Position numbers and translations under genes: made by a program. The notes beneath the pieces were generated by a model. That model was not told where the DNA came from, did not search any database, and saw nothing but the letters and a program-made list of their open reading frames with translations. A stretch of DNA of 60,584 nucleotides, the filler included. It is 4 parts of 4 records of this genome, joined end to end, with 100 filler letters (N's around TTAATTAATTAA, not from the genome) between each part and the next. Parts side by side here need not be neighbours in the genome. Positions count along the whole stretch, not along the records: positions 33,064 to 48,548 come from SRR20825019_859; 3 more parts are not named here. One strand, given 5' to 3'. Positions 1 through 60,584 of this stretch are shown piece by piece (positions within the stretch are counted from its first letter, which is position 1; every line of letters begins with the position of its first letter).

Positions 1-669
1 GTCGGCGAGTCCGGCTCCGGCAAGTCCACCGTCCTGCGCGCCATGAGCGGTCTCAATGCGGACTGGACGGGCGCCATCGAAATCGGCGGCACCCAGCTTG
101 GCCGGGTGCGCGGCAAACCGTTCTACAAGCGCGTCCAGATGGTGTTTCAGGATCCTTACGGCTCGCTGCACCCGCGCCATACCGTCGACCGCATCCTGAG
201 CGAGCCCTGCCAGATCCACGGCATGAGCGATATCGAAGGCCGGGTTCGTGACGTGCTTGTCGCGGCCGGTCTCGGCCCAACCTTCCGGTTCCGATATCCG
301 CATCAGCTTTCGGGCGGACAGCGTCAGCGTGTCGCCATCGCCCGGGCGCTTATCCTGGAGCCGGAGATCCTGCTGCTGGACGAGCCGACATCCGCGCTCG
401 ACGTCTCCGTTCAGGCGGAAATCCTGAACCTGCTGCAACGTCTGAAGCAGGAGCGTGGTCTGACCTTCGTTCTGGTCAGCCACGATCTTTCGGTGATTGC
501 CCATATGTGCGACCGCCTTGCCGTGATGAATGCGGGGCGTATCGTCGAGGAGCTGACAGTCGCCCAGCTCCGCGCGGCGGAACCAAGCGAGGCCTATACG
601 CGCCAGCTCCTCAAGGCGAGCCTCGGGTACGACCGTAGCGCGGCCGCCGACATGGAATCGTTCGATTGA
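1..669 (+). CDS. Dipeptide/oligopeptide ABC transporter ATP-binding protein (5' partial)
   Basis: Frame is open from base 1: Walker A VGESGSGKST, Q-loop VFQDP, signature LSGGQRQR, Walker B LLLDEPTSALD, H-loop VSHDL. Confidence 0.93.
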   Translation, partial: VGESGSGKSTVLRAMSGLNADWTGAIEIGGTQLGRVRGKPFYKRVQMVFQDPYGSLHPRHTVDRILSEPCQIHGMSDIEGRVRDVLVAAGLGPTFRFRYPHQLSGGQRQRVAIARALILEPEILLLDEPTSALDVSVQAEILNLLQRLKQERGLTFVLVSHDLSVIAHMCDRLAVMNAGRIVEELTVAQLRAAEPSEAYTRQLLKASLGYDRSAAADMESFD

Positions 670-716
670 ACATTCCGTTCATCATCTATTCATATTTCCC
701 CGGATAGCATCCCGCC

Positions 717-1205
717 ATGGAACGCTATGGCGCGACCGAAATTCCGGTTCCGGGAACATCAGGAACGCTTTTTCTCGGCCCAATTCCGGGAGATGAGGAA
801 ACACTGGACCGGATTGCCGGTTCCGGGATTGATGCCGTTCTGACGCTGGCAACAGCAGCGGAACTGGCTGAACTCAGCGTGCCAAGCATACGCGATATCC
901 TGCTGCGCCACTCCGTCAGTTGGACGCATTTCCCGATCAGGGATTTCGATATTCCGTCTGACGCCGACACCGAAGCCTGGTCCGCGCTGGAAACTATCCT
1001 GTCCGAACGTCTGAAAACCGGCGGCACCATCCTGATTCACTGCCGAGCCGGTTTCGGCCGCAGCGGTATGATTGCCGCACGCCTGCTTATGGCCTGCGGG
1101 TCAGCACCGGACGATGCGATCAGGATCGTGCGCAATTCCCGTCCGGGAACGATCGAAACGCCGGCGCAACTGGACTGGGCCAGGAACGCCGGCGCAAACG
1201 ATTAG
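717..1205 (+). CDS. Dual-specificity/CDKN3-like protein-tyrosine phosphatase
   Basis: HCRAGFGRSG CX5R P-loop, HFPIRD general-acid loop, RPGTIETPAQ. Confidence 0.88.
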   Translation: MERYGATEIPVPGTSGTLFLGPIPGDEETLDRIAGSGIDAVLTLATAAELAELSVPSIRDILLRHSVSWTHFPIRDFDIPSDADTEAWSALETILSERLKTGGTILIHCRAGFGRSGMIAARLLMACGSAPDDAIRIVRNSRPGTIETPAQLDWARNAGAND

Positions 1206-1211
1206 ACTAGA

Positions 1212-1565
1212 TCACAGAGCAGCGATCGCCATGATCTCAACGGTGTATTTCGGGCTGGCGAGCTTCGGAGATTCGACGCAGGCACGGCACGGGGTTGAGC
1301 CCGCAACCACCCAGCCGTCCCAGACAGCATTCATTTCTGCGAAATCATCCATCGAGTTCAGCCAGATCGTGGCGGTCAGAAGCTTCGACTTGTCGGTGCC
1401 GGCCTCGGCAAGCAGGGCATCCAGGTTCGCCAGGATATCCTTGGTCTGATCGGCGACACTGGCACCCGGTGCGTTCTGGGCGACCTGGCCTGCCGTATAG
1501 ACCGTGTTGCCGTGGACCACGACCTGACTCATCCGCTCGCCCGTGCGATAGCGCTTGATATCCAT
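1212..1565 (-). CDS. RidA/YjgF/UK114 family protein (YoaB-like)
   Basis: RMSQVVVHGNTVYTAGQV, EMNAVWDGW, PCRACVE, VEIMAIAA; ATG at 1565 preferred over the longer ORF start. Confidence 0.9.
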   Translation of the reverse strand: MDIKRYRTGERMSQVVVHGNTVYTAGQVAQNAPGASVADQTKDILANLDALLAEAGTDKSKLLTATIWLNSMDDFAEMNAVWDGWVVAGSTPCRACVESPKLASPKYTVEIMAIAAL

Positions 1566-1783
1566 AACCTGTTCGCTCCAATGCGTTGAAAGAGGCGGCA
1601 GCATAAGCGGGCATGGCTACATCCGCATAGCCTCTTCCGCCGATCTCACAAATGCCGCAGCGGGAATAGCCGGCACCTTGCAGATATCACACTCAGGCAT
1701 TGCAAAACGGGGCATGGCTCGGCTTAATCGCCCCCTCAAGAATGGGCCGGAATGCTCGCATCGAATTGGGGTAACGCTTGGGT

Positions 1784-2818
1784 ATGGATGCAAAAACGCG
1801 CGGCGCGATTGCTGAATGGCTGCAATCGGAAACGGGCGCTGAAAAAATCGATATTACCGGCACCAAACTGCTCTCGGGCGGTGCCATCCAGGAAAACTGG
1901 TTGCTGGATCTCACGATCCATGGCGGACGCCTGGACGGGCTGAAGCAAGCAGTGCTGCGCACAGACGCGGCCTCCGGCGTCGACGAAAGCCACGGCCGGG
2001 TGGAAGAATTTCGCCTGCTCTCCGCCGGATTCGAAGCCAACATGACCGTGCCCGAACCGTTCGCGCTGGAGCCGACAGGGTCGATCACCGGCAAACCGTT
2101 CTATGTCATGCGTAAGTCGGACGGCACAGCCAACCCGCGCATGCTCACGCGCGAGGCTTCTCTTGATCCGCACCGCACCGGCCTTGCCCGGCAGATCGGC
2201 CGGGAGATGGCCCGGCTGCATCGTATCCAGCCACCCCGCCCCGATCTGGATTTCCTCGGCGACGCTCCGGCCAATCCGGCCGCCCAACGCATTTCCGAGC
2301 TTTACGGCTTCCTTGACAGTCTGCCGAAAGCCTATCCGGCCCTGGAATGGGGGCTGCGCTGGCTGGAGTTGAACCGACCGGCGCCAAGCCCCGCCGTACT
2401 CTGTCACCGGGATTTCCGGACCGGAAATTATATGGTCTCGGATGGCGCACTGACAGGTGTTCTGGATTGGGAATTCGCCGGGTGGAGCGATCCGCTGGAG
2501 GATGTCGGCTGGTTCTGCGCCCGCTGCTGGCGCTTCGGCTCGGACGAGCGCGAGGCGGGCGGCGTAGGCAGCAGGAGCGATCTTTACGCAGGATACGAGG
2601 AAGAGGCCGGAGCCGCGCTAGACTGGTCACTTGTTCCCTATTGGGAAGTGCTGGCCACCGTGCGTTGGGGCGCCATCGCCCTGCTTCAGGGCGAGCGGCA
2701 TAATTCCGGGGCCGAACGCTCGATCGAGCTCGCCCTTACCGGCCGCAAGGCCGCCGAAATGGAACTCGATATTCTGCAGCAGATCGCTGAAATCGAAAGG
2801 ATCCGCGCCAATGTTTGA
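1784..2818 (+). CDS. APH-fold phosphotransferase (LvaA/ACAD10-kinase-like)
   Basis: LSGGAIQENW, HRDFRTGN catalytic loop, LDWEFA, DPLEDVGW. Confidence 0.85.
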   Translation: MDAKTRGAIAEWLQSETGAEKIDITGTKLLSGGAIQENWLLDLTIHGGRLDGLKQAVLRTDAASGVDESHGRVEEFRLLSAGFEANMTVPEPFALEPTGSITGKPFYVMRKSDGTANPRMLTREASLDPHRTGLARQIGREMARLHRIQPPRPDLDFLGDAPANPAAQRISELYGFLDSLPKAYPALEWGLRWLELNRPAPSPAVLCHRDFRTGNYMVSDGALTGVLDWEFAGWSDPLEDVGWFCARCWRFGSDEREAGGVGSRSDLYAGYEEEAGAALDWSLVPYWEVLATVRWGAIALLQGERHNSGAERSIELALTGRKAAEMELDILQQIAEIERIRANV

Positions 2819-3230
2819 AGCACCCGGCAGAAAGGCCCTGATCGAAACAGCCCTGGCCGCCTTCCAGGACGATATTCTGCCCTCTCTCGACGGAGACAGG
2901 AAATATCTCGGCCTGATGATCGCCAGCGCGCTTGCCACGGCGTCCCGTGAGTTGGACGCGGATGCCGGTCGCGATGGTATCCAGCGCATTCTCGACGGGT
3001 TTGCCGGGCTCTATGGTGAGGACAATGTCGAGCGAGCGGGACATGATGCCGAAACCAAGCTCGACACCCTGTCACGCGACCTGACCCGCGAGCTGCGCGA
3101 AGGCCTCTACGACACCTCCCTCACCGGCCCGGTCCACACGCTTCTGACCATCCTTGCCGAGGAAAAACTGAAGCTTTCCAACCCGAAATTTCTGGCCGCG
3201 CGCGAGTATTCGCAACCAACGCCCAACTGA
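2811..3230 (+). CDS. Small helical partner of the kinase (DUF6285/LvaB-like)
   Basis: ATG overlaps the 3' end of the kinase gene; DILPSLDG..KY...MIASAL....RE and C-terminal KLKLSNPKFL pattern. Confidence 0.65.
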   Translation: MFEAPGRKALIETALAAFQDDILPSLDGDRKYLGLMIASALATASRELDADAGRDGIQRILDGFAGLYGEDNVERAGHDAETKLDTLSRDLTRELREGLYDTSLTGPVHTLLTILAEEKLKLSNPKFLAAREYSQPTPN

Positions 3231-3419
3231 TGCAAAAATCCCAGACAATTCCGGATAAATTACTGCATCAATAAAGTGATCTACTATTTTGTTATGACTT
3301 GCGGTTCCGTAAACCGCCGCTGATTTTCCGCGCGATCCACGCAGTAAAACTGATGCAGCTCAGACACACCAAAGAGCGGCCGGAAGCCGAATCCGTGCGG
3401 AAATAGCACAGCCTTTACG

Positions 3420-3857
3420 TCAGGGAAGCACCCGGTTGAGGTAGCCTTCATTATCGGGTTCGGCCGCTTCATACGCCGCATCGAACAAAGGGCTGCCGAG
3501 CACGAAATCGGCACTCGCCTGATTGCAGGCAAGCACGACATTGTAGAGCGTGCAGAGCCGCAGCAGCGCCTTCACATCCACATCATGCGGCATGGATGTC
3601 ATCGGGTCCGTGAAGAAGAGCAGGATATCGAGCCCGCCTTCCGCGATCAGTGCGCCCATCTGCTGATCACCGCCGAGCGGGCCGCTTTTCAGGCACTGAA
3701 CCGCAAGCCCGGTATCCTCGGCAATGACTTTTCCCGTTGTCCCGGTGGCATAGAGATCATGCCCGGCGAACCGGTCCCTGTGAGCATGCACGAACGCCCT
3801 GAGCGCCGGTTTGCGGGCATCGTGGGCGATCAGCCCGATGCGCTTGCGTTCCTTCAT
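3420..3857 (-). CDS. mgsA: Methylglyoxal synthase
   Basis: IGLIAHDARK, ATGTTG, SGPLGGDQQMGA, FFTDP..PHDVDVKALLR. Confidence 0.96.
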   Translation of the reverse strand: MKERKRIGLIAHDARKPALRAFVHAHRDRFAGHDLYATGTTGKVIAEDTGLAVQCLKSGPLGGDQQMGALIAEGGLDILLFFTDPMTSMPHDVDVKALLRLCTLYNVVLACNQASADFVLGSPLFDAAYEAAEPDNEGYLNRVLP

Positions 3858-3974
3858 CCGATATGGTCCCCGCTTTAAGGCGATAGTTTCCAAAAGGGCG
3901 CTACACTGTCCCGTAAGCCATCGTTAAGCTGCAAGAAAATACCAATCAAAAACAACTTTATGGGACGGGAGGAC

Positions 3975-4667
3975 ATGTCCGATATCACCCTGGCCGATCT
4001 GCGCAAGCTGACGGAGTGGGATACCCCCACAATCTGCAACGGCCTCGAGGTCGTTACACCTGAGCGCCGGACCATCGGCTTCACGACAATGCCGCTGGTC
4101 GCGCTTGATCCATCCCTGCCCCCGATCTGCGGCTATGCCCGCACCGCCACGATGCGCGCCGTCACACCGCCTCAGGGCGATGCCAAAGCCACCCGTGCCG
4201 CCTATTACACCTATGTCGCGGACGGCGCGCTGCCCCGCATCGTGGTGTTGCAGGACCTCGACCCGGAGCCCGGTTTCGGCGCCTTCTGGGGTGAGGTGAA
4301 CACCAACATCCACAAGGGCCTCGGCTGTCTCGGCTGCGTTACCAACGGATCCTTCCGCGATGTCGACGCTTCCGCGCCCGGCTTCCAGATTCTCGGCGGC
4401 AAGGTCGGCCCGAGCCATGGCTGGGTTCACCCAGTCGATTTCGGCGTGCCGGTGAACGTCGGCGGCATGGCGGTCAATCACGACGATATCATTCATGCGG
4501 ACCGGCATGGTGCCGTGGTGGTGCCGGCCGAAGCAGTGAAAAAACTGCCCGAAGCCATTGCCCTGCTGGAGCGGAAAGAGAAGGTCATTCTCGATGCCGC
4601 CAAGTCGCCGGATTTCGACATCGACAAGCTGAAGGCCGCAATGGCCGGCTCCGCCGAAATCCACTGA
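3975..4667 (+). CDS. RraA-like / HMG-aldolase-fold protein
   Basis: DTPTICNG, AFWGEVN, GCVTNGSFRDV, DIIHADRHG; GGAGG RBS before the ATG. Confidence 0.85.
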   Translation: MSDITLADLRKLTEWDTPTICNGLEVVTPERRTIGFTTMPLVALDPSLPPICGYARTATMRAVTPPQGDAKATRAAYYTYVADGALPRIVVLQDLDPEPGFGAFWGEVNTNIHKGLGCLGCVTNGSFRDVDASAPGFQILGGKVGPSHGWVHPVDFGVPVNVGGMAVNHDDIIHADRHGAVVVPAEAVKKLPEAIALLERKEKVILDAAKSPDFDIDKLKAAMAGSAEIH

Positions 4668-4704
4668 TCCGCCAGCCTGAGATCCCAGCCTGAGAGACCC
4701 AAAG

Positions 4705-5673
4705 ATGAACAAGTTTCATGTGCTGGTCGTCGACAAGCTCAACGACGCCGGCCAATCCCAGTTCGACGCCCGTGACGACGTCAAGACCACCGTGCTGCAG
4801 TTCCCGACCGAGGAAGAGCTGATCGCCCACGCCCATGACATCGACGCCATCGCGGTTCAGACCACTAAGATCCCGCGCGCGGTGATCGAGGCCGCTCCTA
4901 ACCTCAAGGTCGTCTCCCGCCACGGCGTCGGCTACGATTCCGTCGATGTCGCGGCGCTGACCGAGCGCGGCGTTCCGCTTTGTGTTGCCGCCACGTCGAA
5001 CGCCGTGTCGGTGGCCGAACACACGATGTATTTCATCCTGGCTCTGGCCAAGAAGAGCGTCGAGTTCGACCACGCCACCCGGAACGATAATTTCTGGATC
5101 AAGCGCCAGATGGGCGCCCAGGACATTGCCGACAAGTCCGTACTGCTGGTCGGGTTCGGCCGGATCGGCACGCGCGTTGCCAAGCGGGCACTGGCCTTCG
5201 ATATGAAGGTTTTTGTCATTGATCCGTTCGTCGACGACGCAGAGATCAAGGCGGCGGGCTGTATTCCGGTCAACGATCTGGCTGCGGCTTTGCCGGAGAT
5301 GGATTTCGTCTCCCTGCATTGCCCGAAGAGCCCTGAAACGGTGAACCTGATGGGCAAGGCCCAGTTCGCCGCGATGAAGCCGACAGCACATGTGATCAAC
5401 ACCGCGCGTGGCGGCATGGTGGACGAGGATGCGCTCTATGATGCGCTGACCTCCGGCGCCATTGCCGGAGCCGGCATCGACGTCTTCGCCAGCGAACCGC
5501 CGAAGCCGGAACACCCGCTGTTCCAGCTCGACAACATCATCGTCAGCCCGCACAGCGCCGGCGTGACCGAACAATCGATCCTGCGGATGGCAAGCCAGAC
5601 GGCAGAGAACGTTCTGAACGTGCTCGACGGCAAGCCGAACCCGGACACCGTCATCAACAAAGAAGTGCTCTAG
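4705..5673 (+). CDS. D-isomer-specific 2-hydroxyacid dehydrogenase (SerA-like, no ACT domain)
   Basis: SRHGVGYD, GFGRIG, INTARGG, DVFASEP, SPHSAG. Confidence 0.92.
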   Translation: MNKFHVLVVDKLNDAGQSQFDARDDVKTTVLQFPTEEELIAHAHDIDAIAVQTTKIPRAVIEAAPNLKVVSRHGVGYDSVDVAALTERGVPLCVAATSNAVSVAEHTMYFILALAKKSVEFDHATRNDNFWIKRQMGAQDIADKSVLLVGFGRIGTRVAKRALAFDMKVFVIDPFVDDAEIKAAGCIPVNDLAAALPEMDFVSLHCPKSPETVNLMGKAQFAAMKPTAHVINTARGGMVDEDALYDALTSGAIAGAGIDVFASEPPKPEHPLFQLDNIIVSPHSAGVTEQSILRMASQTAENVLNVLDGKPNPDTVINKEVL

Positions 5674-5685
5674 GGAGGGCAGGCC

Positions 5686-6441
5686 ATGAAAACACGACTG
5701 AAGGACTGCCTGAAGGACGGCCGCGGCGCGATCAATGGCTGGCTTTCCGTTCCGAACACCTTCACCGCGGAAATCTTCGCGATGCAGGATTTCGATTCCA
5801 TCACCATCGATCTGCAGCACGGTCTGGTCGATTACCAGGCCGCACTCACCATGCTGCAAGCCATGAGCGCGTCTGACGCGACACCGGTCGTTCGTCCGCC
5901 GTGGCTGGAGCCGGGCATCATCATGAAGCTGCTGGATGCCGGCGCCCTCGGCATCATCTGCCCGATGGTGAACAATCGCGCGGATGCGGAAGCGCTCGTC
6001 GGCGCCTGCAATTACGTGCCCGACGGATACCGTTCTTCCGGCCCGACCCGCGCCGGAATGATCTATGGCGCCGACTATCACAACCAGTCCAACAAGACGA
6101 TTGTCACCCTGGCGATGATCGAGACCGAGGAAGCACTGGCGAATGTCGCCGAGATCGCGGCGACGCCCGGTCTGACAGGCCTCTATATCGGCCCGAGCGA
6201 TCTTTCCATCTCGCTTGGTCACAAGCCGGGGCTGGACCGGACCGAACCGGAAATGCTGGAAGCCATCGACAAGATCCTTGCTGCCGCCAAGGCCGCGGGC
6301 ATCAAGGCGGGCATCCACTGCCTCGAGAACAGCTACGCCAAGAACATGCTGGCCAAGGGATTCGACCTGGTAACGCTGGCCAACGACGTGCGCCTCCTCT
6401 CCTCCGCGATCAATGCGGCGGTAAGCGATATGCGTGCCTGA
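5686..6441 (+). CDS. HpcH/HpaI class II pyruvate aldolase
   Basis: IDLQHG, LLDAGALGIICPMV, AMIET, YIGPSDLS. Confidence 0.9.
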   Translation: MKTRLKDCLKDGRGAINGWLSVPNTFTAEIFAMQDFDSITIDLQHGLVDYQAALTMLQAMSASDATPVVRPPWLEPGIIMKLLDAGALGIICPMVNNRADAEALVGACNYVPDGYRSSGPTRAGMIYGADYHNQSNKTIVTLAMIETEEALANVAEIAATPGLTGLYIGPSDLSISLGHKPGLDRTEPEMLEAIDKILAAAKAAGIKAGIHCLENSYAKNMLAKGFDLVTLANDVRLLSSAINAAVSDMRA

Positions 6442-7562
6442 TGATGAGCGCGCCAAATGAAGTTCGGGTCGCCCCCGATGTGATGATCCGGCTGGTGCGC
6501 GCGATGTTCGTGCGCGCCGGCTGCTCCGAAACGGAGGCTGCCTGCATCGCGGAACGACTGACCGGGGCCAATCTCCGGGGACATGACAGCCACGGCGTGA
6601 TCCGGGTGCCGCGCTATCTCGAATGGGCCGAGAGCGGGCGACAGAAGATCGGCCAGACAGCCGAGATCGTCATGGAAAACGACGTCATGGCGATCCTCGA
6701 CGGTAATTACGGCTTCGGCCAGACCATCGGCGAGCAGACCGTCGACACTGGCCTGAAGAAGGTGAAGCAACACGGCCTTGCCCTGACCGCACTGCGCAAT
6801 TCGGGCCATCTCGGCCGGATCGGCGACTGGGCGGAGCGGGCAGCGGAAGCCGGTGTCGCCTCCCTGCATATGGTCAATGTCCGCGGCTCCCTGCTCGTCG
6901 CCCCGTTCGGCGCACGGGAACGGCGCATGGGCACCTCGCCTTTCTGCATCGGCATTCCCGTCGAGGGACAGGCCCCGGTGGTACATGACTTCGCCACCTC
7001 CACAGTCGCCGAGGGCAAAGCCCTGGTTGCTCTCAGGGGCGGTAAAGCATTGCCCGAAGGCTCGCTGATCGACGCGGACGGCGCCCTGACAAGTGATCCC
7101 TGGCCGCTCTATGGCGATGTACCCGAAGGCAAGGCACCGATGCCCTATGAAGGCCCCGGCGCGCTCACTGCTTTCGGCGGACACAAGGGTTCTGGCCTCA
7201 ACTTCATGATGGAGATGATGGCAGGCGCCCTCACCGGCTCCGGCTGTGCCGGCGGACCTGATGAGCAGGAACGGCGGCGGTTCTGCAACGGCATGCTGTC
7301 GATCTATATCGATACCGAGAAGTTCGACGGTCAGGACAGCATGGCGGAGGAGATCAAATCCTATATCGCCTTCGTCAAAAGCGCCCGCACGGCCGATGGC
7401 CACAGTGAAGTGCTGGTGCCCGGCGAGAATGAACGGCGGGTGATGGCTGAACGGCAAGCAGCGGGCCTGCCGCTCGCTGCTGCCGCCTGGTCGGATATCC
7501 TCGGCTCCGCCCGGAATCTTGGTTTCACGGAAGCAGAGCTGAACGCGCTCACTGCTGCCTGA
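6441..7562 (+). CDS. Ldh_2 family (type 2 malate/L-lactate) oxidoreductase, HcxB/YbiC-like
   Basis: GHDSHGVIR, HLGRIG, DFATS, FGGHKGSG, PGENE; start overlaps the aldolase stop (TGATG). Confidence 0.9.
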   Translation: MMSAPNEVRVAPDVMIRLVRAMFVRAGCSETEAACIAERLTGANLRGHDSHGVIRVPRYLEWAESGRQKIGQTAEIVMENDVMAILDGNYGFGQTIGEQTVDTGLKKVKQHGLALTALRNSGHLGRIGDWAERAAEAGVASLHMVNVRGSLLVAPFGARERRMGTSPFCIGIPVEGQAPVVHDFATSTVAEGKALVALRGGKALPEGSLIDADGALTSDPWPLYGDVPEGKAPMPYEGPGALTAFGGHKGSGLNFMMEMMAGALTGSGCAGGPDEQERRRFCNGMLSIYIDTEKFDGQDSMAEEIKSYIAFVKSARTADGHSEVLVPGENERRVMAERQAAGLPLAAAAWSDILGSARNLGFTEAELNALTAA

Positions 7563-7575
7563 GCCCATCTAAAAC

Positions 7576-7659
7576 CGTCATCCCTGCGCACACAGGGACC
7601 CAGGGATGACGGGTACAGCTCTATGATCAACAGGTCCCGGCTCTCTGGCCGGGATAACG
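7576..7659 (+). repeat. CGTC-tagged REP-like palindromic element, copy 1
   Basis: CGTCATCCCTGCGCACACAGGGACCCAGGGATGACG...CTCTATGATCA..GGTCCCG..CGGGATAACG; similar copy at 10065-10147. Confidence 0.8.
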
Positions 7660-7701
7660 AATATGCTAGCTTTCCCGCTATCCTCTGGGGAGTTCCCGCT
7701 C

Positions 7702-10038
7702 ATGACCGAACAAGCCCGCATCCCCGCCTTCTGTACCCAGTGCCGCTCACGCTGCGGCTGTGTGGCCACTGTGGAGGACGGAAAGCTGCTCGGCATCGAC
7801 CCGCTGCCGGATCATCCGAGCGGCGCCAAGCTCTGCCCCAAGGGCAAGGCCGCGCCCGAGCTGGTCTATCACCCGGACCGGCTGACCCGTCCGCTGCGAC
7901 GGACTTCCCCCAAGGGCGCGAAGGTGCCGACCTGGGAGCCAATCTCCTGGGATGATGCGCTGGACGAAATCGCCGGCCATATGGGCCGCATCCGGGACGA
8001 TCACGGCCCCGAGCAGGTCGCCTTCTCCGTCACCACGCCGAGCGGCACGCATATCTCCGACAGCATCTCGTGGATCGAGCGGTTCATCCGCGCCTATGGC
8101 AGCCCGAACACGATCTACGGCACGGAAATCTGCAACTGGCACAAGGACGTGGCCTCCCGCTTCACCTATGGCACCGATATCGGCACGCCGGACTTCGCCC
8201 ATACGGACTGCGTGCTGCTCTGGGGGCACAATCCGGCCGCGACCTGGCTTGCCCGGTCGACCGAAATCCAGAAAGCCATCCGCAAGGGCGCGAAACTGGT
8301 CGTCATCGATCCGCGCCCGACGCTCTTTGCCCGCCGCGCCGATTGCTGGCTCCGCGTCCGCCCCGGAACGGACCAGGCCGTGGCACTGGGATTGCTCCAT
8401 CTGATGCTGGAAAGCGGCCGGTTCGATCAGGCCTTTGCCCGCACATGGACCAACGCCGCCTTTCTGGTGCATCCCGAAACGGGCCGTCTGCTGCGGGAGA
8501 GCGATCTGACGCCGGAGGGAAGTCCCGACATCCTGCTCGCAGCCTCTTCGCCGGGGGGCGCTCCCCTGCGCTACGATGCGAAAGAAGGCCGTTGGCTGGA
8601 TACGCCGGAAGATACTGCACTGTTCGGCTCACACGCCATGGAGGCCAGCACTGGCACCTTGCGCTGCCGAACCGCCTTACAGGCTCTTGCGGACGCTGCC
8701 GCGAACTATCCGCCCGAACGGGTCGCCGAGATTGCCGGTATATCCGAAGAAGATCTGCACAAGGCCGCCGACATCCTCTTCGAAAGCCCGTCACTGGCCT
8801 ATTACGCCTGGAACGGCGTCGGCCAAAGCCTGACCGCGACGCAGACGGACCGGGCGATCTCCACCCTCTATGGGCTGACCGGTAACTACGGCAGGAAGGG
8901 CGGCAATGTTCCGGGCGGTGCCGCCAAATTCAACGACATCGCTGGGCATGACCTGCTAAGCGAAAGCCAAAAAGCGAAGGCGCTTGGCCTCACCGAACGC
9001 CCCCTCGGCCCCGGCCGGCAGGGCTGGGTGACGGCGCGGGACGTCTATCGCGCGATCACGGACGGCACGCCCTACCCGGTGCGCATGCTGTTCTCTTTCG
9101 GTGGCAATCCGCTTGCCTCCCAGCCGGACACGGCCCGGGCAAAAGACGCCTTCAGCAAGCTCGACTTCCACGTCCATACGGACTTCTTCCTGAACGAGAG
9201 CGCCAAGCATGCGGATATTGTGCTGCCGGTGGCAACGTCATGGGAGCGCGAAGGGTTGCGGAACGGCTTCGATGCCAGCCTTGAGGGCATGCGCAAGGTT
9301 CAGCTCCGCCCGGCCGTGATCGAACCGGTCGGCGAGACGAAAAGCGATACCGATATCGTGCTGGAACTGTCCCGCAGGCTCGGTCTCTCGGACGTCATGT
9401 TCGAGTGCAACGCGGACAAGGGGCACGCCCACATACTGGCGCCCTCGGGGATTGGTCTCAACGCCCTCAGAGCCTCGCCAGAGGGCGTCACGCTGGATGG
9501 AGAGGTCGCAACCGAGCCACACCTCGCAAACGGCTTCCCGACCCCGTCCAAACGGCTGGAAATCTATTCCGAGCAGATGCTGGACCACGGCTATACCCCG
9601 GTGCCGAGCCTTGATGCCGCAGAGCTTCCGAAAGAAGAGGACAGTCTCTTCCCGCTCCGCCTCGGATCGGCCAAGACCGTTGTCTATTGCCACAGCCAGC
9701 ACCGCAACATCCCGTCACTCAGACGGCTGCAACCGGACCCGATCCTGGAGATGGCGCCCGCCACGGCGGAAGCACGCGGGATCGCCGATCATGACTGGGT
9801 GGAGATCAGTACGAAGGCAGGTACGTTCATCGCCCGCGCCAAGCTCGGCAAGGACCTCGCGCCCGGCGCCGTCTTCGCTCAGCATGGCTGGGCCGTGAGT
9901 GACAGAGCCGATACGCCGAACACCGGCGGAGATGCTCACGCGGCCAACATGAACACCGCCATCCCGACGGAACAATGCGACCCGGTCAGCGGCTCGATCC
10001 CGCTGCGCTGTTCCTGGTGCGAGGTCCGGAAGGTTTGA
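7702..10038 (+). CDS. Mo/W-bisPGD oxidoreductase, acetylene-hydratase-like subgroup
   Basis: N-terminal CTQCRSRC...C 4Fe-4S motif, HPDRLTRPL, WDDALDEIA, YGSPN...EICNW putative Cys ligand, C-terminal HSQHRNIPSLR domain IV. Confidence 0.88.
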   Translation: MTEQARIPAFCTQCRSRCGCVATVEDGKLLGIDPLPDHPSGAKLCPKGKAAPELVYHPDRLTRPLRRTSPKGAKVPTWEPISWDDALDEIAGHMGRIRDDHGPEQVAFSVTTPSGTHISDSISWIERFIRAYGSPNTIYGTEICNWHKDVASRFTYGTDIGTPDFAHTDCVLLWGHNPAATWLARSTEIQKAIRKGAKLVVIDPRPTLFARRADCWLRVRPGTDQAVALGLLHLMLESGRFDQAFARTWTNAAFLVHPETGRLLRESDLTPEGSPDILLAASSPGGAPLRYDAKEGRWLDTPEDTALFGSHAMEASTGTLRCRTALQALADAAANYPPERVAEIAGISEEDLHKAADILFESPSLAYYAWNGVGQSLTATQTDRAISTLYGLTGNYGRKGGNVPGGAAKFNDIAGHDLLSESQKAKALGLTERPLGPGRQGWVTARDVYRAITDGTPYPVRMLFSFGGNPLASQPDTARAKDAFSKLDFHVHTDFFLNESAKHADIVLPVATSWEREGLRNGFDASLEGMRKVQLRPAVIEPVGETKSDTDIVLELSRRLGLSDVMFECNADKGHAHILAPSGIGLNALRASPEGVTLDGEVATEPHLANGFPTPSKRLEIYSEQMLDHGYTPVPSLDAAELPKEEDSLFPLRLGSAKTVVYCHSQHRNIPSLRRLQPDPILEMAPATAEARGIADHDWVEISTKAGTFIARAKLGKDLAPGAVFAQHGWAVSDRADTPNTGGDAHAANMNTAIPTEQCDPVSGSIPLRCSWCEVRKV

Positions 10039-10064
10039 TCCGTTAAAATGATCACTTAATGAAA

Positions 10065-10147
10065 CGTCATCCCTGCACACGCAGGGACCCAGGGATGGCG
10101 AGCAGAACTCTATGATCACCTGGGTCCCGTTTTTTCAACGGGATGAC
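10065..10147 (+). repeat. CGTC-tagged REP-like palindromic element, copy 2
   Basis: CGTCATCCCTGCACACGCAGGGACCCAGGGATGGCG...CTCTATGATCACCTGGGTCCCG..CGGGATGAC; direct repeat of 7576-7659. Confidence 0.8.
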
Positions 10148-10170
10148 AAATGTGAGGGAGAGTTTGGCTC

Positions 10171-11052
10171 TCACTCGCTCCGATAGCGCTCTTCCAGCCC
10201 GTAATACCAGTCGAACCCTACCGTCTCGTATAACTCATCAAAACTCAGCAACCGGTCCGGGCCAGGATGGTTGCCATGCGCCATCAGGGCGAGTGCATCG
10301 CGCATGGCGCGGATCGAGACGTTCAGCAGGGTGACCCCGAACAGCAGGCACTCATAGCCGATCGCCTCCGCCTCTGCGGGGCTGAGCAGCGGACGGCCTT
10401 CGCGTTCAAGCTGGGCGAGCAGTTTCGGCACCTGCACCCGGCTGCACAGCGTTTCCATCTCGCCCCGGCTTTGCGGTCCTTCGAAATAGACGATATCGGC
10501 GCCCCGGTCGGCGAAGGCCTCACAGCGCCAGAGCGCCTCCTCCAGCCCCTCGGCAACGCGGCTGTCTGTGCGGGCGAGGATCAGCACGTCACCGCCTTCC
10601 GCACGGATTTCGTCCCGCATGTCGAGTGCGGCCTGCAACCGAGTCATTGCCTCACCGCGCGGCACGACCTCGACCCCCTTGGCGAATCCGCAGCGTTTCG
10701 GGAAGACCTGATCTTCCAGCATGATGCAGGCGATTCCCGCATCCGCGAATCCCTTCACCGTGCGCCGGACATTGACCGGGTTGCCGAATCCGGTATCCGC
10801 ATCGCCGATCAGCGGGATGGAGACGGCGCCCGCGACATCCCGGGCCTGATCGAGGATTTCCTTGTAGGAGAGCAGGCCCGCGTCCGGCAGGCCGATCTGC
10901 GTCGCGCTGACCGCGTAGCCGCTGACATAGGCCGCATCGAAGCCTGCCTGCTCCACCAGTTTCGCACTCATCGCGTCGAAGCAGCCGGGTATAGTCAGGA
11001 TTCGCCCTTCCGCCAGACGTCCCCGCAACGCCGCCGCATTTCCCGCCATCAT
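10171..11052 (-). CDS. Isocitrate lyase/PEP mutase superfamily enzyme (2,3-dimethylmalate lyase/oxaloacetate acetylhydrolase-like)
   Basis: FDAMSA, GLPDAG, DADTGFG, EDQVFPKRCG, ARTD. Confidence 0.9.
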   Translation of the reverse strand: MMAGNAAALRGRLAEGRILTIPGCFDAMSAKLVEQAGFDAAYVSGYAVSATQIGLPDAGLLSYKEILDQARDVAGAVSIPLIGDADTGFGNPVNVRRTVKGFADAGIACIMLEDQVFPKRCGFAKGVEVVPRGEAMTRLQAALDMRDEIRAEGGDVLILARTDSRVAEGLEEALWRCEAFADRGADIVYFEGPQSRGEMETLCSRVQVPKLLAQLEREGRPLLSPAEAEAIGYECLLFGVTLLNVSIRAMRDALALMAHGNHPGPDRLLSFDELYETVGFDWYYGLEERYRSE

Positions 11053-11109
11053 CGTCTCCCCCGCTTTTCTTGATTATCGGGAAGAACGATAGCCCTGACG
11101 CCAAAATGG

Positions 11110-11134
11110 AAAAAGGCCCCAAAAGGGGCCTTTT
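11110..11134 (-). terminator. Intrinsic terminator downstream of rpmF
   Basis: AAAAGGCCCC-AAAA-GGGGCCTTTT perfect hairpin with A/T tails. Confidence 0.8.
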
Positions 11135-11157
11135 CACGTCACATATGCGTGCCGGTC

Positions 11158-11343
11158 TTAGAAGGCGTCTTTGACCTTCAGGACCTGGCGGCCGCGATAC
11201 ATGCCGGTCTTCAGATCAATGTGGTGCGGACGGTGCAGTTCACCGGTATCCGCGCTTTCCACATACGCATCAGACTTTACCCGATCATGGGCACGACGCA
11301 TGCCGCGCTTCGACGGGGTCGTTTTCCTTTTGGGAACTGCCAT
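11158..11343 (-). CDS. rpmF: 50S ribosomal protein L32
   Basis: [20 protein letters not shown]...[21 protein letters not shown]. Confidence 0.98.
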
Positions 11344-11469
11344 GTCACTTATCCTCAGTTCGTCGGTACCGATTGCACCGACGGTGCGATCTCAGGGGCG
11401 CTGTATTAGTTGGTTTCCGGAGTGGTTGCAAGGGAAAAACCCTGCAAAACCCGTCCGGCAGGCATGCGT

Positions 11470-13458
11470 TTATTCGAACTCGATGATCTGCTGATCGACG
11501 GTGAGGCTACCGCCGGCGGCAGCGTGGATTTTCGCCACCGTGCCGTCCTTCTCCGCCCGCAGCACATTCTCCATCTTCATGGCCTCGACCACGGCCAGTT
11601 CCTGCCCGGCCTTGACGGCGTCGCCCTCACCCACCGCCAGCGAGACCAGCAGGCCCGGCATCGGCGAGAGCAGGAATTTGCTGAGGTCGGCCGCCTCTTT
11701 CTTCGGCATCCGGTCCAGCAGATCGGAGGCCCGCCGGCTGATAACCGTGAAGCGGCGCTGGGCGCCCGCGATAGAGGCCAGATAATCGATCCCCTTGCGC
11801 TCGAACTGCACCGGGAACGGCTTGCCGTTGACCGTGCCGCCGAACACCGGCTCTCCTGCCCGGAGTGCACCGCGCACGGCATAGGTGGAGCCGCCAATGC
11901 TCACGTCGAACCCGCCATCCACCACACTTGCATCCGCATCTTCCGCCACATCGTCATGGCGTACCTTCCAGGCCCGCTGTGGCGGGTTGCGATCACCGAC
12001 GGGAGTCTGGCCGGAAATCATCCGGTTGCGCTCCGCATAAGCGCATTCCGCCGCCACCGCGACCGCTCGCATGGCGTTCTCGATCTCTTCGCTCACAGGC
12101 GCGCCATGGAAGCCGTCCGGATATTCCTCGGCAATAAAGCCGGTCGACAACCGTCCCTCGCGGAACCGCTCATGCGCCATCACGGCGGAGAGGAAATCGA
12201 CATTGTGTCCGATGCCCCGCACCAGGAACCGATCGAGCGCCTCCGCCATCCGGTCCACCGCCTCGATCCGTGTGCCCCCATAGGTGCAGAGCTTGGCCAC
12301 CATCGGGTCATAGAACATGGAAATCTCGGCACCTTCATAGACGCCGGTATCGACCCGCACCGTGTCGCTCTCCTGCGGCGGCTGATAGCGCACCAGACGG
12401 CCCGTGGAGGGCAGGAAGCCGCGATAGGGGTCCTCGGCATAGATCCGCGACTCGACGGCCCAGCCGGTCATCTTGATGTCGTCCTGGGTGAAGGGCAGCT
12501 TCTCGCCCGCCGCCGAGCGGATCATGATCTCGACCAGATCGAGGCCGGTGACCAGTTCCGTTACCGGATGCTCCACCTGCAGCCGGGTGTTCATCTCCAG
12601 GAAATAGAAGTTCCGGTCTGCATCGACGATGAACTCGACGGTTCCGGCGGAGGAATAATCCACCGCCTGCGCCAGGGCCACGGCCTCGGCCCCCATGGCA
12701 GCCCGGGTTTTCTCGTCCAGAAACGGGCTCGGCGCCTCTTCGATGACCTTCTGGTGGCGGCGCTGAATGGAGCATTCCCGCTCCCCCAGATGCACGACAT
12801 TGCCGTGCTTGTCCGCGATCACCTGGATCTCGATATGACGCGGCTCCTCGACGAATTTCTCGATGAAAACGCGCTCGTCGCCAAAGCTGGAGCGGGCCTC
12901 GTTCACGGCGGAGCGGAAACCGCTCACGACCTCTTCGTCGTTATAGGCGACCCGCATGCCCTTGCCGCCACCGCCGGCAGAGGCCTTGATCATCACCGGG
13001 TAGCCGATCTCGCGGGCGACCTTGGCGGCTTCGGTGTCGTCAGCCAGGATGCCGAGATAGCCCGGCACCGTGCTGACCTTGGCCGCATGCGCCAGCTTCT
13101 TCGATTCGATCTTGTCGCCCATGGCCCCAATGGCCTTGATGCCCGGGCCGATGAAAGCGACACCTTCCTTTTCAAGAGCTTCGGCGAAGGCCGCGTTCTC
13201 GGACAGAAAACCATATCCCGGATGCACCGCCTCGGCGCCGGTCTGCCGGATCGCATCCATGATCTTGTCGATCACCAGATAGGATTCGGAAGAGGCCGCG
13301 GGGCCGATATGCACCGCTTCGTCGGCTGTCCGGACATGCAGGGCGTCCGCATCGGCATCGGAATAAACGGCGACGGTCTGGATGCCCATGCGTTTTGCGG
13401 TCCGCATCACGCGACAGGCGATTTCACCACGGTTGGCGATCAGGATTTTCTTGAACAT
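11470..13458 (-). CDS. pccA: Propionyl-CoA carboxylase alpha subunit (biotin carboxylase + BCCP)
   Basis: ILIANRGEIAC, HPGYGFLSEN, ERECSIQRR, EMNTRLQVEH, LLSPMPG, EAMKM biotinylation site. Confidence 0.9.
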   Translation of the reverse strand: MFKKILIANRGEIACRVMRTAKRMGIQTVAVYSDADADALHVRTADEAVHIGPAASSESYLVIDKIMDAIRQTGAEAVHPGYGFLSENAAFAEALEKEGVAFIGPGIKAIGAMGDKIESKKLAHAAKVSTVPGYLGILADDTEAAKVAREIGYPVMIKASAGGGGKGMRVAYNDEEVVSGFRSAVNEARSSFGDERVFIEKFVEEPRHIEIQVIADKHGNVVHLGERECSIQRRHQKVIEEAPSPFLDEKTRAAMGAEAVALAQAVDYSSAGTVEFIVDADRNFYFLEMNTRLQVEHPVTELVTGLDLVEIMIRSAAGEKLPFTQDDIKMTGWAVESRIYAEDPYRGFLPSTGRLVRYQPPQESDTVRVDTGVYEGAEISMFYDPMVAKLCTYGGTRIEAVDRMAEALDRFLVRGIGHNVDFLSAVMAHERFREGRLSTGFIAEEYPDGFHGAPVSEEIENAMRAVAVAAECAYAERNRMISGQTPVGDRNPPQRAWKVRHDDVAEDADASVVDGGFDVSIGGSTYAVRGALRAGEPVFGGTVNGKPFPVQFERKGIDYLASIAGAQRRFTVISRRASDLLDRMPKKEAADLSKFLLSPMPGLLVSLAVGEGDAVKAGQELAVVEAMKMENVLRAEKDGTVAKIHAAAGGSLTVDQQIIEFE

Positions 13459-13509
13459 GCATGGAAGTTAGCCGAGCCCCTTGAGAGCGGCAATAGGCCA
13501 GCGCCCTTA

Positions 13510-13824
13510 TCAGATCAGGAAATTGATATAGGAGCCTGCAGGGGCATCCTGATCGATATTGTCATTGGCGAGAAGCGTCATCAGCCGCTTGATCTGACGC
13601 TCAATATCAGCATCCGTGGTCGCGGTGCGCAGCCGGAAGCCTGGGGTCGGCGCACTGCTTGGGATCTGTAACGGCTGCTGCTGGGCGACGCGGGCCGGGG
13701 TTGCGGCATCGGGGCGGCGGACAACAGGACGCCGGACACGCCCGTTGGGTGCGCCTACGCCGCCGTTTCTCGGTCCACTCGGTGTCAGTGCCATGTGCGA
13801 TGCCCTCGGCTCAATCAGTGACAT
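13510..13824 (-). CDS. Hypothetical protein (104 aa)
   Basis: Co-oriented ORF filling the gap between the aminotransferase and pccA; C-terminal PAGSYINFLI. Confidence 0.55.
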   Translation of the reverse strand: MSLIEPRASHMALTPSGPRNGGVGAPNGRVRRPVVRRPDAATPARVAQQQPLQIPSSAPTPGFRLRTATTDADIERQIKRLMTLLANDNIDQDAPAGSYINFLI

Positions 13825-13858
13825 CGACTATAGCGGAGCGGGAATCGGGCGCAAAGCC

Positions 13859-15049
13859 TTACGCTTTCGGCCCGCCCAGCATGCCCTCCAGCGCATCCAT
13901 CGCCGCCGTCAGCCGTTCCGGCGCGGAAGCGTAGCAAAGCCGCAGATAGCCTTCGCCCGACGGCCCGAAGGCGCTGCCCGGCGCGAGGCCTACATTACAC
14001 TTGTCGATGATCTCCTTGCACGCCGCGACCGAGTCATCCATGCCGTCGACTGTGAAGAAGGCATAGAAGGCCGCTTTCGGCCGTGCGGAGCTGATCCGGG
14101 GCCAGGCATCCAGCCGGTCGAACACGATGTCCCGGCCTTTAAGGCAACGGTCGCGCAGCTGCTTGATCACATGATCGCCATCGCGCATCGCCACGATGGC
14201 GCCGCGATGCAGGAATTGCGGGACGCCGGAGGTGACGATCTGCACCAGCTTGGCGACGGTCGGGCCGAGGGCAGCAGGGTGGGTCAGCCAGCCGAGCCGC
14301 CAGCCGGTCATCATCCAGGATTTGGAGAAGCTGTTGATGACGAACAGTCTGTCGTCATCCTCGGCGATTTGCAGAAAGGACGGTGCGACGTCCCGGTCAA
14401 AGACGAGCTGGTGATAGACCTCGTCCGCGATGATCCAGATGCCGCGCTCCCGGGCGAAGTCGAGAATTTGCTGCTGTTGCTCCTGCTCGATCATCCAGCC
14501 CGTCGGGTTGCCCGGCGAGTTGACGAAGATCGCCTTGGTCCTGTCGGTGACGGCCGCGAACAACTCATCCATGTCGAGATGCCAGTCATCGTCCCGCAGG
14601 CTGAGCGAGACATGGGTGCTGACGCCGCCATTGATCTCCACCGTGGAATAAATGTTCGGCCAGATCGGGCCCACCACCAGCACCTCATCACCCGGCGCCA
14701 GAATCATCTGCATGGCCATGGCGAGAGAGGACATGCCGCCGGTTGTCAGGCTGACCCGGTCCGTGTCGAGCGCGATGTCGAAGGTCCGGTTCATATAGGC
14801 GGCGATTTCCTTGCGGAGATCGAGAATGCCGCGCTGATCGGTATAGAAGGTCTCACCCCGGCGCATCGCATCGGCGGCAGCCTCGGTGATGAAAGCAGGC
14901 GTCGGCAGGTCGCCCTCGCCGAACCAGAGCGGGATCAGCCCCTGCCGGTCCCAGCCATGCTGCGCGACCTCGACAATGCCGGTCTCTTTAAGGGTCTCCA
15001 CGAGAGAATTCATCGGACCGAAATCGGGCGCGGCGGACATCAGCATCAT
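13859..15049 (-). CDS. PLP-dependent class I/II aminotransferase
   Basis: LWFGEGD, NSPGNPTGW, IADEVY, NSFSKSWMMTGWRLGW (PLP lysine), LAPGSAFG, LRLC; exact start uncertain. Confidence 0.92.
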   Translation of the reverse strand: MMLMSAAPDFGPMNSLVETLKETGIVEVAQHGWDRQGLIPLWFGEGDLPTPAFITEAAADAMRRGETFYTDQRGILDLRKEIAAYMNRTFDIALDTDRVSLTTGGMSSLAMAMQMILAPGDEVLVVGPIWPNIYSTVEINGGVSTHVSLSLRDDDWHLDMDELFAAVTDRTKAIFVNSPGNPTGWMIEQEQQQQILDFARERGIWIIADEVYHQLVFDRDVAPSFLQIAEDDDRLFVINSFSKSWMMTGWRLGWLTHPAALGPTVAKLVQIVTSGVPQFLHRGAIVAMRDGDHVIKQLRDRCLKGRDIVFDRLDAWPRISSARPKAAFYAFFTVDGMDDSVAACKEIIDKCNVGLAPGSAFGPSGEGYLRLCYASAPERLTAAMDALEGMLGGPKA

Positions 15050-15198
15050 CTTCATCCTGCAATTGGAAACCAGCCGCACCCAGGCACGACAATATGAAAA
15101 CTTTAGCTCTTTGCCCCATGCTCACAACCCCATAAAACCGATGGCACGGGTTAGCCCCGATTAACCGACGAGACTGAATTGAAAGCGCGAGGAAGAGG

Positions 15199-15810
15199 AT
15201 GGGCAGGATCTACCTGATCCGGCATGGGGAGACGGTGTGGAACCGGCTGGGACGGCTGCAGGGCCAGCTTGATTCCCCTCTCACCCTGACCGGCGTGCGG
15301 CAGGCCGAAGCCCATGGCCGCAAGCTCGGCGAATTGCTCGGAGCGACCGCCCTGCCCGTGCTCGCCAGCCCTCTCGGCCGCACCCGGCAGACCGCCGCCA
15401 TCATCTGCGATACGGCAGGCCTGCCCTACGAGACCGTCCGGTTCGACGAGCGACTGATGGAAATCACCTTGGGCGAGCATGACGGCTATCACGGCTGGGG
15501 CGCGCTGGATGAGGACTTTCCGGAGCACGCAATCGCCCGCCGGGCCGATCCCTGGCATTACCAGCATCCCGGCGGCGAAAGTACGGAGATGGTGCGCGAC
15601 CGGCTGATTCCGGTCATGAACGAGCTGCGCGCCGCCGAGACACCGCACATCGTCATCGCCCATGGCGTGGTAAACAAGATCATGCGCGGAATCTATCTCG
15701 GGCTGAGCGAGGAGGACTGTTTCGCCCTTGACCGGCCGCAGCACGGCTTTCACGTGCTGGAGGATGGCGCGGAGGAATTCGTGCTCAGCATTCCCCTCGA
15801 AAATGCCTGA
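15199..15810 (+). CDS. Histidine phosphatase (phosphoglycerate mutase-like)
   Basis: RHGET, ASPLGRT, PGGES, AHG. Confidence 0.92.
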   Translation: MGRIYLIRHGETVWNRLGRLQGQLDSPLTLTGVRQAEAHGRKLGELLGATALPVLASPLGRTRQTAAIICDTAGLPYETVRFDERLMEITLGEHDGYHGWGALDEDFPEHAIARRADPWHYQHPGGESTEMVRDRLIPVMNELRAAETPHIVIAHGVVNKIMRGIYLGLSEEDCFALDRPQHGFHVLEDGAEEFVLSIPLENA

Positions 15811-15947
15811 CGAAGGTCTTGCGAAAGCGCCCTTCAATCGACATCCTGAGCATACAGGCGGGCACCGTCCCGGTAATTTCAGACAGGAGTAATGGCATGG
15901 CCCGGCACCGTCCGCACCATGGCCGGCAACTCCCAAACTGAGGTCCC

Positions 15948-16328
15948 ATGATGGATGACCATGCCGCATCCGGCATACGGTTCGGCCGTATCGCCGCCAC
16001 TCTCCCCGTGAAAGATATGGAGAGAGCTCGAAGTTTCTATGTCGACACGCTTGGCTTCAAGAAGGTGTTCGAAAACGGCACGCCCACCGGTTTCATGATC
16101 CTGAAGCAGGGAGCGGCCGAGTTACACCTCACCCTGCAGCCAAGCCACAAGGCTGCACCGTTCAATGTCGCGCACATGATGGTCGAGGACGTGGACGCGC
16201 TGCACGCGCTCTGCCAGCAGGCCGGGATGCGCATCGTCAAAGGGCTGCAGGACAAGGATTACGGTCTGCGGGCCTTCGTCTTCGAGGACCCTGACGGGAA
16301 CCGCATCGATGTTGGTGCGGCCCTCTGA
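15948..16328 (+). CDS. VOC/glyoxalase family protein
   Basis: LPVKDMERARSFY, YGLRAFVFEDPDGNRI. Confidence 0.9.
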   Translation: MMDDHAASGIRFGRIAATLPVKDMERARSFYVDTLGFKKVFENGTPTGFMILKQGAAELHLTLQPSHKAAPFNVAHMMVEDVDALHALCQQAGMRIVKGLQDKDYGLRAFVFEDPDGNRIDVGAAL

Positions 16329-16369
16329 AGCTACGCGTCTCCGGCACGGCTTGTCCGTGCCGGGGCGCC

Positions 16370-17251
16370 TTACTCCATATCCGGAATTGCAGGCAGCCGG
16401 CGAATGGTCCGGATCGGGATATCCATGTCCCGTGTCCGATACATAAAATCCGCCAGCCCCTCGTAAGCCACTGCCATGTGATGACCGTTGGCATGCAACA
16501 GCATGCCCGGCTCGGCCAGGAACATGACATGGCCTGCCGTGAACAGCAGATCGCCCGGCTGGGCCGCGTCCAGCCCGCCCTCGACGATCTCGCCGACCGT
16601 GGCTTCCTGCATGTCGCTGTCCCTTGGCGCGGTGATCCCGGCCCGGGCCAGTGCCAGCTGTACCAGAGCCGAGCAATCCAGCCCGAAGCTGGAGCGTCCG
16701 CCCCAGCCATAGGGGGCGCCCATGAAAAGCTCGGCAGTGGAGAGATAATCCGGCTCCACCTCGGTCACATCGCACAGATGCGGCGTATAGATCCAGCCCC
16801 CGGCCTCGCCGAAATCGACCCGGGAATAGTTACCGTCGATATCGGAAACCCGGACACGGGTGGAGAGATGCAGCATGTCGAGCGGGATGCTCTTCAGGTC
16901 CGGCTCCGGGAACACATAGCTCCGCAGCGCCTGAATTTCGTGACTGTAGGTCGCCTCATTATCAGGTCCGAGCCCGTCTTCACGCACATAGCCGACATAG
17001 CCGTCGCTCTGGTTCTGTCCCCAGGCCCAGCCATCCTTCCGCTCATAGGTGATGAAGCGCTCATTGAAGAGCAGCTCCGTCGATTGCCGCGCAGCCGTGT
17101 CCGGCGCCTCGCGCACCGACAGCCTGCCCGGCAGCACCCGGCAGGCCTCGCCCGCTACATATTTCGGCGCATCGATATCAGCTTCGAGGAAGTCGGCCGC
17201 GATATCCGCGCGGGCCGGGGTCAGGCGATGGTCGAACGGGTCAATCTTCAC
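16370..17251 (-). CDS. NlpC/P60 (C40) peptidase with N-terminal SH3-like domains
   Basis: PYGWGGRSSFGLDCSALVQ, PRDSDMQ, GHV, HAN; start overlaps the VWA gene stop. Confidence 0.92.
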   Translation of the reverse strand: MKIDPFDHRLTPARADIAADFLEADIDAPKYVAGEACRVLPGRLSVREAPDTAARQSTELLFNERFITYERKDGWAWGQNQSDGYVGYVREDGLGPDNEATYSHEIQALRSYVFPEPDLKSIPLDMLHLSTRVRVSDIDGNYSRVDFGEAGGWIYTPHLCDVTEVEPDYLSTAELFMGAPYGWGGRSSFGLDCSALVQLALARAGITAPRDSDMQEATVGEIVEGGLDAAQPGDLLFTAGHVMFLAEPGMLLHANGHHMAVAYEGLADFMYRTRDMDIPIRTIRRLPAIPDME

Positions 17252-18426
17252 GCCATCAGATCCTTCGTTGCCCGGTCGAGACCGTCCAGGGTGAGCGGGA
17301 ACATGCGGTCCTCCATCAGGTCGCGGATCATGCTGATCGACTGGGTATAGTGCCAGTATTTCTCGGGCGTCGGGTTGAGCCAGGCCGTGCGCCGGAAATG
17401 GCCGGTCAGACGCTGCATCCAGGCGGCGCCCGCCTCCTGGTTCATATGCTCCACGCTACCGCCAGGCATGGCGATCTCGTAAGGGCTCATCGAGGCATCG
17501 CCGACGAAGATCGCCTTGTATTCCGGCCCGTACGTGTGCAGCACGTCCCAGGTCGAGGTGGCCTCGGTATGGCGACGCCAGTTGTCCTTCCACACCTTCT
17601 CGTACGGGCAGTTGTGGAAGTAGAAATATTCCAGATGCTTGAACTCTGACCGGGCGGCGGAGAACAGCTCTTCCGTCACCTTGATGAAGGGGTCCATTGA
17701 GCCGCCAACATCGAGGAACAGCAGCACGTTCACATTGTTGTGCCGCTCCGGCACCATCTTCAGATCGAGATAACCGCCATTGCGCGCGGTGGAGCGGATG
17801 GTGTCGCTCATATCCAGTTCGGTCGGCGTGCCGGAACGGGCGAAGCGGCGCAGCTTGCGGAGCGCCATCTTGATGTTCCGCGTGCCGATCTCGACAGAAT
17901 CGTCGAGATTGCGGAACTCGCGTTTGTCCCAGACCTTTACCGCCCGGTTATGGCGATTGCCGTCCTGACCGATGCGCACACCTTCGGGATTGTAGCCATA
18001 AGCGCCGAACGGACTGCGTCCGGCCGTGCCGATCCACTTGTTGCCGCCCTGATGACGCTTTTCCTGCTCTTCCATGCGCTGCTTCAAGGTCTCCATGAGC
18101 TTTTCCCAGCCGCCCATAGCCTCGATCTCGGCCTTTTCCTCCTCGGTCAGGTTCAGCTCCGCCATCTTGCGCAGCCATTCCTCCGGGATGTCCTTGCCGA
18201 ACAGATCGGTGAGATATTCCAGCCCCTTGAAGACATGGCCGAAGACCTGATCGAACCGGTCCAGATGTCGCTCGTCCTTCACCAGCGTCGCGCGGGAAAG
18301 ATAATAGAAATCCGTGACCGCGTAATTCGCCAGCCCGGCCTGCACGGCCTCCAACAGCAGCAGATACTCCTTCACGGAGACCGGCACTTCGGCGCGTTTC
18401 AGCTCGTAGAAGAAATTTGAAAACAT
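17248..18426 (-). CDS. VWA-domain protein (CoxE-like MoxR partner)
   Basis: RHQGGNKWIGT, LDVGGSMD MIDAS, YFHNC, VGDASMSPYEI, WLNP. Confidence 0.9.
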   Translation of the reverse strand: MFSNFFYELKRAEVPVSVKEYLLLLEAVQAGLANYAVTDFYYLSRATLVKDERHLDRFDQVFGHVFKGLEYLTDLFGKDIPEEWLRKMAELNLTEEEKAEIEAMGGWEKLMETLKQRMEEQEKRHQGGNKWIGTAGRSPFGAYGYNPEGVRIGQDGNRHNRAVKVWDKREFRNLDDSVEIGTRNIKMALRKLRRFARSGTPTELDMSDTIRSTARNGGYLDLKMVPERHNNVNVLLFLDVGGSMDPFIKVTEELFSAARSEFKHLEYFYFHNCPYEKVWKDNWRRHTEATSTWDVLHTYGPEYKAIFVGDASMSPYEIAMPGGSVEHMNQEAGAAWMQRLTGHFRRTAWLNPTPEKYWHYTQSISMIRDLMEDRMFPLTLDGLDRATKDLMA

Positions 18427-18736
18427 GGGGATTTGTCACAGCCTTGGGTCAGGGGGTCAAGCATGGACCGCACACATGAACGGACAGGAATCTAATTACC
18501 CTCCACCTATGGAGTTTAAGATTGCACACGCGAGCTAGACTGCTCTAGGAAAGCATCACGGAACTGGAGATTTTATGTCCCGATGAATGCGGGTGGCCAT
18601 GCGGCCTCCCATCCAAGCCTGATCAGATCACGCTTACGCCAACGAGGCGCGGCGCCTGTCGGCTTGTCTTCAGCATAATTCGGGACAATCGCACCGGCAC
18701 TTTGCCGGCAGCGAGACTATGGAAATCATCCAGACA

Positions 18737-19165
18737 ATGATCAGACAATACCAATCCGACGACACCGACGCCCTCGCTTCGATCTGGTGGTCAGCTAGCG
18801 TGCTTGCCCATCCGTTTCTGAGTAACGGCTTCATGGCGCAGGAAGATGAAAATCTTCGCAATCTCTACCTCCCCAACGCAGAAACATGGGTTCTGGAGCA
18901 GACAGAGAAACCTGTCGGCTTCATTGCCCTGATTGACGCGGAGATAGGCGGACTGTTTCTTTGCCCCTCTTGCCACGGGCAGGGACTGGGCAAAATGCTG
19001 GTGGATCACGCAGCGAACCTCAAAGGTCCCTTGAGCGTTGAGGTTTTCGAGCGAAACCATATCGGCCGACGTTTCTATGATCGTTATGGCTTCTCTGAAA
19101 CCGGGCGATACAGGCATGAAGCATCGAGAGAAATAACACTCAGGATGACGATGCCGTCAGTCTGA
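18737..19165 (+). CDS. GNAT N-acetyltransferase (YiaC/YjaB-like)
   Basis: AHPFL, IGGLF..P..HGQGLGK, N..GRRFY..YGF. Confidence 0.88.
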   Translation: MIRQYQSDDTDALASIWWSASVLAHPFLSNGFMAQEDENLRNLYLPNAETWVLEQTEKPVGFIALIDAEIGGLFLCPSCHGQGLGKMLVDHAANLKGPLSVEVFERNHIGRRFYDRYGFSETGRYRHEASREITLRMTMPSV

Positions 19166-19177
19166 ACGGCAACAGCG

Positions 19178-19207
19178 GAAGGCGCCCTTCACGGGCGCCT
19201 TCTTTTT
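19178..19207 (+). terminator. Intrinsic terminator after the GNAT gene
   Basis: GAAGGCGCCC-TTCAC-GGGCGCCTTC followed by TTTTT. Confidence 0.82.
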
Positions 19208-19233
19208 GACCCCAAGCCGACTGCAACGCGCCA

Positions 19234-19602
19234 TTAATTCAGCGCAGCTTGCAGGGCCTTTTGTTTTTCCAGGAGATCCGTGGCAAGAGCACGGCCGCCA
19301 TCTTCGGTGCAATGGTGGTTTCCGATCTCGGCCTGGTCCCGCGCCTTTTCCATCGATGCCTGGATGACCGACCATTCGATGGGATCCGCACCGGCTTTCT
19401 CGGCAAGCTCCTTCACCTGCCTCTCGAAATAATCAACCTCTTCGGCAGGACCGCCACAGAAAGGCACCGACGCCGAAATTTTCCCGGCTGCGCTTCCATA
19501 GGCCTGCAACGCCGTCTTCACGGCATCATCGGCCGCGTCTGCAGGCGTAACAAGAATAGCCAGTGCCAGCATTGCGCCAAGGGAGCTCACAATCCGATTC
19601 AT
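19234..19602 (-). CDS. Hypothetical secreted protein (two Cys)
   Basis: Sec signal MNRIVSSLGAMLALAILVTPADA; start overlaps the MoxR stop. Confidence 0.75.
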   Translation of the reverse strand: MNRIVSSLGAMLALAILVTPADAADDAVKTALQAYGSAAGKISASVPFCGGPAEEVDYFERQVKELAEKAGADPIEWSVIQASMEKARDQAEIGNHHCTEDGGRALATDLLEKQKALQAALN

Positions 19603-20462
19603 TATCCCCGTCCCTCCCGGCGGGCCATGAAGGCCAGCCGTTCAAACATATGCACATCCTGCTCGTTCTTCAGCAGAGCGCCATAAAGCGGCGGAATAAT
19701 GTCCTTCTTGTCCTTGGCACGCAGCGTCTCCGGTGGGATGTCCTCGACCACCAGAAGCTTGATCCAGTCCAGCAATTCGGACGTCGACGGCTTTTTCTTA
19801 AGCCCCGGCACCTCGCGCACCTCGTAGAAAGAAGTCAGCGCTTCACGCAGCAGGTTCTGCTTCAGCTTCGGGAAATGCACCTCGACGATTTCCGCCATCA
19901 CCTCGGGCTCGGGGAAGCGGATATAATGGAAGAAACAGCGGCGCAGGAAGGCGTCCGGCAATTCCTTCTCGTTATTCGAGGTGATGATCACGATCGGACG
20001 CTGTACGGCCTTCACCACCTGCTGCGTCTCGTAGACGAAGAACTCCATCCGGTCGAGTTCGAGCAACAGGTCGTTCGGAAATTCGATATCGGCCTTGTCG
20101 ATCTCGTCGATCAGTAGGATCGACGGCTTTTCCGCCTCGAATGCTTCCCAGAGTTTGCCGCGCACAATGTAGTTGGAGATATCGTGCACCTTCTCGTCGC
20201 CGAGCTGGCTGTCGCGCAGGCGGGAGACCGCGTCATACTCGTAGAGGCCCTGCTGCGCTTTGGTGGTGGATTTGATGTGCCACTCGATCAGCGGCATGCC
20301 GAGGGCGCGGGCGACTTCATGCGCCAGAACGGTCTTGCCGGTTCCGGGTTCCCCCTTCACCAGAAGCGGGCGCTGCAGGGTGATGGCCGCATTGACGGCG
20401 ACCTTCAGATCCTCCGTCGCGACGTATCCGTCAGTTCCGGAAAAGCGTGACGTCTCGGTCAT
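19602..20462 (-). CDS. MoxR-family AAA+ ATPase
   Basis: GEPGTGKT, LLIDEIDKAD, TSNNEKELPDAFLRRC; GGAG RBS before ATG at 20462. Confidence 0.93.
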   Translation of the reverse strand: MTETSRFSGTDGYVATEDLKVAVNAAITLQRPLLVKGEPGTGKTVLAHEVARALGMPLIEWHIKSTTKAQQGLYEYDAVSRLRDSQLGDEKVHDISNYIVRGKLWEAFEAEKPSILLIDEIDKADIEFPNDLLLELDRMEFFVYETQQVVKAVQRPIVIITSNNEKELPDAFLRRCFFHYIRFPEPEVMAEIVEVHFPKLKQNLLREALTSFYEVREVPGLKKKPSTSELLDWIKLLVVEDIPPETLRAKDKKDIIPPLYGALLKNEQDVHMFERLAFMARREGRG

Positions 20463-20516
20463 GAAAACTCCCTCGGGCAGTAAGGCGCCCGGCAATAATC
20501 CACTACGGCGACAAGG

Positions 20517-20541
20517 AAAAGGCGCCCCCGAAGCGGCGCCT
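20517..20541 (-). terminator. Intrinsic terminator downstream of alaS
   Basis: Minus strand AGGCGCC-gcttcggg-GGCGCCT-TTT. Confidence 0.65.
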
Positions 20542-20618
20542 CCCAATTAAGGTACGGCGATCAGTCGCCAACTGTCGATGGCTTTGCCATCTTTGATCAA
20601 TGGCAAAGCCATGTTTGA

Positions 20619-20737
20619 TCAGGCGAGCTTTTCCGCGAGAGCGGCTTCGATGGCAGCGATCGCCGCCGGTCCGGCTTCTGCATCGGGGCCGCCAGCCTGG
20701 GCCATATCCGGACGGCCACCGCCGCCCTTGCCGCCCA
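20619..20737 (-). CDS. alaS: Alanine--tRNA ligase C-terminus (partial, cut by contig end)
   Basis: Manual translation GGKGGGGRPDMAQAGGPDAEAGPAAIAAIEAALAEKLA*, the DHHA1 tail of AlaS. Confidence 0.85.
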
Positions 20738-20837
20738 NNNNNNNNNNNNNNNNNNNNNNNNNNNNNNNNNNNNNNNNNNNNTTAATTAATTAANNNNNNN
20801 NNNNNNNNNNNNNNNNNNNNNNNNNNNNNNNNNNNNN
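20738..20837. other. Artificial contig spacer
   Basis: N44-TTAATTAATTAA-N44 with stops in all six frames; composition changes across it. Confidence 0.98.
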
Positions 20838-21490
20838 ATTCCTCGAGTTGGGTTGTAGGGAGGTGGGCGGGGTGAGAGGTATTGTACTCTCCATTGTACA
20901 ATCTGGAAATCGCTAGTAGCTTCATCAATTCCGAGCCAAGGAAAAGTTTTTTCATGCGGTTTCATTCTTGGGATGGGGATCTGTTTCTAGATTAATCGGG
21001 AACTTTCCAGAAACTTTGTCACAATTAGCCATTTCAAGTTTCAACGGTACGCTTTAGGGTAAAACTCTATGACCTCAAATTATGCAAATGAAAGATTCCA
21101 GAGGAGGAAGTGACCAATCGACTGCAAATACATTTGCGGTCATTAGGCTTACGACCTTGCGGCCGTTTCACGTGGCAAGTGCTGGCCAACCATCGCGGGT
21201 TGGACGCGAATGCGGACCGTGCCCTGGGGAGCGGCAGGACCGCCGACATCGACGGGGGGGCCGGGCCGGCGCCGCCGCGGGGTCCGGGCCGCAGCCCCGG
21301 CCGCGCGCTCGTCCCGCACCGCGGCGCGAGCGGCAGCGCCAGGCCACGAATGAGGGCTACTACCGAACCGTGCCCTTTGCGGCTTGTGGCCAGGCTGTTA
21401 GTGTAGTGTGGTCACTGCCGGCCCGGAGGCAGTCGAGTGAATTCCGCAGAGCTACTCCCCGGCGCTCAGCGTGTTGACTCAGTCGGCCCC

Positions 21491-21523
21491 CCGGCTGCCG
21501 GCTGCCGGCTGCCGGCTGCCGGC
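21491..21523 (+). repeat. (CCGGCTG)x4.7 tandem repeat upstream of the DUF4485 gene
   Basis: Read directly from the sequence. Confidence 0.85.
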
Positions 21524-21704
21524 CAGTCCAAACCCCATTGTTGGTATGCATGTTCATCGACAAGGGCCCGTGGCCATTGGGCGTGCCCCAATGGGAGCGG
21601 CAGCCGCCGTTTATGCGAAAATGGTGCTCCACTAATAAAAGCGTGCGGTGTGCTAGACAAGACCATCTCGCGGAAGAAGGCCGGGGTCTGCGTCCATATT
21701 TGCA

Positions 21705-23403
21705 ATGATCATTGTACCTCTAGACACATCCAATAAGTTGGACTTCGTTTTTCAAACACACCTTGTCGAGATCGAGCGACTGTATCAGAAGCTGCCCAAG
21801 AACGAGAGAATCAGGGTGGAGCAGTGGGTAAAGAAGCTCTGCGAGGTGAACATCATATGTGTATTGCTGGAGTCGTTGCTCAGACATGTTGAAGGTGACA
21901 ACTTTGGACGCATGGAAAAGAAACCGCAACAACTATGCTCGGGTGTTGTTGGACCAAATTTCTAGAAAACAACTCGAGGATCCATTTCACACACTTCCTA
22001 GTGATGGGCCGTTGAAAACTCTTCCGCTGTACAAGGTAATTGGACTTGTGCCACCAGTGAGTGCAGGAAGAATGAAAGCTTCTAACTGAAACCTTAGTTG
22101 AAGCCATTTGACCTCAGCCCGCGCAAGGGAAGGCCGGGACCTTCTGATGAAGATGCAAACAAGGTGACCCCATTGCTATCAGGGAAGTGACATGCGGCTA
22201 ACGTTTTCGTGTAAAGGATCATGGATCCATGACGTGGCTAGGGAAGTCGGTAGGTTCCCCTGGCCCGCGGGGGCGCTCGTCATCTCCCGCCAGGAATAGG
22301 TATACCTCTCCAGGTCGAGGCTCGCCCAAGAGAGGGGTATCCCCTGCCCGAGGTGTCTCGCCCGGTCGCCGAAACCGCGCCCAGACTCCAACCAGAGTGA
22401 CCGCACCTACAACCCCGAGTTCATGTAGGCATTGTTCCGGGTGTAGTCAAGGCAGGTCTGACAGCACTTTAGGGAGACAAACCAATGTATCCTCCGACAC
22501 AGCGGCGCCGGGGGGGCCTTTGCATGCGCGTGTTGCAGGAGATCTAGTGGAGGAGAAGCGCCGTCTGGAATCCAAGTTTCATGAAATAGATCGCAAGTAG
22601 GGCAATAATGGGATTAGGACGCCTGTTCAGAACTCAAAACTAGAGTGCAGGTATGCGGAGGCTATGGAATCTGTCGTGGCAGAGCTTCACAAGGAAAGGG
22701 CTGAAAGAGTGGGTAAGTAGGCCTTTACACATGAGGAATGATGTTGGGAACTACATCTGAGACACGGGGATTGTTAGGTATGCAGGGACAGTTGGAAGTA
22801 TTTAAGACGAAGTATGCAAGCATTGAGGACCAGTAAGTCAATGAAGTGATGCCGGTTGGAGTATCTCACTTTGGACATCCATTAGGCTGCGAGAGTCGTA
22901 TCACATCATTGAAGTACAGAAGAAGCAGATCCGAACCTTGCAGGCACATCTACTCAACCCTTCCGATCCTTTAGTAGAGAATGCACCAATCTCAACGGGA
23001 GAGAGGACACACAATGTGAATGAGGCAGTGGGGGATGCTAATCCTGGCAGGATAACAGGCGGTGCGTCCGTGATGACCACAGCATTGAAGGCGGATGAAT
23101 CTGGAAAGCCTTCTTTCCACACTTATGTGACCAGCCAGAGTATGCCAGGAACATGGACTGATTTCGTAGTAGCGAGGTGACATTTGTTTCGTAGGTGTTG
23201 TGGATGAGGCTGGGCAGGCGCCTATCGTGACTAGTCAGCAAGGCCTGAAAGCTGATGATTTGGTCAGTTTATGAAAGAAAGGGTGCTCAATTGCCTTACA
23301 TAGTTTACAGCTTGGAAGCGACACGGCCTTTCTGAATTACCTTGACAAATTCCAGAAGGATACGGACGAGCTGACCTCGCGCCACAAGCAATCACTCTTG
23401 TGA
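21705..23403 (+). CDS. Spliced DUF4485 (CEP112 N-terminal-like) coiled-coil protein, 9 exons
   Basis: GT-AG introns 21846-21894, 22036-22097, 22164-22216, 22597-22650, 22713-22777, 22833-22885, 23140-23194, 23263-23310 give one open frame; ERIRVEQWVKKLC..WKRNRNNYA..LEDPF..P.DGPL is DUF4485-like. Confidence 0.8.
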
Positions 23404-23563
23404 GACGACGAGTTTCATCGGACAGCCCTTACGTCGTGTTGATAGCCAGTCTTAAGAAATGACACCACTGATGGGAGCATTGCTCTCTAGGTAGGTTATC
23501 AGGTAGAAGCCGATAAATGAGCATGAGGGGTGAGATGATGAGCTGCAATGTAGCAGTGCTTTA

Positions 23564-26500
23564 TTACAAAAGGATGGCATCATTCCACTTGTCTAGTGAG
23601 TTCTGGAGCAATGACTTCCATTCCCGGCACGCGGCGCCCCGAGCGCCATGAACTTCGCTCGCCTCTGGTACACGATCCAGGCAGGCTTTCAAGCGGTCAA
23701 TCACCGTGTACGGCAACCACTTCGACTTAGCCTCATCATTCCTATTCTCATTCTTCAGCTGCTCGAGCTCCTTCAAATACCAATCCAATACTCGGTAAAC
23801 CATCTCTGCAGCATCTTCCAACAGGCTCTTGTCAATATAGATCTTGAGCAGACGCGCAGAATTCGAACCACCACAGCCAAAGTCTGACTGTGCCTGCCGC
23901 ATAAGCTCGTCTGTCAGCCACAAGGGCAACTGCATGTGGCGGTCTGCATTGAGGATCTTCTCAATAACCAGGAAGGTGTAGTCATAGTTGCTCTCCGCAG
24001 AGTCGTACTTGGTCAAGAACTCCTTCAGGAGATTCCAGGCAGTCTTTGCGGCTTCTTCATTTGTGACGGGCTCCGGCCTATTCTCGAGCACCAGCCCTCC
24101 CGCATAAGGTGTAGAACTTTCCTGGCGCTGCAATATAATGCACTTGGACACTAATGCAGAGAAGACATTCCTCACAGCTCCCGTATGACCACTCTCCACC
24201 TTCAATGCAAGAGACATGGCCAGATCAAACATACCCGCCCGAAGGAGGCTTGCGAGGGTTCCCTCCACCCGATATCCATCCTGAATCGGATCGTAGCTAG
24301 ACGAATGCAAGCTGAGGCGAAGGCGGCATTGATTCAAAAGATAGTGCTGTTCAATGTCACTTTGCTCGATGACCTTAAGAACACCGTCCCGAGGCAGGTC
24401 TTCTTCATCCATTTCTTTGTCAACGGCCCCCGGCTCTTCGTCCGTGTTGCGGCGTTTCCGCTTATTGGTTGATTCGATTGCCCGAATCAGGATGCACCTG
24501 TGGGCAGGATCGCACAACCTCAGTGCATTGAGACATGCTAGAAGGGCGTCCGCCTGATTTCTGAGAACGGCGACATCAAAAACTTGGCGTTCAACGGCTG
24601 AGTTCTCGATGCGCTGCGCATAGCTAAACATGGTGTTGGCCGCATCCATGAAGTTCCCTCGAAATATCTGGAACGAGTACAGAATCTGGTAATAGTTAAG
24701 TTTCGGTGTCCATACGGTAGTGTTAGCCTTCCACTTAAGGGTGGCTTCCACTTCCTCAATCGTCCCGTGTGGAGAGCTGTTTGCAGGTTCGACAATGCCC
24801 ACAAACGGCAGTTCGCAGAGCTTGCTCTGTTGGCCTTCCTCGCAGAGCACCACCACAAACCGACGAAGACACTCAACTTGGTCGGCCTTGTCCGGGTTAG
24901 AAAGAATCGATGTGTAGGCCTCATCATAGCGACCAAGGTGCAGACTATGCTTGAAAATGCTGGACCACAGCAGCCGCATGACATCAGTGTACATTGGATC
25001 ACCCGGCAAAACGCTGTTTAGTGCGTAGTAAGCCGTCGCGAGCACACAATCCGATTGCTTGTTCTTGTCGAAGAGGTACATGCAAGCAAGGAAATACCGG
25101 AACGTAATCAAACTTGGACCAGAAAATTTGGCAAAAGAGTCGAGATCTCGGGAAGACTTGATGACATACTTGTCCACAAAATGAACGCTTTCAACATCAG
25201 GCGAAGCAACCTTGCTGCCAGCGCGGATTACCATTTCACAGGCCTTGCCAAACTGCCCGAACGATACATGGCAACACGCAGAGAAGAAAAGGAACTCCGC
25301 ACTGGACGGGTCTCCAAGCCACAGGAACTCCTGCAAGCTCAAGTACTGCTGCTGCGTAGCCAACAGGTCGCACATATCAAGGTAACGGTTCTTTCCGTCC
25401 ACTACGTCCATCTTGACGCAAACATGAGTCATAAGATCACATGCGCTTGCCTTAAGCAGCTGGACCAGCGTTAGACCACGCTGGGCGGCGAAATTCCTCT
25501 GGAGCTGCGAGATATTCTGCTTGTACACGGTGTCCAATATGCAACGAGCTTCTCGGCTACGTTGCGACTGACGCCTGAGAAAAGTAGCCCGCTCGAGGTC
25601 GTGGCCTGCTGCAATGTCAAGCGCGCCCATGGGAATGGATGCCGAGTCTGACGTGGGCTCCGCACTGGCCAGCCTCGACAGCCATCTCATCAGGAAGTGC
25701 GTCTTGAGCTCTTTTGAACAGGCATTGATGACCAGTTGAAGGTCATCGCCAAATCGCTGTTGGTGAAGAGGTGGGACGGTGATATCGCCGGAGCACTCCA
25801 AATAAACGACAAAGTACAGCAAGCTGCGGAGAAGGCGGTAGTGCGAGGTAATCATCTGTCTGCAAGCGCTCGAAGACACGCTGGCACCATAGCGTCCACC
25901 GAGAACAAAACCACGCGACGCCATCCCCGGCTCTCCAGTGACCGCCATTGCGTCGTTGCCATCTCTTCCATTATTGACGATATTGTCGGCATTCAATCCA
26001 CGTACAAGCTCCTTCACTACCTCGAGGCAATTGGTGGTCCGGAAATTCAGAATTTGCCCCATAACCCCCTGTACCCTTAGCCGGAAGCCGTACGTTGGTA
26101 TCTGACCACCATTGTCTACGACAGCTCCAGGACCGCGAACACCACCGATTACGTCAAGAACCTGACGCCGCACAATAGCCACAGGATCCTCGCGGTCAAA
26201 GAGATCTTCCTCCAGCGAAAGTATCGCCTCCTCCGACATCAATTTCGTCACCATTTGTGCACACACCACTATGCGCGCCGCGTCATCGACTGTGCTCTTG
26301 TTCCACCCCAACCATCCTTGCATATTCCCTGCCATCATCGCTATTGTCGTCTCCACCGAGTTGGTGTTCAACACTTCCTGTGAGCCCTCCATTACCTGTG
26401 CTAGACTGCTTTCCAACGCCTCCATACTGGTGCATTCACGGAATACCGTAACCCCTCCCTTCCGCACAAGACCACCCGCTCCGGACAGCGCGCAGCCATA

Positions 26501-28027
26501 AGCGCCCACCAGGGCCATGTCTCCACGGCTGACCAGAATGCAGCGCTCCAAAAATTCTGACCAATATTTGCGAGCGAGAGAATCATAGTGAGCAGCCGAT
26601 TGGTTCTGGTAATACTGGTTGATAGCGGACTGGACGACGGTAATGACAGCTGACTGCAACATATCCTCCACAACATCTTCCGCTCCACTCAAAGATCGCA
26701 GCACACTCTCGATCACCTGGTGAGAAAAGCGTCCGGGGAGGAAAATTCTCTCCATGTAAAAATCTTTGGCGTCCCTGCCAACCGGGCAAAGGTCACCGGC
26801 ACAATGGGCCAGCTCGTCGCTCTCAAGCAGTTGCCCTTGCACCCACTCGCCCTGTTTGAAGTCCTGACCGGCTACCGCAGTAACTGCCCAATTCCCCGGA
26901 GTGGCAACGCTCCTCACAACAGGTCCGGCCTCGGTGTTCCACACAGCAACAAACGAATCGCCAACCAGCGACATGTGTTGCAAAGACTCCGAACTTACGC
27001 CAGCAACACCACCATGCCTTTCGAAGTACACCTGCGAGCCATCGGAACCAAGCGTGAAAAAGTGAAAGCGGGTTGCTGCATCGGCTTTTGTGAAAAATAC
27101 AAGCCGGGGGTCGCGCCCCAGAGTATCCTCTACAAGGACACGCGACGCATAGACATCTAACGGCGAGGACACTTCCGTCGTGTCCTTGGCCGCGCTGCCT
27201 GTAGCAGGTCGCTCCTCTCCAGGATCATAGTACGCGACAACCTTCCGCTCGTTGATGTTCCACACGCGTAGTCGATGATCTGTTGTATGGATAATAGCAA
27301 AAGGCTGCTGCTCGCCCCAACCTGGAAGGCAGACGGCAGACACGGTCTGCACCTGCACACCTCCCTGCTTCCCCAACTTGGGAATATACTTCAAAAACAT
27401 GCTTGAGAGCCCACCCGAGTCACTCAGTTCAAACTCGGGACGGAAAGACTGCTCTTGCCGGTCATATGCGACAATCACAGACGTTCCGTTTGAAAGTCCA
27501 ACAACAGCGCAAGTCTCAGTAGCGTCAAACGTGGTCGGCGATACATCACGCGCCACGGAGTTCAAGACAGTTGTGTGCTGGAAAAAATTATCCTCGGTAA
27601 CCTGCTTGAAAATGGAGTCGGATACTGATGTGCCCACAGACCTCCGCTCACGGAGCTGAGTTGGATGGTTAAATACAATCCTGTGCACGGTTTTGGCCTC
27701 AGTGACGACCCAAAGGTACAAATGCTTCTGGTCCTCCTCAAATGCTACGTTGTGAAGCAACGGCACAGGGAAGTGAAGGCGGATGGAAGCACCCGCCAAA
27801 TCATTATCCAGAGACACTTCCATCAGGCGCAGGTCACAGCCACATATGCGCGTGAAAATAGTTCGTCTAGGGGCGTTCATCCTGTATGCGTAAGCATGAC
27901 TGGTCTGAGTTGGTAGCGCTGGCTTCGAGCCCCCAACAGCAGCGTCAGCCGGTAGCTTCACATCCACCTGCCAGACGGCGCAGTCGTCCCATGAGCAGAG
28001 CCACGTCTCGCGTAGCAGACGGCTCAT
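23564..28027 (-). CDS. NUP160: Nuclear pore complex protein Nup160 (Nup120/160)
   Basis: 1487-aa intronless ORF; DHRLRVWN, IFLPGRFS, LWSSIFKHSL..GRYDEAY, CLRRFVVVLCE, YYQILYSFQIFRGNF..AA. Confidence 0.88.
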   Translation of the reverse strand: MSRLLRETWLCSWDDCAVWQVDVKLPADAAVGGSKPALPTQTSHAYAYRMNAPRRTIFTRICGCDLRLMEVSLDNDLAGASIRLHFPVPLLHNVAFEEDQKHLYLWVVTEAKTVHRIVFNHPTQLRERRSVGTSVSDSIFKQVTEDNFFQHTTVLNSVARDVSPTTFDATETCAVVGLSNGTSVIVAYDRQEQSFRPEFELSDSGGLSSMFLKYIPKLGKQGGVQVQTVSAVCLPGWGEQQPFAIIHTTDHRLRVWNINERKVVAYYDPGEERPATGSAAKDTTEVSSPLDVYASRVLVEDTLGRDPRLVFFTKADAATRFHFFTLGSDGSQVYFERHGGVAGVSSESLQHMSLVGDSFVAVWNTEAGPVVRSVATPGNWAVTAVAGQDFKQGEWVQGQLLESDELAHCAGDLCPVGRDAKDFYMERIFLPGRFSHQVIESVLRSLSGAEDVVEDMLQSAVITVVQSAINQYYQNQSAAHYDSLARKYWSEFLERCILVSRGDMALVGAYGCALSGAGGLVRKGGVTVFRECTSMEALESSLAQVMEGSQEVLNTNSVETTIAMMAGNMQGWLGWNKSTVDDAARIVVCAQMVTKLMSEEAILSLEEDLFDREDPVAIVRRQVLDVIGGVRGPGAVVDNGGQIPTYGFRLRVQGVMGQILNFRTTNCLEVVKELVRGLNADNIVNNGRDGNDAMAVTGEPGMASRGFVLGGRYGASVSSSACRQMITSHYRLLRSLLYFVVYLECSGDITVPPLHQQRFGDDLQLVINACSKELKTHFLMRWLSRLASAEPTSDSASIPMGALDIAAGHDLERATFLRRQSQRSREARCILDTVYKQNISQLQRNFAAQRGLTLVQLLKASACDLMTHVCVKMDVVDGKNRYLDMCDLLATQQQYLSLQEFLWLGDPSSAEFLFFSACCHVSFGQFGKACEMVIRAGSKVASPDVESVHFVDKYVIKSSRDLDSFAKFSGPSLITFRYFLACMYLFDKNKQSDCVLATAYYALNSVLPGDPMYTDVMRLLWSSIFKHSLHLGRYDEAYTSILSNPDKADQVECLRRFVVVLCEEGQQSKLCELPFVGIVEPANSSPHGTIEEVEATLKWKANTTVWTPKLNYYQILYSFQIFRGNFMDAANTMFSYAQRIENSAVERQVFDVAVLRNQADALLACLNALRLCDPAHRCILIRAIESTNKRKRRNTDEEPGAVDKEMDEEDLPRDGVLKVIEQSDIEQHYLLNQCRLRLSLHSSSYDPIQDGYRVEGTLASLLRAGMFDLAMSLALKVESGHTGAVRNVFSALVSKCIILQRQESSTPYAGGLVLENRPEPVTNEEAAKTAWNLLKEFLTKYDSAESNYDYTFLVIEKILNADRHMQLPLWLTDELMRQAQSDFGCGGSNSARLLKIYIDKSLLEDAAEMVYRVLDWYLKELEQLKNENRNDEAKSKWLPYTVIDRLKACLDRVPEASEVHGARGAACREWKSLLQNSLDKWNDAILL

Positions 28028-28877
28028 CTTCCTCGAACGCGTGCCTTAAACACTCCTGGAAAGATGCCTGCGCACTTTAAATCTTCTCAACCATTCTCTC
28101 GTACTATACATGAATAAAATTGAAATGAGTTGTCAGAATATCGCAAACCCACTGCGTCGACTACATTTGACGGTCTGATAGGTCGAGTAGCCAGGCCCAG
28201 CCTTTGTCGGAGCGTGTGAGAGTCGGCCGCGTGGCCTCCGGTGAGTACGCACGGTGGCCCGGGCTCGAGCCGCGACATCCCGTCAAGCGCGAGCTCCGGC
28301 GCGGGGCGAGTCGCGCGGGCCCCGGGGCGCGGCGACCCGCGGCCCGGGGGCGTCGGGCCGGGTCCCGCTGCCTTGCGGCAGCGGGACTGAAACAAGCGGG
28401 AACGTCGATCATCAATTTTACGAACCATCTCAAAACAGCGAATTCTCCTGATAATCGAGGATGGCTTCAACCGAAATATGGCCGCAATTTAGCCCAGATA
28501 TTCGTGTCCCAACCGGACATTTTTTTCTCACTACACATGTAGAGTGGTGATTTTCAACTACTGTCTCCTCGCGATTCGGGCTAGGCCGACAGGAAAGGCC
28601 CGGCCAGTAGTCTGAGTGAGTGCTGTGCGTAGGGCCAGAGCTGACTGGTTGGTTTGCGAAAATCCACAGGGAAGAATCCACATCCGCCGGTCGATCGCCG
28701 CGTCCGGGATGGAACACCATGGTCATTCGTAGGATGACAAGAGACCTTGTACACTACCTCATGTCAGTACTCCGTCACAATGGCCCAGCTTCAAAGATTT
28801 TTTAATGCCCCTTGACAGCAGCAATGCTATTGACACCACATTTCACGTGTATTTGAAACAGCGGAGGGGGGTGAAAC

Positions 28878-30581
28878 ATGGCATACCTCACCCTGGGGTA
28901 TGTGATGTTGTTGATCTTGTGCCTTTCTTACGGGGCACAAGGGCAAGTCTCCGTGGAAGACGGGTCATATGGACTGGACGGCCCGGCCTGGTGTGACTTG
29001 AACTCTATGGAAGCAAAGGCTAACTTTCATGCATACAATGGAGAGGGACAAATATGTTATAGTTTATTCACAAATAAGAAGAACGTGGGCGACGCTCGCT
29101 CTACCTGTGAGCAGTATGGGGGAATTCTCGCGACAGTTGCGTCAGAGGCGACTACTGAGTTTTTGAAGAAGTCGTTTGCACATGTCCCAGACGGGGCACT
29201 GCCATATATCGGTTTGGTTGACCTGCGCAACAAGGGGAGCTGGCGTTGGGTGAATGGGATGAAACTGCAGGGATATGAAAACTGGGAACACGGGTCCAGA
29301 CGTCATGGAGGTGCCTGTGTTAGGTTGTCGGAGAAAGGGCAGTGGCTTCCAACCAAGTGCCACGTTCACTCCGCCTTCTTGTGCGAGAGCCAGTATCCCG
29401 ATGTTAGGAAGGCCGAAATATACGAGGGTAGTGCTGCTGGTGAGGTCCTTCAAACCGCCAAGCCTGCAGGGACAAACGGCGATGATGCTGAGAGTGGACT
29501 GACTGCGGCAAACTCGGCAAGTGATGAGGCTGCCGTTGCAAAGAACATAGGCTTAATTCACACCATGAAAGCAAGAATGTCTGGGGATATTCGCATTATC
29601 AGGGAGTCAAACCAGCGATGGTACAATATCTATGCCGATATGCTTCGGAGGGGAAAAATAGCAGCGGCACCTACTGTAACGAGACTAGATGTGTCATCGT
29701 TGTTCAAGGAAGTGCAAAAAACGTATGCGAACCTTGTTCACTGGATCAACGACGTTACAAACCAGGAAACTAGGCTAAAGGTTGCTGTTGCACTTTTAAC
29801 AAAGTCCCAAAGTATTCTCGCAAAATTCCGGTCTAAGTCGTACGCCGGGCGTATTGTGTTGGAGCGTGGTATTCGAAAGATACAGAGGAGAATACTTACA
29901 CTTGAGAGGCGCACTCTGAAATTGCTGGAACACCAGAAAGGGATATGGGGCATTGTGAAGGGAAGATTGAAGCGGCTTGATGATCTGCGGAAAAGGGAGA
30001 AACTTATGCATGGAACGATTGGGAAAGCTGCGTTGGTCGCTGACGATCTTCGCCAGAAGTCTGCGAGGCTTGCTCTGTTGGATCAGAGGATTGCTAAGGA
30101 GGAGAAGGCCATCGATAAGATGCAGAGGAAGGATGAAAAAAGCCGAGCAAAGATCGGAAAGAGCACACGTAAACAAGATCAAGTACTTGCTGATGCAAAG
30201 TGGGAGTTAGACAACGACAAAACCCATCGTAAGCGGTTCGTGAAGCGGCAAAAAGGGGAGCTGGATAACATTAATGAGCAACAAGAAAATTTGCGGAAAA
30301 GATTTCTGGACGAAGCAAGATACCTATCGGAAAAATTGTCTCCAGAGTTGGTTAAGGGAATGGCTAATGAGGCTGTTCAGACGTCATACGAAAAGGGAGC
30401 ACAGAAGCTTGTTGTTTTCTATGAAGATGCTGAGAAGGATATCTTACAAAACCTTTCTCAACTGTTCGCCACCGTCAAGTTTCCGAAGCCTCTTCACAAG
30501 GCCATGGTGCTAGATCTCATGGACACTGTGCAAAAGCGCGTACTCGAAAGGCTTAAGGCTGGGCATGATGGTTCTGAGTAA
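28878..30581 (+). CDS. Secreted C-type lectin-like domain + long basic coiled-coil protein
   Basis: Signal peptide; CY..F...A...C....G.LA, YIGL, WRWVNG..YENW, C..W....C....FLCE; heptad-rich C-terminal half. Confidence 0.8.
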   Translation: MAYLTLGYVMLLILCLSYGAQGQVSVEDGSYGLDGPAWCDLNSMEAKANFHAYNGEGQICYSLFTNKKNVGDARSTCEQYGGILATVASEATTEFLKKSFAHVPDGALPYIGLVDLRNKGSWRWVNGMKLQGYENWEHGSRRHGGACVRLSEKGQWLPTKCHVHSAFLCESQYPDVRKAEIYEGSAAGEVLQTAKPAGTNGDDAESGLTAANSASDEAAVAKNIGLIHTMKARMSGDIRIIRESNQRWYNIYADMLRRGKIAAAPTVTRLDVSSLFKEVQKTYANLVHWINDVTNQETRLKVAVALLTKSQSILAKFRSKSYAGRIVLERGIRKIQRRILTLERRTLKLLEHQKGIWGIVKGRLKRLDDLRKREKLMHGTIGKAALVADDLRQKSARLALLDQRIAKEEKAIDKMQRKDEKSRAKIGKSTRKQDQVLADAKWELDNDKTHRKRFVKRQKGELDNINEQQENLRKRFLDEARYLSEKLSPELVKGMANEAVQTSYEKGAQKLVVFYEDAEKDILQNLSQLFATVKFPKPLHKAMVLDLMDTVQKRVLERLKAGHDGSE

Positions 30582-31109
30582 AATATCCACGAGTTTTTGA
30601 ACAATGTTTGTGTCCTGTTCAATTGGAACTTGAAGTGTATTCAAGACTATCTCCGTCACCACACAGAGTCATTATTTTAGGCGAGATTTGTCTCTGCCTT
30701 CTCCCGCAACGCATATATATACGAAGGGTGTAGGAGCCTTTATTTCACGTTTGGGCTTTTGTCAAAACATTCTTTGAGATGTCCGAATGCCCCAAAATGG
30801 CATGCTCAACACTCAGAATGCAGCGCCATTGGCCCAATGCTTCGTACGATGCCCCGTCCTTGCTAGGTGCTGTCCCATTCATCCAAAAATATCACAAACC
30901 AGGAGACTCATCATCATAACGGTCGCCGCCCACAACACATTAGTTTTGAGGCAGCAGGAGACGGCAGAGAGAAACCTTTCAATCCATGTTCACACCCATG
31001 ACCTTGGTGACTTGGCAACAAATGCGGACAATCTCTCAGCTCTAAAGGGACAAGATCATGAAGTAGTCTCTCCTGATTGCTGACGCAAGTTTCACAAGTT
31101 TGAAATTGC

Positions 31110-32689
31110 TCAATCATCTTCTAGAACAGGAACTGTGGTAAAATCAAGGTCTTGAGCCTTCTGGTTTGTGCGATTGGTGTGCCGCACTACCGTTGCCTCG
31201 AATACATCACCATCGTCGTTCTCTTCATCTTCCTCTCGTGGGGCATACACTTCCTCGTCAGGGAGGTCTGCTCGCAGGATTAACATTCATGACACAAGCA
31301 TGCTTCATAGTCCTTACCTGGATCCTTCAGCTCGCCAGCATGAAGAGCCCGAATAATCGGTTTGGCTTGGAGATACGGGGGTATCTTCATATTCTTTTTC
31401 CTACTCTGCGCTGCAAGCTTCGTCACTATACTGAGAGAGCTAGCAACACTGGCCACTGTTTGTGCTCGCTTCCCTTCAGTCAAATCCTGCGTGTCTAAAT
31501 TCGAAGAACTGCTGCTTCGTGGATCGCGTTCCTCAACCTTATTAGACTTCTCCCCTTCTCCCTTGGTTTCACTCCCCTTGTCATTCTTGGATCCATTCTC
31601 CCCTCCCATAACTTCTTCCTTACTGCCGGTCTTCTTGAGATCTTTGTCGTTAGATTTCTTCAAGTCCTTGTCACTCGTCTTCTTGAGATCCTTGTCACTA
31701 GACTTCTTCAAGTCCTTATCACTTGCCTTCTTCAGATCCTTGTCACTTACGACCTTGTTCACTGCTGCCGGCTTGCGGCCAACAACCTTCTTCTTTTGCT
31801 TCTTCTTAAAGAGTTTTTCCATAGTCCTTTCCACTTCATCCTGACGCATCTTAATCACATCTGCCTTCATATCCCGTGCCTTCTCCGCCATTGTCCTAGC
31901 TTTGCTCACTGGCTCAGCAACGTCATCAATAGTGACTAACTCGCTGTTTTCAAAGCGACCCTTGTACATATTGCCTTGATGGCTTGTGTATGATCCCAGA
32001 CCATCGATCTTGCCATCCTTAAACATTCCCTCGTGCTTATTTCCCTTCGGATAGTAGTATATGCCGTAGCCATTTTCCTGCCCGTCCACATATTCTCCCT
32101 CATACCTTTCATTGGACAACTGGAAGAGATAAACCCCGATACCATCCCGTCGCCCATGCTTCCACTGACCCCAGTAGGTTTGGCGTGAACTCCATGTGAA
32201 TAACCCCATTCCATGAGCCTCATCGTCTACAAACTGACCCTCATACTGGCCTTTGTCAATGTACTTGTACTTTCCAAAACCATTTTTTTTTCCTCGGACC
32301 CATTCTCCATTGTAAACGTCTCCGTTGGTGTAAGTCATGACACCGTAGCCACAAGCCATTCCGTTTACAAAGTCGCCATCATATGTGTCACCATTCTTGT
32401 ACCGTAGTTCACCTGAGCCATGTGCATAGTCATTGCTAAACTCTCCATCATATCGGTGTCCAGCCGCCAGTGCAAATACGCCGTGTCCATTCCATCTATA
32501 CTCCATCATGTTCCCTTCAAATCTGTCGCCGTTCGGAAAACGGAACAAAGCCTTTCCATCTTTCGTAGCATCATGCACACCAAGTTCGCTATCAACGTCA
32601 TCCACCTCAAAGAATTTCAAGAGCCATGACATGGTTTTAGCAAGGGCAGACTTCTTGGGCTTGCCTTCTTCATCCATGTCTTTATCCAT
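31110..32689 (-). CDS. MORN-repeat protein with Lys-rich and acidic tail (intron 31268-31317)
   Basis: About 8 YxGx(W/F)xxGxxxGxG repeats; a 50-nt GTAAG...CAG intron extends the frame to a stop at 31110; 5' and 3' exon structure not certain. Confidence 0.8.
31628..31747 (-). repeat. 5 x 24-bp coding tandem repeat (S/N)DKDLKK(A/S/T)
   Basis: Seen directly in the MORN protein. Confidence 0.9.
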
Positions 32690-32963
32690 GGCGACCAACA
32701 CGGATTCACGACACACACAACTCCTAAGGATATATATGAGTACAGCATCTATGGAGCTTTATTGGGATACTAAGCTGGGCCCACTGTCAGCACCATTTGC
32801 ATGACTGTCGATGGGAACGCGCGGTGGCCGTGTTGAGAGGCCGGGCGGAGTAGTGGTCAGCTCCTGTCCTCACGATCCACCCCACCACGTTCGCCCTCGT
32901 CTCCAACGGTCGGGGTCAGGTGCCGTTCTGGCTCGGGGGGCCGGGGGGGGGGGGGGGGGGGGG

Positions 32964-33063
32964 NNNNNNNNNNNNNNNNNNNNNNNNNNNNNNNNNNNNN
33001 NNNNNNNTTAATTAATTAANNNNNNNNNNNNNNNNNNNNNNNNNNNNNNNNNNNNNNNNNNNN
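32964..33063. other. Artificial contig spacer
   Basis: N44-TTAATTAATTAA-N44. Confidence 0.98.
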
Positions 33064-33117
33064 GTTGTCTTTACAATCTATTCTGAATTTGTTTCATTTA
33101 ATTTAAGCATCCACTAT

Positions 33118-34023
33118 TTACAACCATTCTGTATCAATACCCATTTCAATAAACTCATCATAAATAGTATCTTTAGCATAGCATAAGGTTGCTTTTTTTA
33201 AATTAGGGAACTGTTTTGCATCGGTACTGTGTTCAATATCCCAATACTCCACTGCTCCACCAGAAAAAGGAGCTAAATTCATATAAATTTCGTTTCCGCC
33301 ATCTTGATAGATTTCTGTAACTTCTTCAGCCAAACGCTTTGGGATTGGTAAATCTTTAAAATATTGTTCTACTTCAGCAATAGGCCCGTAACCTTCCTCA
33401 TCAATATCTATCTCGCGACCTCTATACCATTTTGCAAATTCGTGAATATCAAATTGAGGCTTCAACAATTCTTTAGTATACATTAGCTCTTCAATAACCG
33501 ATAATTTAAATCCAAAATCTTCGAAAGTAATAACTTCTTCATCAAGTCGCTTAATTTTGTATTTATCTTCCGGTATTCCTTCCCAACGCACATACGGTTT
33601 GTAAGCACTTATTTCTATTGCGCTAACGGTGTCTTCGTTCATATCAAACCAAGCACTAATGCCATTCGAGACTAAAGCACCACTATCATCATTTTTAAAT
33701 AATTTTATATGCTGGTTTTTATGCGATTTATAGTAGCTTACAATTTCTTGATTGTTGTAATGAAATATCCCTGAAAATGCTTTTTTTGGACTAAAGTCAT
33801 AGGTTTCAGGTTGTAATTCTATAATTATAGATTCTATAAGTTCCCCACTTTTTGAGTAAGCCAATATTCCTAGATCATCCCAAGTAAAAATAGTATTGTT
33901 TTTCTTCTTTAAGGTTCGATAATTTTTAGTTAAATGGTCTTTTAACACATCCAAAGACACTGGAAACTCAACCATTCTTGAATTTATTTGAAAACCTTTT
34001 GGAGATAAATGTAACGCAATCAT
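33118..34023 (-). CDS. DUF6892-like protein (putative immunity-type)
   Basis: C-terminal FEDFGFKLSVIEELMY...YFKDLPIP....VTEIYQDGGNEIY...FPNLKK pattern. Confidence 0.7.
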   Translation of the reverse strand: MIALHLSPKGFQINSRMVEFPVSLDVLKDHLTKNYRTLKKKNNTIFTWDDLGILAYSKSGELIESIIIELQPETYDFSPKKAFSGIFHYNNQEIVSYYKSHKNQHIKLFKNDDSGALVSNGISAWFDMNEDTVSAIEISAYKPYVRWEGIPEDKYKIKRLDEEVITFEDFGFKLSVIEELMYTKELLKPQFDIHEFAKWYRGREIDIDEEGYGPIAEVEQYFKDLPIPKRLAEEVTEIYQDGGNEIYMNLAPFSGGAVEYWDIEHSTDAKQFPNLKKATLCYAKDTIYDEFIEMGIDTEWL

Positions 34024-34041
34024 AAGTCTATTTTAAGATTT

Positions 34042-34088
34042 CAAAAATAATAGCTTAATCTATATTTTTAATCCCTATCTTCCGTGAT
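34042..34088 (-). promoter_or_regulatory. Operator 1 (ATCACGGAAGATAGGGAT, 34071-34088) + -7 box TATTTTTG (34042-34049)
   Basis: 18-bp pseudo-palindrome, 21-bp gap, Bacteroidota TAnnTTTG element, upstream of the DUF6892-like gene. Confidence 0.75.
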
Positions 34089-34155
34089 ATTTTATATCTT
34101 GAAGCTATTCCTTTTTAGAATTATTTAAATTAACGCATATACTAAAAAGCCAAAA

Positions 34156-34202
34156 ATCCCCTATTTCGGGGATAAAATCTAAAAAGATTAGCTCTAAATT
34201 TG
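34156..34202 (+). promoter_or_regulatory. Operator 2 (ATCCCCTATTTCGGGGAT, 34156-34173) + -7 box TAAATTTG (34195-34202)
   Basis: Perfect 6-bp-arm inverted repeat, 21-bp gap, TAnnTTTG; upstream of the coiled-coil/VWA/PurA-like operon. Confidence 0.8.
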
Positions 34203-34218
34203 TTGAAAACCTTTTATT

Positions 34219-34569
34219 ATGGAAGATCAAGTAAAGAGTGCAGCGTTTATAGCATCATTAAAACGCAATAACGAAAAAATAAGAGACGATCGTGCGCATG
34301 CAATTGCAGAAGATGCACAATTAATGTACAAACGTGAAACCGAAGATTTGGCATTATCGCTAAAACGCTTAAAACGTGAACAAGAAAATATGCTTGATAT
34401 GAGCCCTACAGATGCCAACAGTCTGGTCTTAGCATCCGATTTTAATGCGAAAGATTACGTAGCAAAAGACATCGAAATGTCTGTAAAAATAAGGAACTTA
34501 GAAATAAAATTAGAATTAGCCAAAAAACGTTATTTACATTTATTTGGTGGAACAATAAACGAATTATAA
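34219..34569 (+). CDS. Hypothetical coiled-coil protein (116 aa)
   Basis: Heptad-rich ORF, first gene of a tight operon (2-bp gap to the VWA gene). Confidence 0.8.
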   Translation: MEDQVKSAAFIASLKRNNEKIRDDRAHAIAEDAQLMYKRETEDLALSLKRLKREQENMLDMSPTDANSLVLASDFNAKDYVAKDIEMSVKIRNLEIKLELAKKRYLHLFGGTINEL

Positions 34570-34571
34570 CT

Positions 34572-35438
34572 ATGGGAGGAGGAAGATTTAGTCACGATGC
34601 GTATTCTCGATTGAGAAAATCTAAAGGCTACAGTAATAAATCTAGAGAAGAAATTTTTACGGCTAGACAAATAGATCCTGAAATGGATCCTACAAAAGTA
34701 ATAGTTAGAGAGTCTCGAGATTCTGAGGAACATCCTGAAACGCTTTCTATTATTGTTGCTTTAGATGTAACAGGAAGTATGGGGTTTGTGCCAGAGCATA
34801 TTGTAAAAGAAGCTTTGCCAGACCTTATTGGTTCTTTAATGGAAGCTGGTATTGAACATCCACAAGTGTTATTTTTAGGCATTGGAGATTTTATTTATGA
34901 TAATGCACCATTACAAGTTGGACAATTTGAGTCATCAGCAGAGTTATTAGACCGTTGGTTAACCCGAGTTTATTTAGAAGGTGGCGGAGGTGGAAACAAT
35001 CAAGAAGGCTATAATCTAGCACATTTATTTGCTGCAAGACATACATCGATTGATTGTTGGGAAAAAAGACAACAAAAAGGATTTTTATTTACCATTGGTG
35101 ATGAACCTGTTTCTTCTGACATTCCTGCTGAAATTATAAAGAGATATACCCTTGCAGATGAGGCAGAAACCATAACTACAGAAGCCATTATTAAAGAGGC
35201 TCAAGAGAAATACAATGTTTTTCATATGCATTTAGAACATAATGAATTGTCTAAGCAAGAAAAACGTAAGGGAAATTGGAAAACGCTTTTAGGCGAAAAT
35301 TATATGGAAATACCAGATTTTAAATCCGTGGCAAAACGGATTGCAGAAGTGGTCATTAACAACCATAAACCAGGTGCCGCTACCAATAGATTTAATGCTT
35401 CTGGGAGTTCAGATATTAAAGTAGAGAATATGCTATAA
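34572..35438 (+). CDS. Stand-alone VWA (MIDAS) domain protein
   Basis: LDVTGSM (DxTxS), GIGD, EGGGGGNNQEGY, FTIGDE; Gly-rich MGGG N-terminus. Confidence 0.85.
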   Translation: MGGGRFSHDAYSRLRKSKGYSNKSREEIFTARQIDPEMDPTKVIVRESRDSEEHPETLSIIVALDVTGSMGFVPEHIVKEALPDLIGSLMEAGIEHPQVLFLGIGDFIYDNAPLQVGQFESSAELLDRWLTRVYLEGGGGGNNQEGYNLAHLFAARHTSIDCWEKRQQKGFLFTIGDEPVSSDIPAEIIKRYTLADEAETITTEAIIKEAQEKYNVFHMHLEHNELSKQEKRKGNWKTLLGENYMEIPDFKSVAKRIAEVVINNHKPGAATNRFNASGSSDIKVENML

Positions 35439-36572
35439 ATGCAAAAATGTAGTCTTGTTATAGATTTGGGATTTGGTGATGCCGGAAAAGGCTTAACAAC
35501 AGATTTTCTGGCATCTCAGTGTCCTCAAAAAAGTATCATCGTTCGATTTTCTGGAGGTCATCAAATTGGCCATACTGTTAGCACAAAAGAACTTACGCAT
35601 ACCTTTAGTAATTTTGGTTCGGGTACGTTATTAGGAGTACCTACTTATTATACTGAAAATACCACTCTTTTCCCACCTGGGATTCTAAAAGAAGGGAATT
35701 TTCTAAAAACATACCAGCCTAAATTATACTTAAATCCATTGGCTATGGTAACTACCATTTATGACATAGCCTATAATCGAGCCATTGAAAAACAACAACA
35801 TCACGGGTCTTGTGGCTTGGGCTTTGGAACAACAATCGCTCGAAACAAGGAAGAAGTTTATTTATATGCCAATGATTTAAAATTTCAATGGGTTTTGAAG
35901 CAGCGTTTACAAAGCATTAAAACCTACTACCAACATAAACTAAAAACCGAGAACAAAAGTGTTCAAGCGTATTACCATAATGAATTAAAAGAATACGATG
36001 AAGACTTCTTCATAAATTGCTGTATAGCCATCCAGAAGTTTTATAATGTAGCCTCACTTTCAGAGTTAGCATTCACTTATGAGCATTTTATTTTTGAAGG
36101 TAGTCAGGGTATTCTATTAGATACCCAACACGGTTTTTATCCACATACCACTTGGAGCTACACCACATCTAAAAATGCTATTCAGCTTATAAAAAAACAT
36201 TTAAGTGTTTCAGCGGAAATAGACATCTATTACATTACGCGTTGTTATCAAACCCGTCATGGTAATGGACCTATGTCTAACACGGAAGCTGTAACACTTT
36301 TGAATAATGAAAATGAAGCAAATATCACCAACGAATTTCAAGGGGAGTTTAGGACCAAGGCATTGGATCATGAATTACTTAATTACGCCTTAAGTTGTGA
36401 CTCTATTCATTATCAAAATTTAAAAATTAATAAATATTTAATATTGACATGCCTAGATCAACTTCCGGATTTTTCATGTGAAAGCTTACTTCAAAAAGTA
36501 AAAACTAAATTCAAAACAGTTTACGGTAGTTATGGACCTAAACGCCAATGTATCAAAGTTATTTCAAAATAA
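35439..36572 (+). CDS. Non-canonical adenylosuccinate synthetase (PurA/PurZ superfamily) paralog
   Basis: DLGFGDAGKG, RFSGGHQIGHT, HGSCGLGFG, FEGSQGILLD..HGFYPHTT, TRHGNGPM, LTCLD; lacks GxTTGRxRR. Confidence 0.85.
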   Translation: MQKCSLVIDLGFGDAGKGLTTDFLASQCPQKSIIVRFSGGHQIGHTVSTKELTHTFSNFGSGTLLGVPTYYTENTTLFPPGILKEGNFLKTYQPKLYLNPLAMVTTIYDIAYNRAIEKQQHHGSCGLGFGTTIARNKEEVYLYANDLKFQWVLKQRLQSIKTYYQHKLKTENKSVQAYYHNELKEYDEDFFINCCIAIQKFYNVASLSELAFTYEHFIFEGSQGILLDTQHGFYPHTTWSYTTSKNAIQLIKKHLSVSAEIDIYYITRCYQTRHGNGPMSNTEAVTLLNNENEANITNEFQGEFRTKALDHELLNYALSCDSIHYQNLKINKYLILTCLDQLPDFSCESLLQKVKTKFKTVYGSYGPKRQCIKVISK

Positions 36573-36718
36573 ATCAGTATGCCAATTGCCAACGCATTAG
36601 GCATTTTATAAAAAATGTATTTTTAGATCCAAGGCAAGCCTTGGTGTATTTAAATTTCCATTATACCGTAAAGTAATTCTGATGCATCACTCTCTAGAAG
36701 TATTTCGTTATTTTCAAA

Positions 36719-36765
36719 ATCATTAGTTTCAGGGATAAAGAACTCATTAGTTCAAAGTACCTTAG
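36719..36765 (+). promoter_or_regulatory. Operator 3 (ATCATTAGTTTCAGGGAT, 36719-36736) + -7-like box TACCTTAG (36758-36765)
   Basis: Same motif and 21-bp gap; upstream of the six-gene SMI1...HK-RR operon. Confidence 0.7.
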
Positions 36766-36789
36766 TTGCTTTAAACAACAATAGAGAAA

Positions 36790-37842
36790 ATGAACAATCC
36801 CATATTATATTCAGAAGGTTTTAAAGCACTGAAGTGGAATGATTTTAATTTCAAAACTATTCAAATAAACACCCTTTCAGCTCTTAAAGATCCAAGACAC
36901 TATAACAACTGTTTTATTTTTAGAGATTCACTTATAAAGGCCGTTGAAGAAGTATCTGGAAAGAAAGTTTCTAAGCTTCTTTTCATTACTCCAGATTATA
37001 AAACTGTTTATAAATTCTACATAATTGCTTATTTAGAAGGTAAAATAGTTTTCCCGCTTACAATAGAAAACACGCCATTATTTAAAGAATGGTTTACGGC
37101 TATAGATGATGAAAAGGATAAAGATCTTATTTCTACTATTTATAACTTCAGTCATAGTAGTTATAGCTCACAACCGATTACTAATTTAGAGCATATGACT
37201 TTTCATGAAAATACAGGGGATTTTATTAATCAATTTATTCCAAATGAGTTTATAGCTGAACAATTGGCTAAAGAAAAGGCTGATTTTTTAAATCCTTATA
37301 TTCAATTAAAAGCACAAATTAATATTGAAGAAGTAAAGCAAACCTTTGAAACCTTAATTAAGGCTAAAGGGTTAACCATAAATTCTCCGACAAATAACGA
37401 TGCCATTTATGATGCTTTTGAAAAAGAAGCGGGATTTCCTTTTCCACAAATTATCAAAGCGTACCTAAGCTTGCATAATGGTATTGACAGATGCGCCATA
37501 ATGGGTGCTGAAACAATTTACAAAGAATGGAAACAATGGAAAGCTATCTATGATGATTGGACGCAAGAAGAGTTGCTAGATACGTACACTACAAATCAAG
37601 GAAAAGCATTATTAATGTACACTACCCCTTATTGGATTCCATTTTTTGATTTAAGTAATGGCAATTTTTTAGCCTTCGATTTTGCACCTAATACCAAAGG
37701 TACTGCTGGGCAAATTATTCGTTATGGTGCCGATCAAGAAATTGGATATATCCATGCAGACAACTTACATACATTTCTAAAAAGTTTACTAAATAATGAA
37801 GGTGAAATTGAGGATCATGAATGGTTTTATACAGCCCAGTAG
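36790..37842 (+). CDS. SMI1/KNR4 (SUKH) domain protein with N-terminal extension
   Basis: FEKEAGFPFP..IKAYLSLHNG, WIPFFD.SNGN..AFDFAP...GTAGQII. Confidence 0.85.
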   Translation: MNNPILYSEGFKALKWNDFNFKTIQINTLSALKDPRHYNNCFIFRDSLIKAVEEVSGKKVSKLLFITPDYKTVYKFYIIAYLEGKIVFPLTIENTPLFKEWFTAIDDEKDKDLISTIYNFSHSSYSSQPITNLEHMTFHENTGDFINQFIPNEFIAEQLAKEKADFLNPYIQLKAQINIEEVKQTFETLIKAKGLTINSPTNNDAIYDAFEKEAGFPFPQIIKAYLSLHNGIDRCAIMGAETIYKEWKQWKAIYDDWTQEELLDTYTTNQGKALLMYTTPYWIPFFDLSNGNFLAFDFAPNTKGTAGQIIRYGADQEIGYIHADNLHTFLKSLLNNEGEIEDHEWFYTAQ

Positions 37843-37884
37843 ATGTATTAAAAAAGAAAATAATTTTTGATTAACACCCAGCAA

Positions 37885-40368
37885 ATGTCTACTATTTTTA
37901 AAGAGCACATAATTCCTAAATTAAATATAAAATCATTTAAAGGCGCTGAAATAAAAGCATTACTTCAGATATTAAAATTAATGCATGCCACCGACAATGA
38001 AATCTATAAGAATGCAAAAAAGGATTTTGATACAAATACTACAACCCCTAATTTTACTAATAATCTATCCCAAAGTATTTACTTACACCCAAAAATATAT
38101 GCCAAGGAAAGACAAGGCTTAAAATTTGTTGAGTCTTGGCTTCCACTCTTGGAAAATGGTTTTTATCCTGATAAAAAAAGTACTAGAAAACTTCTTGAAT
38201 TTTTACACTTCAATCTCAGTTATTTTCAGTCAGAAGATACCTCAGAAATAGAAAAAATTCAACTTTTTAAAGTTTTAAAATTGCTGATTCAGAGTAAATC
38301 TGAAGCCTCTCTTCCTGTGGCGTGTTTTTTAATTCATAGGATTTTTGATATTCGAGATGTATTGAACTCAGATTTTATAATTCAGCATTGCCTCAAACAT
38401 CAGCTATTAACAGAAGGATATACCATTAAAAATACAGATCTTTCGATAAGTACAATTCCGTTTGCCATTGATAAGCATTTTATCACGCATTTTTTTGATG
38501 GCAATTGGCATCTATTTATCACAAAGTTTCATCAATTATTACCTGTGGGTCTTGTATATGCTCCATCCGCTTACGATTTGATGTCATCCTGGTTTAGTTT
38601 TGATTTAGCGTCTTTTTATGAAAGCCACCAAGAGATGGCCATTTTCGCAAATCAAGCACTAAAAGAACGTATTATTTGGGGAGAAACTAAAAGCTTAGAA
38701 CTGCTAAATATCCAAACTAAGAACGGTAATTATCCCTTAATAAATGTTTTAGCCAAAAAAACTTGGGATGCTGGTGATGTATTACTATTCAACAATCGAG
38801 ATAAAAACATACCGCAGCAACAGTTAGATAGTTGTTATTTAAATTTTTTAGATTGGTTACTAGTAGATGCTGGAAGCAATTTGAATTCGGAAGCTTTTAC
38901 TGGTTACGGAATTAAAATTTTAAGTGAGTGCACAGCAGAAGCACTTCCGTTAGAATGCATTCCATTTTGGCTTCACAAATGTCATCCAAAAACTAGTCAT
39001 AAAAATCAGAGGGAACTATTAAATCCCATATTCACCAAGTTACTACTAGAAACAACGCACGCAACACTTCCTGCAATGCGTTTTGAAGGAGCAGATTTTC
39101 AAGTCAAAGGAACATTTTTAATTTCCGAAATATTCAAGACAGAAAATAACCTAAAAGAGTGGCTTGAAGACTTTAAAAAGGAAGGTATTAAAAACCCATT
39201 AAATCAATTTTTAATACGCATCTATTATGATGCTAATGAAGAACTAACTTTAATATACACTAAAGAAGAACAAGAATATTTACAGTTATATTTAATAGAA
39301 TTAGCATACTCTTCTAGATATGTAAGTGATTCTATTAGAAAGAAAAATCTACCTATCCTTGTAAAAACTCTTGCTAAATTATGTGCAGAACCAGTAAATT
39401 TCTCACGTGTTAACGAGATTTGGGCACTAAAAAATATTGATGTTTGTATTATAGATATTTGTAACAATTTTGCTCGAGAACACTATATCAATGAAAATAG
39501 TCCGTTAAACTTAAATCTTATACAAGCTTGGTTTAATTATTTAGGCGATTATTTCTATAGTCTAACCAAGGAGGCTGTTTGGGTATCAGAAGCATTAACC
39601 ACTCAAGGCTTACGCACAGCAAATTTCTTCAATATAGAAAAAGAAGATGTTAGCTATTTTTTAGAAAGATTAATTAACCGTATCATTGATTTTCATAAAC
39701 GATGTAAGCTCAAGGAAGAAACCAATCCTATATTCAATAATATTTCTAAACAAATTGAATTGTATTTAACCGATTTTCTTATAGCATTAAAAGAAGAAAA
39801 ACTAAATATAAATACTATAAACTATCTCTATAATTATTGTAAAAGTGATGGAGCTGGTTTAATAAAACAATCCAAATTAATTACTGCTATTAATAATTTA
39901 CATCAATTTCATTTTAAAGAAGAATTATCAACAGAAACCGATTATGAAGTATCACAATTACCTGTCTCTAAAGTTGAAATTGAAATCGTTGAGATTAATA
40001 AAAAGTATGTAGATGCCGTACTTCATAATCTAGAAAATTATAAAGAGGAAGGATGCGACACCCAGTTATTAACAGGTTTATATGAAAAGATAGACGACTT
40101 TAAAATCTGGATAAATTGTGATAAAACTGGAATCGAAACACGATTTAGTCAAGCCCTTTATAAGACGTTGCTCGATACAAATTTAACCCCTAAAACAGAT
40201 TTAAAAACCTACGGCACGCTTTGCAGAAACCTATTTGTGTATTTAGTAAAAGGAACTAAAATGTCCGATTCCTACGTAATGGGATTAAAGGCTATGACAA
40301 AATCTGGAGTCTATCCAGAACATATAACAGCTAATCTACGGCAAGTGGTTAAAGATTTAAATGTTTAA
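37885..40368 (+). CDS. Large hypothetical, likely alpha-helical protein (about 830 aa)
   Basis: Long ORF in AT-rich DNA within the operon; no motif recognised; alternative TTG start at 37867. Confidence 0.8.
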   Translation: MSTIFKEHIIPKLNIKSFKGAEIKALLQILKLMHATDNEIYKNAKKDFDTNTTTPNFTNNLSQSIYLHPKIYAKERQGLKFVESWLPLLENGFYPDKKSTRKLLEFLHFNLSYFQSEDTSEIEKIQLFKVLKLLIQSKSEASLPVACFLIHRIFDIRDVLNSDFIIQHCLKHQLLTEGYTIKNTDLSISTIPFAIDKHFITHFFDGNWHLFITKFHQLLPVGLVYAPSAYDLMSSWFSFDLASFYESHQEMAIFANQALKERIIWGETKSLELLNIQTKNGNYPLINVLAKKTWDAGDVLLFNNRDKNIPQQQLDSCYLNFLDWLLVDAGSNLNSEAFTGYGIKILSECTAEALPLECIPFWLHKCHPKTSHKNQRELLNPIFTKLLLETTHATLPAMRFEGADFQVKGTFLISEIFKTENNLKEWLEDFKKEGIKNPLNQFLIRIYYDANEELTLIYTKEEQEYLQLYLIELAYSSRYVSDSIRKKNLPILVKTLAKLCAEPVNFSRVNEIWALKNIDVCIIDICNNFAREHYINENSPLNLNLIQAWFNYLGDYFYSLTKEAVWVSEALTTQGLRTANFFNIEKEDVSYFLERLINRIIDFHKRCKLKEETNPIFNNISKQIELYLTDFLIALKEEKLNINTINYLYNYCKSDGAGLIKQSKLITAINNLHQFHFKEELSTETDYEVSQLPVSKVEIEIVEINKKYVDAVLHNLENYKEEGCDTQLLTGLYEKIDDFKIWINCDKTGIETRFSQALYKTLLDTNLTPKTDLKTYGTLCRNLFVYLVKGTKMSDSYVMGLKAMTKSGVYPEHITANLRQVVKDLNV

Positions 40369-40371
40369 ATA

Positions 40372-41031
40372 ATGACACAAGATATCACACCCAAAATTCA
40401 GAACCAATTAAATTTATCGGCCTTGATTTTGAAGAAAAATCATAAAAACGCAGCCTTAAAAAGTTGGTCGGGTTTTAACCTAAAAGATGCAATGCACGTT
40501 AAGCATGCGGAAAGACTTTTAACTATGTACGGTATTAAATCAGGCTTGCATTTACGGAACAGTTTACAACGTTACGAGAGCGGACAAATGGTATCTCATA
40601 CTTTTGAAAAATTAGCCGCAGCGTTTCGCAATGATACCAGTAAGACTTTTGAAGCTAAATACCAAGCTCTAGAAAGTCCTAAAACCAAAAACACCTACAA
40701 AATGGTGTGGAAATATCGTTTCAGTTTAAAAAATCAAAAACTCAGAGGATATGAAATGGCAATGTACATTTTTCAAATGAGATTAGGCCTCGTCTTAGAC
40801 TTTATAACAACAGAAGAAATGATGTTGCGTTTAGAAGAAGCCTACAATATTACAAAGTCCACGTTTTCTAGTTGGGGAGAATTTCACCGCAACGTGTGCT
40901 TGGGAGATGAGTACGTTTTAGGGGCTACAGAACTCGATGTTAGTAAATTCCCAGGGACAGAAACACTTTGGGAGCACTACCAACGCTTACATATAGCACA
41001 TGCCGATTGGTTTAAAGAATGGAAAAAATGA
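40372..41031 (+). CDS. DUF1266-like protein
   Basis: L..MYGI.S, GYEMA....MRLG....FIT.EE, FSSWGEF....CLG pattern. Confidence 0.7.
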   Translation: MTQDITPKIQNQLNLSALILKKNHKNAALKSWSGFNLKDAMHVKHAERLLTMYGIKSGLHLRNSLQRYESGQMVSHTFEKLAAAFRNDTSKTFEAKYQALESPKTKNTYKMVWKYRFSLKNQKLRGYEMAMYIFQMRLGLVLDFITTEEMMLRLEEAYNITKSTFSSWGEFHRNVCLGDEYVLGATELDVSKFPGTETLWEHYQRLHIAHADWFKEWKK

Positions 41032-43271
41032 GGATAACAGAACAAGAGCTTATACAACAAATTGAGCGTGCAGAACAACTGTACAAGACCAACCTTTATA
41101 TGCATTTACAGCCTGTAATTAGTAATATACAAGAGCACCTAGAGCTTTTAACTAATAATTCAGACTATGCCAAATATTACCGCATTTATATGCTGTATAT
41201 TGGGATTTATGAAGAACTGAATATGCAAGTTTTGCAGTCTTATTTACAAGCATTAATTAACATTAATGAAGTAGAAGCATCAGATTACGAATACGTTTGT
41301 AGTTATTACAAACAATGTGAAGAAACAGTGTACCAAGAAGCTTTAATGCTATATCCATACAACGAAACTTTACACCTACATTACGCTTTAAAATTACAAG
41401 AAGATAAACGTTTTAAAGAAGCTATTGTTACTTTAAAATATATCCTAGAATGTTATCCTGCCTCCACAGAAGCTCGATTCTTACTTTGGGATATTGAAGC
41501 AACTCAATTAGCACATTTATGTGCATCAAACGAAGAAGCAAACTGCTATGAACTTTTAGAATTAGCTTCGGCTACTCATAATGAAGAAGTTTTAAAAGGA
41601 TTACAATTAGATCATCGATTAGATAAAGCAAATCAAACTTTAGCCTATATACAGGTTGCACTGTGGGAAGAAAGGTCTACTGAAATAAAACAACATTGGA
41701 ATACAGAATGGAAACTTTTAGAATTGACAGCAGTAACACGTATGCTCTTGGCAGATTATGCAAAATCTTTTATGATGTACGATATGGTATCTCAAGTTTT
41801 AAAAGCACCTTCAGAACCAGAGTTTCCAGAAGAAGAGTATAGTAATTTTGAGGAATATCAAACGTTTATCAAGGCGTTTGCTACTTCTGGCTGGCAATTG
41901 GCACAACATCAATATGTATTGATAGGAAATTCGGCATATTTTTATTCAAAAAATAAAGAAATCTTAGATATTAGTGTAGAAAGAGGCTTAGCTTTAAATC
42001 CTAAAAACCCATTACTATTGGTATTAAAGGCAAAATCCTTTTTTTTTGTCAATAATTATAACGAGACCGGAGTAAATTACCACGAAGCATTTAAAAACGG
42101 TCTCCGTTTGAGTGAATATCTATTTTATTTACTAGAAGTAAATAGTAGAATTGAAAATTGGCAAGGTATATTAGATATTGTTGCTCAGTTTCATAAAGGG
42201 ACTCCTCCTACACTTAAAACCTTATTTTTTAAAGCACGTGCACTCGTCAAATTAAGACAATTTGATGAAGCTCTGGAAACGATTAATGTAGCGCTTTCTG
42301 ATTTTCCGTTACCACCTCATTCTTACGCACCATGGTTGTATAACTTAAGAATGATTATTCATAAACAAAACCATAACTACACGGCTTTTTTTGAAGATAT
42401 GCAGTCAGAAATCAATTATTATACTATTGGCGACTCAGAATATTGTAGCACAATGAATATGTGTATTGAAGCCCTTATTGAAATGGGCAATTATCAAGAA
42501 TGTTACAAATATGCCATATATAACCACGAACAAGGACAATTATTACCAGAATTATATCCTGTGTTTCTGTGGATTTGTTTTTATGATTATTTAGAAAAAC
42601 CTGATGATATAGCAGACGCTTCAGAACTAGATTTAATACAAGAACCTTCTACTTTTATAGAATACAGAACCAATGGTTTAATATATTGGATGCTAGGTAA
42701 CATCTGTGCTGCTACAAATGCATTACAACAAGCGGCACAACTAGCCACAAACAAAGCTTACTATTTAAAACTAGCATTAAGTTGCGCTAAAGAGGATTTT
42801 AATACTACAAAAAGTATTGCTGCTTGCCAAATTATTAAAACCCAGATACCAGAATCTAGTGACTGGAAAACAGACTATCTGTTAGCCGATTTATTAAAAA
42901 CAGGGAAGCATTATAAAAAAGCATTAGCTAGTTTTAACCAATTATTACAAAGCTATCCAGACTATTCGTTTTTTGAATTTCCAAAAGACAATAATAATAT
43001 GATGCTAGCCACACTTAAAACATTATCTAAAGCTATAGAGAATGAAGGAGATTACATCAAATACAACGCTATGCTTTTAAGTAAAGAGAATCCTTCTGCT
43101 AACGCATTATTAGAACATTTAGAGGTCGTACAAACGCACTTTGAAACTGATAAATTCCTTCTGCATAATTTATTAGAACAAATTTTCAAGTTAAATATTG
43201 ATTTAGAAAATAATGAATTAGAATTGTTAAAAGACATCAAATCTAAAATAAGAACCTCATATTTCAATTAA
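41028..43271 (+). CDS. TPR-repeat protein
   Basis: Multiple TPR-like helical pairs (RGLALNPKNP, KARALVKLRQFDEAL, ALASFNQLL..YP); ATGA overlap with the upstream stop. Confidence 0.78.
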   Translation: MRITEQELIQQIERAEQLYKTNLYMHLQPVISNIQEHLELLTNNSDYAKYYRIYMLYIGIYEELNMQVLQSYLQALININEVEASDYEYVCSYYKQCEETVYQEALMLYPYNETLHLHYALKLQEDKRFKEAIVTLKYILECYPASTEARFLLWDIEATQLAHLCASNEEANCYELLELASATHNEEVLKGLQLDHRLDKANQTLAYIQVALWEERSTEIKQHWNTEWKLLELTAVTRMLLADYAKSFMMYDMVSQVLKAPSEPEFPEEEYSNFEEYQTFIKAFATSGWQLAQHQYVLIGNSAYFYSKNKEILDISVERGLALNPKNPLLLVLKAKSFFFVNNYNETGVNYHEAFKNGLRLSEYLFYLLEVNSRIENWQGILDIVAQFHKGTPPTLKTLFFKARALVKLRQFDEALETINVALSDFPLPPHSYAPWLYNLRMIIHKQNHNYTAFFEDMQSEINYYTIGDSEYCSTMNMCIEALIEMGNYQECYKYAIYNHEQGQLLPELYPVFLWICFYDYLEKPDDIADASELDLIQEPSTFIEYRTNGLIYWMLGNICAATNALQQAAQLATNKAYYLKLALSCAKEDFNTTKSIAACQIIKTQIPESSDWKTDYLLADLLKTGKHYKKALASFNQLLQSYPDYSFFEFPKDNNNMMLATLKTLSKAIENEGDYIKYNAMLLSKENPSANALLEHLEVVQTHFETDKFLLHNLLEQIFKLNIDLENNELELLKDIKSKIRTSYFN

Positions 43272-43292
43272 AGGTATTAAGTTTACATTTTA

Positions 43293-45260
43293 ATGAAGTT
43301 ATCTCTTACATATTTTATATTCAATTTCTTCTTTTATATAGGAATTAGCACCTTGTCTTATGCTCAAGACATAGATAGTACGATTGAATTAGATTCTCTT
43401 GCAAACATTTATTATACCAATATTTATACGCAACCCCAAATTGCAAAATTAGCCGCTACAAAATGGCTCGAAGGAAGCAAAAATTCAGATTTGGGACTTC
43501 AAGAAGCAAGTGCCTTGTATGCATTAGGAAACCTTAGTAATATTATTGGAGAATATAAAAACACCATAAAATATACAAATCAAGCTATTGATTTACTTAA
43601 AAAACTGGACACTAAAAAAGGATTAGCGGCTTGTTATAATATCCTCGCTTCTGCCTATAAAAATTTAGGTGAATATCCGAAAGCTATTGACTGTTTTATG
43701 AATTGCTTAAAGTATTCAAAACAAACCAATAGCCAAATACAGGAAGCTAATGCATATCTAAATATAGCAACATTGTATCTGCTTCAAAAAGATTATAAAA
43801 AATCAGCAGAAAATCTAGATCGTGCTGCCAATCTCTATCGCTCTTTAGGAGATGATGATGGAGTGCTCACAACGCTATTTAATTTTGCAAATATTTTAAA
43901 AGAACAAGGTAAGTTTAGTCAAGCAAGAAAGCATTACCAAACCGTTTTAGATTACAGAGAAAAAGAAGGTAATAAAGCGGCTGTTGCCTATGTAAATATA
44001 AATCTTTCGCAAATGTTAGTGGAAGAAGGTAAGTGTAAAGAAGCTGTTGTAGCTCTAAAAAAAACATTAGCTCTTTTAGAAGAGCTAAAATTTAATTCAG
44101 ACATTAGTATTGTTTTAAACGATTTAGGTTTATGCGAAACAAAATTAGGTAATACAATTGCAGCGATAAATTATTTTCAACGCGCTTTAGCTATTGGCGA
44201 AGAACAATCGCTACACCCATACAGTTCCGACATATACAAGAATCTGGCAAATTTATATCAAAAAGAAAACAATTATAAAAAAGCATTTGAATTCTATCAA
44301 AAAGGAGTGGCAAGTACTGCGGAGCAAAACTCACTTGATAAAAAGGTATATGTAGCTGAAATACAAGAACGCTATGAAACAGCATTAAAGGAAGCTAGAA
44401 TTCAATTATTAGAAAAAGAACAAAAATTAGGAGAAACAGAATTGCAAAAAGTAGAGCTCACTGTAAAACGCCAACGCTTAGTTAGAAATGTTTTAATAGC
44501 TGGATTTATATTGGTTTTTATTACTTTAATTATTTTAAGGGTTTCTCATATTAAAAGACTACGCATTCAAAAAGAATTGAGTATCCAGCAAGAGGAAAAT
44601 GCTAAGCAGCAAATAAATAAAATGATAAATGATCATAAACTATCTGTTATTGAGCGCTATCAAGAAGGTCAAGATGAAGAACGTTCAAGACTTGCTCGGG
44701 AAATTCATGATGGTATTGGCAGCGATTTAGCAAGCATCAAAATAGCGTTCGAGCAGTATTCAGAACAACACCATGATGATTTCCAATCTAGGAGAATCGC
44801 TTCTGCTATTAATAATGCTTGTGCGGATGTTCGTAGCCTTTCTCATCAATTACACCCGCTCCCCTTTTCAAAAATAGGATTCACTAGTTTTTTAAGTGAT
44901 TTTATTGATCAAATAACTAAAAAAACAGCTACTGAAATTCAAACTTTTTTCTTTCCAGAAGAAGCGATTGATGAGTTACCTGATTTCTTACTAGCAGACG
45001 TATACCGTATTGTACAAGAATTAATTAATAATATTCTAAAACATGCAGAAGCCAAGCATGCTGCTGTTCAACTCACCATGCATGAAGATCATTTAAATAT
45101 TGTTATAAACGATGATGGTATAGGTTTTCAAAATAACAAAAAATCGGGAATAGGGCTTCGAAATATAAAAGAACGCTTACATAAAATTCAAGGTAGTTTA
45201 GAAATCGATTGTAGCCCAGGACGCGGAACATCAATTACCATTGACATACCAGTAAATTAA
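43293..45260 (+). CDS. TPR-sensor histidine kinase (HisKA_3 + HATPase_c)
   Basis: Signal peptide, periplasmic TPR array, one TM (NVLIAGFILVFITLIIL), RLAREIHDGIG H-box, ELINNILKHA, DDGIGF, GIGLRN. Confidence 0.93.
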   Translation: MKLSLTYFIFNFFFYIGISTLSYAQDIDSTIELDSLANIYYTNIYTQPQIAKLAATKWLEGSKNSDLGLQEASALYALGNLSNIIGEYKNTIKYTNQAIDLLKKLDTKKGLAACYNILASAYKNLGEYPKAIDCFMNCLKYSKQTNSQIQEANAYLNIATLYLLQKDYKKSAENLDRAANLYRSLGDDDGVLTTLFNFANILKEQGKFSQARKHYQTVLDYREKEGNKAAVAYVNINLSQMLVEEGKCKEAVVALKKTLALLEELKFNSDISIVLNDLGLCETKLGNTIAAINYFQRALAIGEEQSLHPYSSDIYKNLANLYQKENNYKKAFEFYQKGVASTAEQNSLDKKVYVAEIQERYETALKEARIQLLEKEQKLGETELQKVELTVKRQRLVRNVLIAGFILVFITLIILRVSHIKRLRIQKELSIQQEENAKQQINKMINDHKLSVIERYQEGQDEERSRLAREIHDGIGSDLASIKIAFEQYSEQHHDDFQSRRIASAINNACADVRSLSHQLHPLPFSKIGFTSFLSDFIDQITKKTATEIQTFFFPEEAIDELPDFLLADVYRIVQELINNILKHAEAKHAAVQLTMHEDHLNIVINDDGIGFQNNKKSGIGLRNIKERLHKIQGSLEIDCSPGRGTSITIDIPVN

Positions 45261-45266
45261 TAAATT

Positions 45267-45902
45267 GTGGAGAAAACAAACATTATAATTGCAGACGATC
45301 ATTTAATGTTCATTGAAGGGATCAATACCATTTTAAAAAATATGGACGAAATTGGAGAAGTGCATATTGCAACTGAAGGGAAACAGGTTATTAGATTACT
45401 CTCTCAGTTTAAAATTGGTTTAATTATAAGCGACATTAGTATGCCCAAAATGGACGGTATAGAATTGCTTACAGAAATTAAAAAAAAGCATAAAGACGTA
45501 AAAATAATCATGTTGAGCATGCTCGACAATCATAGAACAGTACATAAAGTCATACAAAAAGGGGCAGACGGTTTTGTTCCGAAGTTTACAAGTAAAGAAG
45601 AGCTACAAAAAGCGGTACGTTCCGTTTTAAATGATGAACAATACTTTTCTGAACTCATAAAACAACGATATATGGAAAGTGTTTTTGAACGCAAAAAATA
45701 TAAAAACATCGAACTATCACCAAGAGAGAAGGATGTCTTAGCGCTTTTAGGAGAAGAGCTTACTTCTAAAGAGATTTCAGAAAAATTATTTATCTCTGTA
45801 AATACAGTAGAAACGCATAGAAAAAATATCCTATTAAAAACAGGTTCTAAAACTACAACTGGCGCAGTACGATTTGCAATAGAGTCTGGACTATTTGATT
45901 AA
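45267..45902 (+). CDS. NarL/LuxR-family response regulator
   Basis: IIIADDH, SDISMP phospho-Asp, LSPREKDVL...SKEISEKLFISVNTVETHRKN HTH; GTG start. Confidence 0.95.
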   Translation: MEKTNIIIADDHLMFIEGINTILKNMDEIGEVHIATEGKQVIRLLSQFKIGLIISDISMPKMDGIELLTEIKKKHKDVKIIMLSMLDNHRTVHKVIQKGADGFVPKFTSKEELQKAVRSVLNDEQYFSELIKQRYMESVFERKKYKNIELSPREKDVLALLGEELTSKEISEKLFISVNTVETHRKNILLKTGSKTTTGAVRFAIESGLFD

Positions 45903-45989
45903 AAAAGCGGCTGTATAAAAAGTGAATTTATAGTTTCAAACTGAGTTTAGACACTTATTATTTAGTCACTTTTTTGTTTTTTTAAACTA

Positions 45990-46973
45990 CTATTCCGTTC
46001 TAATATCATAAAAGGCCAAAGCAGCTCTAATCTCTTTTAATTCCTTATTAGATGTAGTTATATCATTCTTTTCTGTAAGCATCTCTCCGCGATAAATAAA
46101 CCTTGATTCCAAATCAAAATAAACAATATAAATTCCCTTTAAAGGGTTTTGATATTTCTCATTTTCTTTATTATTTATTCTAGTATCTTCTAAATATTGA
46201 ACCCAGGCTCCCTTAGATAAAGAAGATTTATCCAAGAATATTTTTCTATACTCACTAATTTTATAATAAGGATACGTGAGCTCCAATTTGGTTTGAATAT
46301 TATTTTCAATTTTAGTTTTAAAAAGTTCAAAATTAGTTACATTTTCAGATAAGTGAAAAGCATGTACTTTCCACATATTGTCTTCTAATTTCAAAGGCAC
46401 TGTTATGAATCCTTCAGGGTAACTAGGTGTTTTAACTAATAAGCTGTGTTCATAACCATTATTTAATACGTCATAGGAAGCATTCAATTTATCAACAAAT
46501 TTGGTAATTATTTCTTCCAATGTATCTGAAGTTAGTGCTTCTTTAAAAATTAATTCAATCACCGCTAAACCATATTTTACATCTAGAATATCACTTTTAA
46601 AATCTACAATTACCGCTTGTTTAGCTTCATGATATTTCAATGCTTTTTGATATAGATCATTAAATTCTATGTGATATGAAGCTATATAATCGGCAATCAA
46701 TATTTTTTTAGCATCAAAATATGTGTAAAACTCTATATCAGGATTTTTTTTATGATATATATGTACAGAAAATGAATTAGGATTCATAGTAGCTGCATTA
46801 AAAAATCTATTTAAATTTTTATAAGTAAGCTCACCATTATACTCTCTTTCAAGATATTCTTCTAAATTTTTAGAGGCTTGTTTCTTAGATATTCCACCCA
46901 CTATTTGTGCGCAATTAGTAAAAAGAAGTAAGATTCCTAATAAGCAAAGACCTATAATAATTATAGTTTTCAT
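45990..46973 (-). CDS. Hypothetical lipoprotein-like protein
   Basis: MKTIIIIGLCLLGILLLFTNC signal with possible lipobox; ATG 46973 lies downstream of the predicted promoter. Confidence 0.75.
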   Translation of the reverse strand: MKTIIIIGLCLLGILLLFTNCAQIVGGISKKQASKNLEEYLEREYNGELTYKNLNRFFNAATMNPNSFSVHIYHKKNPDIEFYTYFDAKKILIADYIASYHIEFNDLYQKALKYHEAKQAVIVDFKSDILDVKYGLAVIELIFKEALTSDTLEEIITKFVDKLNASYDVLNNGYEHSLLVKTPSYPEGFITVPLKLEDNMWKVHAFHLSENVTNFELFKTKIENNIQTKLELTYPYYKISEYRKIFLDKSSLSKGAWVQYLEDTRINNKENEKYQNPLKGIYIVYFDLESRFIYRGEMLTEKNDITTSNKELKEIRAALAFYDIRTE

Positions 46974-46993
46974 AAATGATATTTTATACCATA

Positions 46994-47040
46994 TAAATTT
47001 AAGTCTGTTCAAGTTTTAAACGCTCACTGTTTTCCGTGAA
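46994..47040 (-). promoter_or_regulatory. Operator 4 (TTCACGGAAAACAGTGAG, 47023-47040) + -7-like box TAAATTTA (46994-47001)
   Basis: Same motif and 21-bp gap; upstream of the lipoprotein gene. Confidence 0.65.
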
Positions 47041-47048
47041 TTTATATT

Positions 47049-47095
47049 ATCACTTAAATGAGGTGTTTATTTGAGAATGTGTTCTAATATCTTTG
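47049..47095 (+). promoter_or_regulatory. Operator 5 (ATCACTTAAATGAGGTGT, 47049-47066) + -7 box TATCTTTG (47088-47095)
   Basis: Same motif and 21-bp gap; upstream of the 131-aa gene. Confidence 0.7.
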
Positions 47096-47124
47096 AATTA
47101 TAAAATAATACTAATATAAATATC

Positions 47125-47520
47125 ATGGGATTACAAGAAAAAAGAGCTGCAAAGGCTATAGAAGATCAATATTTAGGAGATTATCAAAAAGAAATTAATG
47201 AGGTGGTTGGTAAAGAATTACCTATAAACATTAATTGGGATACTTTTGAAATGGATTTCATAAAATTTGTTCCTAGTGTATGCTTGCAACGCCTTACTGA
47301 TGGTTTAAGAGAAGTTTGTAAAGATGCTATGGGAAAAGAAGCTGTTCAAGAGGTTGTTAACTCTATAAAGGTTTATTGCATTCCAAATGAAGGAGCTGAA
47401 GAAAAAAAGGGACTTAATCTAGAAAACGGTGTGTTTTCTTTAACTGCTTGTTGGGGAGGCCATCACAGTGGATACTTTACAGACTTAGTAATACGCGAAT
47501 ATTTAGAGAATAACTTATAA
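47125..47520 (+). CDS. Conserved hypothetical protein (131 aa)
   Basis: MGL.E.RA...INWDTF...D.MGKEA...ENGVF...LENNL; has its own promoter and terminator. Confidence 0.8.
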   Translation: MGLQEKRAAKAIEDQYLGDYQKEINEVVGKELPININWDTFEMDFIKFVPSVCLQRLTDGLREVCKDAMGKEAVQEVVNSIKVYCIPNEGAEEKKGLNLENGVFSLTACWGGHHSGYFTDLVIREYLENNL

Positions 47521-47547
47521 AATATAATGACATTATTTTGAGGGGTC

Positions 47548-47586
47548 AAAAAAGCCTTTAAGAAATTCATCTTAAAGGCTTTTTTT
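47548..47586. terminator. Bidirectional intrinsic terminator between convergent genes
   Basis: AAAAAAGCCTTTAAGA-aattca-TCTTAAAGGCTTTTTTT. Confidence 0.88.
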
Positions 47587-47710
47587 CATCAGAATAACAT
47601 TCCATGTTAAAACTGTAATCACATTGGCTTAATACAAGTGTTTTTTTGTATTCTTATTTTTTTATATTAATAACTCTATTCTACTAACTACATTAGATTC
47701 TTACTTAATT

Positions 47711-48400
47711 TTATAAATGAGCTTCTATTTGTTCTTGTAATTGGATTGCATTTGGAAAACTTCTAAATACTTTAGAAGTGTCTATTGTAATAAAAAGTAC
47801 ACCTTCTACTATTCTAGTTTTATTCTCTTTAGCTAGATTAAATTCAATTTTTGAAACTGAAGTTATAAAAGCTTCTTTAGCCAATGAATCTGAAGCTATT
47901 CTAGAAATTGTTTCTTTGAGTAAAACTAATACTTTTAATGCATAATATTTCCCTGTATCTTCTGGTGTATTCTTATCATTATAAACTATGGAAATTTCTT
48001 TATCTATAATAGACTTTACTACTAACTCTAAATCTTTGATATCTTTTTTTAGCTGAAGTATAGTTGGTATTTCTTCATCTTCAGGAATGAAAGGAATTTT
48101 TCCGTCAGATAAAAGGTAGGCATATTTATTAATGTTACTTATTGAAATTGAAGAAATAGCATGAGCTGATATGTAATTAAATTGAGCCTTCCCGTCAAAT
48201 AAATCACATAATAAAATTGCTTTCTTGTCAGAATCATAATTCACAAAAAAACCAGAAGTACTATCTAAATTCATACTAATGGTAACTTGTGGCATTTGTG
48301 GTCTTTCCTTATCTCTTTCTATAGCTGCAATCTCTAGAAGCATTTCTAAAACTTGATTATTATCTAATACTGGTAATTGGAGCATTGTTTTAAAATCCAT
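47711..48400 (-). CDS. Hypothetical protein (229 aa); C-terminal half resembles the 131-aa neighbour
   Basis: ISRIASDSLAKEAF..SVSKIEF...VEGVLFI...LQEQIEAHL. Confidence 0.78.
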   Translation of the reverse strand: MDFKTMLQLPVLDNNQVLEMLLEIAAIERDKERPQMPQVTISMNLDSTSGFFVNYDSDKKAILLCDLFDGKAQFNYISAHAISSISISNINKYAYLLSDGKIPFIPEDEEIPTILQLKKDIKDLELVVKSIIDKEISIVYNDKNTPEDTGKYYALKVLVLLKETISRIASDSLAKEAFITSVSKIEFNLAKENKTRIVEGVLFITIDTSKVFRSFPNAIQLQEQIEAHL

Positions 48401-48425
48401 ATTTACTTTAATTTAAGTTTAATTA

Positions 48426-48472
48426 CAAAGTTGGCGCAATGCACTACATTTTAAGTAACCAATTTCAGTGAT
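48426..48472 (-). promoter_or_regulatory. Operator 6 (ATCACTGAAATTGGTTAC, 48455-48472) + -7-like box CAACTTTG (48426-48433)
   Basis: Same motif and 21-bp gap; upstream of the 229-aa gene. Confidence 0.68.
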
Positions 48473-48548
48473 ATTTAGATTTGGCTTATGTACAGTAGAA
48501 AAATGAGAAGATTATAATATTCTTATGCTAGCTACCCTAAAAATTAAC

Positions 48549-48648
48549 NNNNNNNNNNNNNNNNNNNNNNNNNNNNNNNNNNNNNNNNNNNNTTAATTAA
48601 TTAANNNNNNNNNNNNNNNNNNNNNNNNNNNNNNNNNNNNNNNNNNNN
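48549..48648. other. Artificial contig spacer
   Basis: N44-TTAATTAATTAA-N44. Confidence 0.98.
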
Positions 48649-50976
48649 CCAGGCCTCAAGCTTTGCGGCGGGAGGGAATACACTCTGAACATTGTTCGAA
48701 ATAGAGGACACCTGTTCCCACAGACGAGAATTCTCATTCTGAAGCTCTGCAATGGACTTCTCAAGATTCGAAGAGTTTTTAATTGCAGCATCAAGGTTAG
48801 AGGTTAGTTGATCCACGAGTTCCTCAGAGGATTGTACGCGCTCAGAGTACTCATCCAGCCGAGTCTGGAGGGCTTGGTTGGTAGAGGCCCCGTGTAGTAC
48901 GCGCTCCTTAGTATCGAGTAGAAGCTGGTGGAGACGGACACGGTCCTTGACATACTCATCCTTCGCCTCCTCAACACTAGCAACCAGCTGGGAACAACGA
49001 TGCTCCTCTTCGAGGCGATGAACCTTCGTCTCGGCAGAATCACAGCGGGTGTTAAGAATCTTCCTCTGCTCGAAAAGTTCAGCGACGCGGGCCTGGAATG
49101 CAACAATCTCGTCATGGGCGTTATTAAGACGCTCATGTAAGCACGAGATAGTGTGGGCAGACTCCTCAGCATCAAAGGGAACGGAGCGGAAGAGATCGGC
49201 TGAAACACGGGAGGGAATCGCACGCATCTCACCAGTGGGAACAATCATAGTGGGCTGCTGCTGAGTGCTGCCAGAGACGGTGATGCTATCACGGTGAAAC
49301 AGGGGTGGTACTCCTCCTCCATTGGTGCCACGAGTAGTAGTGGTGGTGTTAGTATTACGGGCGGCACTGAGACGACCAGTGACACCTCCAGCACGCTCAA
49401 GGGTCAATTTCTGGTTCCACTGCTCCTCCATCTTACGGCGACGACGCTCCTCGGTCAGGGCAGCCAGACACGCGCTCATCTGCACACAGACATCCAGGCG
49501 GGCCTTCTCGCTCGTCTCGACGACCTTCTTGAGGTCAGCGACCTCATGGTACTTGATCTCCCAGTCACGCACCAACTCACTGATCGTGAGCTTTTGCTTT
49601 TGAACAATCTTCAGGGCTACCATATCAGGTGCGAACCTTTTCATAGCGGATGCGGTAGTATTGAGCTCGGAGGCCTTAACAAGGGACAGATTCGAGGGGA
49701 GGTTGATGGGGGATGGGTAAATAGGAAACGAGTTGAGAAGAGGGCGCAGGGACGACTTGGTAGTAGCAGAGGATGCTGTGGTGGTAGTAGTAGAGGTGGA
49801 AAGTGGTACACCTTCGGACACGAAGGTGATCTTACGAGCCTCCTCACTGCGCCGAATCGTATCCATATGCTCCTTCATGACGGCACTTGTAATGCCTTCC
49901 AAGTTTAACTGGGACTCTAACTTGTGGTTGATCTCTCGCTCCTCTTGTAGCATCTTGGGGACGTGTGCGAGGGCATCACGTTCATCGGACAGGATCTTCA
50001 ACATGTTCAGCAGCTCGTTAACACGCACATCACTACGACGAAGCAGCTCCTGAGAAACGTCGTTCTTAGCAGTGAGTTTGTTGATCTCAACCTCTTGTTG
50101 AACGGCGCGGAAATCTAGCGCAGAACGGACCTTAGCAGAAGTAATGGTCTCATCAGCGGTAAGCTGCACGGAATTAGCGACGCACTCAACGAGGCTCCTG
50201 GCGGAGTTCTCGAGGGCTGTGGTCTTGGAGATCATGGCAGTTTTGACAGCATCAGACTGATCAACGTTCCGTGCAGTCTTCTCAGCAATCTTAGCGGCGG
50301 CGGTGACGACGCTCCGGGTAGTTGCCTCTGAGGCAGCAAGGCGTACCTGTGCACGCTCCATGCGTACTGCAGCATCCGATGCACGAAGGAGGGCGTTTTG
50401 TTGGTCGATGGATGTCTTGAGGAGGCCCACTGCGAACTGATCACGGGCCTGAATGGGAGCAGCACTCATTGCCTTGACCGATGATGCATCATTATTATTA
50501 TTAACCTCCGCATCATTATCATCACCAGCGCTATCTACAGCAGTAGAACTAGTAGCATGCTCACAAGTGACGGCCCCATTAACAAGGCTGGATGCTTGCT
50601 CTATTGTGCTTTTTATGGCGGCGATGTGCACTCCTGACATAGCCTTCTGAACACCATTGGCAAAGTTAGTAATATCAGAAGCTAATCCTCCGCCAGTGAA
50701 ATCTAAATGATCCGCGTCATTGTCTTCATGTTGGCCCTTGGTAGGTGCAGAAACAGTAGGTGTAGTAGCCTGCTGCTGTTGCTGGAGGGCGGTGTGCTCA
50801 TTCACCAAACCAGTAGCATCGGCAACAAAGCTAAAACGGTTTTGTGCCATGCTGGTATTATTTGTGGTGGTGAAGGACGATGTTGTCGTTTCGGTGGTGA
50901 AATGGTGTTGGGTGTTAGTGGTGGTGGTCTGCTGGGAACCCTCCATAGAAGCGCTACGCTCTGGGGAAGAAGACAT
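48649..50976 (-). CDS. Long coiled-coil protein (3' truncated by contig end)
   Basis: Intronless ORF with heptad-rich segments and Thr/Gln low-complexity linkers, running into the spacer. Confidence 0.8.
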
Positions 50977-51130
50977 ACCTCACCTTTAATTATCTACACT
51001 AAAAACTTTTTAAATGATAAAGCGGTTGTAAAAAGGTAGAATACTAACAAGCAATAGCTAACATTTTTTTGTAAATGGAAAACTGTTGTAAAGAGAGTGA
51101 AAATACAAACATTTTTACTAATGATGTAGG

Positions 51131-53644
51131 TTATGGTGCGGAGGCACGCTGTTGGTGTCTGTACCGAGGAAACGCTAACTGCTGCGGCTGACCACCGCCC
51201 TTTCCAGAGTTACCAGCTGCAACATTATTGACATATCGATCCTGACTATAGCTGATAGAGTACTCAGCCAACATCAATGTAAACTCATAAATGAGGTCCA
51301 TATTGAGGTGGTCCTCATCGTCCGATAATTCATGCCAAACTGGGGGGAACGGTGCCGATATGAGGTGAAGGATGGGTACGCCCCTCACTAGGAAGTGCTT
51401 ATGATCATCGTCCATACCACTGGGAACTCCCTTGGGCTCATAGGGAAAATACGGTCCCCTTCCAACAGGAGGTCTGAACACCGACGGCAAACTAGTTTTA
51501 GGAGAAGCGCTGTTTTTTAGAACGTTCTTTAATGCAGTGATGGCGGATAGTGCAGCCTCCTCAGGGTTCATAGTCGGTGTTGGTTTCTTGCTGTGAAGGT
51601 GTTGTTGTTTAGCAACACGAAGGAGTGTGTGGGTAAGCTGTACAACAGGGGACTCCGACGACACTGCTCCCCACGCCATAGCTTCTGGCATATTAGTGTC
51701 GACTGTCAGCTTTAGTGGGGAGGATGAGTCCGTGGCGCCTTGGAGGGTACCATATGCAGAAGGACACCAACGTCTCCAATACGGATCAAGATACCCTTCC
51801 CCCGACACCCCGCCCGCTAACCTCTGCTCCACTCGATGAAGACGCCCATACTGTTTCCCTGTGTGATCGTGGAAGAAGTTATGCATGGTGGTTTGAACAT
51901 GCCCTACTAGATCTAAAAGTAGGAATGTTGTGACTCCGGACATGAGATTATATGGGGGTGGTGATGTGTGTGTTGTGCCATCGAGAGCCTTCTCTGATTG
52001 TTTGTAGTAGTCAGCCTCATCCTTCTCCCACTTCTCAGCTTGAAGTCGCGCACCATAGGTATTATCATTGCCCTTCCATTCTACAAACGCTTCCTCTCCA
52101 TCGAACAGTAATACGGTAATCTTGGGAAATCCAGGAAGTGACAGCTTATCTGGAGTTGAAGATGCCGTAATATCAGCATCGTCATCACCACGGTGTAGTG
52201 CCGCAAAAGCTGCCTCAGCAGCTGTGGAGATGAATTTCATGACCTCGAGCAAAATGACCATAGGGGCAGCACTGTCGATGGCACCAACAAACTCCTTCTT
52301 TTTGGACTTTCTACGAGCTAAACATTTTCCAAACATCTCCTCAGAAACGCCACCACTGGCCTTGAGGGATTTAAGTTGAGTGTGGACGGTGTTCATGTCT
52401 GTAATGGCGGTAGTGACAACATCTTGGTACACTTGGAAGTACTCCTCGTCAGAAGCAGTACCAACACTTCCATTATTGTTTGCATCGGCAGCAATATGCC
52501 CCAATTTAGTGGCGAGTAGCTCACTAAGCTTAGCGCGCCGAGAAATGGATGCACTCTCCAAAAGGAGAGTTCCAAGTTCTGGTGTAATCTCTGTGGCTTC
52601 TATACAGGCAGCTACTTCATCGTCATCAAGAAACTCACTGAGGTACTCACCCTGTTTCATTAACTTGGAGTCCCAATGGGCAGCAAGTACAAGATGGCCA
52701 GGATAGTCACCACCACCACTGATACCGCCTCCTTTAGACCCAAAGCGTGACTCGAGAGTCTCTGGTGTTGCCTTCTTGCCCATCTTAGCACGAACAGACG
52801 GTGCAGGGACAAAATTACGAGCAGCAATTGATGCGCCGTTAAACTCAGCAACGTAGTTAATAAACCGTTTGCGGCCTAGTGGTGTTTCGACCACAGCAAA
52901 CGTCTCTTCATACGCCGACCACCACTTCCTTTCGCCACAAGCATCAGTGGATTTTTGTGAAGTACTGCACCGCATCCTCTCTTCGATGAAAGCTTGAGTT
53001 TTGCCGTAACCAGGTGATTCTGGTGTTCCCCCCACCCTTGGCCCAAACTCCAGTAATTCGTGAATGTCGCGCTGAAGTGACATTTTACCTGCTTGCCGTA
53101 AATTGAGGGCTTCTGTTGGTGTCTTGATACCCGTCTTCGGGAAAGCATCACCTCCCCCAAATGGGGCACTGCAACTACCGCCACCACCACCACTAGTTTG
53201 TGTTGAAGAAGAGCTACTACTTTTTGTGGAGACAAGGCTTCCAAATACTGAAGAGAAGATGAAGGCATTTTGGGGAGCAGCAGAGCCTTTATTACTCGAT
53301 GATAATCTGGACCTCATACTATTGGTCGAGGGGTCTGTCTCGCCCTCGTCTTCATGAGTTGGTGGTATAGTAGTCTTATGTTGTTGAAGTCTAGTACTGT
53401 TGCTCATGCTCCACCACCCAACCACTACAATAACTAGAAGCGCCGCACCTACGATACATCTTAACACCAGTGGGGATGATGATAGGGTCTTCTGATGTTC
53501 ATTTCGAGGTAGGGGTGGTGCCCGCTTCGACGACTTAGGATGATGAGGTAACGTTATTGGGGTGCCCCTCTTTGACTGGGGGTGGTTAGCCGATGATGAT
53601 GATGTTGGTGGTAGCATTGGGCGAGACTGAACAGTGGAGTCCAT
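51131..53644 (-). CDS. Glutaminyl-peptide cyclotransferase (peptidase M28 fold), type II membrane anchor
   Basis: AHWDSK, GAIDSA, FDGEEAF..W..DNTYGAR, LLDLVG, DDH..F..RGVPILHLI..PFP.VWH; N-terminal TM. Confidence 0.88.
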   Translation of the reverse strand: MDSTVQSRPMLPPTSSSSANHPQSKRGTPITLPHHPKSSKRAPPLPRNEHQKTLSSSPLVLRCIVGAALLVIVVVGWWSMSNSTRLQQHKTTIPPTHEDEGETDPSTNSMRSRLSSSNKGSAAPQNAFIFSSVFGSLVSTKSSSSSSTQTSGGGGGSCSAPFGGGDAFPKTGIKTPTEALNLRQAGKMSLQRDIHELLEFGPRVGGTPESPGYGKTQAFIEERMRCSTSQKSTDACGERKWWSAYEETFAVVETPLGRKRFINYVAEFNGASIAARNFVPAPSVRAKMGKKATPETLESRFGSKGGGISGGGDYPGHLVLAAHWDSKLMKQGEYLSEFLDDDEVAACIEATEITPELGTLLLESASISRRAKLSELLATKLGHIAADANNNGSVGTASDEEYFQVYQDVVTTAITDMNTVHTQLKSLKASGGVSEEMFGKCLARRKSKKKEFVGAIDSAAPMVILLEVMKFISTAAEAAFAALHRGDDDADITASSTPDKLSLPGFPKITVLLFDGEEAFVEWKGNDNTYGARLQAEKWEKDEADYYKQSEKALDGTTHTSPPPYNLMSGVTTFLLLDLVGHVQTTMHNFFHDHTGKQYGRLHRVEQRLAGGVSGEGYLDPYWRRWCPSAYGTLQGATDSSSPLKLTVDTNMPEAMAWGAVSSESPVVQLTHTLLRVAKQQHLHSKKPTPTMNPEEAALSAITALKNVLKNSASPKTSLPSVFRPPVGRGPYFPYEPKGVPSGMDDDHKHFLVRGVPILHLISAPFPPVWHELSDDEDHLNMDLIYEFTLMLAEYSISYSQDRYVNNVAAGNSGKGGGQPQQLAFPRYRHQQRASAP

Positions 53645-54184
53645 GGTTGCAGTATTAGGTAAGAAGTCTGGTAGCAGTAAGTATTGGTGTGTGGTTATTT
53701 TTTTGCGATAGGTGGACGTGAAGCCTTTTAAATAGAAAGGTATGATGTGCTTTTAAAACGTTAAAAAGGAAGGGAGAGGGATAATAAAACAATACATACA
53801 TATTACCTTCATTCAATAAGCTTTATAACAATTTCAATGCAATGGGGGACAGGTTCATTTTTAAGTAATAATAAAGATGGTAATGTAGAAATGCTTGACG
53901 AGAAGCAATATACTGTTAGTACAATGTGCCTCTTTTGGACCTGCTCCTTCCTCGTCTTCCTTTTTCTTCTTTGAAATACTATCATTGTAGCATTTATCTG
54001 CTGAAATGTCTCAGTAAGTGGTGTCAGAAGAGGATCGAAGTAGCAGGTCAAAAGGCACGATTTTGTGTGTTGTGATTATTTACTATGTTTTAGCAATAAT
54101 AGTGTATTTTGTATTTTTTGATATTTTTACTCGTCTCGATGAAATGCGCCCAAATTGTTTTCCCACCACCATGTTTGTTTTCAC

Positions 54185-56185
54185 TTATTGAGGTAGCAGG
54201 CCACGATTACGAGAAGGCACATGTGATCCCCGCTGGGCAGGGGGGAAGGTGGGTGCACTAGCGGGCTGCATTGGGGGAGTAGATCCCACAGCAACTGGAG
54301 CTCCACCAACCACGGGCAGAGGGGCGGTGTGCTGGGGGGAAGTAGGAGAGGTGGCGCTAGCTTGGTGGGAACGAGGCTTGGGAATGAAGGGCTTCACGGC
54401 GGCGATGTCAGCAGCATCAGGGGCAGGTGAGGGACTGTTGGTGTTGTTGTTGGTGCTCTGGTATGGGACGGCAGCAGCAGACATTTGAGTCTCGTTGGAG
54501 GGGTTCTCAACAGAGTAAGGGGCAGCACCTACTGACATGGAAGACGCACCACTGGTCTGACGGGGGACCACAGATGAAGGTGCACCAGTAAGGTTTCCTC
54601 CAGCAGGACGGAAGGATGGGGCAGCGGCAGCACGCTCATTGGCACGGGCACGGACGTGGGAGGGAAGGTGGACCCCGGGGGCGGTTCCACCGCTGGAGCT
54701 GCCGTAGGAGGGGTATTGCTGCTGAGCAGAAGATGATCCAGTCTCACGAGGCTCCCTTGGCTCACCGCGCTGTTGGCCACCAGGGTAGCCAGTAGTAGGC
54801 GAGCTGGCAGAGCTGCCGGAGGAGTAGGGGTATGAAGTAGTGGGGCTGCTGTTGTTGTAACGACTCTCACGGGGCTCACGATCACCTCGATCGCCACGGT
54901 CACCACGCTCGTATCCACTGTTGCTGTTGCTGTAGTGGTTGTTACCTTGGTAGTTTCCGCTGTGACCACTGTAGTGTCCACCACCACCACCGCCAACACG
55001 AACCTGGGGGTTGCGCTGATGGTGATGCTGTGGAGGAGGAGCCTCGTGGACGGCTACGATGGGCTTACGTGTGGGGATGATGACGCAGTCACCGTTGGGA
55101 CCCTTCCAGATAGCGGGGAGGCGTAGACCAGCGACGTAGGGGTCCATCTTCAAGAGCTTTGCCCCCCGGGATGCCATAGTACGGTTATCTTGGGATTGGA
55201 ACTCCTCGGGGAGGGCAGTAGGGGGAATGAAGGACACCTTACGAATGCAGGACTCCAACTGCTCACGGGAGCGGGGGCAGTTGTACAACGCAGCGGAGGC
55301 GTTTCCAGGGCCAACCCTACCTCCTGCAAGTGTGACGCTGTACTCGGCGATGCGACCAGACTTGTACAGGAGGACCTTCAAGGCGTGGCAGTTGACACGC
55401 TCGGGGAGCTCCACAACGGGAACACTGCAAGACAAATCATCAAGGTTAGAAAAGCCAGCAAGGACAGGCTCGCGGCGATTCTCATCCTTCCAACGCTGAA
55501 CCATTTCGTTCATGGTCTCGTAAACCTCCAGGGTCTCCACAATTGACAATGCGGGGGTGAAGGCAGAGAGATCTGGGTTCATTCCCAGGTAGGAGGAGTA
55601 GCTCTCCTGTAGAAGCTGCTTGTTAGAGGCGAGGCTTGCAATGGCGGGTTGTTGAACGGGATCCTCCTGCTCAGTAAGGGGGGCGAGATGGTTGGGAGAG
55701 TAGGGGGTACTCATGGTGATCTTAGGGGCGACGGCGACGCAGGTATCCACGATGGTGCGACCAGGGGCGGAGGCCAAAAGGTGGGAGTCGTGGAACTCGA
55801 AGGCCTTGGGGATATGCACATCCTTCAGGTTCTTCTTAGAGGGCTCATCCACAAGAATGGGAGCTGTGACGGCAACGTAAGGAGCATAAGGCACAAGGCG
55901 GAAGACAGTTACTCCAAGTTCAGCATCATTATCATCATCGTCGGAGAACTCAGGGGCACCGGCGGCACTATCGGCAGGAGCAGCGGCCTGAAGGGCCCAT
56001 GTAGTGACGCCGTTGAGAGGTACAAGGGTAGGGGGCATGGAGGAGGCGTCGAACAGTTTGGTACCCTCAGGGAAGTAGGCATAGACTGGGAAGCGGCCAT
56101 CGCGCATCAAGGGGAGCGTCTCCCCGTTGACAACGACGGTCTCATCACGATGAGAGCCCTGTTGTGTAGTTGTTGTTACAGGCAT
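54185..56185 (-). CDS. Hypothetical protein with long disordered G/S/P/Y/R-rich C-terminus
   Basis: 666-aa intronless ORF; pyrimidine tract and AG upstream. Confidence 0.78.
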   Translation of the reverse strand: MPVTTTTQQGSHRDETVVVNGETLPLMRDGRFPVYAYFPEGTKLFDASSMPPTLVPLNGVTTWALQAAAPADSAAGAPEFSDDDDNDAELGVTVFRLVPYAPYVAVTAPILVDEPSKKNLKDVHIPKAFEFHDSHLLASAPGRTIVDTCVAVAPKITMSTPYSPNHLAPLTEQEDPVQQPAIASLASNKQLLQESYSSYLGMNPDLSAFTPALSIVETLEVYETMNEMVQRWKDENRREPVLAGFSNLDDLSCSVPVVELPERVNCHALKVLLYKSGRIAEYSVTLAGGRVGPGNASAALYNCPRSREQLESCIRKVSFIPPTALPEEFQSQDNRTMASRGAKLLKMDPYVAGLRLPAIWKGPNGDCVIIPTRKPIVAVHEAPPPQHHHQRNPQVRVGGGGGGHYSGHSGNYQGNNHYSNSNSGYERGDRGDRGDREPRESRYNNSSPTTSYPYSSGSSASSPTTGYPGGQQRGEPREPRETGSSSAQQQYPSYGSSSGGTAPGVHLPSHVRARANERAAAAPSFRPAGGNLTGAPSSVVPRQTSGASSMSVGAAPYSVENPSNETQMSAAAVPYQSTNNNTNSPSPAPDAADIAAVKPFIPKPRSHQASATSPTSPQHTAPLPVVGGAPVAVGSTPPMQPASAPTFPPAQRGSHVPSRNRGLLPQ

Positions 56186-56686
56186 GTGTGTATGGTGGTG
56201 GCTGGGTTTGTGTGTCCGCAGACTCTACAAAATAGTAAAAAAAGAGAGGTGAAAATATGTAAATTTGAAACAGGACATTTCCGAGCAAATTAAATGAGAA
56301 CAGCATTGTTTGGTTTTTGAAGTGTGGGGTTGGTAATTTGTGTGTGACTGGGCTGATAATACTCGTATCGACAACAGTACCTCGCAACCATTTTTGGTTG
56401 CAGGAAGATGTTCGAACCGAGCGCTATACCAAATTTGTGTTTCGACATTTTTTGTGAATTGTGTTTTCTAGAGGTGGAGGAGGCAATACACAACAACTGC
56501 TACAATACCCAAGTATCCATTGTTGATGCAAGATAGCATGCATTCATCTACTACAGCCATTCATCCGTTGTCGGTACCTACCACCTCGTCGCTCCACTTA
56601 CCACCCACAAAATTCACAAATAATATCACGAAACCGCAGCAACTAATTGGGGGAGGATGTGTGAGGGATCCTTTGGCGTGCTTTGA

Positions 56687-57184
56687 CTACGCAGTGAACT
56701 TGTAGTCATTCACGGGGAGAACACGGGCGCGCTGACCGGGATCGTCGATACCCTCTAACTGATCCTGTCCAACGTTGTTGGTAGGCTTCACCTCCATCTT
56801 AGCGTGGAACGACTCAGCATATCCGAAGTTGGTAATCAGTGTCTGGGTTGCGGTGGGTCCTCCGGCATCGTCTGCCTGGGTGCTTTCCATAACAACATGT
56901 GAGTCCGCGTAGTTAGAGATGGCGCACATGATGTCTTCGACCTCGTCCTCAGTGGCACCAGCTAGGCGCACCATTCGCTGATCCATCTCTCCATATGAGA
57001 TAATCATCTTAGGCTCTCCGAAATTCAATTCCTGGATTTGGAAGTTGCAGGTGGGGTTTAGAAGTTGGAGCTCGGGGAGGTTGTTACGCCACCAGTTTCG
57101 GACACCAAAGCACTGAGGGTCCTTGGGGTTGATATAGGTGGTGATGAGACCACATCCAGGGGAGAAACGGGCGCGCCAAGACAT
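56687..57184 (-). CDS. Complex I accessory subunit NDUFA2/B8 (NI8M)-like, L51/S25/CI-B8 domain, kinetoplastid type
   Basis: MSWRARF...KDPQCFGVRNWWRNNLPELQLLNP...GEP matches the trypanosomatid NI8M-type sequence as I recall it. Confidence 0.75.
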   Translation of the reverse strand: MSWRARFSPGCGLITTYINPKDPQCFGVRNWWRNNLPELQLLNPTCNFQIQELNFGEPKMIISYGEMDQRMVRLAGATEDEVEDIMCAISNYADSHVVMESTQADDAGGPTATQTLITNFGYAESFHAKMEVKPTNNVGQDQLEGIDDPGQRARVLPVNDYKFTA

Positions 57185-57489
57185 GACGATGTAAACCTTT
57201 TTAAAAAAGACAATAATATGATGATGGGAAAGGAAAGATATAAGTATGCAATGAAGAAAACCATAGAGTTCGTAGGCAATTAAAAAGAACAGCGGGCTTC
57301 AATATTGTGTGACATCATCTACAGCAGAAAATCCAGTAAGTTGGAATAAAACTGCCTCATATTTTAATAATTTTGTTGTGGGTACATATGTGTGTTGTGC
57401 TTCCAGTCCAAGGAATACATAACTAATTTGAAATGGGTGTGAAAACTGTGACGCGATAAAAGTTTTTTTTGTGGGTGAGGTTTTTTGTT

Positions 57490-60171
57490 TTAGCGTGGGC
57501 TGTCCTGGCTAAAGTCCACGGATCCATCCCCACCACCCCGGGGAGTACCGCCCTCCTCGTCATTCTCCTCGACGACGACGGCATGAGCTGCTCGGTACCT
57601 CTCAGATACAATCGAGTTCAACTGCTCCACAAGATGCGCATCCACACGACTCGTCTCAATATCAAACTTCTTGAGGTAGGATCCGGTGGGGACGTACTGA
57701 CGGACCTCGTTCAAAACGAACGCCAATGGGCTACTTAAAACAGCAGATGTGAGCTGCTGGCAGATAATGGAGCCATTGCTAGCAGGGGCGCTCAATCCCG
57801 AGGGGCCAGATACTGAGGTCAATGCAGCTGTTACATGCATCGCCAACCCACTTCCTGAAATTTCGGTAGATTTGCTAGGTGAGGCCATAGCCATGGACTT
57901 ACGACTAGCCCCTGGAGATGCGATACTCTTTCCACGGCCGCTAGGACTAGCGCTGCTGGGGGAGCTTCCACCCGCAGCAGAGGTACCACCTGCAGTAGCC
58001 TGAACAGTAGCGAGGGAGAGGAGTCCATACAGCGTCTCAGCATTAGGCTCTCCGCTCTCCAAAATCGATGTGACCTTTTTAACACCCTCCGGGGTGACCC
58101 TGGAGTTATGAGTAAGATTGACGTTGACGAGAGTTGTGTTGCAGGGGACGCGGTAGCGGGAGGCCTGCATGATGGCCTGGAGGGCGGCAGATTGCTGGTT
58201 TGCAGAGCTAGAGGAGTGTAGGATATTGAGCTGTTGTGAGATGAGCTGGGCGGTAACAGGGTTCTCCTCTGGGTCCTCGTGAAGCCTAATAACATCCCGA
58301 TCGAATGCAAGAATTGGCCTCTCAATGGGTGTATCCAGCTGGTTAGATTTATCATTGCGCCGGGTAGGTTTCTCAGATGCGGCGCCCGCTCCTCGGGCAC
58401 CTGCCTTTCCTCCCTGGGAGCCAGACTTCATGCTTCCCCCAGTTTCATAGACAGCTACACCAAGATCCTTTAACTTAGAAATCGGGGCATCCTCGACCAT
58501 CTTACTGATGCCGGAGGCAGCTACGTCAGCGAAGGTTGGGAATAGCTGAGTGATGGGAGGAGGGGGGACAGCAACGGCAATGGGGTTGGAGCCAGAGGCA
58601 TGAGGAGGGGTGTTGCTCAGAATGGGGATGTTATGTTCATTCAGGGTAGTAGTGGCATTGGCGGAGGTGATATTATCTTGAATCATCTGATGTTGTTGGA
58701 GTAGGAGGGGGTGCTGGCTCTCTACCGACTTGAGCTGATTCATGCCTGAGGTAGGACAAATGGAAAGGGCACGAGAGCGACGAGCAAGCATCTCGGTATA
58801 CGATACAGTCTCCGTCAAAAACACATTCGCTATCGCAATAAGTCCATCGTCACCAATATCATTGTGACCCAGGTTTAGTGCCACCAACTTACGATTTGTC
58901 TTTAAAGCGTCCGCAATCTTGATGGCTCCAACATCAGTAATCTTGTTTCCCCAGAGGGAGAGGCTAAGCAGATCGGTGTTGGTGGAAAGGAGCTCACAGA
59001 GGGGTGCAATCTGATCGTCAGTGATGCCGTTGCCTCGTAGACTAAGGATCTGTACTCCCGTCATGAGAGCAGAGTGCCATCCACTGGGAATGGGCATCGC
59101 AAACTTCTCTGCCATGTCGCTAGCTTCGGCAAGCTGAGCTGCCTGTGCGGCGACCTTCTTTGCAGCACCACCAGATGATGCTACAGGCTTTGTTGACTTT
59201 GTAGCACCCTTCTTGGCACCAGTATCCTGTCGCTCGGTAGCACCTCCGCGTTCCTCAATATCAGCTAGCTGATTAATCTTCAGGTGGGCGCCCCTAAACT
59301 CCGACAACAACACCGACATCTCATTCTTATCGCGCTTAGTGTTGACAGTGCAGTCGGGGTAGAAGCCATCTGGGTTCATGTCAATGGCGAGGGTGTGGAC
59401 ACTGCTGCTCCGATATACAGCAGCAATCAGTAACTTGTAGGAGTACTCACTAAGTCCACATCCTGTAAGCCTCACAGATGAGAGAGTAGTGCAGTGGGGT
59501 AGCGCGTCCGTCAAGGGCTGCATATCACGCTTATTCAAACTAAAGCTGAGATTGCGCAAGAAGAGTAGAGTACGAGTAATAGGAGGGTGTGTGGGTAGTA
59601 CAAGAGCACCGTCGATAATTGCGGATGATGTGTTGGGGACGTTGATTTGACTATCGGCGGCAGCGGCCATGGCAGCGCTCTTGGGACGGCTTGGAGCTGC
59701 GGAGGAGACTCTGGAATCACCAGGGGACTGGTTGGTGGACGTTGCAGCAGATCCATCCTTCATTATACCACTCTCATTTGCGTTACTACCAGCCCGGCCG
59801 GTAGTTCTACCACTCGCCATCTGAGAGGGGCCCATGGAGCCGTCACCACCGGACAGTGCGCCACCACCACCGCCATTGGGGTTGTTTTGCATGTATGTAG
59901 TGTATGCGGCCAGGGAGGCAGCAGTTGGAATCGCATCCAACTCCTCGCGGTAAATTCCGTCGAGTACATCATCGCGTTCATTTTTATCTGATATTTCACA
60001 GTAGGCGCAATAGTCCTTCTCGAGGTGGCCGGTTGGTTCGAATAAAAGGTTGATGTTGAGGGCGCCTCCAGAGGGGGAGCCGTTTCTAGGGGTACCACCA
60101 CCACCACCACCAGCAGCTCCTGATTGAGACACGGATTTCCGGGAAGCACTTGTCCGGCGGTTTGATGACAT
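57490..60171 (-). CDS. RNI-like leucine-rich repeat protein (LRRC71-like)
   Basis: LSLRGNGITD, LSLWGNKITDVGA, LNLGHNDIGDDG; ATG 60171 follows a pyrimidine tract and AG. Confidence 0.8.
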   Translation of the reverse strand: MSSNRRTSASRKSVSQSGAAGGGGGGTPRNGSPSGGALNINLLFEPTGHLEKDYCAYCEISDKNERDDVLDGIYREELDAIPTAASLAAYTTYMQNNPNGGGGGALSGGDGSMGPSQMASGRTTGRAGSNANESGIMKDGSAATSTNQSPGDSRVSSAAPSRPKSAAMAAAADSQINVPNTSSAIIDGALVLPTHPPITRTLLFLRNLSFSLNKRDMQPLTDALPHCTTLSSVRLTGCGLSEYSYKLLIAAVYRSSSVHTLAIDMNPDGFYPDCTVNTKRDKNEMSVLLSEFRGAHLKINQLADIEERGGATERQDTGAKKGATKSTKPVASSGGAAKKVAAQAAQLAEASDMAEKFAMPIPSGWHSALMTGVQILSLRGNGITDDQIAPLCELLSTNTDLLSLSLWGNKITDVGAIKIADALKTNRKLVALNLGHNDIGDDGLIAIANVFLTETVSYTEMLARRSRALSICPTSGMNQLKSVESQHPLLLQQHQMIQDNITSANATTTLNEHNIPILSNTPPHASGSNPIAVAVPPPPITQLFPTFADVAASGISKMVEDAPISKLKDLGVAVYETGGSMKSGSQGGKAGARGAGAASEKPTRRNDKSNQLDTPIERPILAFDRDVIRLHEDPEENPVTAQLISQQLNILHSSSSANQQSAALQAIMQASRYRVPCNTTLVNVNLTHNSRVTPEGVKKVTSILESGEPNAETLYGLLSLATVQATAGGTSAAGGSSPSSASPSGRGKSIASPGASRKSMAMASPSKSTEISGSGLAMHVTAALTSVSGPSGLSAPASNGSIICQQLTSAVLSSPLAFVLNEVRQYVPTGSYLKKFDIETSRVDAHLVEQLNSIVSERYRAAHAVVVEENDEEGGTPRGGGDGSVDFSQDSPR

Positions 60172-60448
60172 AAAACTCTTGTTGGAAAATAAAAAGGAAA
60201 TGGGAAAAAATACACTTTCGGACAGCACAATATCAAAATGACTCGTACAATACACACAAACATACATACTATAAAATCCACTAGTAATATCATCAGTTGT
60301 TCTCTATTATTGCTCCAGTTACCAGAGACACCATTCCGGAGCTCTATTATTATTAGGCTACACACATAAAGCACCACCAAGGGGGTTATTTATGAGTTCC
60401 CTTCCCTCTAATCCTAGTTGTACGATTACCAAGAATATATACATTCTC

Positions 60449-60584
60449 TTAGCGATATCGATCCCTCTTCATCAGCCCAAAGCCCTTCTTTTCGACTGGT
60501 TTGTTATTTTGCTGATAACCACTGCTGTTGTTGTTAGTATTGTGTCCATATCTACTACTTCCACCACTGCCGTCGTAGCCATCC
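60449..60584 (-). CDS. 3' end of an upstream gene (partial)
   Basis: Open frame DGYDGSGGSSRYGHN...KRDRYR* from the window end, same strand as the rest of the block. Confidence 0.5.
   Translation of the reverse strand, partial: DGYDGSGGSSRYGHNTNNNSSGYQQNNKPVEKKGFGLMKRDRYR

Follow-up and report, generated by a model that had tools for sequence, protein, structure and literature searches.

Each of the six transcription units on a small marine flavobacterial contig (positions 33064-48548 of the window, the whole 60,584-nucleotide stretch analysed) is preceded by an 18-bp palindrome, and in every case exactly 21 bp separate this palindrome from a Bacteroidota −7 box. The data support a real, selected cis-element held at a rigid distance from this box, and it is almost certainly a promoter-linked operator. 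In our proposal, the palindrome serves as operator in a local two-component regulon whose response regulator, g10, would act as activator, a reading to which we give a probability of about 0.6.

Genes and promoters of the module

The contig carries a Winogradskyella-like module of 13 genes, arranged as follows.

g1, 33118-34023, minus strand: DUF7738 + DUF6892 protein
g2 (116 aa), g3 (288 aa) and g4 (377 aa, adenylosuccinate-synthetase-like), 34219-36572, plus strand: operon
36629-36644, plus strand: terminator-like hairpin between g4 and site 3
g5 (SUKH-1), g6 (833 aa), g7 (DUF1266) and g8 (TPR, 750 aa), 36790-43271, plus strand
g9, 43293-45260, plus strand: histidine kinase with signal peptide, TPR region, HisKA_3 and HATPase_c
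g10, 45267-45902, plus strand: response regulator with receiver domain and GerE/LuxR helix-turn-helix
g11, 45990-46973, minus strand: predicted lipoprotein, ATG 20 nt past the site-4 box
g12, 47125-47520, plus strand: 131 aa, no known family
g13, 47711-48400, minus strand: 229 aa, no known family

The hairpin divides the g5-g10 operon from the upstream unit. The six genes of this operon are tightly packed (gaps of 24 and 3 bp, an overlap, then gaps of 21 and 6 bp) and end in kinase and regulator, as the preliminary description had placed them. The TPR region of g9 is predicted to lie outside the membrane, with a single membrane helix (394-412). A scan of the 13 window proteins and of 30 W. costae neighbours recognised no DNA-binding protein other than g10; 6 of the former and 15 of the latter lack a Pfam family. 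The g3+g4 pair is also adjacent in Vibrio phage Va1.

The six sites and their −7 boxes are the following.

Site 1, minus strand, g1 promoter: palindrome ATCACGGAAGATAGGGAT, 34071-34088; box TATTTTTG, 34042-34049, exact, 18 nt from box end to g1 ATG
Site 2, plus strand, g2-g4 promoter: palindrome ATCCCCTATTTCGGGGAT, 34156-34173; box TAAATTTG, 34195-34202, exact
Site 3, plus strand, promoter of the g5-g10 operon (kinase and regulator last): palindrome ATCATTAGTTTCAGGGAT, 36719-36736; box TACCTTAG, 36758-36765, one mismatch
Site 4, minus strand, g11 promoter: palindrome TTCACGGAAAACAGTGAG, 47023-47040; box TAAATTTA, 46994-47001, one mismatch
Site 5, plus strand, g12 promoter, weakest of the six and 8 bp from site 4: ATCACTTAAATGAGGTGT, 47049-47066; box TATCTTTG, 47088-47095, exact
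Site 6, minus strand, g13 promoter: ATCACTGAAATTGGTTAC, 48455-48472; box CAACTTTG, 48426-48433, one mismatch

All six 18-mers reported earlier, together with their exact 21-bp spacing to TAnnTTTG, were confirmed in the sequence, and each of the six units indeed has one. Sites 1, 2 and 5 have a perfect box and sites 3, 4 and 6 one that departs from TAnnTTTG at a single base, and the start codon of each unit's first gene lies 16-29 nt past the box end. The motif first given as ATCAC-N8-G(G/T)GAT is a real element, but its true form is TCACTG-N4-CAGTGA, in which C3, G14 and A17 never vary; the 18-bp consensus across genomes is ATCAC(T/G)GAAwwCAG(G/T)GAT. Only sites 1 and 2 match the strict palindrome ATC[AC]C-N8-G[GT]GAT, the remaining four being degenerate.

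Primary-sigma promoters of Bacteroidota have TTTG at −33 and TAnnTTTG at −7 (as described in PMC2483708 and PMC7366714). The six promoters share the −7 box (exact in three, with one mismatch in three), but in the −33 place they have the right arm of the palindrome instead of a TTG or TTTG. A TTG at canonical distance is absent from all six spacers, and the earlier claim that the motif sits where the −33 element would be holds. The right arm could instead be the −35-like element of an alternative sigma factor, as the downstream box at a fixed distance might suggest. This is highly unlikely, since the dyad symmetry covers both arms (pairs T2/A17, C3/G16, C5/G14 and G7/C12), the downstream box is that of the primary sigma factor, and the island has no sigma-factor gene, the only trace being a weak Sigma70_r4 match overlapping the GerE domain, as is usual.

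Selection on the palindrome and its spacing

To score the sites we used a matrix built from 14 W. costae sites, a composite match being a matrix match with a box of at most one mismatch at offset 21. The 15.5-kb contig gave 6 composite matches at ≥8 bits and 5 at ≥12 bits, whereas 300 dinucleotide shuffles gave a mean of 0.023 (maximum 1) and 0, respectively, so that the comparison with shuffled background proposed earlier comes out clearly in favour of the motif. With an independent matrix, made from 8 sites of W. costae for which the window lacks an orthologue, sites 4, 3, 1 and 6 were top-ranked, while site 2 scored 6.1 bits and site 5 fell outside the top 25. The score of site 5 is 8.2 bits, and both weak sites, 2 and 5, are kept at orthologous positions.

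The distance to the box is equally constrained. Among 186 matrix matches in 8 islands (~470 kb), an exact TAnnTTTG lies at offset 21 in 54 and at no other offset from 5 to 40; when one mismatch is allowed, the box is found 87 times at offset 21 versus 0-7 times at other offsets. The orientation of the motif is always that of the gene behind it.

The module is syntenic in 13 other genomes, with a gene order that is stable over all 14. Across five sites in 12-14 genomes, pairwise identity reaches 0.88 in both motif and box, compared with 0.51 in the spacer, 0.65 in the 12 nt upstream and 0.59 in the 16 nt downstream. The spacer diverges in sequence and maintains its length, and the footprint expected across orthologous loci is present. 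Site 1 lies 21 bp ahead of a −7 box in 12 of 14 genomes, as found by the automatic picker; in G399 a site is found ~550 bp upstream of g1. Site 2 has the right half GGGAT in 14/14 genomes and the left half ATCAC in 11/14, with a spacing of 22 bp in G234. Sites 3 and 4 are present in all 14: site 3 is a perfect palindrome in W. costae (ATCACTAGTTTCAGTGAT) and retains the TTAG variant of its box in 13/14, and site 4 is mostly CTCAC-N8-GTGAG. In relatives site 5 reads TTCCCTTA-N5/6-GGTGT, 21 bp ahead of TACCTTTG, and site 6 occurs in all 13 genomes where g13 was found, always with a GTTA(G/C)-like right half and a conserved CA variant of the box. The proteins are retained as well: g12 is 79-80% identical in G399 and G234, and g10 still shares 87-89% identity with its counterparts in the most distant copies of the module. 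More distant copies, with a kinase 64-65% identical, retain all 13 genes and sites 2-6, and in a metagenome variant lacking g2-g4 beside g1 the g5-g10 operon still carries its site.

A chance likeness picked post hoc in AT-rich intergenic DNA might be suspected, given that three of the six sites are far from a palindrome and three boxes are mismatched. Against this stand the excess over shuffles, the ranking of four sites by the independent matrix and the positions kept by all six in other species, which together exclude chance resemblance and leave this explanation with practically no weight.

Locality of the sites and paralogous operons

Genome-wide counts support a motif restricted to the surroundings of the kinase-regulator pair. 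All four strict composite matches in the 4.1-Mb W. costae genome fall within one 40-kb region. For G001, four of four genome-wide matches lie inside one 25-kb stretch (control 0), and for G002 three of four do. The 9 island genomes average 5.11 composite matches per genome (control 0.67), and 88 other genomes average 1.15 (control 0.80). Of 97 genomes of the genus, 9 have clustered sites, and it is exactly these 9 that encode an orthologue of the kinase (71-77% identity), the next best match being 29% identical; this co-occurrence reflects linkage within one block and is not independent proof.

The regulon is larger than the contig. Relatives have 10-13 such promoters over ~40 kb, and a contig 99% identical to g1 runs on into a DUF5724/DUF4132/DUF7737 gene that has its own site in relatives. 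The contig end is an assembly end, and we rejected it as an island boundary. The regulon called self-contained in the preliminary description is accordingly local to the kinase-regulator locus, but it is not complete on this contig.

Relatives also carry tandem cassettes of ~205-aa genes, each with its own motif copy, which raises the question of whether the repeats are recombination or cassette boundaries, as in integron-like immunity gene arrays, rather than transcription signals. Polyimmunity loci often adjoin recombinases, according to the excerpted text of PMC3482391. Here the motif is always co-oriented with its gene and exactly 21 bp from a −7 box, gene order is stable over 14 genomes, and a search of the 13 window proteins, 30 W. 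costae neighbours and four flanking genes beyond site 6 turned up no recombinase family, which makes a recombination role very improbable.

Unlinked operons of TPR kinases and LuxR-type regulators have −7 boxes of their own, with a similar palindrome 21 or 22 bp upstream. This palindrome precedes the genes at 6/6 loci of the 697-aa kinase type, at 2/2 loci of the 631-aa type (boxes with 2 mismatches) and at 4/4 loci of the 642-aa type (spacing 22 bp); two of the 14 paralogous kinase loci examined, L059 and L065, have no such palindrome. Near-identical palindromes occur in the paralogous operons of G036 (ATCACGGAAATCGGTGAT) and of G015 (TTCACTGAATTCAGTGAC), the latter genome lacking the island. 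Since such regulators are found in some island genomes (e.g., G036), cross-regulation may occur. Paralogues with ATCCC palindromes and those with ATCAC have the same recognition helix, and a comparison of paralogue helices with their palindromes gave no residue-to-base covariation backing the assignment of regulator to site.

These operons bear on whether g10 or another protein binds the palindrome, be it a LuxR-type paralogue from elsewhere in the genome or an unrecognised DNA-binding protein of the island, about half of whose proteins have no known family. The nearly identical palindromes and very similar recognition helices speak for another binder. On the other hand, the closest other regulator of W. 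costae (62% identical to the G036 paralogue) is preceded by a palindrome of ATACC/GGGAT rather than ATCAC type, the sites are limited to the g9-g10 locus, and the g5-g10 operon retains its site in every variant seen. We consider another binder unlikely, and the palindrome is probably bound by g10.

Activation by g10 and known systems

In the mechanism that we propose, g9, a membrane kinase with an extracytoplasmic TPR sensor, would phosphorylate the NarL/LuxR-type g10, whose dimer would bind the palindrome, the right arm standing in for the −33 element. With the middle of the −7 box taken as position −7, the palindrome centre would fall between about −41.5 and −42.5. Bound g10 would recruit RNA polymerase with the primary sigma factor to TAnnTTTG 21 bp downstream, and all six units of the 13-gene module would be switched on. 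One of these is the kinase-regulator operon itself, so that positive feedback is proposed. In relatives, 4-7 further units would respond, encoding leucine-rich-repeat proteins, a 1667-aa DUF5724/DUF4132/DUF7737 protein and SUKH/SuFu/Imm34-type cassettes.

Binding at the palindrome is probably activating. Alternatively, g10 could be a repressor or dual regulator that, by binding over the −33 region, blocks RNA polymerase until a signal releases it. The palindrome does overlap the region that polymerase must contact, and the −33 element is poorly defined in flavobacteria (as reported in PMC7366714), so that these promoters might function without an activator and the absence of −33 argues only weakly for activator dependence. 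However, the spacing is invariant (54/54 exact boxes at offset 21, with 22 bp rare), which fits the face-of-helix contact of an activator, whereas a repressor needs overlap only, and the six spacers have no canonical-distance TTG. Repression thus appears improbable. Of the earlier proposal of an activator site for the island's own regulator, the cis-element and its rigid spacing are upheld, and the locus restriction and the paralogous operons of the same design support it; g10 as the binder and its activator role are the likely reading.

The closest solved relatives of g10 are VraR, NarL and RcsB. Regulators of the NarL/FixJ family bind inverted repeats as dimers, and NarL sites are 7-2-7 inverted heptamers. 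Like them, g10 combines a receiver with a GerE helix-turn-helix and has a HisKA_3 kinase as partner, but it scores below every NCBIfam equivalog cut-off (best MctR, 151.7 bits versus 300) and its sensor is a predicted TPR domain outside the membrane. The ATCCCCT/ATACCTA arms presumably resemble the NarL heptamer TACYYMT, and we take the arms here to be further apart than in NarL 7-2-7 sites.

The lux box of LuxR is a 20-bp inverted repeat centred at −42.5, of which both arms matter (as described in PMC3376562). As in LuxR/TraR activation (PMC3376562), an inverted repeat of 18-20 bp overlaps the upstream promoter element, and, if the midpoint of the box is at −7 (PMC7366714), the 18-bp dyad here has its centre near −42. 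In contrast to LuxR and TraR, g10 has a phospho-receiver domain instead of an acyl-homoserine-lactone-binding domain, and the predicted promoter is of the Bacteroidota −7/−33 type.

The gene content resembles that of polyimmunity loci, as far as the excerpted text of Zhang et al. 2012 (PMC3482391) describes them: the extended W. costae regulon holds SUKH-1, SuFu and DUF2314 (named Imm34 there) and has many small same-strand genes with short gaps. That text suggests one polycistronic message and names no regulator, whereas here a kinase-regulator pair is embedded and there are many units, each with an operator; the window contig itself has one SUKH gene only. By their family names, genes of the regulon may function in immunity. 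The module genes would most likely form a conserved conflict-type set, switched on by the adjacent sensor-regulator pair.

Six phased sites on the contig of a proposed regulon

The four contigs of the window are separated by spacers of N around TTAATTAATTAA (20738-20837, 32964-33063 and 48549-48648), and their G+C contents are very different (about 62%, 53%, 31% and 50%, in order). The assembly behind them looks like a mixture of organisms. The second contig terminates in a poly-G run (~32940-32963). The third, Winogradskyella-like contig (33064-48548; 15,485 bp, 31.4% G+C) carries the proposed regulon, with 13 genes in six predicted units, each behind its own 18-bp site:

Site 1, g1: DUF7738/DUF6892 protein
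Site 2, g2, g3 and g4: 116-aa protein, 288-aa protein and PurA-like enzyme (g3 and g4, 34572-36572)
Site 3, g5, g6, g7 and g8: SUKH-1 protein, 833-aa protein, DUF1266 protein and TPR protein
Site 3, g9: 43293-45260, plus strand, histidine kinase with a TPR sensor
Site 3, g10: 45267-45902, plus strand, NarL/LuxR-type regulator
Site 4, g11: lipoprotein
Sites 5 and 6, g12 and g13: two proteins without known family

The six 18-mers lie where the preliminary description had placed them, and in all six cases exactly 21 bp separate the site from the Bacteroidota -7 box TAnnTTTG, which is exact at three sites (1, 2 and 5) and has one mismatch at the other three (3, 4 and 6). Every unit on the contig (6 of 6) is indeed preceded by a site, with 16-29 nt between the end of the box and the start codon of the first gene. 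The palindrome ATCAC-N8-G(G/T)GAT had been given for all six, and this part holds only partly: the strict form ATC[AC]C-N8-G[GT]GAT is found at sites 1 and 2 and is missing at sites 3-6, so that the latter, taken alone, could be post hoc picks. To compare the contig with a shuffled background, we scored it with a matrix from 14 sites of another species, counting a match only if a box lay at offset 21 with no more than one mismatch. This gave 6 composites (palindrome plus box) of at least 8 bits, against a mean of 0.023 (maximum 1) in 300 dinucleotide shuffles, and 5 of at least 12 bits, against 0 in 300 shuffles. Chance is excluded, because the observed composites far exceed those of the shuffles. 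A second matrix, from 8 W. costae sites without a counterpart in the window, puts sites 4, 3, 1 and 6 in the top ranks; site 2 scores only 6.1 bits with it, and site 5 falls outside the best 25. The observation of six phased sites is confirmed and extended.

Two further signals were noted on the contig. Site 2 (34156-34173) was also scored as a minus-strand, terminator-like hairpin, probably a by-product of its G+C-rich symmetry, because transcription of no gene approaches it on that strand. A weak matrix match with a one-mismatch box at 21 bp (42890-42937; 5.1 bits, TTTATTAAAAACAGGGAA) falls within the last part of g8, some 350 bp ahead of the kinase gene, and is probably due to chance.

The whole contig is syntenic with Winogradskyella costae and W. 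psychrotolerans (68-76% nucleotide identity), whose kinase orthologues (L001 and L002, respectively) are 77% identical. Footprinting across these loci bears out the proposed sites, as the intergenic alignments keep palindrome and box, and the 21-bp spacer varies in sequence, not in length. Averaged over pairs of sequences, the motif and the box each have an identity of 0.88, the spacer 0.51, the 12 nt upstream 0.65 and the 16 nt downstream 0.59. These values were calculated for sites 1, 2, 3, 4 and 6 in 12-14 genomes; site 1 in the genomes G399 and G234 and site 2 in G234 were left out (missed by the automatic picker, or with a 22-bp spacing), as was site 5 throughout, because the picker had chosen site 4 next to it. 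Among 30 distinct 18-mers C3, G14 and A17 are invariant, and the consensus is ATCAC(T/G)GAAwwCAG(G/T)GAT, i.e. TCACTG-N4-CAGTGA. The relatives have ATCACTGTTATCAGGGAT at site 2, CTCACTGAATTCCGTGAG at site 4 and a perfect palindrome, ATCACTAGTTTCAGTGAT, at site 3. Their site 5 is conserved as the deviant TTCCCTTA...GGTGT, which lies 8-9 bp from site 4 and 21 bp ahead of TACCTTTG. In 13 of 14 genomes the box of site 3 has the off-consensus sequence TACCTTAG, as would fit a tuned promoter under autoregulation.

A sample of 401 family genomes added five that are not on the genus list and have the kinase at 64-78% identity. The most distant copies, G399 and G234, preserve the sites and the synteny of all 13 window genes, with identities of 87-89% for the regulator, 89% for g2, 80% for g3, 79-80% for g12 and 65% for the kinase. 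In a metagenome variant (L083/L084) that lacks g2-g4 between g1 and g5, these two genes stand back to back and g5-g10 retain their site.

Rigid spacing and the geometry of the promoters

Eight islands (the wider regulon loci of the relatives, with the window contig included; about 470 kb) contain 186 matrix matches of at least 12 bits. An exact TAnnTTTG lies at offset 21 after 54 of these and, over offsets 5 to 40, nowhere else. Tolerating one mismatch gives 87 at offset 21 and 0-7 at the others in that range. Orthologous sites in the eight islands are not independent in these counts, though each genome has 10-13 different promoters of this type. A spacing of 22 bp also occurs, rarely. As for a class II activator, the site abuts or overlaps the -35/-33 position in a fixed phase, 21 bp in 54 of 54 exact-box cases.

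The design is also local. Genome-wide scans of two related genomes with strict patterns found the composite ATCMC-N8-G-N25-TANNTTTG 4 times in each. In the 4.1-Mb W. costae genome all 4 lie on contig C48 (21106-46362; control 0), and in W. psychrotolerans 3 of the 4 are at the proposed regulon locus. Clustered matches are present in 9 of 97 genus genomes, with 5.11 composites per genome in those 9 (control 0.67) versus 1.15 in the other 88 (control 0.80). The bare strict palindrome was discarded as a genome-wide marker, being uninformative without the -7 box (9 matches versus 7 in the control for W. costae, 14 versus 6 for W. psychrotolerans).

If the -7 box is centred at -7 (PMC7366714), the palindrome would span about -50 to -33, with its centre near -41.5 to -42.5. 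This is the same position as that of the lux box of LuxR (PMC3376562). None of the six sites has a TTTG near -33, where the right arm of the palindrome lies instead, and the six spacers contain no TTG at the canonical -33 distance. The missing TTG is weak evidence for a poor or absent upstream core element, because the -33 motif is ill-defined in flavobacteria (PMC7366714). The rigid phase favours a regulator that would act as an activator in contact with the polymerase.

The kinase and the regulator do lie at the end of the site-3 operon, as had been described: the gaps along g5-g10 are 24 bp, 3 bp, an overlap, 21 bp and 6 bp, and a terminator-like hairpin parts these genes from g4. From this tight packing and the hairpin, the pair is probably transcribed from site 3. 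In the proposed mechanism g10, as a phosphorylated NarL-type dimer, would bind the inverted repeat as its putative operator, transcription is predicted to start a few bases after the -7 box, and g10 would feed back on its own operon, g5-g10, read from site 3. Binding by g10, the direction of regulation and the feedback are the best available interpretation, resting on inference.

The kinase-regulator pair and its paralogues

g10 has a receiver domain (PF00072, E 2.1e-27, residues 6-118) with an acidic pocket and a phospho-acceptor Asp (the alignment shows the DD pair, the Asp of a DISMP stretch and a Lys in FVPK), followed by a GerE/LuxR helix-turn-helix (PF00196, E 2e-14, residues 150-204); its closest solved chains are VraR, NarL and RcsB. 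The partner kinase, g9, has HisKA_3 and HATPase_c domains and ends 6 bp before g10. Its predicted layout comprises a signal peptide, an extracytoplasmic TPR region, a single membrane helix and the HisKA_3/HATPase core. Among the 13 window proteins and 30 W. costae neighbours, about half of which have no known family, g10 is the only recognisable DNA-binding protein, and the only other close regulator of W. costae sits behind a palindrome of the ATACC/GGGAT type.

Kinase orthologues (71-77% identity) occur in exactly the 9 of 97 genomes with clustered sites, on the same contigs, and the next best match in these 97 genomes is 29% identical. This co-occurrence is linkage inside one block and no independent proof; the conservation in the distant copies and the design of the paralogues carry more weight in linking the sites to the pair.

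Paralogous operons for TPR kinases and LuxR-type regulators, at unlinked loci, have the same design before their own genes. The type with a 697-aa kinase has A[TC]CCCTGTTTTCGGGGAT, 21 bp and TAAATTTG in 6 of 6 loci, and a second site after the regulator gene in 3 of 6; this second site precedes a downstream operon for SIMPL-like and LipL32-like proteins. For the 631-aa type we found ATCACGGAAATCGGTGAT and TTCACTGAATTCAGTGAC, 21 bp before boxes with two mismatches (2/2 loci), and for the 642-aa type ATACCTAATTGTAGGTAT, 22 bp before the box (4/4 loci). When eight of the more distant paralogue loci were searched automatically for a palindrome at exactly 21 bp from an exact box, nothing relevant was returned; read by eye, the upstream regions gave palindromes with a 22-bp spacing or a weaker box in six and no similar palindrome in the other two, L059 and L065. 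At least three paralogous lineages (L035-L040, L060-L066) have 5-N8-5 palindromes of their own, with arms ATCCC, ATCAC or ATACC, and these precede the kinase gene, 21-22 bp before the -7 box. Covariation of the regulator recognition helix with the operator arms gave nothing usable.

Gene content and a possible role in conflict

The module had been called self-contained, which is right in that its 13 genes form a conserved module, and falls short in that the contig ends where the assembly ends. On L082, a metagenome contig 99% identical to g1, positions 1023-3447 hold a convergent 137-aa gene past the end of the window contig and the 3' part (C-terminal 629 aa) of a DUF5724/DUF4132/DUF7737 gene. 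All 12 related islands have this giant gene near the module, and 9 of the 12 also have a leucine-rich-repeat gene there, in the stretches of sequence covered.

The operator recurs in W. costae before two genes for leucine-rich-repeat proteins, before the gene of a 1667-aa DUF5724/DUF4132/DUF7737 protein, which is followed by a GNAT enzyme, before repeated cassettes (about 205 aa) and before a 13-gene operon including DUF1963, DUF2262, DUF2314, SUKH-1, SuFu, a 2OG-Fe(II) oxygenase and an endonuclease-V-like gene. The cassettes stand in 2-4 tandem copies (G001:C48:27956-31097 in W. costae, with equivalents in G006, G036, G092 and G097), every copy having a site, AT(A/G)GCTGAATACCGTGAT, and a box, TAATTTTG, of its own, and one of the genes matches DUF1444; gene and promoter seem to duplicate together. 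An integron-like or recombinase cassette array was considered and rejected: the repeats are tied to -7 boxes, and no recombinase family was found in the 13 window proteins, the 30 W. costae neighbours and the four flanking genes past site 6.

The PurA-like enzyme g4 retains the GDAGKG, GGHQIGHT and TRHGNGP motifs. The pair g3 and g4 is also adjacent in Vibrio phage Va1 (L087, 4001-6083), where it is annotated as hypothetical protein and adenylosuccinate synthase. By tblastn, g3 matches 218 phage records, of which 200 are from mycobacteriophages. In the ESM Atlas it yields only clusters without a name, plus a weak lead to von Willebrand A (0.83). In the relatives a 130-aa Hcp/TssD-like gene follows g13 (G001:C48:60214-60606 in W. 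costae; 32 bits, cut-off 25.8); by tblastn the window contig has no copy of it. The interval between g12 and g13 (47521-47710) is non-coding and contains a long hairpin, aaaaagcctttaag...cttaaaggcttttttt, which looks like a two-way terminator.

PADLOC detects no known defence system, giving only the candidate-cluster model PDC-M40A on g5 and generic TPR and receiver matches, and NCBIfam gives only generic kinase, regulator and PurA models, all under cut-off. By title and abstract, the papers found on DUF4132 appear irrelevant here. SUKH, SuFu and DUF2314 (Imm34) are families of heterogeneous polyimmunity loci (Zhang et al. 2012, PMC3482391). Compared with such a locus, in which several unrelated immunity families are expected in tandem and toxin genes are not, the window has one SUKH-1 gene only, and the W. 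costae extension has SUKH-1, SuFu, DUF2314, two DUF1963 and DUF2262, plus enzymes and leucine-rich-repeat proteins. With these polyimmunity-type families in the regulon, a role in conflict or defence would be a reasonable, tentative reading of the gene content.

Taken jointly, the data may describe an inducible conflict island whose promoter design is general for one clade of Flavobacteriaceae TPR-kinase/LuxR-regulator pairs, a tentative reading to which we give roughly three chances in ten. The extracytoplasmic TPR sensor of the kinase would detect attack or envelope damage, and one NarL-type regulator would turn on 6 to 13 promoters, in which a rigidly placed palindrome would have replaced the -33 element. 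The output would comprise immunity-type, Hcp-like and leucine-rich-repeat proteins and the enzyme pair shared with phages.

A NarL-type two-component regulon with its operator at the upstream promoter element is of a known kind. New, to the extent of our literature searches, are its promoter context, how many promoters are rigidly phased, which genes it contains and the paralogue rule; full-text searching found no description of such a site. Bacteroidota promoters (-7/-33) are unlike the textbook type, and to our knowledge few regulator binding sites have been defined in this phylum. Each genome with this locus provides 6-13 natural promoters that share one operator in one fixed phase, and the conservation of the locus in the cultured W. 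costae and W. psychrotolerans makes the activation grammar at a -7/-33 promoter directly testable. If the joint reading is true, this would be the first defined activator-promoter grammar for the unusual primary sigma factor of Bacteroidota. The arrangement also suggests that polyimmunity-like gene sets may be signal-controlled unit by unit, rather than expressed as one constitutive message, and the paralogue comparison provides a working rule for regulon prediction in a large class of two-component systems of flavobacteria that is so far unstudied.

Follow-up and report, generated by a model that had tools for sequence, protein, structure and literature searches.

We describe an enzyme of the PurA superfamily that, judged by its sequence, is neither a housekeeping adenylosuccinate synthetase nor PurZ, and which is encoded at positions 35439–36572 of the plus strand of the window (the whole stretch of DNA analysed, 60,584 nt including filler). 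Our preferred reading, to which we assign a probability of roughly one-half, is that it would act as a GTP-driven purine-nucleotide ligase that uses an amine other than aspartate, has a vWA protein as its partner and belongs to a conflict module linked to NAD and ADP-ribose. To our knowledge, aspartate is the sole acceptor known so far for the chemistry in which an oxo group is phosphorylated and the phosphate is then displaced by an amine, both in PurA and in phage PurZ. The enzyme belongs to a third deep clade of the PurA fold, comprising several thousand sequence clusters, in which the catalytic core has been kept whilst both substrate pockets have been rebuilt. This clade is tied to a vWA protein, is found in many bacterial phyla, on megaplasmids and in over 200 large phages, and is often wired to a sensor of NAD breakdown amid enzymes that remove ADP-ribose. 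Its product, if identified, would be a new nucleotide, or a new modification of protein or nucleic acid, and such an identification would probably add a new player to the arms race between phages and bacteria over NAD and ADP-ribose.

The reading frame of the enzyme is open over 377 aa, as had been described, and the strand opposite to it is packed with stop codons. It sits in a 15.5 kb piece of 31 % G+C (positions 33064–48548), one of four unrelated pieces that are joined by Ns. Within this piece the enzyme (gene 3, P0001) is the final gene of an abutting cassette on the plus strand, its ATG adjoining the stop codon of gene 2 (P0123; 34572–35438), which specifies a MIDAS-vWA protein of 288 aa recognized by AF2 modelling, Foldseek and phrog_2971. 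Gene 1 (P0122; 34219–34569) encodes a helical, coiled-coil protein of 116 aa to which no Pfam family could be assigned. Both upstream genes had been claimed in the preliminary description of the sequence and are present, with the vWA fold borne out by modelling and Foldseek. The downstream neighbour of the cassette is a gene for a SUKH-1 protein (36790–37842). A PADLOC search returned no match for the PurA-like enzyme, and the hits to its neighbours (AbiEii for the vWA protein, E 0.0015; PDC-M40A for the SUKH neighbour) were weak or irrelevant. We also found, in a marine metatranscriptome library, one contig of 168 nt that matches positions 35259–35426 exactly; because it may stem from DNA carry-over, we did not count it as expression.

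Curated models, fold and tree agree with the earlier assignment of a PurA-fold protein that is neither PurA nor PurZ. Pfam family PF00709 matches residues 7–341 of the enzyme with 120 bits (cut-off 27), and the AF2 model (pLDDT 95) finds AdSS as its best Foldseek match (E 6e-23, TM 0.76, 20 % identity), its strong matches being AdSS, PurZ or PurZ0 without exception. At the same time, the enzyme scores below the cut-offs of the PurA equivalogs NF002223 (96.5 versus 402 bits) and TIGR00184 (81 versus 395.55 bits), as well as that of the PurZ model NF038379 (34.2 versus 300 bits); copies of the family from five other genomes obtain 75–86 bits on the PurA equivalog models. Placed in a tree together with PurA and PurZ, as the preliminary description had suggested, the family emerges as a third deep clade that is shared with phage proteins. 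In this tree, a quick search that gave long-branch warnings and in which archaeal PurA and PurZ0 rows were left out, 44 family rows and three vWA-linked phage rows share one side of a branch of length 1.52 (SH-aLRT 99), and seven canonical PurA (97) and five PurZ (98) stand apart from them, PurZ lying on the canonical PurA side. The family comprises 4031 clusters (50 % identity) at E ≤ 1e-30, and relatives of the enzyme are encoded on at least 556 genome stretches. In related genomes the enzyme is an extra paralogue beside a normal purA, with a canonical purA above the cut-off in all 10 of the 10 family-carrying genomes; within the four joined contig pieces of the window itself there is no second PurA homologue. 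Public records label the enzyme 'adenylosuccinate synthetase', and thousands of database entries bearing this name are likely to be misnamed. Our literature search found no paper describing this PurA-like clade; the term 'PurA-like' led to genome announcements and unrelated papers only.

All of the motifs originally quoted for the enzyme were located, namely DLGFGDAGKG (residues 9–18), GGHQIGHT (39–46), HGSCGLGFGT (122–131) and TCLD (337–340), as was the replacement loop NITNEFQGEFRT (residues 295–306). The contrast drawn between the Asp of PurA and of this protein and the Ser of PurZ likewise holds, with Ser being found in five of five phage PurZ sequences (QFGSTGKG or QFGSEAKG/QYGSEAKG). For a residue-by-residue comparison we used 84 family, three phage and seven canonical rows, with E. 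coli numbering for the PurA positions. E. coli D13, K16, H41, Q224, R272 and D333 are retained in 84 of 84 family rows. Four of these, Asp13, Lys16, His41 and Gln224, we take to be the catalytic residues of AdSS, and their equivalents in the enzyme (D14, K17, H45 and Q223) are invariant in all 84 members and in all three phage copies. Very different is the state of the residues that presumably form the L-aspartate site of AdSS (Val273, Thr300, Thr301, Arg303 and Arg305 in E. coli). V273 has become His (H274) and T301 has become Gln (Q301) in 84/84 family and 3/3 phage rows, T300 is replaced by F/W/Y300, and amongst the 84 family members R303 is replaced by E/A/D or another residue, R304 by a gap and R305 by F/L/M. 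The pocket residues H274, Q301 and N295 are invariant. One basic residue, R305 of the replacement loop (R in 76 and K in 8 of the 84), survives there and could still hold a carboxylate. That the aspartate loop has been lost, as had been claimed, is borne out by two alignments made independently of each other, one with HMMER against H. pylori AdSS and one with MAFFT against E. coli and six further canonical PurA; this loss is a trait of the whole family and no local accident.

The pocket for the first substrate has been altered as well. Of the four residues that we assume to clamp the 5'-phosphate of IMP in AdSS (E. coli Asn38, Thr129, Thr239 and, from the other subunit, Arg143), T239 alone is retained; N38 is Q in 84/84 and T129 is C in 79/84 family rows, whilst R143 is replaced by G/E/P or another non-basic residue. 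In addition, K140 and R131 are lost or changed in the family, and K331 is C in 84/84 rows. Because the 5'-phosphate clamp is altered, the first substrate may differ from IMP. The substrate switch read from the sequence at the outset thus stands in part: sequence and model agree that the phosphoryl-transfer residues have been preserved and the aspartate site remodelled, and to this must be added an altered IMP clamp that the preliminary description did not contain. For H. pylori AdSS, the Asp-binding loop is placed at 289–294, with Arg135 also given, in PMC11276676. We additionally considered the conserved cysteines C125, C269 and C338 as a metal site, but dropped this idea because they are not kept in the phage copies.

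The vWA protein possesses a complete MIDAS (D65-x-T67-x-S69, T158 and D177), has an AF2 model with a pLDDT of 86 whose best Foldseek matches are vWA/integrin I domains (E 2e-7 to 1e-5), and matches phrog_2971 with 153 bits. Its N-terminus is MG and its C-terminus a ..ML tail, and both ends recur in its homologues (MG start in 118/119, MGxG in 117/119 and ML end in 108/119, with MG in 3/3 phage copies); residue 2 is variable in the coiled-coil protein and the PurA-like enzyme, unlike in the vWA protein. Out of 80 genome loci, 77 have the vWA gene immediately 5' of the PurA-like gene, and 65 have, immediately 5' of the vWA gene, a gene for a homologue of the coiled-coil protein that is 111–131 aa long. 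The coiled-coil protein shows 50–92 % identity between phyla and has 862 database relatives, none of which is named. The other 15 loci lack the coiled-coil gene, and in five of them its place is taken by a J-domain kinase-like gene that is homologous to mycobacteriophage gp258. A search of the ESM Atlas with the coiled-coil protein gave sub-threshold matches only (0.79), a tblastn search against phages gave none, and the Rhizobium phage gene at the equivalent position encodes a HIRAN protein and not a homologue. Complex prediction for the PurA-like enzyme and the vWA protein, run without controls and with the supplied alignments unused, returned a score of 0.00, which speaks neither for nor against binding.

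The module is mobile, being found in chromosomal variable regions, on megaplasmids and in more than 200 large phages. Amongst phage records, 238 contain the PurA-like enzyme and 218 the vWA partner, and the two genes are adjacent in the three phage loci that we inspected. Across 20 diverse loci the flanking genes are unrelated for the most part. Chryseobacterium and Flavobacterium loci have NrtR, NADAR, macro-like, PARG, ARH, SIR2 and Tpt1 genes flanking the cassette, two MAGs, one of Hahella and one of Acidimicrobiales, have a divergent NrtR gene adjoining it, and a NADAR gene lies near the vWA/PurA-like pair of Vibrio phage pv27. In some lineages, Tpt1/KptA, NADAR and a 2OG-Fe oxygenase neighbour the cassette. 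NrtR-type boxes (TTGYGT-N7-ACRCAA), the GT-N7-AC core of which is as given for these sites in PMC2330246, number 149 at the relatives' loci compared with 8.2 expected in shuffles. Of 65 loci, 30 have such a box ≤ 200 nt 5' of the coiled-coil gene, and loci L018 and L021 likewise have an NrtR gene or operator at the cassette, many of the NrtR-linked loci being from closely related Chryseobacterium genomes and hence representing few independent events. As to the copy in the window, no NrtR gene and no ADP-ribosylglycohydrolase gene was detected in its 15.5 kb piece, and the NrtR-type box (≤ 1 mismatch) has 0 matches in the window. Since its own NrtR gene and box are missing and a different palindrome is present, the link of this copy to NAD and ADP-ribose would be by homology only.

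With these observations in mind, we propose that the enzyme is the catalytic subunit of a three-gene module consisting of the coiled-coil protein, the MIDAS-vWA protein and the PurA-like enzyme, in which a J-domain kinase-like protein replaces the coiled-coil protein in other lineages. From its conserved residues, the P-loop is predicted to bind a nucleoside triphosphate, probably GTP. Because it retains the catalytic Asp, Lys, His and Gln, the enzyme would treat a purine-type substrate in the way that PurA treats IMP, by phosphorylating an oxo group, and an amine other than L-aspartate would then displace the phosphate. The acceptor pocket appears to have been rebuilt for this step, with Val273, Thr301 and the Arg303/Arg305 pair having given way to invariant His, Gln and Asn. 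We infer this chemistry, and with it a physical cooperation between the enzyme and the vWA protein. Based on the NrtR control and the ADP-ribose-processing neighbours seen in many lineages, the module would most likely act during NAD breakdown or ADP-ribosylation of macromolecules, in conflict between phage and host or between bacteria.

The alternative that we weigh most seriously, although we consider it unlikely, is that the enzyme serves small-molecule salvage: it would place ammonia or a small amine onto a 6-oxopurine nucleotide, or amidate an NAD precursor by the same chemistry, and adenylate or NAD pools would be rebuilt under NAD-depleting attack with the vWA protein merely as a regulator or scaffold. 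NrtR regulons, as surveyed in PMC2330246, consist for the most part of NAD synthesis and salvage genes, and NrtR boxes or genes are found at many of the cassettes. In keeping with this, locus L014 has NAPRTase and Nudix genes beside the cassette, and the Rhizobium phage has NUDIX (Pfam-confirmed) and HIRAN genes near the pair, together with a phosphoribosyltransferase-like gene by annotation alone. The small polar His, Gln and Asn that stand in for Arg would also suit an uncharged small nucleophile. Salvage nevertheless leaves unexplained why 77/80 loci keep the vWA gene immediately upstream and why it is adjacent in the three phage loci inspected, and the conserved third gene, be it coiled-coil or J-domain kinase-like, points instead towards action at the protein level.

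Within the preferred reading of a ligase for a non-aspartate amine, one specific acceptor can be named, although we regard it as decidedly improbable: the alpha-amino group of the N-terminal Gly of the vWA protein after removal of Met. Here a 6-oxopurine nucleotide would be phosphorylated and its C6 then linked to the vWA N-terminus, yielding a purine nucleotide joined to a protein through C6; the conjugate would be made when NrtR signals NAD breakdown, and would be used by bacteria and large phages. Hints in this direction are the near-invariant MG of the vWA homologues (118/119; phage 3/3) and the absence of carboxylate-binding arginines from the pocket. A further hint is that hadacidin, an inhibitor of AdSS, is a glycine derivative. 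The MG start also lends an indirect hint to the peptide or protein amine suggested in the preliminary description. Were the vWA N-terminus indeed the acceptor, proteins that bear an N6-linked purine nucleotide would constitute a new class of protein-nucleotide conjugate.

Less credible still is a divergent but true adenylosuccinate synthetase isozyme, which would join IMP and aspartate under special conditions with the vWA and coiled-coil proteins as its regulators. In its favour are the match to PF00709 over residues 7–341, the retention of D, K, H and Q at the catalytic positions, the name used in public records and the one Arg/Lys left in the loop; yet its scores of 96.5 and 81 bits fall short of the equivalog cut-offs (402 and 395.55), the substitutes for V273, T300, T301, R303, R305 and R143 are fixed in 84/84 or nearly all members, and the family forms a separate deep clade in genomes of which 10/10 carry a canonical purA. 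Also very improbable is that the substrate is a purine base inside a polynucleotide chain or at the terminus of a nucleic acid, in RNA or DNA harmed by deaminase or ADP-ribosylating toxins, with the module as a repair set that would, for example, re-aminate hypoxanthine or treat toxin-damaged guanine. A lost or changed clamp for the free 5'-phosphate of IMP (R143, K140, R131, T129 and N38) would fit such a substrate, as would neighbours acting on nucleic acids or their ends, which include Tpt1/KptA, NADAR, the 2OG-Fe oxygenase and, near the cassette at one locus, a WYL regulator with RtcB; in phages, they include a TROVE/Ro-like protein, an Rv2179c-like exoribonuclease, HIRAN and a PNKP phosphatase. 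Guanine ADP-ribosylation in particular is described as being reversed by NADAR enzymes (PMC11543638, PMC11125620). The proposal is, however, argued from context only, and the neighbours vary by lineage. Moreover, we know of no polynucleotide substrate for the PurA fold, which counts against it. Least probable of all is that the enzyme lacks catalytic activity and, as a GTP-binding switch, governs the vWA and coiled-coil proteins, for whilst the strongly altered substrate pockets and the close coupling to non-enzymatic partners might suggest a pseudoenzyme, D14 (base), H45 (acid), K17 and Q223 are invariant (84/84 and 3/3 phage), and so are the new pocket residues H274, Q301 and N295, as in an active site under selection.

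Set beside known systems, the enzyme shares with PurA/AdSS (EC 6.3.4.4; E. coli 1ADE/1CG0, H. pylori 6ZXQ/9F17) its fold, the P-loop catalytic Asp, His41, Lys16, Gln224 and the base-specificity residue D333. It differs in having only about 20–26 % identity, in failing the equivalog models, in being without ~45 residues after the TKLD motif, and in having a vWA partner (77/80 loci) whilst coexisting with a normal purA. PurZ/PurZ0 (succino-amino-deoxyadenylate synthase; 6FKO, 7ODX, 7VF6) is also a phage-borne and shortened paralogue of PurA fold, of ~340–390 aa, with which identity by structure is 15–16 %. In PurZ, however, Ser has taken the place of the catalytic Asp and aspartate is still used, whereas the family described here has kept the Asp (GFGDAGKG) and lost the aspartate site. 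The phages differ too, those with PurZ being Arthrobacter and small Vibrio phages and those with the vWA-linked enzyme being cluster-C-type Mycobacterium, Rhizobium and 191 kb Vibrio phages; Pfam scans of the cassette's piece revealed no genes of the datZ/mazZ/dpoZ type. A further likeness is to the ARG-centred systems under NrtR/WYL regulation that are predicted to counter ADP-ribosylation (Iyer, Burroughs, Anantharaman & Aravind, 2022; PMC9503650). They resemble the surroundings of the Chryseobacterium and Flavobacterium cassettes in their NrtR, ARH, Macro-like, NADAR and calcineurin-like phosphatase components, and include a vWA protein as a predicted 'chaperone', a vWA protein being present in our cassette also; the WYL regulator with RtcB at one cassette locus is comparable. 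In the main text of PMC9503650, the terms adenylosuccinate, PurA and AdSS have 0 matches. The coiled-coil/vWA/PurA-like triad is a module separable from the ARG systems, because ARG genes are absent from the vicinity of the window's copy and of most of the diverse loci.

In the window, a conserved inverted-repeat motif lies upstream of the cassette on the plus strand, first at 34071–34088 (ATCCCT-N6-(C/A)G(T/G)GAT type) and again at 34156–34173 (ATCCCC-TATTTC-GGGGAT), 46 nt before the ATG of the coiled-coil gene, where it is also listed as a minus-strand hairpin; a third copy (36719–36736, plus strand) is found 5' of the SUKH-1 gene. Allowing ≤ 2 mismatches, ATCMCYNTNTTCMGKGAT has four matches in the window compared with 0.51 expected, and none of 100 shuffles reaches four. 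The same motif precedes the cassette in related Flavobacteriaceae loci (L004–L013), and in L008 and L010 an exact motif occurs ~35–50 nt past the PurA-like gene, at a position equivalent to that of the third copy. The motif is a candidate operator of some regulator, and by way of the third copy the SUKH-1 gene is possibly co-regulated with the cassette. We also considered the upstream palindrome as an NrtR box, which was ruled out because the GT-N7-AC core is missing. A search of Rfam over positions 33000–37900 yielded nothing credible and no riboswitch, the one match, to a snoRNA, being attributable to chance (E 0.35). Past the PurA-like gene, 57 nt from its stop codon, a consensus scan picked out the terminator-like hairpin CCAAGGCAAGCCTTGG (36629–36644, plus strand), one of three such sites compared with 1.4 expected. 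Upstream of the cassette, a putative promoter −7 box, TAAATTTG (34195–34202, plus strand), fits TAnnTTTG, which we take to be the Bacteroidota consensus for this element, and relatives carry TAACTTTG at the equivalent position.

The gene at positions 35439–36572 (+) is an open ORF of 377 aa that specifies a PurA-like enzyme, P0001, and the strand opposite to it is closed. All of the motifs quoted in the preliminary description were present in this ORF, and its claim that the enzyme is neither adenylosuccinate synthetase (PurA or AdSS) nor the phage paralogue PurZ was upheld by family models and phylogeny alike. In Pfam, P0001 matched PF00709 over residues 7–341 (120 bits), whilst its scores lay far under both sets of NCBIfam cut-offs (PurA equivalogs, 96.5 and 81 bits against 402 and 395.55; PurZ model, 34 bits against 300). 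A structure predicted with 84 relatives reached a pLDDT of 95 and gave 43 strong Foldseek matches (E ≤ 0.001), these being AdSS, PurZ and a second phage paralogue, PurZ0; the top match was Helicobacter pylori AdSS (E 6e-23, TM 0.76, 20 % identity), and PurZ and PurZ0 showed 15–16 % identity. The proposed tree with PurA and PurZ, a quick IQ-TREE run of 59 rows (LG+C20+F+G4, PMSF) from which archaeal PurA and PurZ0 rows were absent, set the family on a side of its own: 44 bacterial members and three vWA-linked phage proteins were separated by a branch of length 1.52 (SH-aLRT 99) from seven canonical PurA (support 97) and five PurZ (support 98; from phiVC8 and four further phages). Both PurZ and the phage rows are long branches, about which the tool gave a warning.

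For the active site we aligned 84 family members, three phage members and seven canonical PurA, including that of Escherichia coli (NC_000913.3), whose numbering without the initiator Met is used here and whose residue roles follow the AdSS literature. G12, D13, G15, K16, G17, H41, E221, Q224, R272 and D333 were invariant in all 84 family members; the catalytic Asp and His were thus kept, as first described, and the P-loop Asp occupies the position at which all five phage PurZ carry Ser. Around these residues the substitutions were themselves nearly uniform: N38 was Q, K331 was C and V334 was Q in 84/84, V273 was H and T301 was Q in 84/84 and in all three phage members, and I126 was replaced by H (83/84), T128 by S (80/84), T129 by C (79/84) and G298 by N (80/84). 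Additionally, R131 was V or L, K140 was N or H, R143 was G, E or P, and T300 was F, W or Y, whilst in the arginine run R303 became E, A, D or another residue, R304 a gap, R305 F, L or M, and R306 R or K. P0001 also lacks ∼45 residues found beyond the TKLD motif in canonical PurA. In H. pylori AdSS, the Asp-binding loop is placed at 289–294 and a trans-subunit Arg at 135 (PMC11276676). A HMMER alignment to that enzyme shifted the loop by one position and left the conclusion unchanged, so that the reported loss of the aspartate loop holds in both the MAFFT and HMMER alignments, with changes fixed across 84 members. Together, the kept catalytic residues and the fixed replacements argue that the machinery for phosphoryl transfer to an oxo-purine is intact, and that the aspartate site and the IMP 5′-phosphate clamp have both been rebuilt; selection on the replacement residues is strong.

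The enzyme gene is the last of three abutting genes, after a coiled-coil gene (gene 1, 34219–34569) and a vWA gene (gene 2, 34572–35438). Gene 2 had no match in Pfam; its model (pLDDT 86) resembled vWA and integrin I domains in Foldseek (E 2e-7 to 1e-5), and a full MIDAS is present. The vWA proteins begin with MG in 118 of 119 homologues (the exception is a fragment) and with MGxG in 117, and end with ML in 108; unlike this family, the coiled-coil and PurA-like families vary at the second residue. Three phage vWA copies likewise start with MG or (M)GSG. One of these partners, Mycobacterium phage Sauce gp259 (3197–4984 of comparison locus L003; annotated as an HNH endonuclease), contains an insertion that reads as a putative intein with a homing-endonuclease part, exactly inside the conserved KGxLFTIGDE motif holding the MIDAS Asp. 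Gene 1 is helical (∼116 aa), shares 50–92 % identity among Bacteroidota, Gammaproteobacteria, Spirochaetes and Acidobacteriota, a conservation higher than that of the enzyme, and had no named relative among its database relatives or in an ESM Atlas search. Across species-representative genomes, a relative was encoded in at least 556 stretches; in the best 80 of these, used as loci, a vWA gene lay directly upstream of the PurA-like gene in 77 and a coiled-coil gene upstream in 65. Of the 15 loci with no coiled-coil match, three had no vWA gene, two were at contig ends, five had another or no ORF, and five carried in that position a kinase-like gene (∼290 aa) homologous to mycobacteriophage gp258, for which Pfam gave Pkinase; from its HPD motif, we read this gene as a probable J-domain protein.

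Among the relatives, the cassette recurs beside genes of NAD and ADP-ribose metabolism. In Chryseobacterium and Flavobacterium (L033–L083) it lies within a same-strand cluster that spans ∼3.5 kb before and 6 kb after the PurA-like gene, with NrtR (an ADP-ribose-sensing regulator), NADAR and a 2OG-Fe oxygenase on its 5′ side and, on its 3′ side, a macro-like gene (our own reading, with no Pfam match), microbial PARG, DUF4291, ARH, SIR2, ARH, Tpt1/KptA and a metallophosphoesterase. In a Hahella and an Acidimicrobiales MAG, a divergently oriented NrtR gene lies 100–125 bp from the cassette; in L014 the cassette is followed by a Nudix gene and NAPRTase, and in L011 by a WYL regulator and RtcB. Flanking genes of other loci were unrelated or defence-/prophage-like (124 ORFs of 20 loci). 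The pair is bordered in Vibrio phage pv27 by NADAR, an Rv2179c-like exoribonuclease and a TROVE protein, and preceded in a Rhizobium phage by NUDIX and HIRAN genes and in the mycobacteriophage by PNKP phosphatase and the kinase-like gene. A palindrome with the published NrtR operator core GT-N7-AC (PMC2330246) precedes nrtR genes in the relatives. The pattern TTGYGT-N7-ACRCAA with ≤ 1 mismatch occurred at 149 sites in 46 of the 80 loci (8.2 sites expected from mononucleotide shuffles). In the Chryseobacterium/Flavobacterium cluster such boxes precede nrtR, NADAR (two) and the coiled-coil gene; of the 65 loci with a coiled-coil gene, 30 have a box ≤ 200 nt ahead of it (28 Chryseobacterium-type and two Saprospiraceae MAGs), and in L057 one sits ∼25 nt ahead of the kinase-like gene. 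These neighbourhoods match the ARG-centred, NrtR-/WYL-regulated systems, predicted to counter ADP-ribosylation and including vWA as a 'chaperone', that are set out by Iyer et al. (2022; PMC9503650), whose main text makes no mention of a PurA-like enzyme.

With a probability of about 0.5, we favour a GTP-dependent ligase: using GTP, the enzyme would activate an oxo-purine-type substrate, which would then be joined to an amine other than aspartate; the enzyme and the vWA protein would act together as parts of a mobile module linked to NAD/ADP-ribose conflict. We hold it to be decidedly doubtful that the vWA protein itself supplies this amine through its invariant N-terminal glycine. The foremost rival, a small-molecule aminase or amidase serving adenylate or NAD repair, is unlikely. 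We regard a true AdSS isozyme as very unlikely; a canonical purA was also present in all ten family-bearing genomes examined (Formosa, Chryseobacterium, Flavobacterium, an Acidimicrobiales MAG, a Hahella MAG, Mesonia, Joostella, Sinomicrobium, Catalinimonas and Olivibacter), the canonical copies scoring 575–611 bits (PF00709) or 492–530 bits (TIGR00184) and the family copies 108–153 and 75–86 bits, respectively. Within the window there was no second PurA homologue, tblastn with E. coli PurA matching ORF 35439–36572 only. Action on a base within a polynucleotide ranks third and is highly improbable, and a silent GTP switch, for an enzyme with D13 and H41 kept throughout, is the least probable of all.

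By tblastn, 238 phage records matched the enzyme and 218 matched the vWA protein, almost all of them being Mycobacterium phages of ∼155 kb (201 and 200 records), Rhizobium phages of ∼207 kb (10 and 10) and Vibrio phages of ∼191 kb (6 and 6); the two genes were neighbours in all three phage loci inspected. Megaplasmids of Rhizobium, Rhodococcus, Agrobacterium and Methylorubrum encode relatives of 30–36 % identity, and 66 plasmid records gave a match, some of which may be ordinary PurA. At E ≤ 1e-30, a family profile found 4031 clusters (50 % identity) among 1.84 billion representatives.

The piece bearing the cassette (33064–48548; 31 % G+C) encodes Flavobacteriaceae-like proteins; P0001 itself shares 99 % identity with an entry from Galbibacter orientalis. 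Pfam scans found no NrtR gene in this piece, and the window holds no NrtR-type box (TTGYGT-N7-ACRCAA, ≤ 1 mismatch). An inverted repeat of the type ATCCCT-N6-AGGGAT, which lacks the NrtR core, lies upstream of gene 1 (34071–34088 and 34156–34173) and of a SUKH-1 gene (36719–36736), with a weaker copy at 47023–47040 (four matches in the window vs 0.51 expected), and recurs in related loci of Formosa, Winogradskyella, Leeuwenhoekiella and Joostella. A candidate −7 box, TAAATTTG (34195–34202), fits the Bacteroidota −7 consensus, and a terminator-like hairpin (36629–36644) lies 3′ of the PurA-like gene. Around the cassette are genes for a DUF6892/DUF7738 protein (33118–34023, −), a SUKH-1 (SMI1/KNR4) protein (36790–37842), an 833-aa protein of no family (37867–40368) and a DUF1266 protein (40372–41031), and the piece also encodes TPR proteins and a two-component pair; the DUF6892/DUF7738, SUKH-1 and DUF1266 families resemble polymorphic-toxin immunity proteins. 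SUKH-1, 833-aa and DUF1266 genes are common to 10, and the DUF6892 gene to nine, of the best 80 of at least 556 loci. A 168-nt marine metatranscriptome contig is an exact match to 35259–35426, in the 3′ portion of the vWA gene, and near-identical DNA contigs occur in several marine metagenome runs.

The four pieces of the window have G+C contents of ∼62, 52, 31 and 50 % in order and are separated by spacers (20738–20837, 32964–33063 and 48549–48648) each made of two 44-N runs with 12 bases between; the window joins contigs of more than one organism, or of a mixed assembly, and is not a single locus. In the 52 % G+C piece, an intron-free ORF of 1487 aa (23564–28027, −) has nucleoporin Nup160/Nup120 domains (PF23354, E 3.5e-49; PF11715, E 3.8e-39; three more domain matches) and is adjoined by genes for a C-type lectin protein (28878–30581) and a MORN-repeat protein (31280–32716), all of which look eukaryote-like. 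The 62 % G+C piece encodes a VWA_CoxE protein and an AAA ATPase (17248–18426, −, and 19602–20546, −), which look like an ordinary MoxR/CoxE-type pair with no relation to the PurA-like cassette.
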